Positions 1 to 64,000 are shown, counted from the stretch's first letter. The stretch is DNA of 64,000 nt from Dicyema japonicum (GCA_011109175.1 RDEW01000002.1:934676-998675); one strand, 5' to 3'. A program made the numbers and translations. The notes: generated by a model not told the origin, from the letters alone.

Positions 1-164
1 TTAACGGAGATGGCTTAGACAACTAATTTCTAAGCGCATGTTGAACCACAATAATCTTAGTAATAATTTTTAAGATTATTAATTAATTAAATTTAAATTT
101 TAAATAAATTAAGGAATAATTTCTTTGTGCTAAGTACTGGTAGTGACAGTTGTGCGCATTATAA

Positions 165-1411
165 ATGTCAAATGACCTAAATTGGGTGGAAAAAACATTT
201 AATAAAGTTGATATGTTTAAACACGGTCATTCTCTTAATAATTTAATAAAACCGGAGATATTAGACTTGATTGTGGATAACACAGAAGTTCTCAGGACAG
301 ACACATTGACAAATATCATAATTGCGTTATTATTTTATAATAAATTTGAAAATTCAAAGGTTTTAATATTTTTAAATTTATTAGGTTTTTAATCAAATTA
401 AATTATTCATCGAAAAATGCCAGTCTCGCTTTTGCAAATTCTAATTGGGGATTTATTTTAATTAACTCCTTGAAACCTCTGCGACAAAGAGATGAACAAT
501 GATTCAATCTCACTTATTGAAAAGATCAAAGGCGGTTTCAAAGGTCCCGATTCTTTGATTTACCAACTAGATTTATCTCCTAGCCATTCATGTTTGGAAG
601 CTGTTGGAATGGACAAATCAGTAAAAAACAGGTCAAATGGTGGGAAATCATTCCACTTTAACTGTTTATACGATAACGGGGGGAGTTATTCTCGAAAGAT
701 CCTAAAGGAAGGTATATATTAGTCTCACAGAAGCTTATGACTCCATCATAAATGTCCCCGAAGAGACCACCAAAGTTGAATATATGCCTTCAAGTAGTAT
801 TTGAACTAATCAAAGCAATGTCGACGACTGTAAGTTCTAAGATGGAGACCTGTTTGACTCCTCAGCTAAAGTCTCTTTGAGAGGAAGAAGGGGGTGAAGC
901 TTCTCGATATCACCGACCAGCCAGTCAACGTTGACAAACTGAAACGGAGGAGACCCATTACTGGTATTCTACGGCTCATTCTAGAATTCGAACAAAAAAG
1001 GTCAGAATCAGACCCCAACACAAGGAAGAGGCCTACTAATCGGGAAGTTCCTGTGTACATGGAGTCCATTCTCTCGAACCGGGCCCAAGTTCTCTCTCGG
1101 TCTCCGATTGATGGGTCTCTCATAAAACGAGTGATGGAATACTGTGGAAAACTTCCCAAAGCCCAACAGGCCCTGGTAATCAATTTCATAACACGTGACC
1201 CTTCCAAATGTAGTACGTACTAATAATGGTAGGCCAATTGAGTGGCAAAACCCATATAAAATTGTCGGAGTCCGTGGGGACCATTAAGACAATGCAAGGG
1301 GTCGTTAAATATTATAGAATTATTAATAAATTGGAACTTGATTATAATTCAGGCATTTGGGAGGTTATTAGAAGTTCTCAACCAATGATGCCCCCACATG
1401 ACTGCTATTAA
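165..1411 (+). CDS. NELFA: Negative elongation factor A (multi-exon, mini-introns, some probable indel errors)
   Basis: GRRGVKLLDITD...KRRRP matches NELFA RKERGVKLLDISE...KRRRK. The C-terminal QALVINFI...HIKLSE...ELDYNSGIW...QPM matches NELFA KALILGFM...QIKLSE...EMNYATGQW...KPM. The N-terminal ORF 165-392 fits the NELFA N-terminus. Exons are separated by ~22-25 nt GT-AG introns. Confidence 0.8.
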
Positions 1412-1499
1412 CGTTTGTAATATTTAAATTAATATTAATTTATGCTTATGTGCTATTTTGCTTTAATATAAGAATTATGTAGAAAACTATCTTTTTGTC

Positions 1500-1790
1500 G
1501 ATCACTAGGCATACAGTGGAAGAAAAAATCCTTGACTAACTAAGTTGTCTCAGTTCTCATTGTAAAAATGAGAGGGTCATTAGGTTATAGTGTAAGGAAG
1601 AGAATCCTCGACTAACTAAGTGTTCCCAGTTCTTGTCGTAATATGAAGGATCACTCGGTTACAGTGAAAGAAACTGTCCTCGACTAACTGAGTGGTCCCA
1701 GTTCTTATCGTGAGAGTGAGAGGGTCATTGGGTTACAGTGTAATAAAGAGAATCCTCGACTAACTAAGTGTTCCCAGTTTTCATAATAAT
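1500..1790 (-). repeat. Four degenerate ~74-nt tandem units, each containing a LINE-type 3' terminal motif
   Basis: CCTCGACTAACTAAGTGTTCCCAGTT (or a variant) recurs four times at ~70-75 nt spacing. Its reverse complement resembles the LINE 3' ends at ~35880-35950 and ~53535-53610. Confidence 0.8.
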
Positions 1791-2419
1791 ACTGAGACGT
1801 ATCGTTTCTAAGCATCACGACCATTCATATATCCCATGTTGGAAATTTCTCCAATGGAGTATGAAAAGCGAGATTTTGTTATGTTGGCCAGGCATTGGAA
1901 GTCTCCCGAGTTAGGTGGATCACATGGTCAATTCATGTTTACCATATTTAACAGTAATTAACAGATTCTTTTGGATTGATTTTTCTTTTGGTTTTTTATA
2001 ATCGTACTAACAGGACATTCAATTTCACGGAGCGATAGGAACGATTCTTTTTAAGCGTTTCCGGAATCCCTAATGCATAAAAACCGAGGGGTGTTCGTGT
2101 GACTATAAAAATCAGAATGTACGCCCTACGCGTTTGTGTGGGCTCGAGAGATGAAATTGACCAAAATGAGGTCACATGTATACTATGCTGTTCCAGCACA
2201 AACAATCATAACTAGGGCGAATTTTTATTAACCTAAAAACTAAAAAAATTAACCCCAAAAAATTAACTTTACTTTGATAATTTTCGGTTTACCCCAATTC
2301 ATTTCCTTATTCTCTTCTATCGATTACATGCATCACAGTGGAGTTAACGTCCACAATTTCTCCTGTGTCAATCAATAAATTGTGTAGAGAGGTTACATAC
2401 ATATTAAAGAGTAAAGAAA

Positions 2420-2960
2420 TTTTGAGCCTTAACGTCTTCTTTTCTTAATCTTCCGTCTTTCTCAGCAATCTAAAGAAACACTAAAAAGAAGATAAGTTGT
2501 CGTCTGTCATCGTTTCTTCTGAACAGCCAAAGTCACTAGATATGAAATGAAAAATTTCAAAGACCACTATAAAACCAAGTTAATTAATCGTGGGATCCTC
2601 ACACTTTGCAGCAGTAGACGTGAGGGGTGAATCGTCTTCTTGTGAAGACAAGTGAATGGTTCTTTTTCAATTCACGACCAATAGAGTCACTAAATTTTTA
2701 AGGGTAGAAAATATTTTTTATATTTTTTTCTCATTTTCAACCCCTCCGCTGAAAATAGATTTTCCACGTGCTGAATACATTTTCATTTGGACGAGAGATG
2801 CGAGTAAGGGGTAAATATGGAAAATGAGTTATGTTGTTTCATTCAATGTCTGTATAATGATGAATCTAATATCCCCCTTTGTTTCGGCACTTCATGATGG
2901 TTCGTTTCACTTCTTCTGTAGTAACAATTTCCAGGTGGCGTTAATTTTTTAATTTAATTT
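2420..2960. repeat. Duplicated block, direct copy at ~13410-13930
   Basis: Colinear near-identity by eye, e.g. GAAGATAAGTTGTCGTCTGTCATCGTTTCTTCTGAACAGC in both; each copy is followed by a SINE-A copy. Confidence 0.85.
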
Positions 2961-3273
2961 ATTATTACCCCGGATACACCGAGAAAGAGGTAAACAACAA
3001 ATTAAGTGTATTCAGTTCCCAAGACACAGAAAAGTCCTTCAACGTTACATAAGTCCATCCAGAACCAGCATAAAAGTTAAAAGACGTCCAGTCCTTGCAG
3101 TTGTCGAAACCCCTCTAGTGGAGTGGGGGAGAGCAAATAATCCTTTTTCGTGCCTGCCTGACACTGGGCACCACCTGAGAGGAGGATCACATGACGCCAC
3201 TCTAGTAGGAAAAAAAGAAGATGAACAGACAAAACAGACAGGAAACTTCAACCAATTAGCCACGTAGCACCAC
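2961..3273 (-). mobile_element. SINE family A, copy 1 (~310 bp)
   Basis: Three dispersed copies (here, ~13930-14226, ~48580-48887). A-box-like TGGCTAATTGG at the head; LINE-like tail ...TCTCGGTGTATCCGGGGTAATAATAA; non-coding. Confidence 0.75.
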
Positions 3274-3324
3274 ATTATTATTATTAACCCCAGGCTTACA
3301 ATGGTAAGCCCAGCCAAAAAGTCA

Positions 3325-4330
3325 TAGGGCGATTTTTTTAACCTAAAAAATAAATATTTAACCTAAAAAATTAACTTTATTAACCTAAAAACTAAAAAAA
3401 TTAACCTAAAAAATTAACTTTATTAACCTAAAAACTAAAAAAATTAATTTAAAAAATTAACTTTATAACTAACAATAAAAACACCAAAACTTATTGTTAC
3501 ACATACAAATTACATAATGTTCTAAATTTCCTGGTAGAAAATGTCTGTTGGATCTAAGAAAATTCTTTATCTCAGAAAAACATCGTTCAACCGAGCACTA
3601 AGTTGGCTAACAATTCAGGAGTAATGAATACTAGGCAAGAGATATGTGTGAATTAATCATTTTAATTATGGTTGAAATATCATTTTTTGTAGCCTTTTAT
3701 TTATGTATTCTTTAATAAATTTGTTGTCATTTCAAATTCCAACGATTCTAATCCATCATATGCTTGTTCAATTCTGAAGCGTGTACTTTGATAATAATAT
3801 CTGCAATAGCGACATTATTCGGAAACTCGGAATGTTCGAATAGCTTCAGATAAGGTCACATAGACTGCTAACTAACGGTGAGGGAACTCATACAGAGCCT
3901 CCGTAAAACAATTCTCTAAGCCAAGGCATAGATAGTCTGTTTAGTGGAATATCAGACTTTATAAATGCTCTGGTTACTTGTAGAGCCCAATCATCATTTT
4001 TGGAATATTGGTCAATATGTGTTTGGTGTGATTGAGTCAGATTATTTACAAAAAAGTAATCGCTATTTCGCAAAACATAATGAATTTTCATCAAAATAAA
4101 TTTTGATGGGAATTTACAAAATGCCTTTTTTTGCATTTTTTCGCATTTTATATTACACAAACAGAGTCGACAATATAGCGCACCATCCTCAAAAATCATA
4201 AATTCTTTAGGATAATACTTTACAACGGCCTTAGTTTAATTTGGTACTATTTTGCTATCTTAGGTATGTCAACCAAAAATTTTAGTGGCAAAATATATTA
4301 TTAATAGTTAATTTAAAAAATAGTAAATTA
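3325..4330 (-). mobile_element. hAT-like (CGGBP1-like) DNA transposon remnant
   Basis: Terminus TAGGGCGATTTTT with AACCTAAAAA subterminal repeats; degenerate ORF with LYCRLC (BED-like) and AFIKSDIPLNRL...LRELF. A further terminus fragment lies at 2213-2290. Confidence 0.55.
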
Positions 4331-4379
4331 ATCAAAAATTATAAGGTTAAAATAATTTTAACATACTTCCTTTTTTTCT

Positions 4380-4900
4380 CCACCTCCACAGTCTGCAAAC
4401 GGTCTTGAGACGTGATGCCAACCTCTATGATAAGGACTTGGCCAGACTCCTTATCGTGTACCACAATGTCCGGTTTATTGTGCTTGACTAGCACCGAGGT
4501 ACGGATAACACTGTCTACCTAAATTTGGACCCTGGTGTTCTCTACTACAGATTGCAACTTATGAGTCCGCAACTTTCTGGTGTGGCGAATACCATACTTA
4601 TTGCATAGTAGAAGATGAAGACTCCTTACTACCTCGTTATGCCTCCATACATAGTCGTGGCAGAGCATGGATCCACATCGAGTGGCGAATGATCAACCGA
4701 CATGCTCCTTGACTTACAGTGGGGACATGTATTTGATGATCGACGCCAAAAGATATTGCGGTCTTGCATATACGCGTACAGCGCCTCCGATCGAGGTGAG
4801 TTACCACCGTATTTTAGCCATATTGTCGACGACTTAAGGTCGACATGTGGGTTGTCCAATGCTCTGAAGAGGACCTTATGAAGGATTTATAAGTTGATGT
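4380..4900 (-). mobile_element. Degenerate 3' fragment of an R4/Dong-like RLE non-LTR retrotransposon
   Basis: Translation across frameshifts gives QDRNIFW..CPHC..VDH..RC...HDY..RHNEVV...NKPDIVVHDK...IIEVGIT, i.e. CCHC finger plus PD-(D/E)xK endonuclease. Confidence 0.75.
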
Positions 4901-5365
4901 TTTCCATCAAATTATTATATTGAATTTCTGATCCCAAAAATATTTTAATATCTTGTCGTCATTGTCTTCTGCAGCTAACTTTTCGATTATCTGTCAGATA
5001 ATTGAAGATGTTCTAAGTAATTTTGCGATAGATCGCGAAGACGCTGTTGATACATTCAGAGATTGCATTTCGAAGATAATTTATGTGGAATCAGGAAGCA
5101 CTAGAATCAAAATTAATTGTCAATCAAATGCCTTCTATCACAAAGTGGAAAAACAACATATTTCTGCATGTATACAACTATTTGAAAAGTGTCCTTCCTG
5201 AGCATTATTTGTTGAGAGAACATTATCTTATTGTAAAAATTAATTTTTTGTAGATAAAATTATCATAAAGTCAAAAAAAGTCAAAATTTTAATTTTTTAA
5301 GTCAATAAATTCAATTTTTTAGGTTAAAAATTACGATTTATAAAGTCAAAATAAAAATCGCCCTA
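4900..5365 (+). mobile_element. hAT-like transposon 3' remnant (near-identical copy at ~10840-11307)
   Basis: Degenerate FVER(T/S)LS motif of the hAT C-terminus; ends in AAAAATCGCCCTA, the inverse of the terminus at 3325. Confidence 0.55.
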
Positions 5366-5367
5366 AT

Positions 5368-5610
5368 GATGAGACACCTTCTCGGTTGATAACCTTCAGC
5401 AAACACGTCATCAACGTCATTTTCTCCTCCCAACAAAAACTGCACCAGGAGTTTGAACCGATTTAAAAAGTTCGTTCTTGAATATGTGTCAACACAAGTT
5501 GCGTCCCAGACCAAAGATCATCCGGATGTGTAATGGAAAAGGATCATCCTGTCAGGTCTCTTTCCATCTCTTCGATTGATACCCACTGGTTCAAGCTGTG
5601 ATGGGAAGAC
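5368..5610 (-). mobile_element. CRE-like retroposon RLE fragment (copy at ~11310-11490)
   Basis: LEPVGINRRDGKRPD...LVWDATCVDT motif. Confidence 0.7.
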
Positions 5611-6833
5611 TAGCCTTTATTTATTTAAAAATTTTAAATAATTAAGCCTTTGCAGATTGGATTGCCTGTACGTTCCACGTAATACGGCAATCCCGACTGG
5701 TTGCATTAGCCAGAACGATTTTAAATAAAATAAATCTGGTAAAATTGTTAATCGAAAATACTAATTAATTTAGTCTGATAGAAAATTAATAATTTCCTTG
5801 ACTAGCAGATCAGGCTGGTCCACGTGCAGTGAATGATATAAATTAGGCAAGTAACCAAGTCTCTTACGTGGAAAGTGAACATTGAGATGATCGAGACTCT
5901 TACCTCTGAAATAAATAAACCCAAACTTCATAAAAGGCGACAATTCACCCCCCAAAAACAATGCTTCGTTAGGAAATAATCCCTCCACGGTGACAGTCTT
6001 TTTCGAACTGATCCCCAAATTATACTTATTTTTCATTATTGAGTCGAAATTACTGTTTAAATAGCAAAATCCATTTTTCTCGATTATTTTCTTTTTTAAA
6101 AAAATCTCCAAAAGTTTTGCCTAATTTTTCAGCCAAAATTACTGAAACTTTGTCACCGCTCAATTTTACAGTTTTTGAAGCGATTTCCTTTAAATTCGCG
6201 TTTTTAGCGACAAATGGAAATTGTATGAATCCCAAGGCTTTGACAAACTCGATGACTTTGACGAAACCTTCCATCCCGAATGGACACACATCCAGGACGA
6301 TTAATTTGTCGACAATATTGCTCTACTGTACATCCTCATACTATACGTGTTCTAAGGAGTAGGTCATGGAAGTTAATCCACCCATGCTGTGACCCACTAG
6401 TGATACTTTGTGATGCCCCAACTTTTGGCGGGTTTTTTCGATGTCTCTGGCCATGATAGGATAATCCATGTAACATTGTCGGGACTATCCCCGTGATTTC
6501 TTGAATCGAATGTGTAAACCTTGGAATTTAGGTTATGAGAATACCTCAAATCCTGAATTAGCCAAATTGTGGGCCACATTGTCCCAGTTATTTCTATTAC
6601 TGAACAATCCATGGTGGATGTAAACTGGATTGGGGTATTTCTGTGGCAAAGATGGTTTATAATGAGAATAGACAAGACAAGACAAATTTTATTTTCTAAC
6701 AAACCCCAAAACTAATTACTGTAAAGAAACCAAAACCTGAATCAAAACTAATTAAGTGGGTTTGTATTCATCGTGTAGGGTCATTTTATGAGACACCACA
6801 TGTCTCTACTTCGTTTGGACCCCAAAAATTACA

Positions 6834-9398
6834 TCACATTTTCCATAAGTGATGTAATAATTTTTCTATCTTTCTGACTTTCAGGTCGTAATCCTCTTCG
6901 ATATTAGATTTTAAGTCCAGTCCATATGCCAATTTAATCGCAAATCTTCTGGACTTTTCCAATTTTTTGACAAAGACATCACTTTCTTTTGTTCTAAACC
7001 ATCCTTGATAACCATATATCAAGAATGGTTCAACACACGCCGAATACACAAAAAGAAAAGTTTCAGGCTCCAAATGAAATCGAATTAAAGATTTCAACAT
7101 TCCTGTAGCTTTCTTTCTTCGTGTTTTAATATGTTCCTTGAAAGATCCTCTTCGGTCTATCAACAATCCGAGATACTTCAATGTTTCAGAGATTTTTATA
7201 TCCCCAGTATTCACACATTGATTAATATTTTTTCTTTTACTTGCAATCCAAGTGACTGTTGTTTTTTCCCTCGATAGAGTCAACCCATTGTTTTGGCACC
7301 ACTTTCCAATCTTAGTAATATGGGATTCCACCCTTTTCCATGAAATTTGTTTATTCATGCTTGAATCAAGCACAAGAATGTCATCAGCATAAATAATCAT
7401 TTGACTATTTACGCTCTCTGTTTTCGGCAAATCTCTCATTACGCAATTGAAGAGTAGCGGGCTGAGAATTGAACCCTGTGGAACTCCTCTTCGCAATTCA
7501 ATTTTCTTTGAAATTAAATTTCCAACACGTATATATGACTTTCTTTTTGAAAGAAAGTTTTCTATCCATAATAACGCAGTTTTCCCAATTTCTGCTTTTG
7601 ACAACGTATCAACAAGTCCAAAGTGCCAAACACTGTCAAACGCTTTTGTTATATCCAAACATGCTATTGTAAGAAATTCCTTTTTATTTCGTGAAATTTC
7701 GATTGCAGATCTTAGCTCTTTAAAGCAATCTCCAGTCCCTTTTTTATGCCGAAATCCCAGTTGATTATCAGAGAGAAAATTATTATCCTCAACATGCCTT
7801 GATAGACGATTGAAAACAATTTTTTCCATAACTTTCGATATTGAGCAGACTAGGCTAATTGGCCTATAACTATCTGCTTTTGACCTTGGCTTTCCTTTTT
7901 TCACAACCATGCGTACAATTGTTCGTTTCCAATAAGCTGGAACATGACCAAAACTCCAAGAAGAATTATATAATATTTTTAGGCACTCAATCAAAATTGG
8001 GCCTGCGTTCTTGAAAATACTCATTGGGATAAAATCCCACCCTGGTGCTTTATTTTTGCAACCCTTAATTGCAGCATTTATTTCTTCCAGCGTTATAGGA
8101 TGACACAAGGGACCACTCAATTTCGACTTTTCTTTATAACTACTTCTTGTATCTTGTACTTCTATCGGAATAAAAGATGCCGGATCTATCTCTTGAATTT
8201 TGGACAATTGTCGACGTAAAACATTTGGAATTTCTTCTTTTGGAATAGTGAGACCATCATCTGACTTGAGAGATATTTCTTCATTCTTATTACTGGGAGA
8301 ATTCATTCTTGCATATAGTTTCCAAAATTTTGGGTTCTGTCGACGTAACTTTGAACATTCTCTTTTCCATACTTTTTCTTCATTCTTCTTTACAACATCC
8401 ATTATTTTCTTCTTCACTAACTTGATCTGCATTTTAAGTTCTTGAGAGTCGAAGATATCCCAACACCTCTTTAATTTATTTTCTAACTTATTCTTCTCCT
8501 GACGCAAAGAGCGTTCTTCTACTCCTATTATCATATTTTCCTGCGGCAACAGATTTTTTCTTTTTCCATAATTTTCCAGATAACTTAACAACAAAGATCT
8601 TATTTTGTTATCCAGAATGTCGATATCTTCCGGTTTCGAAATCCCCAAATCACAAACATTACCAATTTTCAGCCTGATGTAGAAATTGAAGTGATTCCAA
8701 TCAATTTTGCTGACATCATATCCAATGAATAACTGTCGTGTGTAAACCGGACCAGTTTTTAATTCAATCGTTTGTGGGATGTGGTCACTTCCTATGTCAT
8801 TTTCGATATATGGAGGATCACACATTTCACTCATCGTCAGAGGCATTATGAACAATCCAAGTTTATCACCACTATAAGTTGCATAGTGATTTATTTCTGC
8901 TGACGTCAAAATTTTCAATTCTCCTGATTCCATCCACTTTATAAGACATTTTCCATCCTGATTTGTTGTAACACATCCATAATCAACATGCTTTGCGTTC
9001 ATGTCCCCAACCAAAATCGAATTCACGTTTTCGTTAAAAAATTTCTCAATGATCCAAGGGTACTCACGTAAGCTCTTAGAATAAATTCCTCCAACTGTTA
9101 TCCATCCAATATTTGTTTGTATTTGCACACTGACTAGTTCACATACATCTTCTTCAATAATTCTTGGTCTCTTCGTATTCAAATTAGATTTATAATAAAT
9201 CGAAGTTCCAGTTCCAGAAATAGAACCCTTCTTCCACGGAATATCAATTGATGAAAATCCATTAAGTTTAAAAGAACTTCCCTTCTTGATCTTCGTCTCA
9301 TTTACTATCAAAACATCCATATGCACTGTGCTGACCAATGCAGTCAGCTCTGAAGCCCGCTTCCGAAGAGAGCGGGCATTAATCAGGGTTATCCTGAT
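6834..9398 (-). CDS. LINE ORF2: APE endonuclease + reverse transcriptase (~855 aa; no in-frame AUG before the first conserved motif)
   Basis: INARSL, NETK, GDMNAKH, SDH (APE); KAPGWD, YRPISL, QLGFR, LDITKAFDSVWH, GVPQGSILSP, YADD, YLG (RT). Confidence 0.95.
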   Translation of the reverse strand: MRITLINARSLRKRASELTALVSTVHMDVLIVNETKIKKGSSFKLNGFSSIDIPWKKGSISGTGTSIYYKSNLNTKRPRIIEEDVCELVSVQIQTNIGWITVGGIYSKSLREYPWIIEKFFNENVNSILVGDMNAKHVDYGCVTTNQDGKCLIKWMESGELKILTSAEINHYATYSGDKLGLFIMPLTMSEMCDPPYIENDIGSDHIPQTIELKTGPVYTRQLFIGYDVSKIDWNHFNFYIRLKIGNVCDLGISKPEDIDILDNKIRSLLLSYLENYGKRKNLLPQENMIIGVEERSLRQEKNKLENKLKRCWDIFDSQELKMQIKLVKKKIMDVVKKNEEKVWKRECSKLRRQNPKFWKLYARMNSPSNKNEEISLKSDDGLTIPKEEIPNVLRRQLSKIQEIDPASFIPIEVQDTRSSYKEKSKLSGPLCHPITLEEINAAIKGCKNKAPGWDFIPMSIFKNAGPILIECLKILYNSSWSFGHVPAYWKRTIVRMVVKKGKPRSKADSYRPISLVCSISKVMEKIVFNRLSRHVEDNNFLSDNQLGFRHKKGTGDCFKELRSAIEISRNKKEFLTIACLDITKAFDSVWHFGLVDTLSKAEIGKTALLWIENFLSKRKSYIRVGNLISKKIELRRGVPQGSILSPLLFNCVMRDLPKTESVNSQMIIYADDILVLDSSMNKQISWKRVESHITKIGKWCQNNGLTLSREKTTVTWIASKRKNINQCVNTGDIKISETLKYLGLLIDRRGSFKEHIKTRRKKATGMLKSLIRFHLEPETFLFVYSACVEPFLIYGYQGWFRTKESDVFVKKLEKSRRFAIKLAYGLDLKSNIEEDYDLKVRKIEKLLHHLWKM

Positions 9399-10441
9399 TA
9401 CTTCTGATTTTTTTGGTGGCTGATCCCTCCTCTTAGGATCGCCACCAAATCCAATAAATGCTTCGTATCCTTTTTTGTTTTCGTTACTTCTATAATGCTT
9501 TTCTCTAATTTTTTCAAAGTTTGTGAATAATCAAGTTGACATTCACCATCATTGACCTGTGTTGAGATTTCTTCTTTCTTTCCCTTCACAGGTTCTTCTG
9601 TCTGAGTAGAAGCTTCTACTGTTGCCCTTTTGACCGTTGGAATATTCCAACAAGTTCGACCATCAAGAAAAGCTGACTTAGCATTTTTTGCTATAGTATG
9701 ACTATTTCCGGATTTGGCAAGTTTCTTATCTTCTTTTTTGGAGACTTTTGACTTTTCAGCAACTTTCTTCATTTTCTCACGATTGGCTTCCATAGCTTTC
9801 GGACAACCTCCATAATTTGCCAGATGAGTAGTCGACCCACAATTAACACAATTTTTTGTATCATGCGATGCTTTACATTCAGATCTTCTATGTGATCCCG
9901 AACAATGTAGACACTTTTCTAAGTTCTTGCAAAACCGAGCAATATGTCCAAACTGTTGACAACGAAAACACTGAATTTCTCGTTTTATATACCATTCCGC
10001 TTTCATCTTCAAAAATCCAATAATCAATCCCAATCTGACAATGGATTCTGCTTCTCCCCTGCTTGTTAAGACAAGCTTAACAATAGGCAAGCTAACACCA
10101 CGGCGTACAAATCTTTCAGCTCGGAACTCTCCTGTCAACTTTGACCGAAGAAAATCCTTTAATTCATCCATCTCTATCCATGTCGGAACATTTTTTAGAA
10201 TTATAGTCGAAGGAGGCAGTTTTACTTCCTCCATCTCATGTCCACCCAATCCAAAAGGATTACTATCATTCATTGACTTTTTGAAATCTTCAAGGTCTTC
10301 CAAGTTCTTAAACTGCAGGATAAAATCGCCAGTATGTCGACGAGATATCCTAGCTCTTCTGGCTGATTCCATCCCATCAAAGATGTTAACAATAGTTAAA
10401 TTCCCATGTTTAGAATTAATAATTAACCTGACAGAGAACAT
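9398..10441 (-). CDS. LINE ORF1 gag-like nucleic-acid-binding protein
   Basis: 347-aa ORF with three zinc knuckles: CFRCQQFGHIARFC, CLHCSGSHRRSEC, CVNCGSTTHLANYGGC. Confidence 0.95.
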   Translation of the reverse strand: MFSVRLIINSKHGNLTIVNIFDGMESARRARISRRHTGDFILQFKNLEDLEDFKKSMNDSNPFGLGGHEMEEVKLPPSTIILKNVPTWIEMDELKDFLRSKLTGEFRAERFVRRGVSLPIVKLVLTSRGEAESIVRLGLIIGFLKMKAEWYIKREIQCFRCQQFGHIARFCKNLEKCLHCSGSHRRSECKASHDTKNCVNCGSTTHLANYGGCPKAMEANREKMKKVAEKSKVSKKEDKKLAKSGNSHTIAKNAKSAFLDGRTCWNIPTVKRATVEASTQTEEPVKGKKEEISTQVNDGECQLDYSQTLKKLEKSIIEVTKTKKDTKHLLDLVAILRGGISHQKNQK

Positions 10442-10659
10442 TGTAGTCTACAAGTCAGTAATGAGAATATGAAAGCTCTAGACTTTTGTGATTAAACCTT
10501 TTTATTAATTTATTCATTTCACATGTATCCGCGTTAATTAATATTTTATGTGGTCTTTGGAATAATATTATTTATTATTAGATTTTAAATGTTAATTATT
10601 TATATTTTATTAAATATATAAATAGGGTTCCCCGACCATTAACATGGCGCCATGTCTTG

Positions 10660-11307
10660 CCTCCAAAGACAGAAGCATTTAATCAGCGACTCAGTACGCT
10701 CAACAAATGGGTCGATAAAGTCAATAAGGCTTTTATCGATATTCCCTTGCATAAGTTGAACAGTGAAATCATACGAGATTTGTTTGAGAGTATTCGAGAT
10801 AATCTATCTTTACTACGCTTGCCGAATATATGGGGACATAATTATGTCAATACACTTTTGAAAGAATTTCTGATCCCAAAAATATTTTTAATATCTTGTC
10901 GTCATTGTCTTCTGCAGCTAACTTTTCGATTATCTGTCAGATAATTGAAGATGTTCTAGTAATTTTGCGATAGATCGCGAAGACGCTGTTGATACATTCA
11001 GAGATTGCATTTCGAAGATAATTTATGTGGAATCAGGAAGCACTAGAATCAAAATTAATTGTCAATCAAATGCCTTCTATCACAAAGTGGAAAAACAACA
11101 TATTTCTGCATGTATACAACTATTTGAAAAGTGTCCTTCTGAGCATTATTTGTTGAGAGAACTTTATCTTTATTGTAAAAATTAATTTTTTGTAGATAAA
11201 ATTATCATAAAGTCAAAAAAATCAAAATTTTTAATTTTTTAAGTCAATAAATTCAATTTTTTAGGTTAAAATTTCAGATTTATAAAGTCAAAATAAAAAT
11301 CGCCCTA
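10660..11307 (+). mobile_element. Internally deleted hAT-like (CGGBP1-like) transposon
   Basis: KAFIDIPLHKLNSEIIRDLFE motif, followed by the same 3' end as 4900-5365. Confidence 0.55.
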
Positions 11308-11489
11308 ATGATGAGACACCTTCTCGGTTGATAACCTTCAGCAAACAAGTCAACAACGTCATTTTCTCCTCCCACCGAAAAACTGCTCCCGGAGTTTGAA
11401 TCGATTTGAAAAAGTTCGTTCTTGAATATGTGTCAACACAAGTTGTGTCCCAGACCAAAGATCTTCCGGATGTGTAAGGGAATAGGTGT

Positions 11490-12540
11490 TTTGCTCCAAG
11501 CCATTCTTCAAAAGTGTTCAAGTTGTTCTGAACATCTTCCGTTCTTTCGTTAACGTCAATGTCTTTAGAGGCAACAATCATGTCATCTGCATACAATAGT
11601 AGAAGTGTCTTGGAATTGATTGGAATGTCGCTTAGGTGTAAGTTGAATAAGGTGGGTGATAAATCGCACCTTGGGGAACTCCATTTGGAAGGAGTCTGTA
11701 TTGAGATAGACATGACATAATTTTAGCTCGACCAATTCTTCCAGAGAGGAAATTTGTTATCCAATTCTGAAGACGTAAAGGAATTCGACATGCAAGAATT
11801 TTGTTACTTAACAAGCGCCTTGGTTATGTCAATCGATGCAAGGATAGTCCGTTTGTGAGGATTATAATTGTTGAAACCATCAGCGATATATAGAGTTAGG
11901 GTAGAGAGATGTGTTAATGTTGAGTATTCTTGACGAAAGTCATGATGAAAATCAGGGAAGTGAAGATACTTCGATGTTAGATCAGTACAACACGTTTAAC
12001 AATTTTCGATACTACAGATAGTAGTGAAATTGGTCTGAAAGATCTTATATCGAAAGGTTTTTTTTTGGATTATTTTTGATTTTTTTATAATGCAGAAATT
12101 CTGTAGGTGTTGATGGACACAGAAATTATGTCTGCTATTGCTTTGAGTCCTTGCATACCCAGGTGCTTTAAATGCAGAATGCCGATTCTATCAAGCCTTT
12201 TGGCAGGAGAGTTTTTGGGTTTTTGATGAGTTTTTAGACATCAGAAGTACTGATTTCAATCGGTTTTGTTTGAGGAGTTTGAACGTTTTTCAATTTGCAT
12301 GGACTGGAGCATTTGTTCATTGTGTGTAGTGGTCCATTATGACATCTGCCTGATGAATGAAATCACGTGGTGTTTGATTCTTGTCAATACTGGTGGCGTG
12401 GGTTCTTCCTGATGAGTGAAATCACGCGGTCTTTACTCTCCATTCTATTTTGTTTCGACTGAATTCAACGTAAAGTAGCCTAAAAATCCTGAGTTTTGTT
12501 CGGTGCTTAATTTTTTATGGATTCTTTAATGTTCCACCAG
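11490..12540 (-). mobile_element. Degenerate LINE RT fragment (partial second copy at ~17860-18350)
   Basis: FRPISLLSVVSK, IDITKA, NGVPQG, LSPTLFNLHLSDIP, YADD across frameshifts. Confidence 0.85.
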
Positions 12541-12549
12541 GACAATTAA

Positions 12550-13060
12550 CATACTTATCTTCGCCAACATGAGTTTCGTCAATCATTAAAACAAATTGTT
12601 CACTTGAAATTCTGTTAATAAACTGTGAAATCATCCTTTCAGCAAGAAATGTAACAATTTCTCTCATTTGACTTCCGAAGGAACAGAATGTCCATATTTA
12701 TTTTTAAAAAATCAATAATTGCGGAATATCGCTTGTTGTGAAGTGGAATAATTGCTGATAAAATGCATTTGCAAGATCCACAGCAAACAATCAATAGTAA
12801 CCTCATTTTTAATATGAGTATCCAAAGTATTATTCGTAAATGGGATTCTCAGAATATGCATTTTGGAATTTCCGGTGTTTTTCAATAAACCATTGCTTGT
12901 TAGCGGTTTCGTAAGAATTGCATAATTTGTCAGAATAGTTTTCCATCCAATGAAGAAAACTCTTTAGGATATTTATTAACAATAGAAGAATTCGCTTAGA
13001 GTTGGAAGTTTTGTTTTTAGGCATTTTAGAAAAACAGTCAACAAGAACCGAAGACACGTG
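12550..13060 (-). mobile_element. hAT-like (CGGBP1-like) transposase remnant
   Basis: Degenerate AF.SAIIPL...FLKNKYGHSVPSESQMR...FVLMIDETH, where IDET is the first catalytic-D motif. Confidence 0.55.
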
Positions 13061-13929
13061 CTGTTTATTAATTTAACACCCAAGACCACGGTAAAACCAA
13101 ACTAACTATCACGTGATCCCTATGAGTTCCACCAAAATCCTCATCCATTCCCGGTGATCCTCACTCGTGTCCACAAAAGCTTTTACAGAGCGGCTAGTTG
13201 TATTTGCAAAGCCACCTTCCTGCCGGAGATTAGTTTTATGATGGCCTTCAGAGTAGTTAATCCGGTTCTGTATTTCCCATAAGTCCACCGCTCCGTGACT
13301 CTGGAAACCTTCTTTTGTTTGTCCTCAATTTTCTTAGTATTCGTCCATGATAATGAAGGTGCTCACAAATCACACGCGTACGAGAAGCGGTTTGAAATTA
13401 TATCAATATTAAATTGAGCCTTAACGTCTTCTTTTATCAATCTTCCGTCTTTTTCAACATTCTCAGGAAACAAAAAAGAAGATAAGTTGTCGTCTGTCAT
13501 CGTTTCTTCTGAACAGCTAAAGTCACTAGATATGAAATTAAAAATTTCAAAGTCCTCTATAAAACCAAATTAATTAATTGTGGGATCCTCACATATTGCG
13601 GCAGCAGTAGACGTGAGGTGAATCGTCTTCTTGTGGAGACAAGTGAATGGTTCTTTTTCAATTCACGACCAATAGCGTAGTAAATTTAAAGTAGAAATAT
13701 TTTTATATTTTTTCTCACTTTCAATCCCTCCGTTGGAAAAATAGTTTTTGTACATGCTGAATACATTTTCATTTAAACGAGATATGCGAGTAAGAGGTTA
13801 ATAAGAAAATGAGGTTTGTATTTCATTCAATGTCCGAATAATGATAAATCCAAGATCTCCCTTCGGTACTTCATAATGGTTAGTTTCACTTCTTTTGTAG
13901 AAATAATCTCCCAATTTTTAAATTAATTT

Positions 13930-14226
13930 ATTATACACCGAAAAGAGGTAAACAACGAATTAAGTGTATCCAGTTTCCAAGACACAGAAACAAAGTCCTT
14001 CAACATAAGTCCACCCAGAACTAGCATAAAAGTTAAAAGACATCTAGTCCTTGCAGTTGTCGAAACCCCTCCAGTGGAGTGGGGAGAGCAAATAATCCTT
14101 TTTCGTGCCAGCCTGGCACTGGGCACCACCTGAGAAGTGGTTCACATGACGCCACTCTAGTAGGCAGGGGAAGATAATCAGACAAAACAGACAGGAAACT
14201 TCAACCAATTTGCCACGTAGCACCAC
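13930..14226 (-). mobile_element. SINE family A, copy 2
   Basis: Colinear with 2961-3273. Confidence 0.75.
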
Positions 14227-14375
14227 ATTATTATTATTATTAACCCCAGCACAACAGTCATAACTATGAATTACACAAGAATTGACCTTCGCATAAAAAC
14301 TCCATCTTTCGAATTCGAATCACGACCTTCAGATCCGATGTCATCAAACGTTAAGTTTAGCCAGAAGGTCACGTA
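14227..14375 (-). mobile_element. Short tRNA-head SINE-like element
   Basis: A-box-like TGGCTAAACTT, B-box-like GATTCGAATTC, tail GGGGTT(AAT)n. Confidence 0.4.
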
Positions 14376-14508
14376 TCACCAGATGGCGTTATGTTAATTG
14401 TCGGGAAACCCTATTTTAAAAAAAAATAAATAATCAACATTTAAAATCATATAATAAATAAAATTATTCCAAAGACCACATAAATAAATTAACGCAGATA
14501 CACGTGAA

Positions 14509-15455
14509 ATGAATAAAATAATAAAAAGGTTTAATCACAAAAGTCTAGAGCTTTCATATTCTCATTATAAACCATCTTTGCCACAGAAATACCCCAATCC
14601 AGTTTACATCCACCATGGATTGTTCAGTAATAGAAATAACTGGGACAATGTGGCCCACATTTTGGCTAATTCAGGATTTGAGGTATTCTCATAACCAAAT
14701 TCACAGGTTTTGACATTCGATTCAAGAAATCACGGGGATAGTCCCGACAGTGACTACATGGATTATCCTATCATGGCCAGAGACATCGAAAAAACCCGCC
14801 AAAAGTTGGGGCACCACAAAGTATCACTAGTGGGTCACAGCATGGGTGGATTCACTTCCATGATCTACGCCTTAGAACATGTATAGTATGAGGATGTACA
14901 GTAGAGAAACATTGTCGACAAACTAATAGTCCTGGATGTGTGTCCATTCGGGATGAGAGGAGTCGTCGAAGTCATCGAGTTTGTCAACGCCTTGGGATTC
15001 ATAAACTTTCCATTTGTAGCTAAAAACGCGGATTTCAAGGAAATTGCTTCAAAATCTGTAAAATTGAGGTGACAAAGTTCCAGTAATTTTGGCTGAAAAA
15101 TTAGGCGAAACTTTTGGAGAATTTTTTAAAAAAGAAAATAATCGAGAAAAATGGATTTTGCTATTTAAACAGTAATTTCGACTCAATAATGAAAAATAAG
15201 TATAATTTGGGGATCAGTTTGAAGAAGACTGTCACCGTGGAGGGATTATTTCCTAACGAAGCATTGTTTTTGGGTGGAGAATTGTCGCCTTTTATGAAGT
15301 TTGGGTTTATTTATTTCAGAGGTAAGAGTCTCGATCATCTCAATGTTCACTTTCCACGTAAGAGGGTTAGTTACTTGCCTGATTCAAATCATTCACTGCA
15401 TGTGGATCAGCCTGAGCTCCTAGTTAAGGAAATTATTTCTTTTCTATCAGACTAA
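14509..15455 (+). CDS. ABHD11: ABHD11 alpha/beta hydrolase copy 2 (2-nt deletion near 15068 is real or an assembly error)
   Basis: HHGLFSNRNNW, DSRNHGDSP, LVGHSMGG, KLIVLDVCP, ALFLGGELS, HSLHVDQPE match the ABHD11 family; introns of 24, 24, 22 and 21 nt restore the frame. Confidence 0.85.
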
Positions 15456-16499
15456 ATTAAATTAGTATTTTCGATAGATAGTTTTATAAAGATTATTTTT
15501 AAATCGTATTAAAAAATAAATTTATTTAAAAAAAGCATCAAGACCAAATCACACTCCACGTGCCAACTGACAGTCGATATTGTCGCGTTGTGAAAACCAT
15601 CTCCGGGGATCTCATATCCCTGAAAGAGACAGTTAAGTGAGACGCATCCTTTCCAAGCATTATGGCTGTCAGATGATCCCAGCCTTTAGGGTGTTCCTCT
15701 CGAGAGCCGATGCACTTCTTGTATGGATGATCCTTTTTCGGAAATTTGGAGGTTTCAAATGGGTTTCCTTTCTCCTTATAAGTTCCTCGAATCTAGTTGG
15801 CATTAGTGGCTAGGAGAACCTTTGTAGGGCCCCTGTGACTATTTCTTGGAAGGAATTGATTTTCTTTAGGATGGTATATGATAGGTTAGTGCCTCGATGC
15901 CGCACAGCAGTAGCTGATTGTCGGTTGTATGTATCGCGCATTAAGGTGGCTTAATGTTTAGTGGAAACAGCTTTTGTAGTATCCAAGTAGATCTTTTACA
16001 AAATTTAGTTTTCGTCGGGAGGAAAAAATGACGTTCCTGAAGTGTTTTCTGAAGATCATCAACCGATAAAGTGTTTCATAACGTGAACCTTGAAGGTTTG
16101 TATGTCTCTTATTGTCATCTATCCATTAGTCTGGGGTTATATGATCCAGGAGACGTCCAGTTATAAAAAAACACAACCCTCCCGACAATGAGTAGCTATT
16201 GTTTCCTACATGTGAATCGAGGTCTACAAGACTTTGTTAACCACATCATTGGTCCCTACTTGGGAAAGACATAAGGGTAAAGGACCTATTGTGGAAGAAC
16301 TAACTCGAGAAGGAACTACTAGCTTTAGAATTAATTGGTTCTGGACACACGGGCGTTTAATAATGAAGGATATGGGGAACGTGCAGACTGTCCAGGCCAT
16401 TATGGCGAGGACTAAGATAAAAGCCTCTAGTTAACTCCTATTTACAGTTATGATTATGGTTTTAATAATAGTAACAGCATATTGTCAAATATTATATTT

Positions 16500-17470
16500 T
16501 ATTTTTAAATCTCTTCTTGTTATCCTCAAATTCCCTTAATGCTATTCTATAAGCAATCACCCTTTCTTGCTCTTCAAACCTCTTTAGCAATTCAAAAGCT
16601 TGAGTGTGACTAAAAGTAACTAGCATGTTAGACAATTTAAACTTTTATTATCAGTGAAGTTGCATACAACCATTCCTCTTGATTTAACTGATATGACAGA
16701 TTCCACTGAAGTGTTGGATTGTCCAAATGTGTGGTAAATTGAATTATAATAATAATTTGCTGGAATATGATGTCTCATGTTTGGGCTAGTCCGAGAGTCA
16801 AAATGAGAATCATCACTTGAGTATTTGTTGTAGTGAGCATTAGAATAAGGTAGATTACAGTTTTCTTCATTTGGGTTATTTATTTTGGCATTTTTATTGA
16901 GATGATCACTTTCTGGGAGTAATTGACTACTTTGGGGTTTCTGATTGTCCACATGGATTTCGCATCTTTGATTGCATCTGTCGGTTGCTTTATTGGCATT
17001 ATCCGCTTCAGAAGTTCGATTCTGGTCATCTAAATTGCTCACACGTCCTTCACATCGCGGATCACTCACGTCGACACGTGTTTTGGAATTAAAATTGTAT
17101 ATCTTATCCTGCTTGATATTCACGTGTGCTGATTTTCCATTGAAGGCGGTTGTTCGCGAATTACCACTCTGGTGATTACTGTCGAGGATGTTGTGGGTTA
17201 AATCGAATACATAATCGAGAGGATCACTTCTTTGGTTACCCCCAGTGTCTGAACTGAAATGCTGATTGTCAGTAATAAAGCCTTCCATATAATATTCCAG
17301 AACTTTATGCGATACAATGTATTTATACTAATTGAGATATTTGATCCTTAAATTAACCAGGTCTAGTATCTTCCATCAAAGCCAACCAATAGGCCCGTCC
17401 ACCCTCTGATGAATTGCCCCATATTCGGAAACATGCACAAGGCAAATTTGCTAAATATTCAAGACAAGTG
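16500..17470 (-). CDS. Probable multi-exon orphan gene with a 222-aa low-complexity N/D/S-rich exon (16620-17288)
   Basis: Long stop-free ORF in AT-rich DNA with plausible flanking exons (ELLKRFEEQERVIAYRIALREFEDNKKRF); no recognised domain. Confidence 0.4.
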
Positions 17471-17586
17471 GACCATTGAATTTAAATATTATAACTATGA
17501 ACAATAAATATTCTTCAATTATTATTTTACGTATTTAATTACGATTGTTTCCTACGGGGAATCGGATCATTGATAACAAATAGGAG

Positions 17587-17800
17587 GAGCCGGATGGCAT
17601 AGTGGTTAGGTGTCGGGCTTAAGTGGCTTAAGCTACGGGTTCGAATCTCGCTGCTGTTCACCTGGTGGAAGGTTCCACGCATCTACGATGCAGAAAGGGT
17701 TTGACGAGTGACCCCGTCATCATTGGATACTCACTGCGGAACTGGATTGTCTAGAAAGGACACTCACACAAGAAAAAAAGAAGTGAAGATCATTCCTTGG
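17587..17800 (+). mobile_element. tRNA-derived SINE (degenerate second copy at ~58188-58330)
   Basis: A box TGGCATAGTGG (17595-17605), B box GGTTCGAATC (17638-17647); the downstream body is shared with the 58.2-kb copy. Confidence 0.7.
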
Positions 17801-18479
17801 TTCTACGATTAGTTAAAATTAACTGTTATTTACTTAAATAAAGTGTGTGTCCTGCCTATGCGGAGCTATAAATACTATGGCTCTCGTGAAAAGGCTTAAA
17901 AATAGGAGGATTGGGATTATTTTGGATTTTTTCCATAGTGCAGAAATTCTGCAGGTGTTGATGGACACAGAAATTATGTCTATTATTGCTTTGAGTCCTT
18001 GCGTTCCCATGTGCTTTAAATGCAGAATGCAGATTCCATCAAGCCTTTTGGCAAGAGAGTTTTTGACGTTTTTGATGAGTTTTTCGACATCCGATGTACT
18101 GATTTCAATCAGTTTCCTTGAGGAGTTTGAACGTTTTTAAATTTGCATGGACGAGAGCATTTGTTCATATCTATGTGACTCACTTTTGCGTAGTGGTCCA
18201 TTATGACATCTGCCTGATGAGTGAAGTCACGTGGTGTTTGATTCTTGTCAATACTGGTGGCGTGGTTGTCTCCATTCTATTTTGTCTCGACTGAATTCCA
18301 CGTAAAGTGCCCCAAAAATCCTTTAGTTTTGTTCGGTGGTTATTTTTGTGTTCCAACGGTCCAATTTCCTCTTGTTGATTAATTCTGTAATTTCGCTATT
18401 AAGGTAGATAGTTTGGCCGTATAAATTCTTGATTTTTTTACTTAACTAACTAAATAAATACGAGGATGGACACTATGAT

Positions 18480-18715
18480 CAACGAGGACATAAGTAGACA
18501 TTTGGGTGAACCTAGATCGTCTAGGCACCACTCCTCTCTACCGACATACGCACGTAAACTAGATGAGGTAAAAGATATGTTCTTTTGCAACCTCTTTGAG
18601 TCTATCCAATGCCAAGACTGACCGGTTATGGGGGACCGGCATTTGCCACGTCCTACTTAATAGTCGCTGGTCTCCTAGAAGTTAGTGAGGCCGGGGTTAC
18701 TTAACTAGCAAATCA
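18480..18715 (+). repeat. Dispersed repeat family D (also ~37330-37479 + 39226-39330, and ~57000-57265)
   Basis: Shared CCGACATACG..TAAACT.GATGA.GTAAAAGAT and AAGTTAGTGAGG.CGGGGTTACTTAACT. Confidence 0.7.
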
Positions 18716-19773
18716 GAAAAAACCGTGTATTTAATAATTTGAAAGTCTACCATAAAAGATATATTACGATAACGCTCCACAATGCCAAATATAACAATTT
18801 TTATTATTTTTTCAAGATTATCAAATCACTCTTAAGTCTTTGTTTTGTCCTGAGGTTCCTCCTTTTCATGACAACTTTCCGTATATCTGAAATGTATTAA
18901 CAGTTTCGACCATAATCAGGCTGAGTTTATAGCTTGTAATAACAGAATCGGCATTGGCTTGATTATTTTTGTAAAACATGCCTGTTGCTGTGTCAACTTG
19001 GTCTTCTATTCTTTTAGTCTTGTAACACACATTAGGCCCTCGTATTTATCAAGATCGATGGTTAGTTTAATAATGTCTATTTAAGTTCTACTCTTTTGGT
19101 GTGGAAATGCTGTTATTGCAAACTAAATAATACATCTTTGCATTAACCATTGTACAAAGTACTTCTCCCTCCACGATTAGTTATAATACTGTTCTTTACT
19201 TAAATAGTGTGTGTCCTGCATGAACAAAACCCTAGGCATCTTACGTGCTTATGGCAACGCGGTAGTGCTTAATTATTATTATTGACAAAAATATCAGGTT
19301 TGTTGAATTGTATTTTCGTTTCAGTCAAGATTTGACGTATCGACTCTTATCCCAACATTCTGTGTTGATAGAATTGACTGAACTGAACGTCCCTTCAGCT
19401 TTCTAGCATTTTGATTCCATGCAGGTCACATGCTCTACTATTCCCAGATTTCTTAAACTAAGAGAAGTTTCTTACACTAAAAATAATTTATTTACCCCGG
19501 TCCATTCGAGCGAAGGAAACCGGTGGCTAACAAGAAAATTACATCCAAGAGCGGACGATCCCAGAGATCCGACAGGTGTATTTGGTTCTGTGCAGAACTC
19601 TGAGGCGGACTAGAAAAAATGTTATAAATTGTTATTAAATAATAACCAAATCGTATAATTAATTCAAATAATAATATATGTAATTTTAGTAAAATATTTA
19701 AAAATAACACGTTTCTGTGGTAGTTTTAATATTCAAATTAGCGGAATATCCCCATATTTAGATATATACAAGA

Positions 19774-20869
19774 ATGCTAAGAAATTTCAGAATTTTCCCA
19801 TCAAGTATCAGTAATTCCTCTTTTTTGCGGCGAATTGCAATTTCAGTTCCAATTGTATGTGGGATTGGATATGTCTGGCTATCAAATAATTCTACCGGCA
19901 AACATATAAAGGCATAACAATTTTTGTGATATCAGAAAGTGAGGTTTATTGACGACGATTCAAACTTGAAGATTACTCTCTACCAGTACCAGTCATGTCC
20001 GTTCTGTTCGAAAGTCCGGACTTACCTGAACGTCCGCGGAATCTCCTACAATCTTGTTCACGTTGATTTCCTCATGAAAAGCCAAATTAGGTGGTCGAAA
20101 TACAAGAAGGTGCCCTTCATTACAGTTGAGGAGGATGACGAAATTATAGTAAGAGAATGCTAATTTCAGCAAATTAACGAGTCGTCCCAAATTCTGAGTT
20201 GCCTTGAAAGCTATTTGATTCGGAAGAATGAAAAATTATCTGAAATTGTCAAATATTTCCCTCAAATTGAGGAAGACGGTAAAAGTGTGGAATATCCCCA
20301 CAAATACAACATCATCTATGGTGACCAAACCAACTTTGATCCTTCACTTATAAAGTTGTCTTACTAGTTTATTAGACGACAACGAGAATGGAGGGAATGG
20401 GCAGATAACAAGCTACTCCACTCATTTGCACCAAATATTTACCGCACTTACTTGGAAGCCGTTAGGACTATCATGGTTTATGACAGAGTGGCTGACTGGC
20501 CCAGCATGTACAGTTGGCTGCAGAGACAAATTTATATCTACGGAGGCGGCTTGATGTTCTATGTCCTCGGAAAGCTGCTTGCTAGAAAGTAGGGGATTTT
20601 TACAAGTAGGTATCACGTGGATTCAAATGTGAGGCTTTCGCTGTATGATAACGTGAATACCTGGATTGAGGCGATAGCTGGGGACGATTATATTGGGGGA
20701 AGCACGCCTGATCTGGCTGATATTGTTTGTTTCAATGTAATCACTTTAGACTGTCTTTGGCCTCTTCCAAAGCATCGACGGATCTGATGCATTCGGAGAT
20801 TTGTTGGGTAATACTAAGCTGGAACGATGGTATGAAAATATGAAGAATTGTCTTAAAAGTCAACTTTAA
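19774..20869 (+). CDS. PTGES2: Prostaglandin E synthase 2 (glutaredoxin/GST-like), 6 exons
   Basis: TLYQYQSCPFCSKVRTYL (CxxC), WSKYKKVP, REWREWADNKLLH..APNIYRT, GGSTPDLADI.VFG; introns of 24 (GC-AG), 21, 21, 21 and 25 nt give a continuous frame. Confidence 0.95.
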
Positions 20870-20987
20870 TTTATTATTATTTTTAAAATTAATTTGTGTT
20901 TGTTTTTTTAATAAAAATTTTATTTAAAAATCGTTATAAACTCTTAGATAGCAGTTTTTCAGGTGTTAACAATAGTCACTATTTCAG

Positions 20988-23900
20988 ATGGAAGAGTCCT
21001 TACTAAAAGCAGCGGCCACCAATGATGTGAAGCTTCTCAGATTCTGTCTCGAAACAGCATTTCCGTGAACTCAACCAATTTGGTATTCTTAATAAACAAT
21101 CTGCTAATAAATTGATCGGAATTCTGAGATTGTTTAATTATTAATATTGATTTATTTATCAAACTACTGTTTAGAATGGATTCACTGCTCTCCACATTGC
21201 CTCCAAAGCCGGTAACTACGATATTGCACATGAACTCATCGATATGAGTGCAGACATAAACGCAAGGACACAGGTTATACTTTTACGTTTTGTGGTTATT
21301 TAATCATTACTTTGTGTTGCATTTTATTTATGTGCTTTTTGACATTTATATTGCCTTTAAATTTATGTTAATGTACTTTAATGGAGCCTTACCTTTCAGA
21401 TGGGGAATACTCCCCTCCACATTGCCGCACTTGCCGGCAGACTCGAAATCGTGGATTTGCTGATAAAGAACAACGCCAATGTCAATGCCCAGACAAATGT
21501 ACGTGTTTGATTTATTTTCAGAGGGGCTTCACTCCCTTGTATATGGCAGCACAACAAAACCAAATTGACATCGTCAAATCTCTCCTCGCTGCGGGAGCCA
21601 ATCCATACTTGCTGGCTGAGGTAAACTTTGGCTTTATCCTAGGACAAATTCGCTCCCCTAGCTATCGCCTCACAACAGGGACATGCAGAACTGGTGGACA
21701 TTCTGCTTACTCACGAACAAATGCTTGAAGGTTCTGAGAAACTTACAAAGCTGCACATGGCTGTTAAAAAGGAGAACCTGGACATCATAGAATCTCTCCT
21801 ACTGACAAACCACCATGTGGACGAATTATCAGACGTAAACATGTCTAGACACGTGTAGGACGGAGTTACGCCTCTCTGCACAGCAATCAACTTCAGACGA
21901 TACAATGCCGCCGTCCTGTTGATCTCCAAAGGCGCCAATGTGAATATTAGTTTGACAAATGACAACCGACCGATACACTTTGCCACCAAGACGGGACGAT
22001 ATAAATTTGTGGAGTTGCTTGTTTCCTCTGTGGCGGACGTAAATGTGACTAATAAGGTATTCTGATATTCTCTTTATTTGAAGGGCGGGTTCACTCCCTT
22101 GCATTTCGCTGCAATGGGCGGTCACCAGGAAATACTTGAGATGCTATTAGAAAACGGGGCAAATCCGACTGCCCAAACGAAGGTAGGGTCACTCATTACT
22201 CTCAGACCGGTCTCACTCCCCTCCACTACTCTTGCATGAAAAATCACGACAGTTGTGCCAGATTACTCATAGCTGCGGGGGCCAACGTGGAAGCAAAAGC
22301 CACAGTTCTCACAAACCGTAAATTATAGAATGGCCTCACTGCACTCCATGCTGCAGCTCACTATGGATGTGATGCAGTCGTTAAACAACTCATAAATAGA
22401 AATGCTGATTTTAATGCAAAGACATTAGTATTCGTTATTTTGAATCTTAGAACGGGTACACTCCTTTGCACATTGCTTGTTCTCGCTCTGCCTTTGAAGT
22501 AGTCAGTAGTTTGCTTTACTACAATGAAGTCCTCATCGACGAACCAAATTTGGTAGGTTATGGCTCTTACTTAAAGGATGGCTTGATTCCACTCCACACG
22601 GCAAGCTTTATGGGGGAATATGAGATTTTGAAGCTGTTGGTGGATAATGGAGCTGATTTGACGACCACCAATAACCACGGAATGACCGTCGTTCACTTTG
22701 CAGCTGCCAAAGGCAGTGTGAGGATTCTGAAATATCTAATAAAACTAAACTGTGATGTCAATACCCTCGCTAAGGTCGCTTAATAAGTCATCTTAGAACG
22801 GAGAGACTCCTCTACTGTTATCAGTGTACTCTTGTAATCTGGAGCCACACAACTGCTTATTGAGAACGGTGCCGACTGTCTAATAGCCTCCACAAAGCAA
22901 TACAACGTCCATCACATGGCTGCTAAACACAACATGGTCGATTTGATGTTTCTACTGCACGAATCAGTAGTGAAAAGTCAAGGAGTTGATGAGAATTTGC
23001 TGAGGAAAACCTGTGTTGATTTCAATTCTTTGATGAATTAGAAAGGATTCTGTCCCATCCACGTGGCTTCGAAGTATGGGAACGATTTGATCGTCAAATA
23101 CCTGCTAACGATCGGGACGACGTCAATATGATTGCTAAAGTCTTTAAAATTCGATAAATTTAGAGGAAACTGACTCCATTGTTGATTGCCACTCACTACG
23201 GTAACTTTAATGTCGTCGAAGTGCTCTTGGACTTCAAAGCAGACTTCAAACTTGCCGCCTCTGTTTAAAATTCTAATTATTTTAGAATGGATTCACGGCT
23301 GTTCACATTGCTGTCTTGTATGACAACTTTGCCATCGCTGAGCTTCTGTTGATGGTGGGAGCCTCCCCTAACAGCCTCTCAAAGGTCTATCTCCCTTTTA
23401 CGACTAGGCCGGGTTTGCTCCTTTACATATTTCTACGAGTCGTCGTTCTGTTGAAGGAACTGCACTTCTAATAAAATATAACGCCTTCCATACCCCCATA
23501 TCAAACGTTGTCATTTTAGATATTTGTTAGGAGGGGATAACACCTATGCACTGCTGTGCTAAAGAAGACTGCGTTGATTGTGCGGAACTGCTTTACGTTG
23601 AGGGAGCGTCTTTGAATGAACAGAATAACGTTTTTTTATCATTAATGATTACCAGGACGGTTATACTCCGCTTTTGGTCGCTTGCTACTACTGCAGTTTG
23701 AACATGATTTTGTTTCTGCTCAAAAATGGGGTCCCTCTAGACCACCAGACTAAAGTTGGGTTGACTTGGTAACTTAGATCGGATACACTGCTCTTCACCA
23801 GGCTGCACAGCAGGGGTCAACTGAAATTGTCTCTTTGCTGCTGAAACACGGTGCTGATCCGAATATACTGTGCTACGTATTACTGATCTTATTTGGTAGG

Positions 23901-26900
23901 AGAATCAAACAGCACTCGACATAGCAAAGCTGTTCGACCACCCTCAAGTCGTCGAATTACTTTCAGATTGCACGAGTGTGGAGACAGATGGTCCTATCTC
24001 CAAGGAGAAACGTGTTTATGCCCAGCCAATGGGGGTCTCTGACAGCATATTTATAGACTCTGAGGACGAAACCAGTAATATTGCCATTTCAGCGCCATTT
24101 CGTGTTCTATAGTTTTCATGTTTCGTATTAATTTCAAATTACCGCATTAAATCTTCTTGTGATGCTGTTTATTGTTACAATTCTTGCAGCAATTTTATGC
24201 ATCATTTCTTATATTTTTGCCATGTTTTACGTTTATAATTTGTCTTTTGGTTACTTGGTTGTAACATTTTAGGTGATGGCCACACACTTCGACGATTTCT
24301 GCGATTCCCAAGTATGTATTTATCATTATGTCAATCCTCCATTATATCCTATATTAACGCACGTGACAGCTGTTGTCACTACTAATATATATTACTTCAT
24401 TATATCGTTTTTGTATATGAGCTTATTTTGCTGTTCTCGTAAATCTAAGCGATGGTGTAATAAGCTGTTCAAACGACGCAGTAATTTTGTGATTTATTAT
24501 AACACCACTCCATCTCTAATCCAGTTAATCCCTTAGTTACATAATATCTGTTTTACTGTTACCTTCTTAGAACTCGTCGATAACTCTTCTAACTTGCTTA
24601 ATAGTAATCAACCAATCATTCACTCCTTTGACGTCACCTCCACTATAATTGTCGCTTTAATGGTCATTTGTAGCCTGAGGATCACAATGTAAAGGAAACC
24701 AGACTTGACTTTACCAAAGAGCAGCCAGAACTGCCGAGGAATGCACCATTAGTTTCGGATTCATGTATTTTCACATCGAGCAAGCAGGCCGCAAACCACA
24801 CATTCACCAGCCTTTATGATTCAATTGTTAAGCATTCAACAAACGATTCCAAATCCCACATTCTGGCGTTTGATGGACACGCAAATCCATACTTTTACTC
24901 TAATTATTATTCATTCCTAAAAGTTGACAATGACAACGTTCTACGGTTGTACCCTTCTCAAAAATCCAACATTTGCTACGATTCTCAGGGAATTCCTTTT
25001 GTGGTCTCACATGACTTTACTCTGTATTACGACTCTAATAAGCAATTGATTGCCAAATCTGCTGATTCGAGGACTTTTTGTGTTTATTATGGAGATGACT
25101 TTAATGGTAAACAAGTCACAAAGCCGAGTGTGGGAATCAGACTTAGAGGGGATGACTATTATGCCGTTGAGAAGGACGAGCAACTATTTTACGATTGTGA
25201 TGGATTTCCCATTATTGAAGGGGACGGAATTTTATACTCAGATTCCCACAGAAAACTGTTTTATGTCGACCATAAACAAAATCAAGTCAAACCACTATAC
25301 TATAGGACATATCAACTGAAGAAAGAACCCAAAGACATTCTCACTACATTTGACCACTATGGAACTCCTCTCCTTGGAATGATCTCTGAGTCCTCGTTTT
25401 CTATGACTCGCAACACTTCTGACCAGTCCACCTGCTATTCTGAGTTTTTCGTGTTGAGTAAGCACGGAATTCCGTTATTTGGAGATTCCGCTTCCAGTCA
25501 GCTTTACTTTGACGATGAGGAAAATTTAGTGTCTGTTGACAAAGATGGTATCTCCACTCCAATTCTGATAACAGAGAAGCAAACTCCCGTCAAGATCACC
25601 GTCTCCAAAATTGTTGATGTGACGGATGATGCTGCTTTCATAAACTGCCCCAATTATGCCCATGTTCAGTACAACTATTACGGATTCCCCATACTTTTCG
25701 CTGATTCCCGACAAGAAGACGTCGATTATAGACCAAACGGTCTCCTTGAACTGAATTCCAAAGTTCTGTGTACTTTTGACGACAAAAGGCCATTAGTCTG
25801 GCCTTTGGCGTATGCTGATGCAATTTTCGACTGTATGGGGGTCCCTCTCCCTTCGTCTGACTTGTCCCTTTACATGAAATCTGTTGTTATTACTGATGAA
25901 GCTGTTGTGCTAAATTCTGACTTTCCCACGGGAAACCTCGTTTACCTCCCTAACGGGTTCCCATTTTGTAATTTCTGTTTTCGTAATATGCTGACTTATG
26001 GAAGTGATGGTTTACTTTATTATGACGACGGTAATACTCGGAGACCTGTTATGAGCAATTCACTGCAAATTCAGAAACTCTCTGTTGATGTGGAATTTGT
26101 TAACAACTCGTATGTTGCCTTAGAAGACGAGTTCTTTTATGATTGCTTTGGAGTGCCTTTAGTTGATTTAAAGTTCCCGTCTTTGGTGTTGACTGTGAAG
26201 GAGGACGGTCGTGTTTGTGTGATTGACGGAAATAATCTTACCGTTGAGTTTTTCCTCTTTGATTCCAATGGGAGATTTGTTAGTCGTCGTTCTTGTCTTG
26301 GTTCAGTGCTGTACAATAGTTGGGGGAAACTGGTTAATCTTAATGAGTATGACGCCTCACTTGTCCATTCGGATAACAGCTATCAACTCAAATATTCAGG
26401 TCAAACTGGATTGATCTATGACGACAGAGCATGTCCCCTTGTTATTAATGGAAATGTGTCATTATTGAAATACAACTCTTTGGGACAGCTTTTATATGAC
26501 AATCTGCAAGTTTACTATGAGGACGGATCTCTAGTAATGCACCCGGGATCAACTGTTGTGATTAACGATTCCAGTACATCTGCCTATTTGGTGCCCCGAA
26601 ATAACGTGAACTATTCAGTCGACTGGCATGGTGTACCATAACCACGGCAGAAACACTAGGCTCTATTCTTCTACGTAATGACGACTATACTCTCGACTTT
26701 ACAGATGGAATCAATTATACTCCCTTATATTATGACAGTCAATGCTGTGAAGTCATGAAAGCACATGTTATGCCGGAAAATATGAATCTCTACTACACGT
26801 CTGACGGGGTTAAACATGAGGGCGACATTCCTTATGCTGAAATCATTAGTGAATCTGATGGGAGTTATCGCATGCGTGAAGATGAGAGTGAAGTTGTGTT

Positions 26901-29900
26901 TATGCCGACTGGGACGCCTCTCACTAATTTACAAAGTGGAAAGGGGGATCTGCTGTATTATGATGATAATCAGCTTGTTTGCTATCCTTATGTCTAAAAT
27001 GCCAAACAAGGTATTTACTAGTCGCAAAACCCCGTTTACTGACCCACGTGCATCAGTTTTTGAGAGTGAGGAGACTTTGTATGTGAAACCCGGTTCGAGG
27101 GGAACTGTCCTGTTTGATTGGAATGGAATGCCATTGGTGGATGTTGGGAAAGTTAGGCCATTATCCAATGGGACATTCTTGTCCTATTCAACCTGTTCCA
27201 ACCTCCCACGTGTGCTGGTAAGTTATGAAACTGATCGACCCATTGCAAGGAAAGGACTGGACAAACAGAGTCACTTGGTAACTAAAAGAGTGACTTTTAG
27301 TCTAATTTGGGAGAGGATGAGGTTGAGTGGACCGATTGTGTGTTGGTGGAGTCCCCTGCTTTTGATAAGTCTAAACACGTGCTAGAGGAGTCTTTTGTTT
27401 CTGAAAATTTTGTTGATGGGCTTTATCCACTGCCTCATAATGGGATCAATCTAAATATTTCTGGCTCCACGAAACCGACCACGTGTTCGCTTCTCAGATT
27501 CCGAGTCAGTTTTGTATTGGATGCACGGCCGAAGGTGGTTGAGAATAAAAAACTTAAAAATATGCGCATTTTTGCCGGCGTAAATTCAGTCATTCGTCCA
27601 ACATTTGTTAATGTCAACTTTCTGCATCCCTCTTCCGTTAATTGTCCTGATCTGTCCGACGGGAACAGTTTGCTACAAAAATAATACAATTTACTGCAAC
27701 TCAGGATAATTTTAGAAGGTTTTTTTATCAACTAAAGTATCAGATCTCTGGTTATCGACATTCCCGTGTACACAACCGACGATAGTTCCCGCTCTCTTTA
27801 TGTGCTTTATCAATCAGATGCAAAATGGATTCCTTTTAATCCCAACTCTGAGCTTGTTGAAGATATCATTAGTTCAGCGTGTTCATCCACTGGGGGTAAA
27901 ACATATTTTAACCAAAGATAAAGTCCCCAATTCATCTCAAAATGTGCTTCGGCTTTGTGTGGAATTTTTCCCCATCACTTTGGCCGTAATTTCCCGCCCA
28001 AAAATCAATATTTTCACAGTTGACAGCAATCCTCAGACCATTTCCCCTGATAACAAGTGCTTCTTCATGTTTCCTCAAAATTTTGTCAGAAAACCGACAG
28101 ATATTGCCATTCAGGTCGTTCTCCTTGATATTTAGATGTTGGATGTCTCAATGGAGGATATTCAGTCGACCGTTGGGAAGAAAGTCTTTGTGAGTCCAAT
28201 CATAATTATTAAACCCTCAAATGTCGTCTTCCAGGAGCATTTCAAATGCCAAGTTCCACTAATTGGTTATGAGAACAAAAATAAGTTGTTTGACTTTGAA
28301 CATAACGCCCATCTGTTCACCTCATCAAGTTGTGCTTGTTATTACTTTAGGAAAATCAACCACGTGGGAGGATATGACCTATTCTACTGATATTGTGCTA
28401 CAGAGAGACTTTAATATTGCCTTCACTTCATCGAGGAGTGCAAAGTATTTTTGGAGGGTAAATGGTAGATTCTGGATTATGATGTCCCTCGAAAGGGACG
28501 AGACCACGATTAGTAATAAACTGAATATTCTGTACAAGAAGACTCTGTCGGTTGATTATATGGCCATGTTCTACGTTTTTGCTGCCCGGGTGTCTCCCAC
28601 TTCCTTTCACCTCATTTGTGCTTGTGTGACTGACGCCGTCGACCAATCGTTCCTTTACTTTGACAAGAGTGGTTATCAGCAGGTCGTCTCCACTAAACAC
28701 TATAACGTACATTTTATGTTACTCTAAGATTCCTGGATATCAGCAGATATTCGTTTCGGTCTCTGGTGGTGGTTGTTATATGATAAAACCACTGGAAGCT
28801 TGCAAGATCTATTTCGACCCTTTTTTCGAAAATTTGTTGGGAGTTTACGTGGAGTTCTTTGAAAGCTCAGAAGGGACCCCCCAAATAACATTCCTTAACG
28901 AAGACAAATCCCGAATATTTACAAAGTCTTTCAATTACCCATCTGATGCACTCGTAAGACTATTTTATTATCATTTAGCCAAATACTAACAAATCTGTCA
29001 ATAATTCGACTGAAGGTTGACTCTGGGGTTATTTTAGCTGATTCTCCGTTGAATGGATGCTATTCTACGTGATGTTAAGATTATCAGTAATTCCTTGATA
29101 TATTTCAGCTGAAACTATTTATGAGGAGAATCTGTCCGACGACGTTGAAGTGACTGCATTAAATTGATACGCTTGTTGACATTGCATGTGTTCAAAGTGG
29201 AGATCAAAGTAATGTCGATAATGTAAGCAGTAGGTGATTCCTTTGATCGTCCTGTTGACTTTGTAAGTTTTGATGATAAAGTTTTACCTGGTATTATGGA
29301 TTACTGACGTCTAGACGATAATATTGCTGAAAGTTTGGTGGCAATTGATCCTGGATCACCAGTCAATGTAACACATACAGTAATCCACCAGGATGACATA
29401 CAGGTGACTCAATCACTCTTTACTGGAGTGGAGGAATCGACTAAGGAAGGTTTGTGATGTTTCAATTGCTAGTTGAGGTTGTAATTGAGGACATGAAAGC
29501 TGAGGACATAATTGGTGAACAGACTGTGACCCAGGACACTCAGGAGACTGATGAAGGTTTGATGGGAAGTGACCTTAATAGTTGAGGTCTACATTGAAGA
29601 GTCTGTCATTCAAAGAGTGGAGGACACCAATGAGGGGGGTTTGATGATTACTAATGATAATTAGGTGAGGATGATGACTCTCATAGTAATTCCATGGATG
29701 AACATTTTGTGATTGAACATTTCTCATCAAGAGAGGACGGTTTGGTCGTTTAAACAATTCCTAGTGGCTGAGACTCTTAGGGATTCAAACAGTCCAGTTG
29801 ACCCAGCACGTGAGGACGACCAGCTTATAGTGTCTGGGGTGTCAATCCCACTAATCTCAACTGAAGATAACCAGAATTCTGATCGGAATCAGCAAAATAC

Positions 29901-30218
29901 TGCACAATGACTCAAATGTCTGTTATTAGTGAGGGTTAGTCAATGTGAATGATTGTAGTCGAGATTATCGTTGGTGATTCAGAAGATGGTGATAATTCTA
30001 ATCAAAGTAAGTTTATCATTTTTGTTATAATTATTGGCTGTTGTGAATTTTGTTGATAATTTTCAGATGGTTTGGTAGATATTGCTGTTTATGTAAATCC
30101 ATTGCCGTATTCTGAATATATTTGGCTTACTACTCCCTGTCTTTTGCATTTTGTACGCATACTTGAGTACACTGAATATTTTGAACCTTTCTTTGATGTT
30201 TATTACTTTGATTCATAA
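20988..30218 (+). CDS. ANK: Ankyrin: long ANK-repeat array, giant repetitive insert, ZU5-ZU5-UPA, acidic tail; 3' end approximate
   Basis: Serial ANK repeats ([32 protein letters not shown]) split by phase-0 introns; ZU5 [10 protein letters not shown] at 27499; [13 protein letters not shown]...CACVTD at ~28550-28700; several single-base indels. Confidence 0.9.
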
Positions 30219-30462
30219 CATTTCTTATTTTGTTATTTTAGATTCTGCATGAATGATGTACTTAGACGTTTGGTAGTTTGACTTAATGAATTTAATAAAT
30301 ATTCTTTCGTTATTCTTTAGTTGGTATTTATCAGATTTAGCTTATATGGTAAATAGAAGAGTTGTTGTTTACCCTGAGTATTCATTATTATGTTGGGTAA
30401 TTCTCGAGATCTCTATTCGATGACTTACTACACGAACTAAGTGAAGAACAAATAGATTAATT

Positions 30463-32377
30463 ATTTTTATAAGGAAAAAGGAAAAAGAATAGTTAATTTT
30501 AATTCAGCTGTTGGGAGATGCACAAGCTATTCCCACGGACAACAGCCAACGAGAGCCTCTCCTTGAGCCATCTCGTCTCACGAAGATCACCAGTTTTGTC
30601 AGTTAGTAGTTTTCCCAAATGGTTCAGGAACTTCAGCGTTTTAGGGCCAAAGTTCCCCGAAGTTTCAATCGCGACAGGTGCGAAAATGTACCTGTCGCTG
30701 ATATCCGAGTATTTAGCATTTTTTACTTCCTCTGCTTGAGAAGAAGGTCTGCCCGGTGAATTATTTTTTTTGCTTGGGGCGAAAGAGCAGACACAGGTCA
30801 CATCCCATACAAGGTTTCGCCCTCGCTCAAAAGGAAAGGAGGTCATGCCGTCAGGGCGTCTTCCGTTGTCAAATAGACCAGTCGGTTCGATCCGGCAACG
30901 GAATCCAGCCGATTCTAATGCCCTCTTAATGATGCCGTTCATTGCCGAATGTCGAGAAGATCTGCCAATTCCGCTCCGGCATGAGAGGAGGTGGAGACCC
31001 AGTTCGTCCGATAGACAGCCACATTTGCACTTCGATTTGGTGCAAACAGGCAATCCGAGGTGTAGACATACAGCTGTACGAAGTGAGTCATCATCCAACA
31101 ATCCACCAACTTCTTGACATGGGTAAACCCCAAGCCAAGATCCATCAACCGCCTCCCTCGAATTTTGGAAACAATCCAGGCGATGTCCAGAGAGCCGGCT
31201 GACTAGGTTGGATGCCAGAGCATTCCATCTATGGATCATCCAAGACGATTGTTGGTCTGGTTACGCGGCTCGCTAAGCCCTTCACTTCGCCACACGTCCA
31301 TGTATTCAACCAAGTCATTGGACAGTTTCCGAGATGGAAGCTTTGAAAGAATTGAGTCCACTTGGTTTTTGCATGAAAGTTTTGAGGCAAAATACGCCGG
31401 GCCAGCAATTTGGCAGGGAGTAGTAAGACCGATTCCACCCAATGATATCGGTAATTGAGTCTGTATCCATCCAGGGGTATCAAGAGAAACGTTAAGTACG
31501 AATTCAGTACATCTTTTGAGGCAATCAGAGTATTCCATTAAAAGGGAATCACACTTATAACATGGTGCAGTCCTTAGTAAATAGTTTAATCTTGGAATGG
31601 ACAAGCAGTTTCTCAATAGGAAGAGGGCAATATGGTTGTCAACATGCCGCAAACGGGTCTCAAAAGTACCGAGCTCTATTGTCCTTTCTTTAAACACGTC
31701 CACAATTTGGTTTTCGAATATAGGAGAACCGAGGAACAGAGACTCCCCAACTGGAACCGATGCATAATTTTCGAGAGTGTATTTAAACTGGTCATTGTAG
31801 AAAGTAGTCAGATCGGGACTCAAATTGATCTTGATTAATTCACATTTGGCCTTGTTGACAGAAAGGCCAATCGCTTCGAATTCAGATATCAAACGACGCA
31901 CGTCCTCCAAAACTGTATCTGGATGTCCACCAATGATTCCGTCATCCAAATACCATAAATTTAAAGGTGATTTTAAGCATGCGGCTACTCCTGGATCCCC
32001 AAAGCAAAGAGAAGAGGTCCAAGTGGGTCGCCTTGTTGAACACCAGTTCGTGATTTAATGATGGCATCGTGGAAAACCAATGATGATGGATTAGAATATG
32101 AAAGGCGAACAATCTCCCAAATATGTGGTAAATTTTTTTGGCATAACTCCAATAAATGATCTCTCCTTATGGAATTAAATGCGTTCTTAAGATCTACTTT
32201 GCAGACAACAACGTCCTCTTTGCATTCGGACGACGACGTGAAGAAACTCCTCACTGCGTGGACACAAGCCTCTGCACCGCCACGAACTCCAACGCCCATC
32301 TGTATAGGACTGAAAATAGGAAGTAATCTTTGAACCCCAGAAAAGCAAGCGACTTTAGCTGCAAGTCTCCTGAACTG
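30463..32377 (-). mobile_element. 5'-truncated CRE-clade non-LTR retrotransposon (RT + CCHC + RLE)
   Basis: QMGVGVRGGAEACVHA, GVQQGDPLGPLLF, YLDDG, CKCG...HLLSC, RRPDG, LVWDVTC; 12-bp TSD AATAGATTAATT at 30451-30462 and 32378-32389. Confidence 0.9.
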
Positions 32378-32419
32378 AATAGATTAATTTAATGTTAGAA
32401 TACAAACCGATCCAATTGA

Positions 32420-32690
32420 GGAACCTAAACTAAGATGACTTGAGACCGTACTTGGTTAGTAGTCTCAACCACTCATTTTGAATTCTTTACTAGTATCGAT
32501 TACATCTAAAACAGGTTTTATCAAGTTCTCACGATCAGATTGGGACGTATTCCACCACTTTGAGAACCCATGAAATCTCCAATGAATTGAAGAAAGCAAA
32601 AACAGAATCCTTCGACCAAGGAGGCAACGATGTTGGAGCCAACACCTTAACGACTCGTGTGACAACACTAACTACTACGCTAGCTGGTCT
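32420..32690 (-). mobile_element. Putative tRNA-head SINE family (related copies at ~36620-36880 + and ~43075-43260 +)
   Basis: Shared CTC(C/T)TGGT(C/T)GA(A/G)GGATT body; A-box-like heads and GGGTTC(A/T)AT(T/C)CCC B boxes in the + copies. Confidence 0.4.
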
Positions 32691-32761
32691 CTTATGATAG
32701 TTTAATAATTCATATAAATAGTACTTTTAATAATCAGAATATAATAAACATAAATGCCGAC

Positions 32762-33882
32762 CTACCCTCTTCTATAAGTATTCCCAGAACCTCTCCTATG
32801 ATCTACAATAAGGCCTTAACACAACCATCTTTATAATCATCCATCCATCTTTGCTTCATAAGCTCTTCCTCTTCCGTCAACTTAACGACCGCTTCTTTGA
32901 CTGGCTCATTAGCGTCCTCATATTGCATTTTAAACCACTGTTCGACAGTATAGACTGGGAGAGACGGATATCCTGCACCCAACACAGCTTTCTCAACATC
33001 AGATCTTGTCAGTATAAAATTCTACAATGATAAAACGAAAACCTTATTTATTTCCCGCCTCTTTATGGGAGAAGGCGATTTTTGTGGACCACCTCGATTT
33101 TTTAAAAGTAGCAGTTCGCCTGAAATTCACAAAATTTATACTTTTGTTGAATTCGTCAAGTTCCTCGCATTTCTGTAAAAGTTGCTCAATATACATAAGC
33201 CAGAAAGACCTCTGATATGATCCAATCAATATTAACCTTAATTTCGTCGTCCGCAGCGTCGATTCCGTGCTTCAAACGCTGGATCTGCTCGTTTCTGGTT
33301 TTCATTGCTTTGTAGGCGGCAATTTTTCGGGCTCTTTTTATCTTCAAAATTGTAAATCTTTATTTCTAATAATAAAATTAAATTAAATATATATATTTAA
33401 ATAAAAATTTTAAATACTTTTCATCATCCGACTTTTGATGTAGTACATTCTGCAGAGTTTTACAAAATTTCTAGAATACTCCTAGGAAATAACAGAAAAT
33501 AACAAAAATGGAAGAATAATCAAGAAACCATAGAATCTTAATGTTGTCCTCTCGGCCTGTTTCGGCTACAATTGGCAGGACATTCTGAAAATGTGCTAAA
33601 AGGCCGGTAGCATGATGAATCTAAATCATAGCAGTCAATTTAAATGTTCAGTGGAATCTCGTCGATGGCTTCGTTATCACTGAATAGTTGCGTACTATCA
33701 CCATATTTATTAGTGTTTTACAGTCTGAAATGGCCTTTGAAATGTTTTCCTAAAGGTGATCAGTTTTTTACTGAATTTGTTGGAATGACATTGATTCCAT
33801 ATTGTGAATGTCTGTAGTATTGATGTGAATATTTCACTAATGTTTCCCTCACTTTCCTACAATTAAACAAAACCACAACCAT
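32762..33882 (-). CDS. IGBP1: Immunoglobulin-binding protein 1 / alpha4 / TAP42 (PP2A regulator)
   Basis: QLFSDNEAIDEIPTEHL..MLPAFL, RARKIAAYK, GAGYPSLPVYTV, RWMDDYKD-HRRGSGN; mini-introns. Confidence 0.9.
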
Positions 33883-33959
33883 TACACACAAGATTGATTT
33901 GTTTTTAAATTTTAAATTATTTTTATTTACAGTTTGTTAATATAATTAATAATTAATTA

Positions 33960-34900
33960 ACAAGAATTGCAGGTACTTGTAACGAAATGAGAATTACCTT
34001 TCATGATTCCTGTTCGATCATGTAACATCATGCTAGTGCAATCCCTCTATTCCCGATTAGATCCATTTTCGACTCCCAGACCGCCACCTACCTGTTAAAA
34101 AGATTTTCTGTTATCTAACTAACGAGACGGCCAGTTCCTGTTTGGCATCCAAAAAGGATCTCTACTAAAGTGAACGAGTTTTTATGTATATTTGGAAAAT
34201 ATACGTCCTTACTTCGACTGGGAACTGGATAACCCTCTTTGAGGTATATTCGGAGTTATTAAACATCGCTGCTTTGTTTTATGGGTCTTTTCTACATGTT
34301 AGGACGAATTTGTATTTTATTATTCTATGTCTATCGTTTTAATTACTCGTCTATTACTGACGGTGAACTAAAAGAAACAGCAACATTATGCATTCATCTC
34401 CCATTTTGAGTAAGTCTTAACTGGAAAGAGATTGTTAAGTCAGTGAACACGGATAAGATCGTCTCACTTAGAAAGCACAGTAAAATGAAATCATACTATT
34501 TCTCGTTGATTATAATGATTTGGTATAATGTTATTAATAAGCCTCCAGATACTTAAAGTAGAAAGATGACCAACCATTAATATGATCCCCATATTACAAA
34601 TAGCTTTTTCTTTAGAAAATTGTCCCCTGGTTTGTGTTGTAAAGTCAATGAGTGCTGAGTATTTATATACCAACTGACTTTCGGGACACGTCACACTGAT
34701 TGACTAAGGTTAAACTCAAACTTACTATTAATTGCCCTTTTGCAGGGAGAGCAATGTTTCAACTACTTATATCCCCACGTGGGGGACATATACTTTATTT
34801 AAGAAGGAAAAAGAGTTATGCTAATTAATCATTTTCTTGTGTGATTTTATAAAGTCCTTCGAGAACCAAAGAAGAAAGTCGTCTATCCAGAGCAGTAGGT
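33960..34900 (-). other. Probable unidentified multi-exon gene
   Basis: Regular minus-strand donor/acceptor pairs with short GC-richer exons; the product was not recognised and the frame was not resolved. Confidence 0.3.
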
Positions 34901-35339
34901 GATTTTAAAAAAATAGGCCATATAGCTGTGAGAAATCACTAAGTGTTCTTGGTGTATGAATTGACTATTAATTAATTCACAGGATAATTGGGTTATGGTA
35001 TGGTAATGTGATACCCAACTAGCTTGAGAGACTTTCATCCCATCCATATTTTGTCTCGTCGAACACAAAATATAGTTGGAAGTAGTTGGTTGCACATGTC
35101 GAGTTTATGGAAAAAAGCTATATCCACGAATGACTGAAACGAAACCGTCATGATAGCATCCACATATCCATGTTTGTGAGATTATTATTATTAACCCAAG
35201 AACACCAATTAGATAGGGGGATTTAGACTTTTTGACACTTCAAATAAGCAATGACGGACAGGTAGGTAATTCTAATTTAATTTTTTATGATTTAAAATAT
35301 TATAATTTGTTTTTATCATTTATTTAGTCACGCTGTTTA

Positions 35340-35955
35340 CTACTTACAAAAGACAGCTGTGTCGAACCAAAAATCTTTATGAAGAACGAGGCAATTCCAA
35401 TTAACATAACACTGAAGATTCTGGGAGTTACCTTTGATCAGAGACTCACCTTTATCCGACATGTTGAGAACATAGTAACTTATGCTCTGAAGAAAATGAG
35501 AATTTTAAAAGTGCTCTCATAACACTTAGAGACCAAACTGGTGGCCTTGCCACGATTTATGAACAATTTATCCGACCAACGATGACGTTTGCAAGTCCTT
35601 CGTGGGCAATGCAGATTTCACGATCCTCCTCATTGAAACTATCCGCAATAGAGGAGACCGCAAAAGGTTAATTGGACCAGAACACAAAATCCAGCCCATT
35701 GAAAATCTCTTAATCGAATTACAACGGAAACTCTTAAAGGAGGCTAGTTTACCGAGCTGCCCTCTATTCCATGCACTATCGAAATATCTACAATCATACA
35801 GGAATTTTGAGCCGATGGCATGTCCAATGAGAAGAGCTGGCCAGGATTCTCGACCCCACCGGACTCGTTCTCTCTTGTCAGACTGGGATCACTTAGTTGA
35901 AACTTTTTATTTCTTTTGACCCAGTGATCCTGGATGTAATAATAATAATAATAAT
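35340..35955 (+). mobile_element. LINE 3' fragment, family B (inverted copy at ~53530-54150)
   Basis: KILGVTFD.RLTF..HVENI, FIRP..TFASPSW; tail GACTGGGATCACTTAGTT...(AAT)n. Confidence 0.8.
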
Positions 35956-35989
35956 TTAAATTTCAAATATTTAAATTCTGTTTGTAGTG

Positions 35990-36578
35990 ATGAAATCTGT
36001 GCATGATCATAAATTTGACAATGAGGATATATCAATATCCCAATTAGCAGTAAACAAGATGCTAAAAGAACACCTTCCTGACGTTAAAATGTCAGTTCAG
36101 TGTAAGTCCCTCCTTCGCGATTGCTGTGCTACTTTCGTCCATAATGTGGCATCCGAGGCCTCCAAAATCTGCGACAATCTCAAACGGAAGACAATCAACG
36201 AGGATATTCTGTTAAAGGGTAACTTAACTCAAACATTACAGCTGTCACTAGTCTGGGCTTCCCTGAATTCGCGGAAAATGCCAGGAGTAACTGTAATGCA
36301 AACGACATCTTTGAATCTAAGAAGATTAGGAAGAAGAACCGAAACCGCACTGATCTCTCCACTGAGGAATTATTGAAGTTACAGAATGAGCTGTTCGATC
36401 AGGTTTGATTGGTGATAACTGTGATCAGGCACGACGGGAACAGTTTGTCTCAGAAGTACCAATTCAGCTGTCTGAAATGATTGTCGAACAGGAGGCTGAG
36501 ATGCGGAGAAATCCTGCCCAATTTTTTATTGAACCAAAATCTCACAATAATAGAGACATTGATAATGACTATGATTAA
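35990..36578 (+). CDS. DR1: NC2-beta / Dr1 histone-fold repressor
   Basis: ISISQLAVNKMLKEHLP, CCATFVHNVASEASKIC..LKRKTIN, STEELLKLQNELFDQARREQ; two short GT-AG introns. Confidence 0.92.
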
Positions 36579-37493
36579 TTGTTTTTATTTGAGTTTACTA
36601 TTAGTAATATTGTAGTAAGTCATGTGCTAATCACGCCCCCATAAGGGGATGGAAGGCTGTTGTTCTTGGTTAGGTGTGGGTTCAATTCCCACGCAACTAT
36701 CTCCCGGTTGAAGGATTGTGGTCTGTTCTCTGCCTTTTGAATTCGTAGGAGGCGTCATGGATCAACCTGATTAGGAGACGTTCAGTGTCTGGCTGACATC
36801 AAAATGTAATTAGTAACTACCTCACATGTCCTCAACAAGGTGAGGTACTTTCCAAGTGCATGACGGGGTCAAATCCATATTATTTTAAATTTTACTTTTT
36901 TTAGTTCAGACGTATACCTGTTGTCATCTGAGTCCATTATTTTTACCCATGTTAAGGGGATGATAGGTTGCATCCACCATAAGAAAATGTAGACATTGTG
37001 ATAGAGGTAAGCCACCACCTTAAATTGAATTATTGCGAAGGCACATCAAATAGCCTTGAACTTCCGAAGATATGGAAGGCGTTAGAAACTTGTCTATTAG
37101 TGTTAGGGAACGAATGTTGAAAACAGGGGTTTTGATGCTATTAGTAGAAGCTCGTCCTGGATCATTTTCACTCCAATGCGGGTGAGTAATATGAGTTTTA
37201 GACACCCTGAAATTGTTTTTATGGTGGAGTAAAAAATCCGTTGTATTTTTAGGAGGTAGGTTATTTATATAGACACCCCAAGCACTGCATTCAACGTTGT
37301 TCTAATAATCAGTCTACACCATCCCCCTCCTCTAATAGATCAATTCGAGAAACCCGTTTATGATGTTCCCAGCCCTCTCTTCCGATATAGGTATACTGGA
37401 TGATGTAAAAGATGTCCTCTGTTCCTTTTACAACCTCTCCTAGTTGACAGCAAATCATCTTTCTGAATGTCCTTAACTATACCATTTCAGGTT

Positions 37494-37705
37494 TAAAGTG
37501 GGTCTTACCAAAAGCAAAGTGGGTCTTACCAAAAGCAAAGTGGTACTTACCAAAAGCAAAGTGGTACTTACCAAAAGCAAAGTGGTACTTACCAAAAGCA
37601 AAGTGGAACTTACCAAAAGCAAAGTGGAACTTACCAAAAGCAAAGTGGAACTTACCAAAAGCAAAGTGGAACTTACCAAAAGCAAAGTGGAACAAAAATT
37701 ATTTA
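37494..37705. repeat. Left TIR array: 9 full + 1 partial 21-bp units
   Basis: AAAGTGG(GT/TA/AA)CTTACCAAAAGC repeated. Confidence 0.95.
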
Positions 37706-38788
37706 ATAAACCATGTCATCATTATTTAACACCGATGGGGCCAACCTCTGAATTCTAGCAATTACGGTGTTGCATAAAGATGGAGTGATTATACATAATG
37801 AATTAATCATACTTTCTTCTAACTTTTGAAGTCGAAACTCCGTAGTTGACAAAGCTTCTTGTCTCACACCATTCAAAATATTTTTCATATCTGTAGCAAT
37901 GTGTCTTTTTACATCAGCTTTGAAAACTGACCAAATATTCTCAATTGGGTTGAGCATAGGGCTATAGGGACCCAATCTTAAAATTTTATTTCCGATGAAT
38001 TCATTATCTCTGACAATTTCTTCAATTCCTGAATGGCATGGAGCATTGTCTACTACTAGCACTACTGGAAAATTGTAAACTTCCCTGGCTTTTCGTAGAC
38101 AAATTCTCACCCATTCATGGGCGGATTCTTTATTAAAGGATCCACGTTTGAATTCATAATGCAACAATCCAAGGGACCCGATGCAACCAATGAAATGTAC
38201 ATTGGCACCTCGCGAACTTGTTGCAACGACATTAGCCCTTGTTCCTTTTTTTGATCGACCCTTTTTACGGGATATGTGCATGTTTATATTTGTTTCATCC
38301 ATAAATAATATTGGAATTTCCTCCGATTGATATTCCAATAATGAAGTTATAAATTTTTTTCTTTTTTCTTTATTTAATTCACTATTGCCTTTCTCTGGTT
38401 CATACCTGATATCTTTCAAAGAATAACAGGCACCGTCCAAGTGGACTCGAATGGTTTCTTTTGAAACATTTAAGCTGAAATTAGAATTTAAAAGAATTCT
38501 CAAGGTCTCAAGAGTAATCCTAGGGTTAATTTCGAGCTGTTCAACACAATAATCTTTATGTTTATCAAGAAATTTTTTTGCTTTTGATCCCCCTCGCTGA
38601 TCAGGTTTGTTTTTGTTTTTCAACCAACGATAAGTAGTAGTTTTCGGAACATCGAGAGATTTTGCAAGTTCCCTCCAGTCACCATCTCCCTCATAAGCCC
38701 CGATAATAAGATTTTTCTTAATTTCAGCTTCAGACTTTTTTATTTGAGCAGGCATATGAATAAAAAAATGAAATATTTGCGCAGACAT
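37703..38788 (-). CDS. Intact DDE transposase, 361 aa (HTH + DD35E)
   Basis: FMDETN, VVDNAPCH, PYSPMLNPIE (35 residues between D and E); N-terminal HTH. Confidence 0.95.
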   Translation of the reverse strand: MSAQIFHFFIHMPAQIKKSEAEIKKNLIIGAYEGDGDWRELAKSLDVPKTTTYRWLKNKNKPDQRGGSKAKKFLDKHKDYCVEQLEINPRITLETLRILLNSNFSLNVSKETIRVHLDGACYSLKDIRYEPEKGNSELNKEKRKKFITSLLEYQSEEIPILFMDETNINMHISRKKGRSKKGTRANVVATSSRGANVHFIGCIGSLGLLHYEFKRGSFNKESAHEWVRICLRKAREVYNFPVVLVVDNAPCHSGIEEIVRDNEFIGNKILRLGPYSPMLNPIENIWSVFKADVKRHIATDMKNILNGVRQEALSTTEFRLQKLEESMINSLCIITPSLCNTVIARIQRLAPSVLNNDDMVY

Positions 38789-38813
38789 GCAAATATATAG
38801 GTTTTTGCTTAGT

Positions 38814-39045
38814 CACTTTTGCAATTGATCTCGACACTTTTGCATGTTGCTTTGTCACTTTTGCAAATGATCTCGTCACTTTTGCAATTGATCTCGACAC
38901 TTTTGCATGTTGCTTTGTCACTTTTGCAAATGATCTCGTCACTTTTGCAATTGATCTCGACACTTTTGCAAATGATCTCGTCACTTTTGCGATTGATCTC
39001 GACACTTTTGCAATTGATCTCGAAACTTTTGCAATTGAAATTAAT
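38814..39045. repeat. Subterminal array of 11 x 21-bp units with higher-order structure
   Basis: CACTTTTGC plus a 12-nt variable part, in the order A B C A B C A C A' A A(partial). Confidence 0.95.
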
Positions 39046-39064
39046 CTTCATCCTATAACAAAAA

Positions 39065-39211
39065 AATAATTTTTGTTCCACTTTGCTTTTGGTAAGTTCC
39101 ACTTTGCTTTTGGTAAGTACCACTTTGCTTTTGGTAAGTACCACTTTGCTTTTGGTAAGTCCCACTTTGCTTTTGGTAAGACCCACTTTGCTTTTGGTAA
39201 GACCCACTTTA
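39065..39211. repeat. Right TIR array: 6 full + 1 partial 21-bp units
   Basis: Reverse complement of the left array. Confidence 0.95.
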
Positions 39212-39549
39212 AACCTGAAATGGTATAGTACTCTGTTTGTCTGCAATGCTGAAGTTGGCCTATCTATGGAGTGACCGGAATTTCCTGAGACCTACTGCAA
39301 GTTAGTGAGGCCAGGGTTTTTTAACGAACTAATAGTCTGTAGATTGTGGTTAGTTCGTTTTTGACTGGGAAGGGAGTATTATATAGAAACAAAGTGGTTC
39401 TTGATTGAACTGACGATAGGCGGTTGCGGAGAGGATTAAGGCTGATATAATTGGAAGGAGCTGAGGAGGATAATCACAATGCAGGGGAAAACATGATGCT
39501 TTTGATGTTCGAATAATTTGGAGAGAACCGAGTTTTGGAGAACCCCGTT

Positions 39550-41250
39550 AGAAAAATATTTTGAAAATGACAGGTCTTGAGATGCGAGCGTTTGGCGCAA
39601 TGCAATAAATATTGGACCAAATCCAGATGATTCTGAGTTCAAATATCGCGACTGTCCATTTCGGTTTAGGGTTCCGCTCATCTACGATTCTTCTGTTAGT
39701 GACGAGTGATGCCGTCAAAAATGATTATCACTGCGGAACCGGATTTCTCAGACATTCACACGCAAGCAAAAAAGAAAAGAAGTTAAAAACACCTGAGTGT
39801 CTTGACCTTTGATTAATTAGCATAATTTTTCTTTACGTTTAAAGTGTGAGTTCTGTCTAAGCTGAGATGAGTAAAGAAAACATAATATACCATTTCACAT
39901 TCAAAATGATAATGCAGATTTAAAAAAATCTTTAATTTTAAAAATAAGTTTTTACTACTTATAGATATTATTTACGCCTGAGGTTAGCTCACAAAAATAA
40001 CAAAATAGAGGAGAGATTAATTCTATAATTATTGAGTGTTCAAATTAGATGGTGATTGGAGCACTTGCAGCAAATCTTTCAATCCAATACCATTTGATTA
40101 GCAAAAGAAACCAGCCAGTCATAAGGGGTTGCGCTAACAAAACAAAAATCAGTGGGGAACATAAAAAGTTTATTCAAAACCTCTTTGATTCTAATTCCAG
40201 AATAAAAATAATAACTTCTTACAAACATTCAAATTTTTTTGTTCCGTTCAATTTTTCTCATTTTGAACTTTAAGGACTGTATTACGGCCTTGAAAGAGCA
40301 GAAAGAACTAAAGAAAAGTCTTGAGTATACACTCGGTTTCGTTTCAATTAAAGTCTTATCTCCACGCTTGTAGTTAATGGAGTTTTTCGGGTTCTTCACC
40401 TTCATGGATGTTGGCTGATAGTTATCAAAATCGTATTGCAGTCTGACTGGAGATTATTAATAACGTCCCTTTATGTGTCAAGAGACAGGTAGGGAAACTA
40501 AGAAGAGATATCTTGGGAGGTGTCAGAATCTCAAGGTCCAGTTAGTTCGGGATTACCAAATCATTAAAATCGTGCAGTGTTTAGAGTTTTTTGGTTCTGT
40601 AACTGAGATGTACCCATCTTCTGCAACCGTGGACACTGGGTACATATCAGTTTATAGATATTATCTTGACTGACTACACTCATTCATATGATTTATAAAA
40701 CCGCGATAACGCTGTCCAATATTTCCAAAGATTAGATTTTTGAGCCTGTGGTGTTAATGTCCTCACTTGGAATCCAATATTGTTCCAAATTACCTACGAT
40801 TTTGTTAATTGCTTTGTTCATTTTTCTGTTGTCTCAATTAAGGCCAAGATCCTGAAGACAATCAACACGAATGTGGACCGTTCATTTTTGAACCAGTCGC
40901 CGTCGAAACATCAGGAGTTATTGAAAGCAGATCACTGACCCTGATGAACCCCATTGAATCACTCATCGCATAGAAGAAAAAGGATAAGAACTTATAGTTT
41001 CCCCACCATCCTTGAGTGGTCCGGAGTGGTCCGCTAGGAATCGACTCCATCATGGGGCGTCTTTCTTCAAAAATGATAGTGATTCCTCTTCATATATAAC
41101 TTTTTCTCAAAGTGAGTTTCCTGGTTCTTTACAGAATCGCAGGAAACATCAGCCATTTCTTCCGGTAGACTCCATCTTGGAGGAAGATAACGGAATCCTG
41201 AATGGGGGACAAAATACGCATGTTAATTATGAAATACATTCTATTTAATA
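39550..41250 (+). other. Probable unidentified multi-exon gene(s)
   Basis: Coding-like segments separated by short GT-AG stretches, ending in ORF 41012-41248; product not recognised. Confidence 0.25.
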
Positions 41251-41663
41251 TTTAATTTATTATAATATTTAATATATTTTTGTTAATATATTAAAATATG
41301 AAAAATAAACTATAATTACATTACTGCGGTTTTCTAATTAGATCTACTAACTGAGAAATGTGTAATAATCATACAATATGTGTAAACTGTATATCATTGC
41401 TCTTACATTTACAGCAAGATGCGTCAAAAAATTATATTCAGTATACAAGGGATCCCAGGTCATTGAGAAACACCGTCCTGTCAAAACTGAAGGTTTACAA
41501 TTATAATGCTGTTAATGATACTTTGCGGTTATTCGATCCCCCTTTGCGGTTTCTAAATGTCTCCGTAATGTGAATGAGACAGCTATACTGCCATTTATGC
41601 GGATAATGTTAATAAAACGCTATTATCGAGTTATTCCGTCATTGGGGTGTGCTATCATTACTA

Positions 41664-43047
41664 GGAGGTATCGACAAACTAATCATGGTGGAAATTCGAA
41701 AACTCAAATACAGAGATGCTGCCAGAGTTCGTCGTGGGGATGAATCGAGTTATCACAAAGAACTTTCAAGGATTTTACCGATCCCCAAATTTGTGAAATT
41801 CAACTCCAGCAAGATCACAAATCTACGGATCGTCATTGCCTACATAAAATTCCTAAATTTCGTTTCGGGTTGAAAGTGTATTTCCTAATAAAGTGCTCAA
41901 TCCAACCAAAACCCCACTAAAACGGATCGAACTTGATTTTCTCAACAAATTTGGCTTATTCTTCCTCATTTTAAATAAAAAGGGGGAGGTTATCTGTGTC
42001 TTTGGTGATTTCTTGTCGAAAATTTCATCCTGCAACGTTTGATATTGAATTTTATTCAGTTTGATGTATTGGGGAACCCAATCTACGACATAATACACCC
42101 AAATGACCACAAGATCGTGGACTTTAACATCTCCAAGAACTCAGAGTTCATAGTCAGAGTACGAAGCGACACATTCTCAAAGGGGAGACTATCGCCTATC
42201 AGGCATTCTTCATATAAAGTCACTGTTTATACCCAACTAGGCGATGAAACTCACAATGAGGCAAATTTCCGTGAAAGTACCGGAGAACACGAATGAAAAA
42301 AACTCCTATGCTTGTGCTATGCTGGAATCTTTTTCTTTCCTAAAACCCGACTCCTCGTCTGTTAGCCTCGAGTCAAATTTCTACTCCACACACTCACTCG
42401 ATATGAACTTCCTGAATGTATCGTCGCAGTAATTGATCTATGTTAGCGTAGGTTTGCTGAAAGTCTCTGTTTTGATCAGGACTACCTCGTCGGGAAGAAC
42501 TTTTACCATTTTGTGTACCCGTCGGATTCTCAGTACATTTCGAGGATCTTCAAAGAATGTTTGTGTTTGATTTCATGGGCAGTTTTAAACAAGGGCTCTT
42601 TTGAGACTCTTCCCTACAGGATTGTGACCGGCAATCTCGGCTATGTTTGGGTTGTCACGGAATTATGCTGCTTTACGGACGACAGCAACTTCTCAAATCA
42701 TTTTATTTTGTGCATCCACCACTTCATTAAGTAATGCTTTGTACGACTTTCAGTTTCGTCCACAATCCATGTGGATTTCTGTATAAAACCTCAGTAAGGC
42801 GGGATTTTAGCGATCAAAAGGTCATCTTCAGTATTTACGTTTAGAACGAATTCATCAAAAAGTGTCTCCAAACCACTTCAAGTGATCCATTCGGAGGTTA
42901 CCCGTTTCTTCAAGCCTAGTTAATAAAGGAAATGAATCTACCAAATATTTTAGTGGAATTGAATTTGACACCCCTTACGACATTTACCACGGCGATAGTT
43001 TATTTTATTACTCGATAGCGAATAATAAGTTTTATTTTTTTTCTTAA
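41664..43047 (+). CDS. Class I bHLH-PAS factor, HIF-alpha-like (bHLH, PAS-A, PAS-B/PAC, very short tail); start may lie in an upstream exon
   Basis: KYRDAARVRRGDES...ELSRILPIP...LRIVIAYIK; IYDIIHPNDH; FYSTHSLDMNF; YRIVTGNLGYVWVVT...ILCIHHFI. Confidence 0.85.
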
Positions 43048-45319
43048 GTCTAACAGAATAGCACATTTTGGTTAGTCAGTGACAGGGTAGCATGGTGGTT
43101 GGTGTAGCTGTGGGTTCTATCCCCACACCACTACCTCTTGGTCGAGGGATTCCTTTCAACTTTTATACATTGGATCTATCACCATCTTAATCAGATGGAA
43201 TAAGAGATGGGACTTGACTCATCGTAATCAGGAGACCATCCGACCCAAAGAGCTTGTGTAGGATCAAGGATGGAGCATCGGAATCACTTAGTTTGCTTCT
43301 CGGATCCAGGTCATGCTTCTAAGAGGATCAGAAGAGAAGGAAGTACCGAGTATTTCGGATCATTTGTTTGCCTCTTTTGCTGTTGAGACATAAAAATCCT
43401 TGGCTTACAAGCGGAAGATCTAGTCCGTGATTCAGAGGGTCACCAAGGATCTAAGTAAGACTTGATATCTTCGAGAGCGTAATTCATGTCAAAGTTAAGC
43501 ATAGTGCTCACAAGTGAATTTTCATTGATCCATGAGTAAATATAGTGCTTCTCGTACTAACCTGGAATGGTAGTTCAATAAACACCATCACAACACACTC
43601 AAAATGATATTACACATGAATATATTAAGATCATCGTGATTAAGAAGATTCTTGAGAGAATGAGGGTAGAAAATAAATATGGTTGGTCGTAGCATAACTC
43701 ATGGGGAACTGATCTCGATATTGGGACAATCGACGAGTGACATGATATTGGGGAGTGTTATATACTAGAGAGTCTGAGAAAGGAATTGAGGAAAACTCAA
43801 TCCAGAACAGTCTAAACAATTTACTACCAAGTCTGAAACTGTGGGTGACGAATTGATTGAGACGGACTCTTAATTCGTTTTAATTTTGTGAAATTAATTT
43901 GTCAAATTAACCATAATGCTAATTATATAACCTCAGACATTACTTAAAATAACAATCTCATTATTAACTCTCAAGTTCTTTCTCAAAGCGATTTCCTGCC
44001 CAAAATCGTGTTCTTGTCCCACGTAGAAATCTTTGATGAAATGAAAATTCCAAAGATCACCAGTAACATCAAGCCAATTATTCACGTGATTCTGGCACAC
44101 TTCAGCAGAAATATCTTCATGGCCTGATCCTCATCCCTCGCCCTCCCAAGCACGTATCTGGGATAGACCAGACATATCCATTGTTAGTTGAACGAACACA
44201 CTCATTTCTAGGATTAGGGGTTCCAGAGGCGTTGGAGAGAGTAATGCCCTTTATTGACTGAATTCGATCTTGATGACCTTGTCCTAGAAACAAATGGGAA
44301 CAACAAGGTAAGAGATGATGCATGGCTTAATTATGCTAACTAATCGATATTCAAGTATAATAAAAATTTAACATTTTAGTTTTTATTATAAAAAATCAAT
44401 AATTATGATAACTTTATTTGGCTCACTAATATAGCATTTTTATTCCACACAACACTGCACCAGGAGGCCGACTGCCACCAAACGTCCAACTGAGAGTGCT
44501 TGAGAATCGCACAAGTCCCTTAGATTCATTAGTAGTCCTGGTCAGGGAAAGACTTGATGATTTTCGGTGGTGGTCACCTCATCGTGACAAAATTGGATGC
44601 TATTTTTTCATTGCAATAAAAGAATTCTTATCTCCTTTCCACGAAAACCTTCCTCTCAGGAAATCCCTCTGGCTGCTATCGACCTGTCGTTAAAACAGCT
44701 CCTGCAAGTCTCTATCCGGAGAGGTGTAAAACTGATCTTGTGGTAAAAATTAAAATTATTCCAAAGACCAAGGGTAACCAAACTAACTAGATCCTTGATC
44801 CTGACTCGTTCCAGCGTTCCAGAACTTGTCTCCAGGTAACGACATTGTCCCCCGGTGGTGATTTGAAATATAACAGAAAATAAATATTTTTAAAAGATTA
44901 ACCTTTAATCTAAATATTATAATTCTATAGATATTTTAATTCTATTTTGAAATTTTCGTTTTTTTCCTTTTCGGTGTTGTGGTGCTACTTGACTGAAGAT
45001 TTCCCTACTTTCCTACTGGTGGCGTCATCTAATCCACCTTATTCATAAGACGCCAAATGCCTGGCCGGGATTAAATGGAACTTTTTTAAACATAAAGTTA
45101 AAATTGAAAAGATTACATGGCGGAATTTTGTAATTTTTAGTAAAATTCTCGGTGTTGAGCCCTACCTGACTTCCTCCTGTCACATTTTTAACAACAATAA
45201 ATAAATGAATTAAAAAATTTAAAAATAAATTCCAAAATAATAATGTAAAAATATGTAAATTCAAGAAATTATCATTAAAATTAAAAAAATATGACTATTA
45301 GACAAAATATTTTTAAAAG

Positions 45320-46330
45320 TTTAATAAAATCTTCTCTAATCCTAGGGATGACAGTAAATCCCCGTTAATCCCCAAGTCATCAATATTAATGCAACAATCC
45401 ACCGAATATTTGTGTCGTGAACAGAAACAATTTCGACAAAATCTGTGCTTACAAAAATGGCAGTTGACCATCCTTCCTCCGACAGTAACAGAGTTTTTCC
45501 TTAGGCACAGAGGGCACTTAACATCAACGACCTAACAAAACGTGAACATTGAGAATGTAAAATTTGATTAAAATAATAAAATCAGCAAATACAGGATTTT
45601 TATATTCTTTACTCCGATTCTTTGCTTTCAGCAGCTTTCTGCTTCTTCTGGGGACATTTGTGGATGGAACATTCTCCTAACAGTGAGCAATGCATTTTAC
45701 TTTATTACTCTCGTCGTAATGGAGGCAACTATTATTCCCGACAAACTTCATGCTCTCACAAATATGTTATTTTTACTACGCAAAAAACAGATTTTATAAA
45801 TGTGCTTAGAACGTAATCCAAATTAAACCGCTAATCAATAATATTGAACGGAGATCCCGGTGAACGGAGGTGGCTCTCCACAACTTGGAATCGTCATCAT
45901 CCACGCGGAAGTGCTCACTGATGTCTTGAATACTGGTTGACCTTGTATTTGCACGTGCAGGCCTTCGACTTTATTAGGTGAAACCTAAGAAAATCGCTTA
46001 TGTGAAGTCTCTGATATTTTTATGGCCATTTTATGGCTTTTTTTATTTTTGAAGTAAATTGTATTTTTGTAAAAATGATAAAGTGGACTATTTTTGTAGT
46101 GTCACTTTTATTACAGGTTGTTGATGTTTTATTGATTCGGCAAACCTTTGGTGACATTATTGAAGTAATCATCTCTCAGATGGACACGTTTGACTGTTGA
46201 ATAGCGATTATTTCTTCTACGGCGTTTCATGGGGGATAAATTCTCTCGTCTTCATCTGCCCGTGGACGAAATGACAAACCAAGGAGACATCGAAAAATCG
46301 ATGTTTTGAACTAGAAAAGTGTCAGATACA
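45320..46330 (-). CDS. Probable gene with a C-terminal IBR/ZBR-type Cys/His domain
   Basis: Exon ~45350-45535 encodes KCPLC...VNCHFCKHRFCRNCFCSRHKYSVDC; upstream exons are poorly resolved. Confidence 0.5.
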
Positions 46331-46939
46331 GCAATGCTCAATTTTTGAATCGAATCCGACTCAAACATTGTTGTACAATAACATTCAACACACATGAATG
46401 TTGTTATAAGTCAGTGTATTATACACGCTTTCACGAGAGTTATCTATAAAATACTAAATTCGAGTTTCTGTCTATGGATCTGTGGATTCGCAATCGATTT
46501 TTTGACGTAAGACAATTGTGGCTCAAAATTTGGTAAAAAATGATTCTTATGATAATAAGGCAGGATAAGTGAGCACGAGGCAGATCCCTGGGTTAAAAAA
46601 ATGTCGAAATTTTAATTTGCATATCAATGTTAAAATGAGACTCGGTGGGTCAATTCGGCGGTGGGGACCATGTGGGCAGGTCCCCAAATTAGAAGGTTCC
46701 CGAGTTCGTCTATCACACTTCGCTTTAACCGCCAAATTTTATGACTGAGAAAAATTCGTGTTAAATATTAATTTTTAAAATGAAATTATGAATTTATTCA
46801 TTTTAGTTAATTTTTCTTTCCTAGCACTGATTATTATTTACTAAAAATTAACTTTTCTCAATCAATAGCGTCACTTTTAATCATCAACAAAGATAAATAT
46901 ATTTTTTGGATAAAAGTAAATCTTAATTCACAATGAGGT

Positions 46940-47280
46940 GGATTTTCAGTAAACTAAAGACTAAGACGTGTAAGAGCTGTTTCAGGGTCATGTCTGCATT
47001 TTCTAGTGGCCATTAGAATCAAAAATTGAATCAATGACTAATATTGGTCATTGCATGACTAATTTTTCTGGAATCATTAAAAATTCTTTGTTGGAAGAGG
47101 GAATCGAAGACCCGATCTTTATTTTTGATAATGCCCGTATGTATCATTTTACAGACATTGAATGAAATAGCAGACCTCATGTTCCATATTCACCTCCGTA
47201 CTCGCATCTCTCAATCAAATTGAGATTGTATTCATCACATGGAAAAACAATGTTTTCAGAGGAGGGTCTGAATGATAAAA
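46940..47280 (+). mobile_element. Degenerate IS630/Tc1-like transposase fragment
   Basis: IFIFDNARMYH...PPYS.LNQIEIVF..WKNNV. Confidence 0.65.
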
Positions 47281-48579
47281 TTTAAAAAGGTTGTTTTTTC
47301 CCTTAAAAATTTAGTGACGCTATTGATCGGGAAAGTGACGCTAATGGTCGGGAAATACTGAAGATTCCAAAAAGTAAATATCGTATTATTGGAGATCGGT
47401 TTGCCTTAGTCGCTCCTTTTTGAGATGTCTGGTGTGCTTGGACCTAGGACGTCAAAGTTTATCAAGCTGATCTGGGCTTGCAGAACTGTAGAATAGAGAG
47501 TCTAGAATGGCACAATTGCTCTTGCAAAAAATTGGACTAGCAATCATGAGGGGTAACTCCAATTGATTGTTCAATACCTGAAGACCCTAATTGAGCCCTT
47601 GTCCTAAGAATTGAATAACAAAGAGAATTACAAAAGATGTGATTAATATAATTGGAAATGTAAAGCACCTTAAAGTATCACAGTCTTCTCTTTTTCTCGG
47701 GGGAAATTGCTGATCCGAAATGGGGGCGTGCACACATACCTTTGACCACTCGAAATCATCGGATTCCACGCCAAAAGTTGTGGAGCCCACACGAGGATTC
47801 CACATCGTCGAAATGTATGGATTCCTCTGGTCTAGGATGGTCCCATTTTTGAGATCGCTGAGGTCGAGGAATCAATATCAATGGGGATCGTCGAGAAATG
47901 GAAAGGATTTCTTTGTTTCAAAGGATTTCTTTGAGAGTTGTCACTGGGAAAATGTCAGTCCTATTAACTCTATCCTGATACTATTCAATTTTACTCAAAT
48001 TTCATATTGACCTGAAATAATATGAAATTAATTATGCTCAGATTCACTCACAAATGCTTATTTTAATATACAAGGCCCACATATTGGACGCAGAAGAAAC
48101 GACCCGTAATCGCGATCAGGATTCCTTCGTGTCTGTGAGGAGAATGGAAACCCGCTTCGCCTTTCCATTTCCAAGGCAAAAGAAAACCCCTCCCAATCGG
48201 ATTATGCAGGGATGAGAGAAGTGCTCAACAGGAGTTAGTGATTTAGCTGTGCTCATCCATAGTACCCACAGCTTTTCTGAATCCACGACGTTCCTCTTTT
48301 ATGAGAATTTGGAGAGGAGTGGGTTTTTTTCCAATTTACGTGTATCGGCGCTTCTATTGTTGATTGGTAAAAGCGATCGGATTCCGAGTCATTGTTCCGG
48401 ATTGCTGCGTTGGCGTGTAATGAGGAATAGGTGAGCAGAGAAACATTAACTTAATCACAAATAAATAACACCAGTTAATGGTTCATTTGTAGATGGTAAC
48501 ACTGAAGACGTAGTTCTGGTTCATTATGGCGCATACCATAATCTGAAAGATTCAATTTGTCTAAGCCACATACTGTCCT

Positions 48580-48887
48580 TTATTTATTTATTAACCCCGG
48601 ATACACCGAGAAAGAAGTTAAAGTAAACAACTAATTAAGTGTATCCAGTTTCTCTTCTACAGAAACAGAGTCCATTAGGAATCAGCATAAAGGGTAAAAG
48701 ACGTTCATAGTTGCAGTTGTGGAAACCCCTCCAGTGGAGTGGGGGAGAGCAAATGATCCTTTTTCGTGCCGGCCTGGCACTGGGCGCCACCTAGACAGGT
48801 GGATCACATGACGCCACTCTAATAGGAAGAGAGAGGAGAAACAGACGAGCAAACAGAAACTTCAACCAATTAGCCACGAAGCACCAC
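48580..48887 (-). mobile_element. SINE family A, copy 3
   Basis: Colinear with 2961-3273. Confidence 0.75.
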
Positions 48888-49296
48888 ATGGCGCCACGCG
48901 ACTAATTAGCAAGCAAGTAGTCGCTGTCCTTGATATTGGATATTGTCAAAACATTCGATTTTGAAAACTTTTAACTTAAAATATTTGAAACGACGTTCAT
49001 CCAACAAAAAAAGTTGGGTCTCTAATTTCCAGAGGGGTAAGAGTGGACAATTCCGTCAAAGATAGATATCAAACCCCGAGTCAAGTCGTGCAAGGGACGC
49101 TGAACACCTGTGGCTTTGAAAACTCTCTCACCAAATTATTAAAGACATGTGAAAAACAATCCGAGATCAAACTAACGCTTTCTTCAATGACGTGATTAGT
49201 TACTACACCAAAAATCCTCGGAGTCATATTCGACCAAGACTCTCGTCTAGCTATGTGGAGCGGGATACAGCCGCTATGAAGATGATATTTTTAAAA

Positions 49297-52200
49297 TCAT
49301 ATTATGAGCGCTCGTGAGCGATACTTCTCAACAATAAATCGCCAGCTTATCTGAGCAACTCCTTTCCACACTATCACTGTGTAGTCAATGGACATCTCCT
49401 GCAGTTCTCTAACATGCTCCGCCGTTGAAGAAGAAACCAACAAAACCATTGGAGCAAGTTTCAAGTCCACTTCTTTCAAAAAAGCCATTCCCGTCGACCT
49501 CCTCTTTGTCCATCCGGTGTCACTTAGTTGAGGAATCTTTTCTTTCTCTTTAACCCAGTAATCCAGGGGCAATAGATAAATAATGTGGGATTACTGACAC
49601 ATTTAATCTCTTCATATCCTCATCTAACCTTTCTTCCCTCTTATTGAACTCTGAAGACACATGATACGCGAACATTTGTAAATAAGGAAGGATCCACCAA
49701 GTCTTAGTCCTACTGGGCCAAATTGAATAACTCTGGCTAAAGGAGGAACGATACAACCAGTTAACCAAAAAGAAGACAAACAAATTATGGAGAATATTCA
49801 TAATATTAAATAAGAGAGTAAAAATATAACATTATCTAATTGCCCCCCTTTTTCCATCCTTACAATTACTACAAGTCCATGGAATATCCCAACTCTGTCA
49901 ATAATAATAATAATCAAACAGATGGGTGAATAGGCATACACTTGACATGACATTGTCGACCACACACCGAACAACTCAAATCAATCCCCAATCTCCTCAA
50001 TCGATGACAATATCTACAGTACACTGTAGTTGAGGCCACTTCATCCCACACTATATGCTGACTAAATATGTCCCATATTATTGATATTTGAGACAAATTA
50101 GTCACCTCCTCTCGCAATTGCTTAATCCACAACTCCACAAACCCAGAATCGACTGAATTTCACATAAAATTACCTTTAATACATTTGCTCTCCTTCTTTA
50201 ACGACTTCCTACCCTTCTTTCTCATGGTACCACAACCTGAATAACAATAAAGATATACCGAATGGAAACATCAGAAAGACTGGGAGAATGTTTTCAATCA
50301 ACCTCACAACAGTATAGGCAACCACGTTCACTATCTTTCCACCATTCATACCCACATAATCCTCAATGAACTCATAGTTGTGGGACTGCACAGCTTCTAT
50401 GAACTCCCTACTGAGGGAACCCTCCACCACCATATTTCTGGAGACCAAATAAGCACTCACAAACGACAACTCAGCCATAATCTCATGACACAAAAAGTCA
50501 TATAGACTATGATAAAAAAGTCAACTACTTTGAGGACTCCACATTCCCTGGGATGTCGCCCATTCCAAGCTTTTCACTATTAACTCTTTATTCCTTCCCA
50601 GTTCCTCATATAACCGCTTCTCCCGGTTCCCACTCAGATTTAAGGCACTCATTAGAGATTCCAGAGTCTCTTTATCTCTGATACATGTCCACGTGGGCTT
50701 CCATAAGGCCCTGATCTGATCGTGGACTGGGGAGACTGTCTCATTGTAGACAGGAGATGTGATCTGACTGTACTCAAACTCCCACGTGGGCATAGGATCC
50801 ACGACCTCCTTGAAACCGAAGCCAAAGCGACTAGCAAATTGCTGCCATGTCTCTTTGTTGGTGTCAACTGCAATCTGTGTCACCACCTTATGGCTGACAG
50901 TATCAGCAATTGATTTCTACGGTGGATAGAGGAAATTACTGTGAAATGAGAGGCCATCACATAAACTCCACACATCCCTGGAATATAGTAGTAGTGTCTG
51001 TCCACTCTGTCGATCCCCAGAGAAACCACATTGATGCAGTTGGATTTTTTGGATAAAGTCATTTTCGCGGTTAACACTTTGGAGGCAATTTTGTTCAGTT
51101 TAACTTGTCTTCTTATAGCCCGCCTAAATAAAAACAGTCGAATACTTTTGGTTCAAATCCTCGTTTTGTTCATCATTTTTTGGTTCGTCTTCACTGCTTT
51201 CGTCCCACCATTTACTCTTTCTCCCACGTGACACGGAGCACTCCAAGATCTCCACTTGGATTGGGTTCTTATCATACCTTCAATCTTCATTAACAATTAC
51301 TTTGCAATTCGACGACTCTCTTCCTTAGTAATTGACTTCAACTCCCTTCGAACCTCCTCAACCCTCTGCATAGTACTGTCAATCGTCTCCCTGAACCCTG
51401 GGTGAGTGGAGATATTGTTGATGAGGCCAGTGAGGAGTAACAATTGGTCCTCTGTATTCAAATGAAGGTAAAACCAGTCTGCAGAGTGTAAATGTCACCA
51501 TCCTCTAGCTTCTCGATCAGATCAAAATGAAAGTGACAGAAGTGGAGGGCATCCGCTGCCTGAAGAGGGTTGTTCAGTTTGATGAGACCCACGAGGCCTT
51601 CAGCAGCACTGATGAGCCAGAAGACTCTAATAACTTCGGTTATGTTCCTTTTGGTGACTCCCAGGGAGTTTAAATTAAGACCTGAGTAAACCCACAGCCA
51701 ACCAAATCTGTTAATACAGTCGGGTAGTCTTCCCAACATAGAGGATAGTTTGTCCCCAGAGAAATGTTTCTGAGAGCTGATGATCTTCTTTGAGTCTGAA
51801 ATAACCAATTATCATTACAGGAAGCAGTATCAATGAATTTCTTTATTCCAGTCATGTCCAACAGCACAAGAATAGGCGCCAAAAATAGTTTAAATAGTCT
51901 ATTGTAATTCCCCAGTAAGGCAGATTGAATAAACCCTACCATAATAAAACAGAACAACCAATAGTAAATTCAAATTCTACTTCTCCACGTGGAATGAATG
52001 TGATCAGAAAATCTTCGAATACCTCCATGAAGTAAGATACCCCCAAAATCGAGCCGAAATGTTCGTTCATGATATGTGCATTGGAATTGGATAGGGGAAT
52101 TATTGGGGAAAGATCAGGGAGAAGCTGATATTAAGGAATAAAACACCTTCAATTGGTCACACAGAAGATCTTCCTTCACTCGTTTTATGTGCTTCTTGTA

Positions 52201-53087
52201 CTCCTCTTGGAGGGATTTTATCCTCCTAATTCGAGCCTCCTGAAATATAAGACAGGGACAACCTTGTAGACGTCGAGACGTCTCTTTTGGTCGTTAGAAG
52301 GCGGGAAAAAAGAATCAATTTTGGAGCGACATTTAGTGTCAAACAATAATACGAAAACAAACCATTAGGAAGTGACTTCAAGGTGGGCCTGTTTTCGGTG
52401 AATATATCCTGGTTTGACAAATTCATGATCTCTTCTGCACAGTCAGACTGTAATAAGACACCCCTGACCTTAACAAACCAACGTCCGTTGACCTCCTGGC
52501 AGTACAGTCGGAGACAACACCCTAGTCGTTCCTTGCTTAGTGTCTTCAACAGTCGCCTATGAGTTAACAGATATCCCACGTGGGTTTAGTCATTCTGTAT
52601 GTTTGCCCGTCGGCTGTAGCATAGAAGGTGTATGGTTGATCCCCTTCCACGTGGGACACTCTACCCCGGACCTTGTTTCCCTGGGAGTCCTCAAAGTCAA
52701 CTGGTTCTCCAACAAAGAAGACGGAGGAGACAAAGTTAAAGACAGTGAGGACGAGAGCGTCAAAATCACAATTTCCAACGCACGTGACAGAGTAGAGAAT
52801 ACCCCGAATTAGCGGCAGAGTTAGTTGTTGAACGTCCTCTCTGCAGAGAACCTCACATTGGATAGCATCCTCGTAAGTGAGGCCAGCCCCCCCACGGAGC
52901 GAGCACCCCCACACCAGACTATTACAGAGCACAGTTCTTTCCCAAAATGACCTATAATAACACCCACCACAAACTCGTAATCTTTGAATACTTCGCCAGT
53001 GAACCGACAGAAGAACACATAGTCCTCGTCCTTTACATCTTCAGGCAATGGGGAAGGTACATATGGCTGACTCCAAAGAAGAGGCAT
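49297..53087 (-). CDS. BAZ1A: BAZ1A/ACF1 ISWI-complex subunit (WAC, DDT, WHIM, PHD, divergent C-terminus)
   Basis: MPLLWSQPYV...VFFCRFTGEVFKDYE/SFWERTVLCNSLVWGC (WAC); SLGIDRVDRHYY and LESLMSALNLSGNREKRL (WHIM); YCRYC...CSVCGRQCHVKC...WTCSNC (PHD). Confidence 0.92.
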
Positions 53088-54199
53088 AATAAACCTAAGT
53101 TGGGTTAATTATATTTAGGCGGGAAATTGTGCAGTTTATTTGATTATGAAATAAGCCAATGAGCGAATTGGGAGAAAGGAAGGGCAATTTAGAAGTGAAT
53201 TTTTGGTATTCGGGGGGAATATGTAAATTATTATATCGCTTGTTAATTAAATAAATTGATATGAGAATTTGCTAGGGTTAAGAATGAAAAGTACATGGTT
53301 AAAGTGAAATTGGCAAAAAAATCATATGGTGAGATAATTTGAGTAAGAAAAGTAAGAAAATTGTACCACAACAGTATTAAGCAAATTAGTGTGTTTTAGA
53401 ATTTAAATTTGTTTTTATGCTTTTATTTGAAGGTTAACCATTCTAAATTATGATTTAATTTTTTATTATATTATTAATATTTTTATTTATTCAAATATAT
53501 TAATTGAGATTTTTAATACGCAAAATTATATTCATTATTACCCCCAGGATCACTGGGTCAGAGAAAGAAATAAACGTTCTCAACTAACTAAGTGATCCCA
53601 GACCGACAAGGGAGAGGACGAGTCCGACTGGATCGAGAATCCTGTACAGTTTTTCTCGTCGGAAACGGCATCGACTCAAACTTCCTGTATGATTGTAAAT
53701 ATTTGATAGTGTTTGGAACAGAGGGCAGATCGGTAAACTAGCATCCTTTAAGAGATTCTGTTGTAATTCGATTAAGAAGTTTTCAATCGGCTGGATTTTG
53801 TGTTCTAATCCAATTAACCTTATTTAGTCTCCTCGATTGTGGATAGTTTCTGTGAGGAAAATCTGCATTGCCCATAAAAGACTTGGATATGTCATCGTGG
53901 TCGGATAAACTGTTCACAACTGTGGCAAGGCTCACAGTGGGGGTAATAATAATATTCATAAATAGTTGCTTCACTCCTATTGAAAAAGGAAGTAATTACA
54001 TTTCCACAAGTCTCTCCTTTAAGGGTTCCCACAATTTCAGATGTGGATGGGCGTGATGTTCGAGCATAATGGGTTTACTCTGATGGTGGGAACTTGATAT
54101 ACCTTAGTTTTACGTTAATTAAATCTTATATACCTCTCTTTTCTGTACATCCTGAGTATTAAATAAATAATTCCAAGATTTTAATTTTACTTGTTAGTC

Positions 54200-55290
54200 A
54201 AATGGTCCGGGATTTGAGGTTGATCCTTGCAGTGGATACGATTTCTACTTATCTCCGGGATGTCTCGGTCATCCGACTCGAAAACGCAATTTTTCTAGTA
54301 ATATGCCAACTCTCCTGGAAGAGAAAAATGCATCCATAATTCACATCCAATTTAAAAACCCAGGACTCAACACGTCTTTAATCATCCTTGGACTGCCGTT
54401 GAAGAAATACTCAACATTTCTTTTGATAAAACTGGCTGGATTAATGTAAACTACCCTTCGCTACGGAGGAATCGGAATACGATCACCACTAGAACTCGCC
54501 CTTTCTATCTTCACATGCTGCCAGTGGTCTCACACAATAGATCCTACGCTACATTAACGGATCGGACGCTGAATCAATGGCATACGTGGCTCGGGAAGTC
54601 TGAACGCGACTGAGTGTAGGATTCCCGAAGAACGCAAATAAACAAAAAGAATGGGACAAGCTTTTATGCTCAAAGATCATAGACGAAATAAAACCTGTGC
54701 TTGACCAGCATAGTCAGACTTGTCTGGCTTTTTCATCGGCGAACGAAGGTGGTGCCTGGCTCAGAACATTACTATCACCTTATTTGGGACACTATTGGAT
54801 GAAGACGCGACGAGGATTGGGGTTTCCGTCCGCCTCGGAATAGATGTTTGCACGATCCATCGCTGTAGATGTGGAGGAATGGTCGACGCGAAAGGTCTTT
54901 ACGCTCTTTCCTGTCGGAGGAGTGCTGGAAGGATCCAAGACACGTCGCAATCAATGGAGTTATCTCTTGGAGACTTGAGGCTGCTGGATTTCCTGTCCGA
55001 TTGGAGCCGCTTGGACTTGCTCAAGCCAACCGATGACCTGACGGCACCACTCTCTTCCCATGGGAGAGTGGTAATTACCTTGTCTAGGACGCACCTGTAT
55101 CGATAGTCTCTCTCCCTCCAACCTTACAACGACAGCAACTAACCCAGGCTCTGCTTCGGAGAAGGCTGAGACCCTAAAGATAAAAAATACGCATATCTCG
55201 GTGGACAATTCATTTTCGAATCACTGACAGTCGAAACGACATGAATCATTGGAAGCAGGCCACTGACCTTAAAAAAATCGTCAGTAAATC
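54200..55290 (+). mobile_element. Degenerate CRE-clade retrotransposon 3' part
   Basis: YGGIGIRSP, GAWL, VRLG..VC..HRCRCG, LEP.G, PDG.TLFPWESG..LV.D motifs. Confidence 0.8.
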
Positions 55291-55399
55291 GTCAGAGGGA
55301 ATACATTCTCAATTATGAGAGCAGCCTGTAGTTGTTAACTGTTACTTTTTGGCTATAATAAATTGTTTTTTTCAAAAAATATGAAAACTAATTGAAACT

Positions 55400-56605
55400 C
55401 TAAACGAATAAGCCACATGTTAATCATGGAACATTCTGAATGCGATGATAAAGAAGAGCCTTTTCCCTTCCTCGACTGCTTGCGTCAGCAAGGTCTATCA
55501 ACAAGTCATCGTACCTACTATTGAATATGCCTGCTCCGCCTGGAGGTTTGCGATTCCCCCTTCGAGAGTGGACCGTTTGAACTCCCTCAGGCGGAGAATT
55601 ATGCACCACACGGACATCAACATTGGCGACCTCGTATCTGATGAGGCAACGTTGAAGAATGGCAAGTGTTTCCTACGTTTCTGCAAGGAACTGGAAAACC
55701 CACTCAAGGAAAAGGTGGCCCATGCAGAGGAATTTCGGTCGGTAATAAAAAAGTGCACGCCGATTGAATTCCTTTGCAGAAGGAAGGGAAGACGCTTCCG
55801 GAATGCGGTTGGATCATCAGAAGACCAAATGAAGAGAGTTCGGATGTTGTTGGAGGCTGGGATCACCTAATTAGTTACAGGGTTGTTGAAAATCAAAAAA
55901 ATCAGATTTTTTGAATTAAATGATTTTTATTCGGAAACAAAGTAAAATAAAAATAAAAACAATGGAAATCGTTTTTATTTATTTAAAAGCTTGTAAACAA
56001 AGACAAGTTTGGCAGCACCAATTGATGACGAGAGGGTAACACGATCGAGCAATGAACCACCAATTTGATGACGAGAGGGTAAACGATACCCAGGAAGAAG
56101 CATTTGGACGAATTTTACAAATTCCGGATGTTCTACAGCAGCAAAAAGAGTGTTACTGGAATATATGTATCTAGTGAGTTGCATATCATCAAATTTTTCT
56201 TCGATGACGTCGTCGTAGTAACGAAATTGATTAAAGACTGGTCCCTCATTCTTGGGAGGAATTCGCTGATCAAATCAGGTTTCGACGGATTTTCGGGTAT
56301 ATCAATATTAGTTCGGCATAACAAATGATGCTGCCTCATCCGAGACCTTGTACCTCCTTCCCGCAATTACGGCATCTGGCTCGACTCCCGGTCTTTCCAG
56401 GGATAATACGTTTATCGAAGTGAACCCACAAGGCATCACGCTTTCTTTCAGACATTAAAAAAATTTAAATGATTTTTTTTGATTTTTTTAATGATTTAAA
56501 TCATTGATTTTTTTGTTGATTAAAGTTAAATGATTTAAATCTAACAACCCTGATCAGTTAGTTTTGACCTATCTTTCCTGGTGGTCTTGGGGTTAAATAA
56601 ATAAA
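55400..56605 (+). mobile_element. LINE 3' fragment, family C, interrupted by a hAT element (uninterrupted inverted copy at ~63040-63740)
   Basis: YQQVIVPTIEYACSAW; tail GCTGGGATCACCTAATTAGTTA...TCTTGGGGTTAAATAAATAAAT. Confidence 0.85.
55878..56552 (-). mobile_element. Internally deleted hAT transposon (675 bp)
   Basis: 10-bp TIR CAGGGTTGTT; 8-bp TSD ATTAGTTA/ATCAGTTA; BED finger (LWVHF...ARCRNC...RMRQHHLLC) and AVEHPEFVKFV..PGYRLPSR. Confidence 0.9.
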
Positions 56606-58525
56606 TGTTAATCATCTTTGATCGCATTAAGCAAACGTGCATCATATAGTCCAACTGAGAATGTTGGGCGCTCTCACATTCCCTTAGAGTCATTGGAGAC
56701 TTTGTTCCGAAAAGGATTTGATTGATCTGTTACAAAAAATTTCATCACAATGGTTAGGTGAGGAAAGCCAAAACCTCAGATCAACTCCAGAGACAGAAAT
56801 ATCATGATTCGTGAGTAAATTATCATTTGCAACAAATATATTTCAATATGTCTCCTATTTACTAACCGCTTTCACCTTTGTGATAGGGTAGATTTTTCAT
56901 GTAAAACACAAAAGCCATCCGAAGACGATTACAATGAAATACTTGATTATAGTAAACCCCCTACAGTAGACCAATCATATACTCTTTTCTGAGAAACATC
57001 CGGGTAAACCTGGCCTGTCTACAATGTAGCCATCAGCCTTTTTTTCCGACATACGTAAACTGGATGATGTAAAAGATGTTCTCTGTTCCTTTGCAACCTC
57101 TCTGAATTGACAGCAAATCACTTATCTGAATGTTCTTAACTAATACGCTGTTCATCTGCAAAAACCAAAGTTACCGATATATGGGAGCCACCGACATTTT
57201 CTGCGTTTTACTTAATAGCCGCTGGTCTCCTACAAGTTAGTGAGGTCGGGGTTACTTAACTAACTGATAAGTTAGATTTCTCAGATCATCGTGTTCTTAC
57301 ATGTTTTTAATTTTTGCAGGCCTGATCCTCATCATGATTATCATAAAATGTTCTACGTCATAATTTTTACTTATGATATTTTGACTATTTGATGGACTGA
57401 ACCCTTATCATTTATGAACTTAGACTACCACTTAAAATACTTGAAATCAATTTATTTAAACACTTAATAGAATGTTCCTCTGACAACCACCAGTGAAATC
57501 ACATGGAATGGCTATTTCATTTCCCGTCGATCCTCAGTCAGTTTGGAAATCCTCGACCCCAGTGATCTCAAAAATGAGACTTTTCAATATTATTATACTT
57601 AATGTCAATTGTTTGTTATTTAAACCATATAATTAATTTACGTAATAAAGTGTTTTCCACTAAAGTCAATGGGTCCCCTGTTATCAACTCGTACATGAGG
57701 AAAATTGAGGAACATAAAAGATGAGAGTTAACTATTTAATAGTGCTAATTGGAAAGAAAGGGGACTTTCAGGAAGACATAGCTGTAGAAAGAAGGGGGCC
57801 TTCCAAACTCTTATACGCATGAGGAAGCTGAAAATTGGAATAGAGGTTTTGATTTTTCCATTCGAACGCGTTATTGTCCCGTCGCTTGTATACGAATATG
57901 AGTGCTGGTGCTAAACTCTAAAAAACCAGATATCGCAGTTAGAAAAACAAGAAAAGCAGCTATCAAGCTTGCAATAAAAAGAGAGATAAAAAAAGCTCTG
58001 CAGAAGTTTTCCGGTTCTGTGACGGATCTGACCTTTTCTAAGGAAACAGTTGATTCGAGAGCATGTGCACGTTATGGGAGCATACAGAGAATGAGTCTAT
58101 TTTGAGAAGTACCCGAGCATAGATGATGAAAACGGCTACGTTTTTCTCTCAATACCTGAAGATAATTATTTGTATTTGATTTTATTCAGCCGAATTAGTC
58201 AATGTAATAAGTGTCGTACCAAATACAGATGATTCCTAGTTCGAATCTCGCTACTGTCAGCTTAAACGAAGGTTTAACGCATTTATGATGCTTGTTGGAG
58301 TGACGGCGTCAGGAACCTTATTGTCTTAGCCACTTATACGCCAACAAAATAGAAAGGAACCAAAGTAAACTTTGATGGCTTGTACACTGTTCTCCACTTA
58401 ACAAAGTGTAAAGCATAGGCCTGAGCGGGAGATGAGTACTGTAAACATAGTCGACTAGTAATACTGATAATAAAATTGTTTTTAAACTAAAATGTAATAT
58501 TTATAACTAAGACTATATTTTAAAA

Positions 58526-59318
58526 CTATATTTTATCTGTCTGGTCGTTTCCGTTTATTTGGTAGTTTTGATCGTTCGCATCATATGGAGGACAAAAACA
58601 AACAATAAATGTATAAGGTATTAAGTACGGAGGATATGGGTAGCTCATATTTTCTGGGTATTGATCTCTCCCCCAATCGCAGGTGATTCTGAGTCCATTT
58701 AATACGGTTCTATTGTTGCAATAAATCGCACTTGCGGCTGCATGATGAGAAAAAGCTAAATCATTAACAAAAAGCATACACGACAAAACAATACTTTTTT
58801 GATGCAAAGGTCTTAACCTCACGAATATCTCCATGGGTAGCGAAGAATGGTGTAATATCACCTGCAGTTACATTAGGGTGGACGTTTCCTACGTATACAG
58901 TTCTATTTATATAGTTTCCAGCAGCACTGACTTCCTCTAAACTCCTCCAAGCTAAAATGACAACGAATCATACCTCTCATTTGAGGTCTCGCTTCCTTGA
59001 CCTGAACTCGACGACCTCTGATTTCGACCCCATTCATTTCCCGAATAGCTCGCTGTCGTTCCTACTATAACTACAATCACTACTTCTGTGGTGGAAAATT
59101 CTATAAAGGCATAGTTCAACCTGTGAGGATTGTTTACTGTAGAATTCTCCGATTTGAGTCTTACTTCACTATTTCAGTGTAATTATATGCTACTCACATT
59201 ATTCTGCCAATGTGTTGAAAGGTTTCACGTAGCATTCCCTCCGTGACGCTATTTGTCAATTCTCCCACGTATACAGTTTTGCCTCCCTTTCTTCGTGATT
59301 TGAGTTGCCGTTGTTCAT
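58526..59318 (-). CDS. TIA1: TIA-1/TIAR-like RNA-binding protein with only two RRMs
   Basis: KTVYVGELTNSVTEGML...NYAFIEF...AIREMNG (RRM1-like); SLEEVSAAGNYINRTVYVGNV...KKYCFV..SHHAAASAI...LNGLRITCDWGRD (RRM3-like); P/Y/N/Q-rich tail. Confidence 0.75.
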
Positions 59319-59447
59319 TTCTAAATGATAAGTTGTCATTAAAATTAAATAGTGGGATTTATAATTGATTAGTTATATTAAAATTAAAAAAGTCAATACA
59401 GACAGTGTAATTCGATAGACAATTACACTTTTTTAAAACTTTGCCTA

Positions 59448-59624
59448 ATAAATTTATCCTTCATAAGCTGCACCTGCAGTAAATATTACCAGAATGCGCA
59501 CTAATCTTTATTCTAAAATGCTAAACAGCATATATTTTCTATAAATTATCCTTCCATAAGCTGTAAATATTACCAGAATAGGACTAATCTTTATTGTAAA
59601 ATGCTAAACAGCATATATTTTCTA
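59448..59624. repeat. Tandem duplication (~93 + ~83 nt) upstream of the TIA1-like gene
   Basis: GTAAATATTACCAGAAT...CTAATCTTTATT.TAAAATGCTAAACAGCATATATTTTCTA occurs twice. Confidence 0.85.
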
Positions 59625-61239
59625 TAAATAATTGCATTCATAATAATACTGCATTGCATTGACATTAAATTGATCATAAATACAAGTAATAGAGGAGAGG
59701 AGTAACGACCACAACCTGAATCCATTCTAGTTTTACGGGATTAAATTATTATCAATGCTTATTTAACGCGCTTGTAAACGATTCTTTGAATATATACAAG
59801 TGAGGAGGCAATTAAGGACACGTGCTTTTACAATATTTAAACTAATTTTGAGGGATCATTGACTTGAGGGATACGATCTTATTGGCTGGGATAATATCCC
59901 CCATTCTGGTTATGTCGCAGTGTCTGGTAGAGAATGTCCCCCAGTACTTGTCTACCCCATTATTCTAATCAATATTCAGGGCAATGTCAGGAATGTTTCA
60001 AGAAATTATAGTTTTGGACGTAAAGCATGCTGGAAGTGTTTTCATCGATTTTCGATACTTACCGCTGATGAATTTTTGATCATGTAAAACCTTCCGACTT
60101 TGTTGTCTCCAGTGGACCACATTGATTCTAGAATATTCGACATTGAGGATCACCACAGGTAGAATTGTTCTATGTTATACTTGTGACTAGAGTATTTTCT
60201 GAGGCGGGGACATGAGCTAGAATTTATTAAAGAATAAATAAAATTGATTAAAATTAAATATAACAAAATAATAAATTAATAAACGTGATAGTTGTTGAGA
60301 ATAATTGAGCACAATTCGAAGAATTGCTTCACTTTCACGTGTAGAGGAAATGTTGTTTGGGAAAATAACACCCCGATCGAGTTTCTCCCAAAGGAAGCTT
60401 AATAGCAGTTACTGGGAGAGACCATTTTGTCTAACTAGTGATTCGATCAAGCCCCTGTTTAGTTTAATATTTTATTAAAATGGTACCAGTAAAAACTTCA
60501 TGTATTGATCTGACTAATTAGCTTACTATTTTAGGAAGAGGAATTCAAATTTTAGCACGTGGCCTAAATTATCGGTGATTATTGTTACTCCAAAATAGTC
60601 CAAAATATTTAATTTGATAAACAATAGATTAAATAAAGAAATTGAGGATCTTTTCTCGATCGGTTCACTTGCATGTATTTTCTGTCGAGACAACTAGAGG
60701 TACAAGCAGGAAGTCTTTGTCTTTCATCAAGAGGCAGGGACGTGTGGCTACACACTGAACCATGACGTCTATAAAACAATTGTCTTTGTTGTTACGTGGG
60801 AAGCAATGTGGGGATCAATAGTTAAAACTTAATTGTTCTTGTTTTAAAAATACCAAATAATTATGCTTGACAGAAAATAAGGGATATCAGTGGAGTCTTC
60901 TGGCCCAAGACGATGTCTTTTCTAAGATCGCTTGGGTCAATGATTTCAAAAGTTAGTAATGAGCGTAGGGAAACCGAATAGTTGTTCAAGGATTTCTCTG
61001 GCAGTTTTCATGGGTAACATCCATTCCATCATATCAGTTGGATGCAAGTCGAATTTTCTCTTGATAACTTGTATGTAGCTTATAGCCGGAGATTTAAGAT
61101 AAAAAATAATAAGCAGACTGATGTAATATTGTGTTTCTAACGGGGGATTTAGTGTTTTTGTAATTACATTTGTTGGATTAACTAATAACTCTACTACTTT
61201 CTGAAACTGACCTATGCGTGAGAATAGGAACTAAGCATT

Positions 61240-62110
61240 CAAGGAGTTGCAGTCCAACATGGACACTCCACAAGGAAATTCCTTGTCGCCAATTCTATTC
61301 ATCATATACCTCGTAGCTGCCCTCAGGGAGCTGAGGAAAGATATGGGTTCCAAATACAAAGACAATCGAAATTACTATATGCAGATGATGTAGACTTTGT
61401 GTCTACTGACCAGGAAACACTTGACCAAATTTTACTCCAAGCCAAACTTATTTTGAATAAATGGGATCTGCAAACCACAAAAACTATACACGAATTTGAA
61501 CGAGCAAAATCAAAAAATGATGAATGCTGGAGACATACAAAAACTCGGCTCACTACTAGGTGACGCCGAGGATATTTGTCTAAGGAAAATGCTGACTAAC
61601 ATATACTTCAAAAAATGTACAACATCTGGAGAAGAAGCATGCATCACTGAAACTTCGTGTGAGACTATACGACACGTTTGTTAAGCCAATATTGCTATAC
61701 AATTCCGGAACATGGGGACTTTCGAAAAACGATTTAGAGAAGCTATATTTTTCACAGAAGCCACTGCGAATATTGACTGGAATTCTGGAAAAATCGAAAA
61801 ACTATATACTCTATGTAAATCAGACCAATTAGCATGGACATAATTTTACCGAAATGGGAACTATTTGGACATATTCTTAGACTGGATCCGACTACTCAGT
61901 GTAACAGAATAATGGAAGAATATTTCTACTGCGCCGGAAGTCACGGATTTCAAGGCAGACCAATAAATACACTTCCAATTTGCTTAAAAATGATTACGAA
62001 ACAACAGGTTGTAAAGTGGTGACAGCAGACGATCTGGTCGATGTTAGAATTAGGGCAAGAAACAAGATGGCGTGAGCGAGGATGGCTGTAAAGCATGGCT
62101 CAAGTAAAAC
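61240..62110 (+). mobile_element. Degenerate RTE-like LINE RT/3' fragment (related piece at ~62640-62900, minus strand)
   Basis: TPQGNSLSPILF, LLYADD, LFGHILRL. Confidence 0.75.
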
Positions 62111-63039
62111 CCTTTTATGGCTATGCGAAGGAGCTTTTAACTAACAAATTGGATTAACTACTTTCCGCATTTTTATTAAAAGAGCTTAATTTATCGAAAT
62201 TTTGGTTTAAAGTGAGTAAAACTAAGCTTTTCGCTTTCTCAGACTGGATTATAGCTCAAATTTGTCAGCTCATGTTACTATGAGCCAAATTTCCCTTATG
62301 GTGCCTATCAGGGATTTTACCACGAATTCACATAAACTAAGCATAAACGAAAATACCTAACTCGAAAAGTATTATTCAATATAATGGGGTCCCGAAGAAA
62401 TGTTGCCATAGCTTTTCTACAATCGCGGCTTTACCAATTGTTCTAACGTGGGTTGCAAAAGTGAGAAGAGTATTAGAGAAACAGTCTTCCCATGTGTTAA
62501 ATCAATTTCCTCCTTTGAATAATAAATTTTGTTATAAAATCAATTATATATGGGAATTATTACTATTAGCACTTTCTCGAAAGCCATAATATTTATAGTC
62601 CCTCATGTGCAACCAAAGAAACAATTTTGGATGTCAGTCTCTTCCACGCACCTCTATTCTTAATGCGTACAGGTCATCAGAGGATTTCAATTCTTGTTTT
62701 AGGTTTTAAGTCCCTTTGTTGGACGACTGACAAAGTTATCCTATGTTTTTTACTAAACGGCCCTCATGGCAAACATAGCAGTCTTCCATAGCTCTGTTTG
62801 GTGGGGATGCCAACTCCATCCTCAGGAAATTTCCGAATAACCTCCAACGAGACTTTATTATCTCCAGGCTTATCGGCATACACCCACATTTCTTGTAGAT
62901 CCTTTTGCATAGATCATTATCGGCCAGCACATTCCTGTTATTTTTCCCAGGTGATTCCTGTGGAAGAGCTCTCCACTTCTCGTTTGAGGTACTCCAGTCT
63001 GGGAAATCAAGTAAATTGGCTTTATGATAACGGTTTTTT

Positions 63040-63740
63040 TAACTCCAAAACTACCAAGAAAGATAGGTCAAAACTAACTAATTAGGTGATCCCAGCCTCC
63101 AAAAACATCCGAACTCTCTTCGTATGGTCTTCTGATGACCCAACCGCATTCCAGAAGCGCCTTCTCTTTCTTCTGCGTGCACTTTATTATAACCGACCGA
63201 AATTCCTCTGCATGGGCCACCTTTTCCTTGAAACGGGTTTCCCAGTTCCTCGCAAAAACGCAGGAAACCCTGGCCATTCTTAAACGTCACCTTATCAGAA
63301 ACGAGGCCGCCAATGGAGATGTCAGTGTGGTGCATAATTTTCCGCCTGAGAGTTCAAACGATCAATTCTCGAAGAGGGAATGGGAAATCTCCAGGCGGAG
63401 TAGGAACAATGACTTTTTGGTAGACCTTGTTGACGCAAGCAACAGGGGGAAAAAGCTCTTCTTTATGATCGCCTTTGAAATGTTCCATTTCCGAAGACCC
63501 TTGGCAAGCACCTCCTCCACGAGACTCAAGAACGTCATCAGAAAGTCTAAAACTACCCCAAGGATCTTCTGGGTCGGCGTAGAAGGGATAGAAGTATCTC
63601 CAAAAAACAGTTCGAGTCCATCCTTAAATCTTCTATCAGTAGTGAAAATGGTGAACTGGGATTTAGATGCTGACACAACATATTTGCAGATAGGCATGAT
63701 AACGGTTTTAAACAAATTCGATAAATTAATAAAAACTTGA
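63040..63740 (-). mobile_element. LINE 3' fragment, family C
   Basis: QKILGVVLD; colinear with 55430-55877 and 56553-56590. Confidence 0.85.
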
Positions 63741-63799
63741 AATTCAATTAATCGTATTGAAATTATCAATTAATTTTATTTAATTTGCATATAAAGTCA

Positions 63800-64000
63800 A
63801 AACAGATATTACTGTTGAATGAAGTAACCCAAGGATCCCCATTATCACCAGTGCTTTTCAATTTATACAAAAGTGATATCCCATCTCACTTAAAGAAAAT
63901 TGTCTTTTATCATACGCGACGACATTTCCCTTGCTGCCAGACATCAAGATTATCAAATTCTAACAGAACTGTGCAGGACATGTTACACCATGTATCCACT
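63800..64000 (+). mobile_element. LINE RT fragment running off the window end
   Basis: VTQGSPLSPVLFNLYKSDIP...YA(D)DI. Confidence 0.75.

Follow-up and report, generated by a model that had tools for sequence, protein, structure and literature searches.

A 2.6-kb repeat-encoding exon between ANK-repeat and ZU5/UPA exons in Dicyema japonicum, probably an insert in an ankyrin linker

In the 64-kb window of Dicyema japonicum DNA analysed here (the whole stretch, from whose first letter all positions are counted), a giant exon at 24674-27277 on the + strand is coding and under purifying selection. It lies between ANK-repeat exons and ankyrin ZU5/UPA exons on the same strand, as the initial annotation had proposed. 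Its open reading frame, its codon usage, the signature of selection and the flanking domains are shown here. We consider it about 60% probable that this is an internal translated exon of a canonical ankyrin gene and a lineage-specific insert in the linker; its inclusion in the mRNA, its folding, its origin by duplication and its function are what we infer from the sequence and the genomic reads.

The giant exon, its flanks and its reading frame

The features referred to below are, all on the + strand:
21372-24103, + strand: ANK-repeat exons of about 99 nt each, with 22-27-nt GT..TAG mini-introns; Pfam Ank/Ank_2 at E 1e-21 to 4e-7
24104-24650, + strand: gap from the last ANK exon to the giant exon; either a boundary between genes or one or more introns of unusual length, totalling at least about 430 nt
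24273-24311, + strand: candidate small exon 1, with ATG at 24276 and a GTATGT donor
24537 or 24571 to 24650, + strand: candidate small exon 2, without ATG
24651-24673, + strand: 23-nt mini-intron GTCGCTTTAATGGTCATTTGTAG, phase 0, adjoining the giant exon upstream
24674-27277, + strand: giant exon, phase 0 at both ends; window length 2604 nt, read-supported haplotype 2607 nt
26631-26659, + strand: candidate mini-intron GT..CTAG, 29 nt (30 nt in the +A allele), whose excision would keep the frame in both alleles
26637-26641, + strand: first frame break; the window is without an A after 26637, which gives a TAA at 26639
26977-27010, + strand: putative intron of the initial annotation, coding in the reads; the window is short by 2 nt
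27278-27300, + strand: 23-nt mini-intron GTAACTAAAAGAGTGACTTTTAG, phase 0, adjoining the giant exon at its 3' end
27301-27718, + strand: next exon, with the rest of the linker and the putative start of the first ZU5; one nucleotide is missing from the window at 27660-27662
27719-27743, + strand: GT..CAG intron of 25 nt that contains a T-run and varies in length by 1 nt among the reads
27744-28986, + strand: remaining ZU5/UPA exons, the spectrin-binding module

The genome has introns of about 23 bases, with a published mean intron of 38 bp and mean exon of 198 bp (PMC6736024). Specifically, about 20 repeat-length exons lie between 21.4 and 24.1 kb, and their 22-27-nt introns can be read directly, which bears out the earlier description of a gene otherwise cut about every 100 nt. 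Pfam Ank recognises ORF 22451-22780 (E 8e-21) and ORF 21372-21620 (E 4e-7) upstream of the giant exon, and ORF 28263-28724 downstream of it matches ankyrin-3, -2 and -1 in the PDB (E 1.8e-6 to 1.2e-5) and Pfam UPA_2 (E 0.0011). Judging from its position and the canonical sequence, we take 27301-27718 to contain the start of the first ZU5; Pfam and PDB searches with single ZU5 exons did not recognise a ZU5. A death domain was sought by Pfam on ORFs 29308-29907 and gave no match, such domains being short, exon-split and divergent. Genomic read depth is even and single-copy over the giant exon and its flanks.

The mini-intron at 24651-24673 links a 38-codon open stretch with a 655-codon one, and its form and length match those of 11 introns between ANK exons. 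At the other end of the exon, a GTAAGT donor at 27218 offers an alternative 3' end, with an 83-nt intron that is also phase 0. The predicted addition of about 870 residues is borne out: the window sequence contributes 868 codons, and the haplotype supported by the reads 869, uninterrupted by a stop. With a codon score derived from the ANK/ZU5 exons, the ORF frame reaches +0.05 to +0.19 bits per codon while the other frames fall below zero, and codon usage and GC are native, matching the neighbouring ankyrin exons. In line with purifying selection, SNPs between window and reads in the exon comprise 12 synonymous and 6 non-synonymous changes, whereas 28% synonymous would be expected (binomial P=8e-4). 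Additionally, the first 235 codons contain no ATG despite carrying motifs and synonymous SNPs, which argues that the exon is not a free-standing gene.

Comparison of the window with four genomic-DNA read sets (X1, X2, X3, X4) resolves its frame. The exon had been described as essentially uninterrupted over 24674-26976; this holds for the read haplotype, which has no stop, but not for the window, where frame 1 ends at TAA 26639-26641 and coding resumes in frame 0. Reads with an additional A after 26637 give VDWHGVPITTAE, completing one more repeat motif. Further downstream, X1, X2 and X4 show a full-depth +CA after 26987, and X3 shows +AC after 26988; a further difference from the window is 26990 A>G. 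Because the reads add the A and the CA, the exon becomes a single ORF of 869 codons, and 26977-27010 is therefore coding: as a 34-nt intron this segment is rejected, since in the reads it is 36 nt long, in frame and without a stop. The alternative extent to 27277, which had been made conditional on that segment not being an intron, is thus the one that the two extra bases in all four read sets carry through. Similarly, +G after 27660 or +A after 27662, at full depth in all four read sets, restores the reading frame in the next exon. The window indels at 26987 and 27660 are assembly errors that the reads correct, the latter, in the ZU5 part, indicating that the assembly makes errors of this kind. 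For the published assembly, PacBio and Illumina data were combined, and the sample had a heterozygosity of 1.24% (PMC6736024). A deletion at 27720 is present in part of X1.

The repeat motif and the character of the insert

The giant exon encodes about 15-16 degenerate units, each a hydrophobic strand followed by [FY][DN]xxGxP[LFI] and often by LYYDxxxxL about 18 residues later. The strict motif occurs 7 times versus 0.007 expected (maximum 2 in 5000 shuffles), an enrichment of about 1000-fold; a loose form occurs 10 times versus 0.12 in shuffles, and an iterated position matrix finds 15 units versus 0.8. Of the 8 strict matches that the window contains when translated in six frames, 7 fall in the giant exon. 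Of the roughly 13 tandem modules first reported, the motif thus stands, far above chance and in about 15 units by the matrix, but a clean tandem does not, as the spacing is irregular (15-107 residues). Hairpin spacing of about 18-20 residues is seen within insert residues 520-625, a spacing of about 53 residues also recurs, and a DNA-level repeat within the exon was not found.

The description of the repeat as unrecognised is upheld by searches of 1.84 billion protein representatives, Pfam, NCBIfam and the PDB, none of which yields a credible relative; phmmer against the 1.84 billion representatives returns only two repeat-inflated matches that share little beyond YDxDGTP. WD40 or beta-propeller repeats were considered and rejected: Pfam gives no match, and of the GH and WD dipeptides that such repeats would show every 40-50 residues or so, there are zero WD and one GH. 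The spacing of about 53 residues would nevertheless be compatible with a blade-like module. AlphaFold predictions for 654 residues as a single sequence (pLDDT 32.9) and for 109 residues with the internal repeats as alignment (pLDDT 46.9) contain short strands and hairpins only and are unusable for fold search, so that they lend no support to the solenoid or shell first suggested. The mean hydropathy of the insert (0.464) exceeds the Uversky boundary (0.431), and aromatic residues make up 12.6%. In composition the insert looks like a folded protein rich in strands and is not Ser/Glu-rich, in keeping with the contrast to known giant-ankyrin inserts that had been drawn at the outset (PMC5135030). 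Taken together, the sequence features suggest that the insert probably folds as a beta-rich array of repeats instead of forming a disordered spacer.

Alternative readings and a proposed origin

The segment that lies after the last ANK exon and ahead of the giant exon bears on whether one gene or two are present. The final ANK exon spans 23900-24103, and its unspliced reading meets an in-frame TAG at 24110. Across the gap 24104-24650 there are 13,901 ORF-preserving splice paths, and each of the 25 examined requires a long intron; the codon score of the gap is negative in all three frames, and the gap has no repeat copy elsewhere in the window and no Rfam family. At a minimum of about 430 nt it is unusual against a mean intron of 38 bp, which counts against the single-ankyrin-gene reading. 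The ANK gene might accordingly end at 24110, and a second gene might start from ATG 24276 and run via 24273-24311, a small exon and the giant exon into ZU5-ZU5-UPA, which would make the repeat domain the N-terminal region of a protein that binds spectrin but has no ANK repeats. The TAG, the ATG mini-exon with its GTATGT donor, the length of the gap and an ATTAAA at about 24147 all favour such a split. However, phase-0 donors at 24104 and 24312 permit continuous reading, the 163 nt from the stop to the ATG exon would have to accommodate both a 3' end and a promoter, and one gene encodes ANK and ZU5-ZU5-UPA in the surveyed placozoan, cnidarian and bilaterian ankyrins (PMC5135030). We regard two genes as unlikely.

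The frame break at 26637 is a real minority allele, and it raises the question of whether the exon is dispensable. The branch with the A has a depth of 441.5, and the linked SNP at 26643 accounts for 441.5/630.1 in X2 and 23.5/30.7 in X1; the frameshift allele, with its TAA at 26639, is the minor branch at about 25-30% of depth in both sets. Such a frequency sits uneasily with an essential single-copy gene that always includes the exon, and together with the lack of a homologue in the searches and the strong degeneracy of the units it would fit an ORF in the course of being lost, either as a relic or as a cassette under weak constraint. Against decay stand the 2:1 synonymous excess, which extends to sites downstream of the frameshift, the intact major haplotype, and the retention of the Y/F, D, G and P of the motif over about 15 units; decay thus appears distinctly improbable. 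The insert might instead be a true YD/RHS-type (or cell-wall-binding or WG-type) hairpin repeat that entered the gene in one piece through horizontal transfer or exon capture, in line with units such as YNSLGQLL, which resemble YDxxGRL, with the hairpin spacing in residues 520-625, and with protein-language-model neighbours in bacterial hairpin-repeat families (WG_beta_rep, Choline_bind_4 and DUF5046; scores of 0.63-0.69, which shuffled sequences can reach, and hence leads only). Yet the RHS_repeat (PF05593) and TIGR01643 YD models give no match at E up to 1-10 with the whole insert and six sub-pieces, the CW_binding and WG_beta_rep models none at E up to 10, and a unit profile run against all PDB sequences picks up only one chance match (a lectin, E 0.77) and no chain of the Tc, Rhs, teneurin or choline-binding kind. 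The RHS core motif (PxxxxDPxGL) is absent from the insert, and 3 units only fit YDxxG[RKQ][LF]. The suggested RHS/teneurin kinship therefore fails, and acquisition as a block, with no donor-like homologue and with native codon usage and GC, is very improbable.

We therefore return to the reading that the linker of this ankyrin probably carries a lineage-specific insert, the giant exon. About 870 residues would be inserted between the ANK solenoid, which binds membrane proteins, and the spectrin-binding ZU5-ZU5-UPA module. Its probable origin is growth in situ, as a short strand-turn-strand unit was duplicated again and again and its copies diverged; the unit would consist of a hydrophobic strand, Tyr/Phe-Asp, an xxG turn and an x-Pro-hydrophobic strand. 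The insert may lengthen or stiffen the link between the two binding modules, or add a third docking surface in a linker that is regulatory in vertebrate ankyrins. Since the exon is phase 0-0 and 3n long, skipping it would keep the frame, and it could be spliced in or left out as a cassette, as giant-ankyrin exons elsewhere are. Between the UPA exons and 37.5 kb no + strand ORF exceeds 133 codons, so the ancestral downstream long exon seems to be absent. D. japonicum is an animal without a nervous system (PMC2222250), and we offer, tentatively and as a doubtful extension, that this nerveless octopus parasite of about 30 cells lost the ancestral downstream long exon and independently built a folded beta-hairpin cassette of a new sequence family in the linker. 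In that case the frameshift allele might be tolerated if the 29-nt GT..TAG segment around 26637 were spliced out, giving ..VDWHG|SILLRN.., and part of an exon would be turning into a mini-intron. Against such an intron, its GC content is 48% versus 13-43% in real mini-introns, and read-through completes a motif.

Comparison with known giant ankyrins and hairpin repeats

A long exon at this linker position is not described for giant ankyrins. The described long exons sit after UPA, as the initial annotation had stated; relative to the death domain they come first in chordates but follow it in protostomes and echinoderms (PMC5135030, PMC12798937). The exons of 480-kDa ankyrin-G, 440-kDa ankyrin-B, Drosophila Ank2-L/XL and C. 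elegans UNC-44 follow UPA, whereas the present one lies between ANK and ZU5. Like giant ankyrins, the D. japonicum locus combines a canonical ankyrin gene with a single exon that, at 2.6 kb, far exceeds the mean exon of 198 bp (PMC6736024). Its insert shares no sequence homology with the long exons of other ankyrins, just as those known share none with one another (PMC5135030). The exon is smaller than these, whose mean is 8.1 kb and for which the survey cut-off was 3 kb, and differs from them in composition, with Ser+Glu at 13.9% and S/E/T/D/K/P at 38.4% compared with about 25% and over 55% (PMC5135030). Giant-ankyrin exons are cassettes, and the phase-symmetric exon here could be one.

The insert resembles YD/RHS repeats (PF05593, TIGR01643; Tc toxin B/C shells, Rhs proteins and teneurins) in having an aromatic-Asp pair before an xxG turn, flanking hydrophobic strands, a local spacing of about 18-20 residues and a size of about 870 residues, similar to that of a YD shell. 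Unlike them, most of its units read GxP[LFI] rather than GR[LI], are irregularly spaced (15-107 residues) and come without a core/plug motif, the context is a cytoplasmic scaffold protein, and no search gives statistical similarity. WG_beta_rep (PF14903), choline/cell-wall-binding repeats (PF21540, PF01473) and DUF5046 share the motif style (aromatic, Asp, xxG, hydrophobic); they are extracellular bacterial domains without an HMM match to the insert. The canonical vertebrate ankyrin linker is short and largely unstructured. The exon-start sequence PEDHNVKE presumably recalls the vertebrate PEDLKELGDD, a likeness that phmmer does not detect. The giant exon occupies the same genomic position as the canonical ANK-to-ZU5 linker, and its skipping would leave roughly 170-180 residues (hand count) there, a length of the canonical order of magnitude.

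Gene setting and boundaries of the giant exon

The ANK-repeat exons of the ankyrin gene are separated by mini-introns of 22–27 nt, all of which start with GT and end with TAG, and the giant exon (24674–27277) lies between the ANK part and the UPA part of the gene. The features on which the analysis draws are as follows.

21.4–29 kb, + strand: ankyrin gene
21372–24103, + strand: ANK-repeat exons, about 20 of repeat length (best Pfam Ank E value 8e-21)
24651–24673, + strand: mini-intron of 23 nt, GT..TAG, phase 0, directly 5' of the open stretch
27278–27300, + strand: mini-intron of 23 nt, phase 0, directly 3' of the possible exon end at 27277
28263–28724, + strand: ORF of the UPA region (PDB ankyrin-3, -2 and -1, E 1.8e-6 to 1.2e-5; Pfam UPA_2, E 0.0011)
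6834–10441 and 37703–38788, both − strand: the two remaining ORFs of more than 250 codons in the window, at the positions of a non-LTR retrotransposon and a DD35E transposon in the initial annotation

The exon ends proposed in the initial annotation, 24674 and 27277, are borne out in that both adjoin 23-nt phase-0 mini-introns; a GTAAGT donor at 27218, opening an 83-nt intron, provides another possible 3' end that is likewise in phase 0. Codons 1–235 lack an ATG although repeat units and synonymous SNPs are present there, which argues for an internal exon rather than a free-standing gene. In a blastn comparison with the window, the giant exon and the gap upstream of it (24104–24650) gave self-matches only and no other copy. 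Reading the exon as a transposon or nested gene was rejected, since transposon domains are absent from it, its genomic read depth is single-copy and ORFs on the opposite strand reach at most 98 codons.

Directly upstream of the ankyrin gene, at 20.0–20.8 kb, lies an unrelated gene, whose exons (20002–20784, + strand, with ..VHVDFLMKSQIRWSKYKKVPFITVEEDDEII..) we take to resemble a glutaredoxin-like or prostaglandin-E-synthase-2-like gene. Given this neighbour, and because the first recognisable ANK repeat (21372–21620) presumably resembles canonical repeat 4 of human ankyrin, the number of ANK repeats in this ankyrin may be about 21 instead of 24. The ZU5 exons, each queried alone, matched nothing in PDB or Pfam. 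Neither Rfam nor a tRNA scan gave a match in the window. Several transposon ORFs lie within the window, whose GC content is 34–43%; the D. japonicum genome has 36.7% GC and 49% repeats (PMC6736024). Introns of about 23 nt are known only from myxobolid cnidarians and D. japonicum (PMC13644364).

Reading frame, alleles and coding status

In the window sequence, the open frames of the region are frame 1 at 24674–26638 (655 codons), frame 0 at 26605–26994 and frame 1 at 26786–27382. We compared this sequence over 23600–28600 with four genomic runs from a single sample, which date from 2019 and carry Nextera adapters. Their depth is even and shows no joints, so that the runs are DNA and uninformative on splicing. 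A branch that has gained an A after 26637, linked to C>T at 26643, accounts for 441.5 of 630.1 in depth in one run (X2) and 23.5 of 30.7 in another (X1), and a third (X3) has only the T allele at 26643. At 26987, every run has a two-base insertion, either CA after 26987 or AC following 26988, together with A>G at 26990. With the read alleles applied, the exon forms one stop-free ORF of 869 codons, with ..VDWHGVPITTAE.. among the stretches spanning the two breaks. Because the read alleles restore a single ORF across 26987, the segment 26977–27010, previously put forward as a 34-nt intron, is coding sequence instead, and the window carries a 2-nt assembly deletion. The open stretch had also been described as essentially uninterrupted; this is correct for the read haplotype, with its 869 codons, but not for the window sequence, in which frame 1 ends at 26638.

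Further downstream, at 27660–27662, all four read sets have one extra base and read GGG or GGA, a synonymous difference between read alleles. The base missing from the window produces a false stop at 27682, and the ZU5 exon with the read allele also reads on (a 22-residue stretch); we take this site to lie within the first ZU5 domain. Thus, the window assembly contains indel errors, seemingly at polymorphic sites, which is plausible for a published assembly merged from PacBio and Illumina data of a sample with 1.24% heterozygosity (PMC6736024). Given this placement, further apparent frameshifts or odd mini-introns of this genome may be artefacts.

On the other hand, the reference-like branch, without the A after 26637, makes up approximately 25–30% of the depth in X1 and X2, and a frameshifting allele therefore seems to segregate at this site. 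The giant exon may be a skippable cassette, with the frameshift confined to the giant isoform as a tolerated null allele, or constraint on it may be relaxed. Alternatively, a 29-nt GT..CTAG segment (26631–26659) may be spliced out, in which case part of the exon may be evolving into a mini-intron; the segment is 30 nt long in the +A allele, and its splicing would keep the frame in both alleles. However, read-through of the +A allele completes a repeat motif, VDWHGVPI, and the GC content of the segment is 48%, as against 13–43% in real mini-introns.

Selection is visible in the variants themselves: of the SNPs that distinguish the reads from the window within the ORF, 18 could be classified and 12 of these are synonymous, compared with about 28% expected at random given the observed transition/transversion mix (binomial P=8e-4). 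With a codon table derived from 735 codons in ANK and ZU5 exons, the three pieces of the ORF frame score +0.15, +0.19 and +0.05 bits per codon, whereas scores are negative for the other frames of the exon pieces and for every frame of the gap upstream. GC3 is 0.41 in the giant exon versus 0.44 in the training exons (first training version, including one out-of-frame segment). In our assessment, the giant exon is genuine, protein-coding, under selection and an orphan.

Repeat array and search for relatives

The strict motif [FY][DN]..G.P[LFI] occurs 7 times in the window sequence of the giant exon and 8 times in the read haplotype, compared with 0.007 expected. Translated in all six frames, the complete window contains 8 strict matches, of which 7 fall in the exon. 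An iterated position matrix recovers 15 units, compared with 0.8 in shuffles. The array of about 13 modules described initially is thus real as an enrichment far above shuffles, but it is irregular, with spacings from 15 to 107 residues, among which values near 53 recur (53, 52, 53, 54, also 107). Additionally, a second, similar motif (LYYDxxxxL) follows many units after approximately 18 residues. Since the two types of motif align to one another in MAFFT, the elementary unit is probably a strand, an aromatic-Asp pair, an xxG turn and a second strand. Tandem Repeats Finder detected no DNA-level repeat in the giant exon; with the DNA-level repeat gone, the duplications would be old.

Searches for relatives of the encoded protein gave none. 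A phmmer search with a 654-aa piece against 1.84 billion representatives returned two matches, both judged non-homologous: a repeat protein in which 'YDADGTPW' alternates with helical spacers, which has only 'YDxDGTP' in common and whose E value is inflated by 13 repeated matches, and a low-complexity bacterial repeat protein with a score inflated in the same way. A word-indexed search of 5.8 billion clusters gave no match to the giant-exon protein; neither NCBIfam nor Pfam, the latter run on whole pieces as well as on six sub-pieces, yielded one, RHS_repeat, YD, WD40, CW_binding and WG_beta_rep included, and no solved structure in PDB matched a profile built from 12 units. A language-model atlas listed the bacterial hairpin-repeat families WG_beta_rep, Choline_bind_4 and DUF5046 at 0.63–0.69, which serve as leads only. 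The suggested kinship with RHS/teneurin YD repeats thus finds no counterpart in the RHS_repeat and YD families or, for the unit profile, in PDB; 'YD-like' is fair for the style of the motif, not for kinship.

The composition of the protein (mean hydropathy 0.464 versus a boundary of 0.431; aromatics 12.6%) argues for a folded protein. AlphaFold predicts short strands and hairpins at low confidence, both for the 654-aa piece as a single sequence (pLDDT 32.9) and for a piece of two modules, for which the remaining modules served as alignment (pLDDT 46.9). The fold may be the solenoid or shell suggested previously or, with equal likelihood, a blade-like module of about 53 residues.

Probable membership in ankyrin and comparison with giant ankyrins

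The giant exon shares the strand of the ankyrin exons, stands in canonical domain order, is flanked on either side by standard mini-introns and lacks its own start codon, and phase-0 donors at 24104 and 24312 permit continuous reading; all of these count for membership in the ankyrin gene. Whether the locus is split instead into an ANK-only gene and a separate repeat-plus-ZU5-UPA gene has to be weighed against them. A stop in the ANK frame at 24110 and an ATG in a mini-exon (24273–24311) speak for such a split, as does the finding that each examined ORF-preserving path linking the last ANK exon with 24674 requires at least one long intron (~430–570 nt). Enumeration of splice paths over this interval yielded 13,901 ORF-preserving paths, so phase compatibility is uninformative, and in a phmmer search against PDB ankyrins neither the last ANK exon nor the start of the giant exon was matched. 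On balance, we regard two genes as unlikely. Most likely, the exon represents an insert in the ankyrin linker that is specific to this lineage and encodes a predicted beta-rich degenerate repeat.

The gap also holds a 139-codon frame (24273–24689, frame 2) with a single stop (TAG, 24534–24536), encoding a hydrophobic stretch and then a basic patch. Its codon score is negative, and it is therefore probably a chance reading frame.

The architecture of ankyrins is highly conserved. If true, an insert in the linker would be new in two ways, as a selected exon of ~870 residues with folded-type composition and in a previously undescribed position, and this in a neuron-less animal with a mean exon of 198 bp. 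Such a case would demonstrate that a large structured insert fits into the ANK-to-ZU5 linker, and would offer a clean example of a new repeat domain born within an old gene. The locus is also a natural test of how a genome of 23-nt introns copes with an exon of 2.6 kb in which a frameshift seems to segregate.

Long ankyrin exons have been described only 3' of the UPA domain, with Ser/Glu-rich products and neuronal roles (PMC5135030); they precede the death domain in chordates and follow it in protostomes and echinoderms (PMC5135030, PMC12798937), in agreement with the initial annotation, which had placed known giant exons downstream of ZU5-UPA. On the + strand downstream of the UPA exons (29000–37500), we found no ORF of more than 133 codons and identified no death domain; this ankyrin thus seems to lack the long exon that is considered ancestral to bilaterian ankyrins. 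A full-text literature search on dicyemid ankyrin returned nothing on such an insert; because the long-exon survey covered only the region downstream of UPA (PMC5135030), inserts before ZU5 may have been overlooked in other ankyrins. Unlike the long exon of giant ankyrins, which comes after UPA and averages 8.1 kb, the Dicyema exon comes before ZU5 and spans 2.6 kb. The contrast drawn earlier with known inserts extends to composition: S+E make up 13.9% and six residues together 38% of the Dicyema product, compared with ~25% and >55% in giant ankyrins (PMC5135030, PMC12798937).
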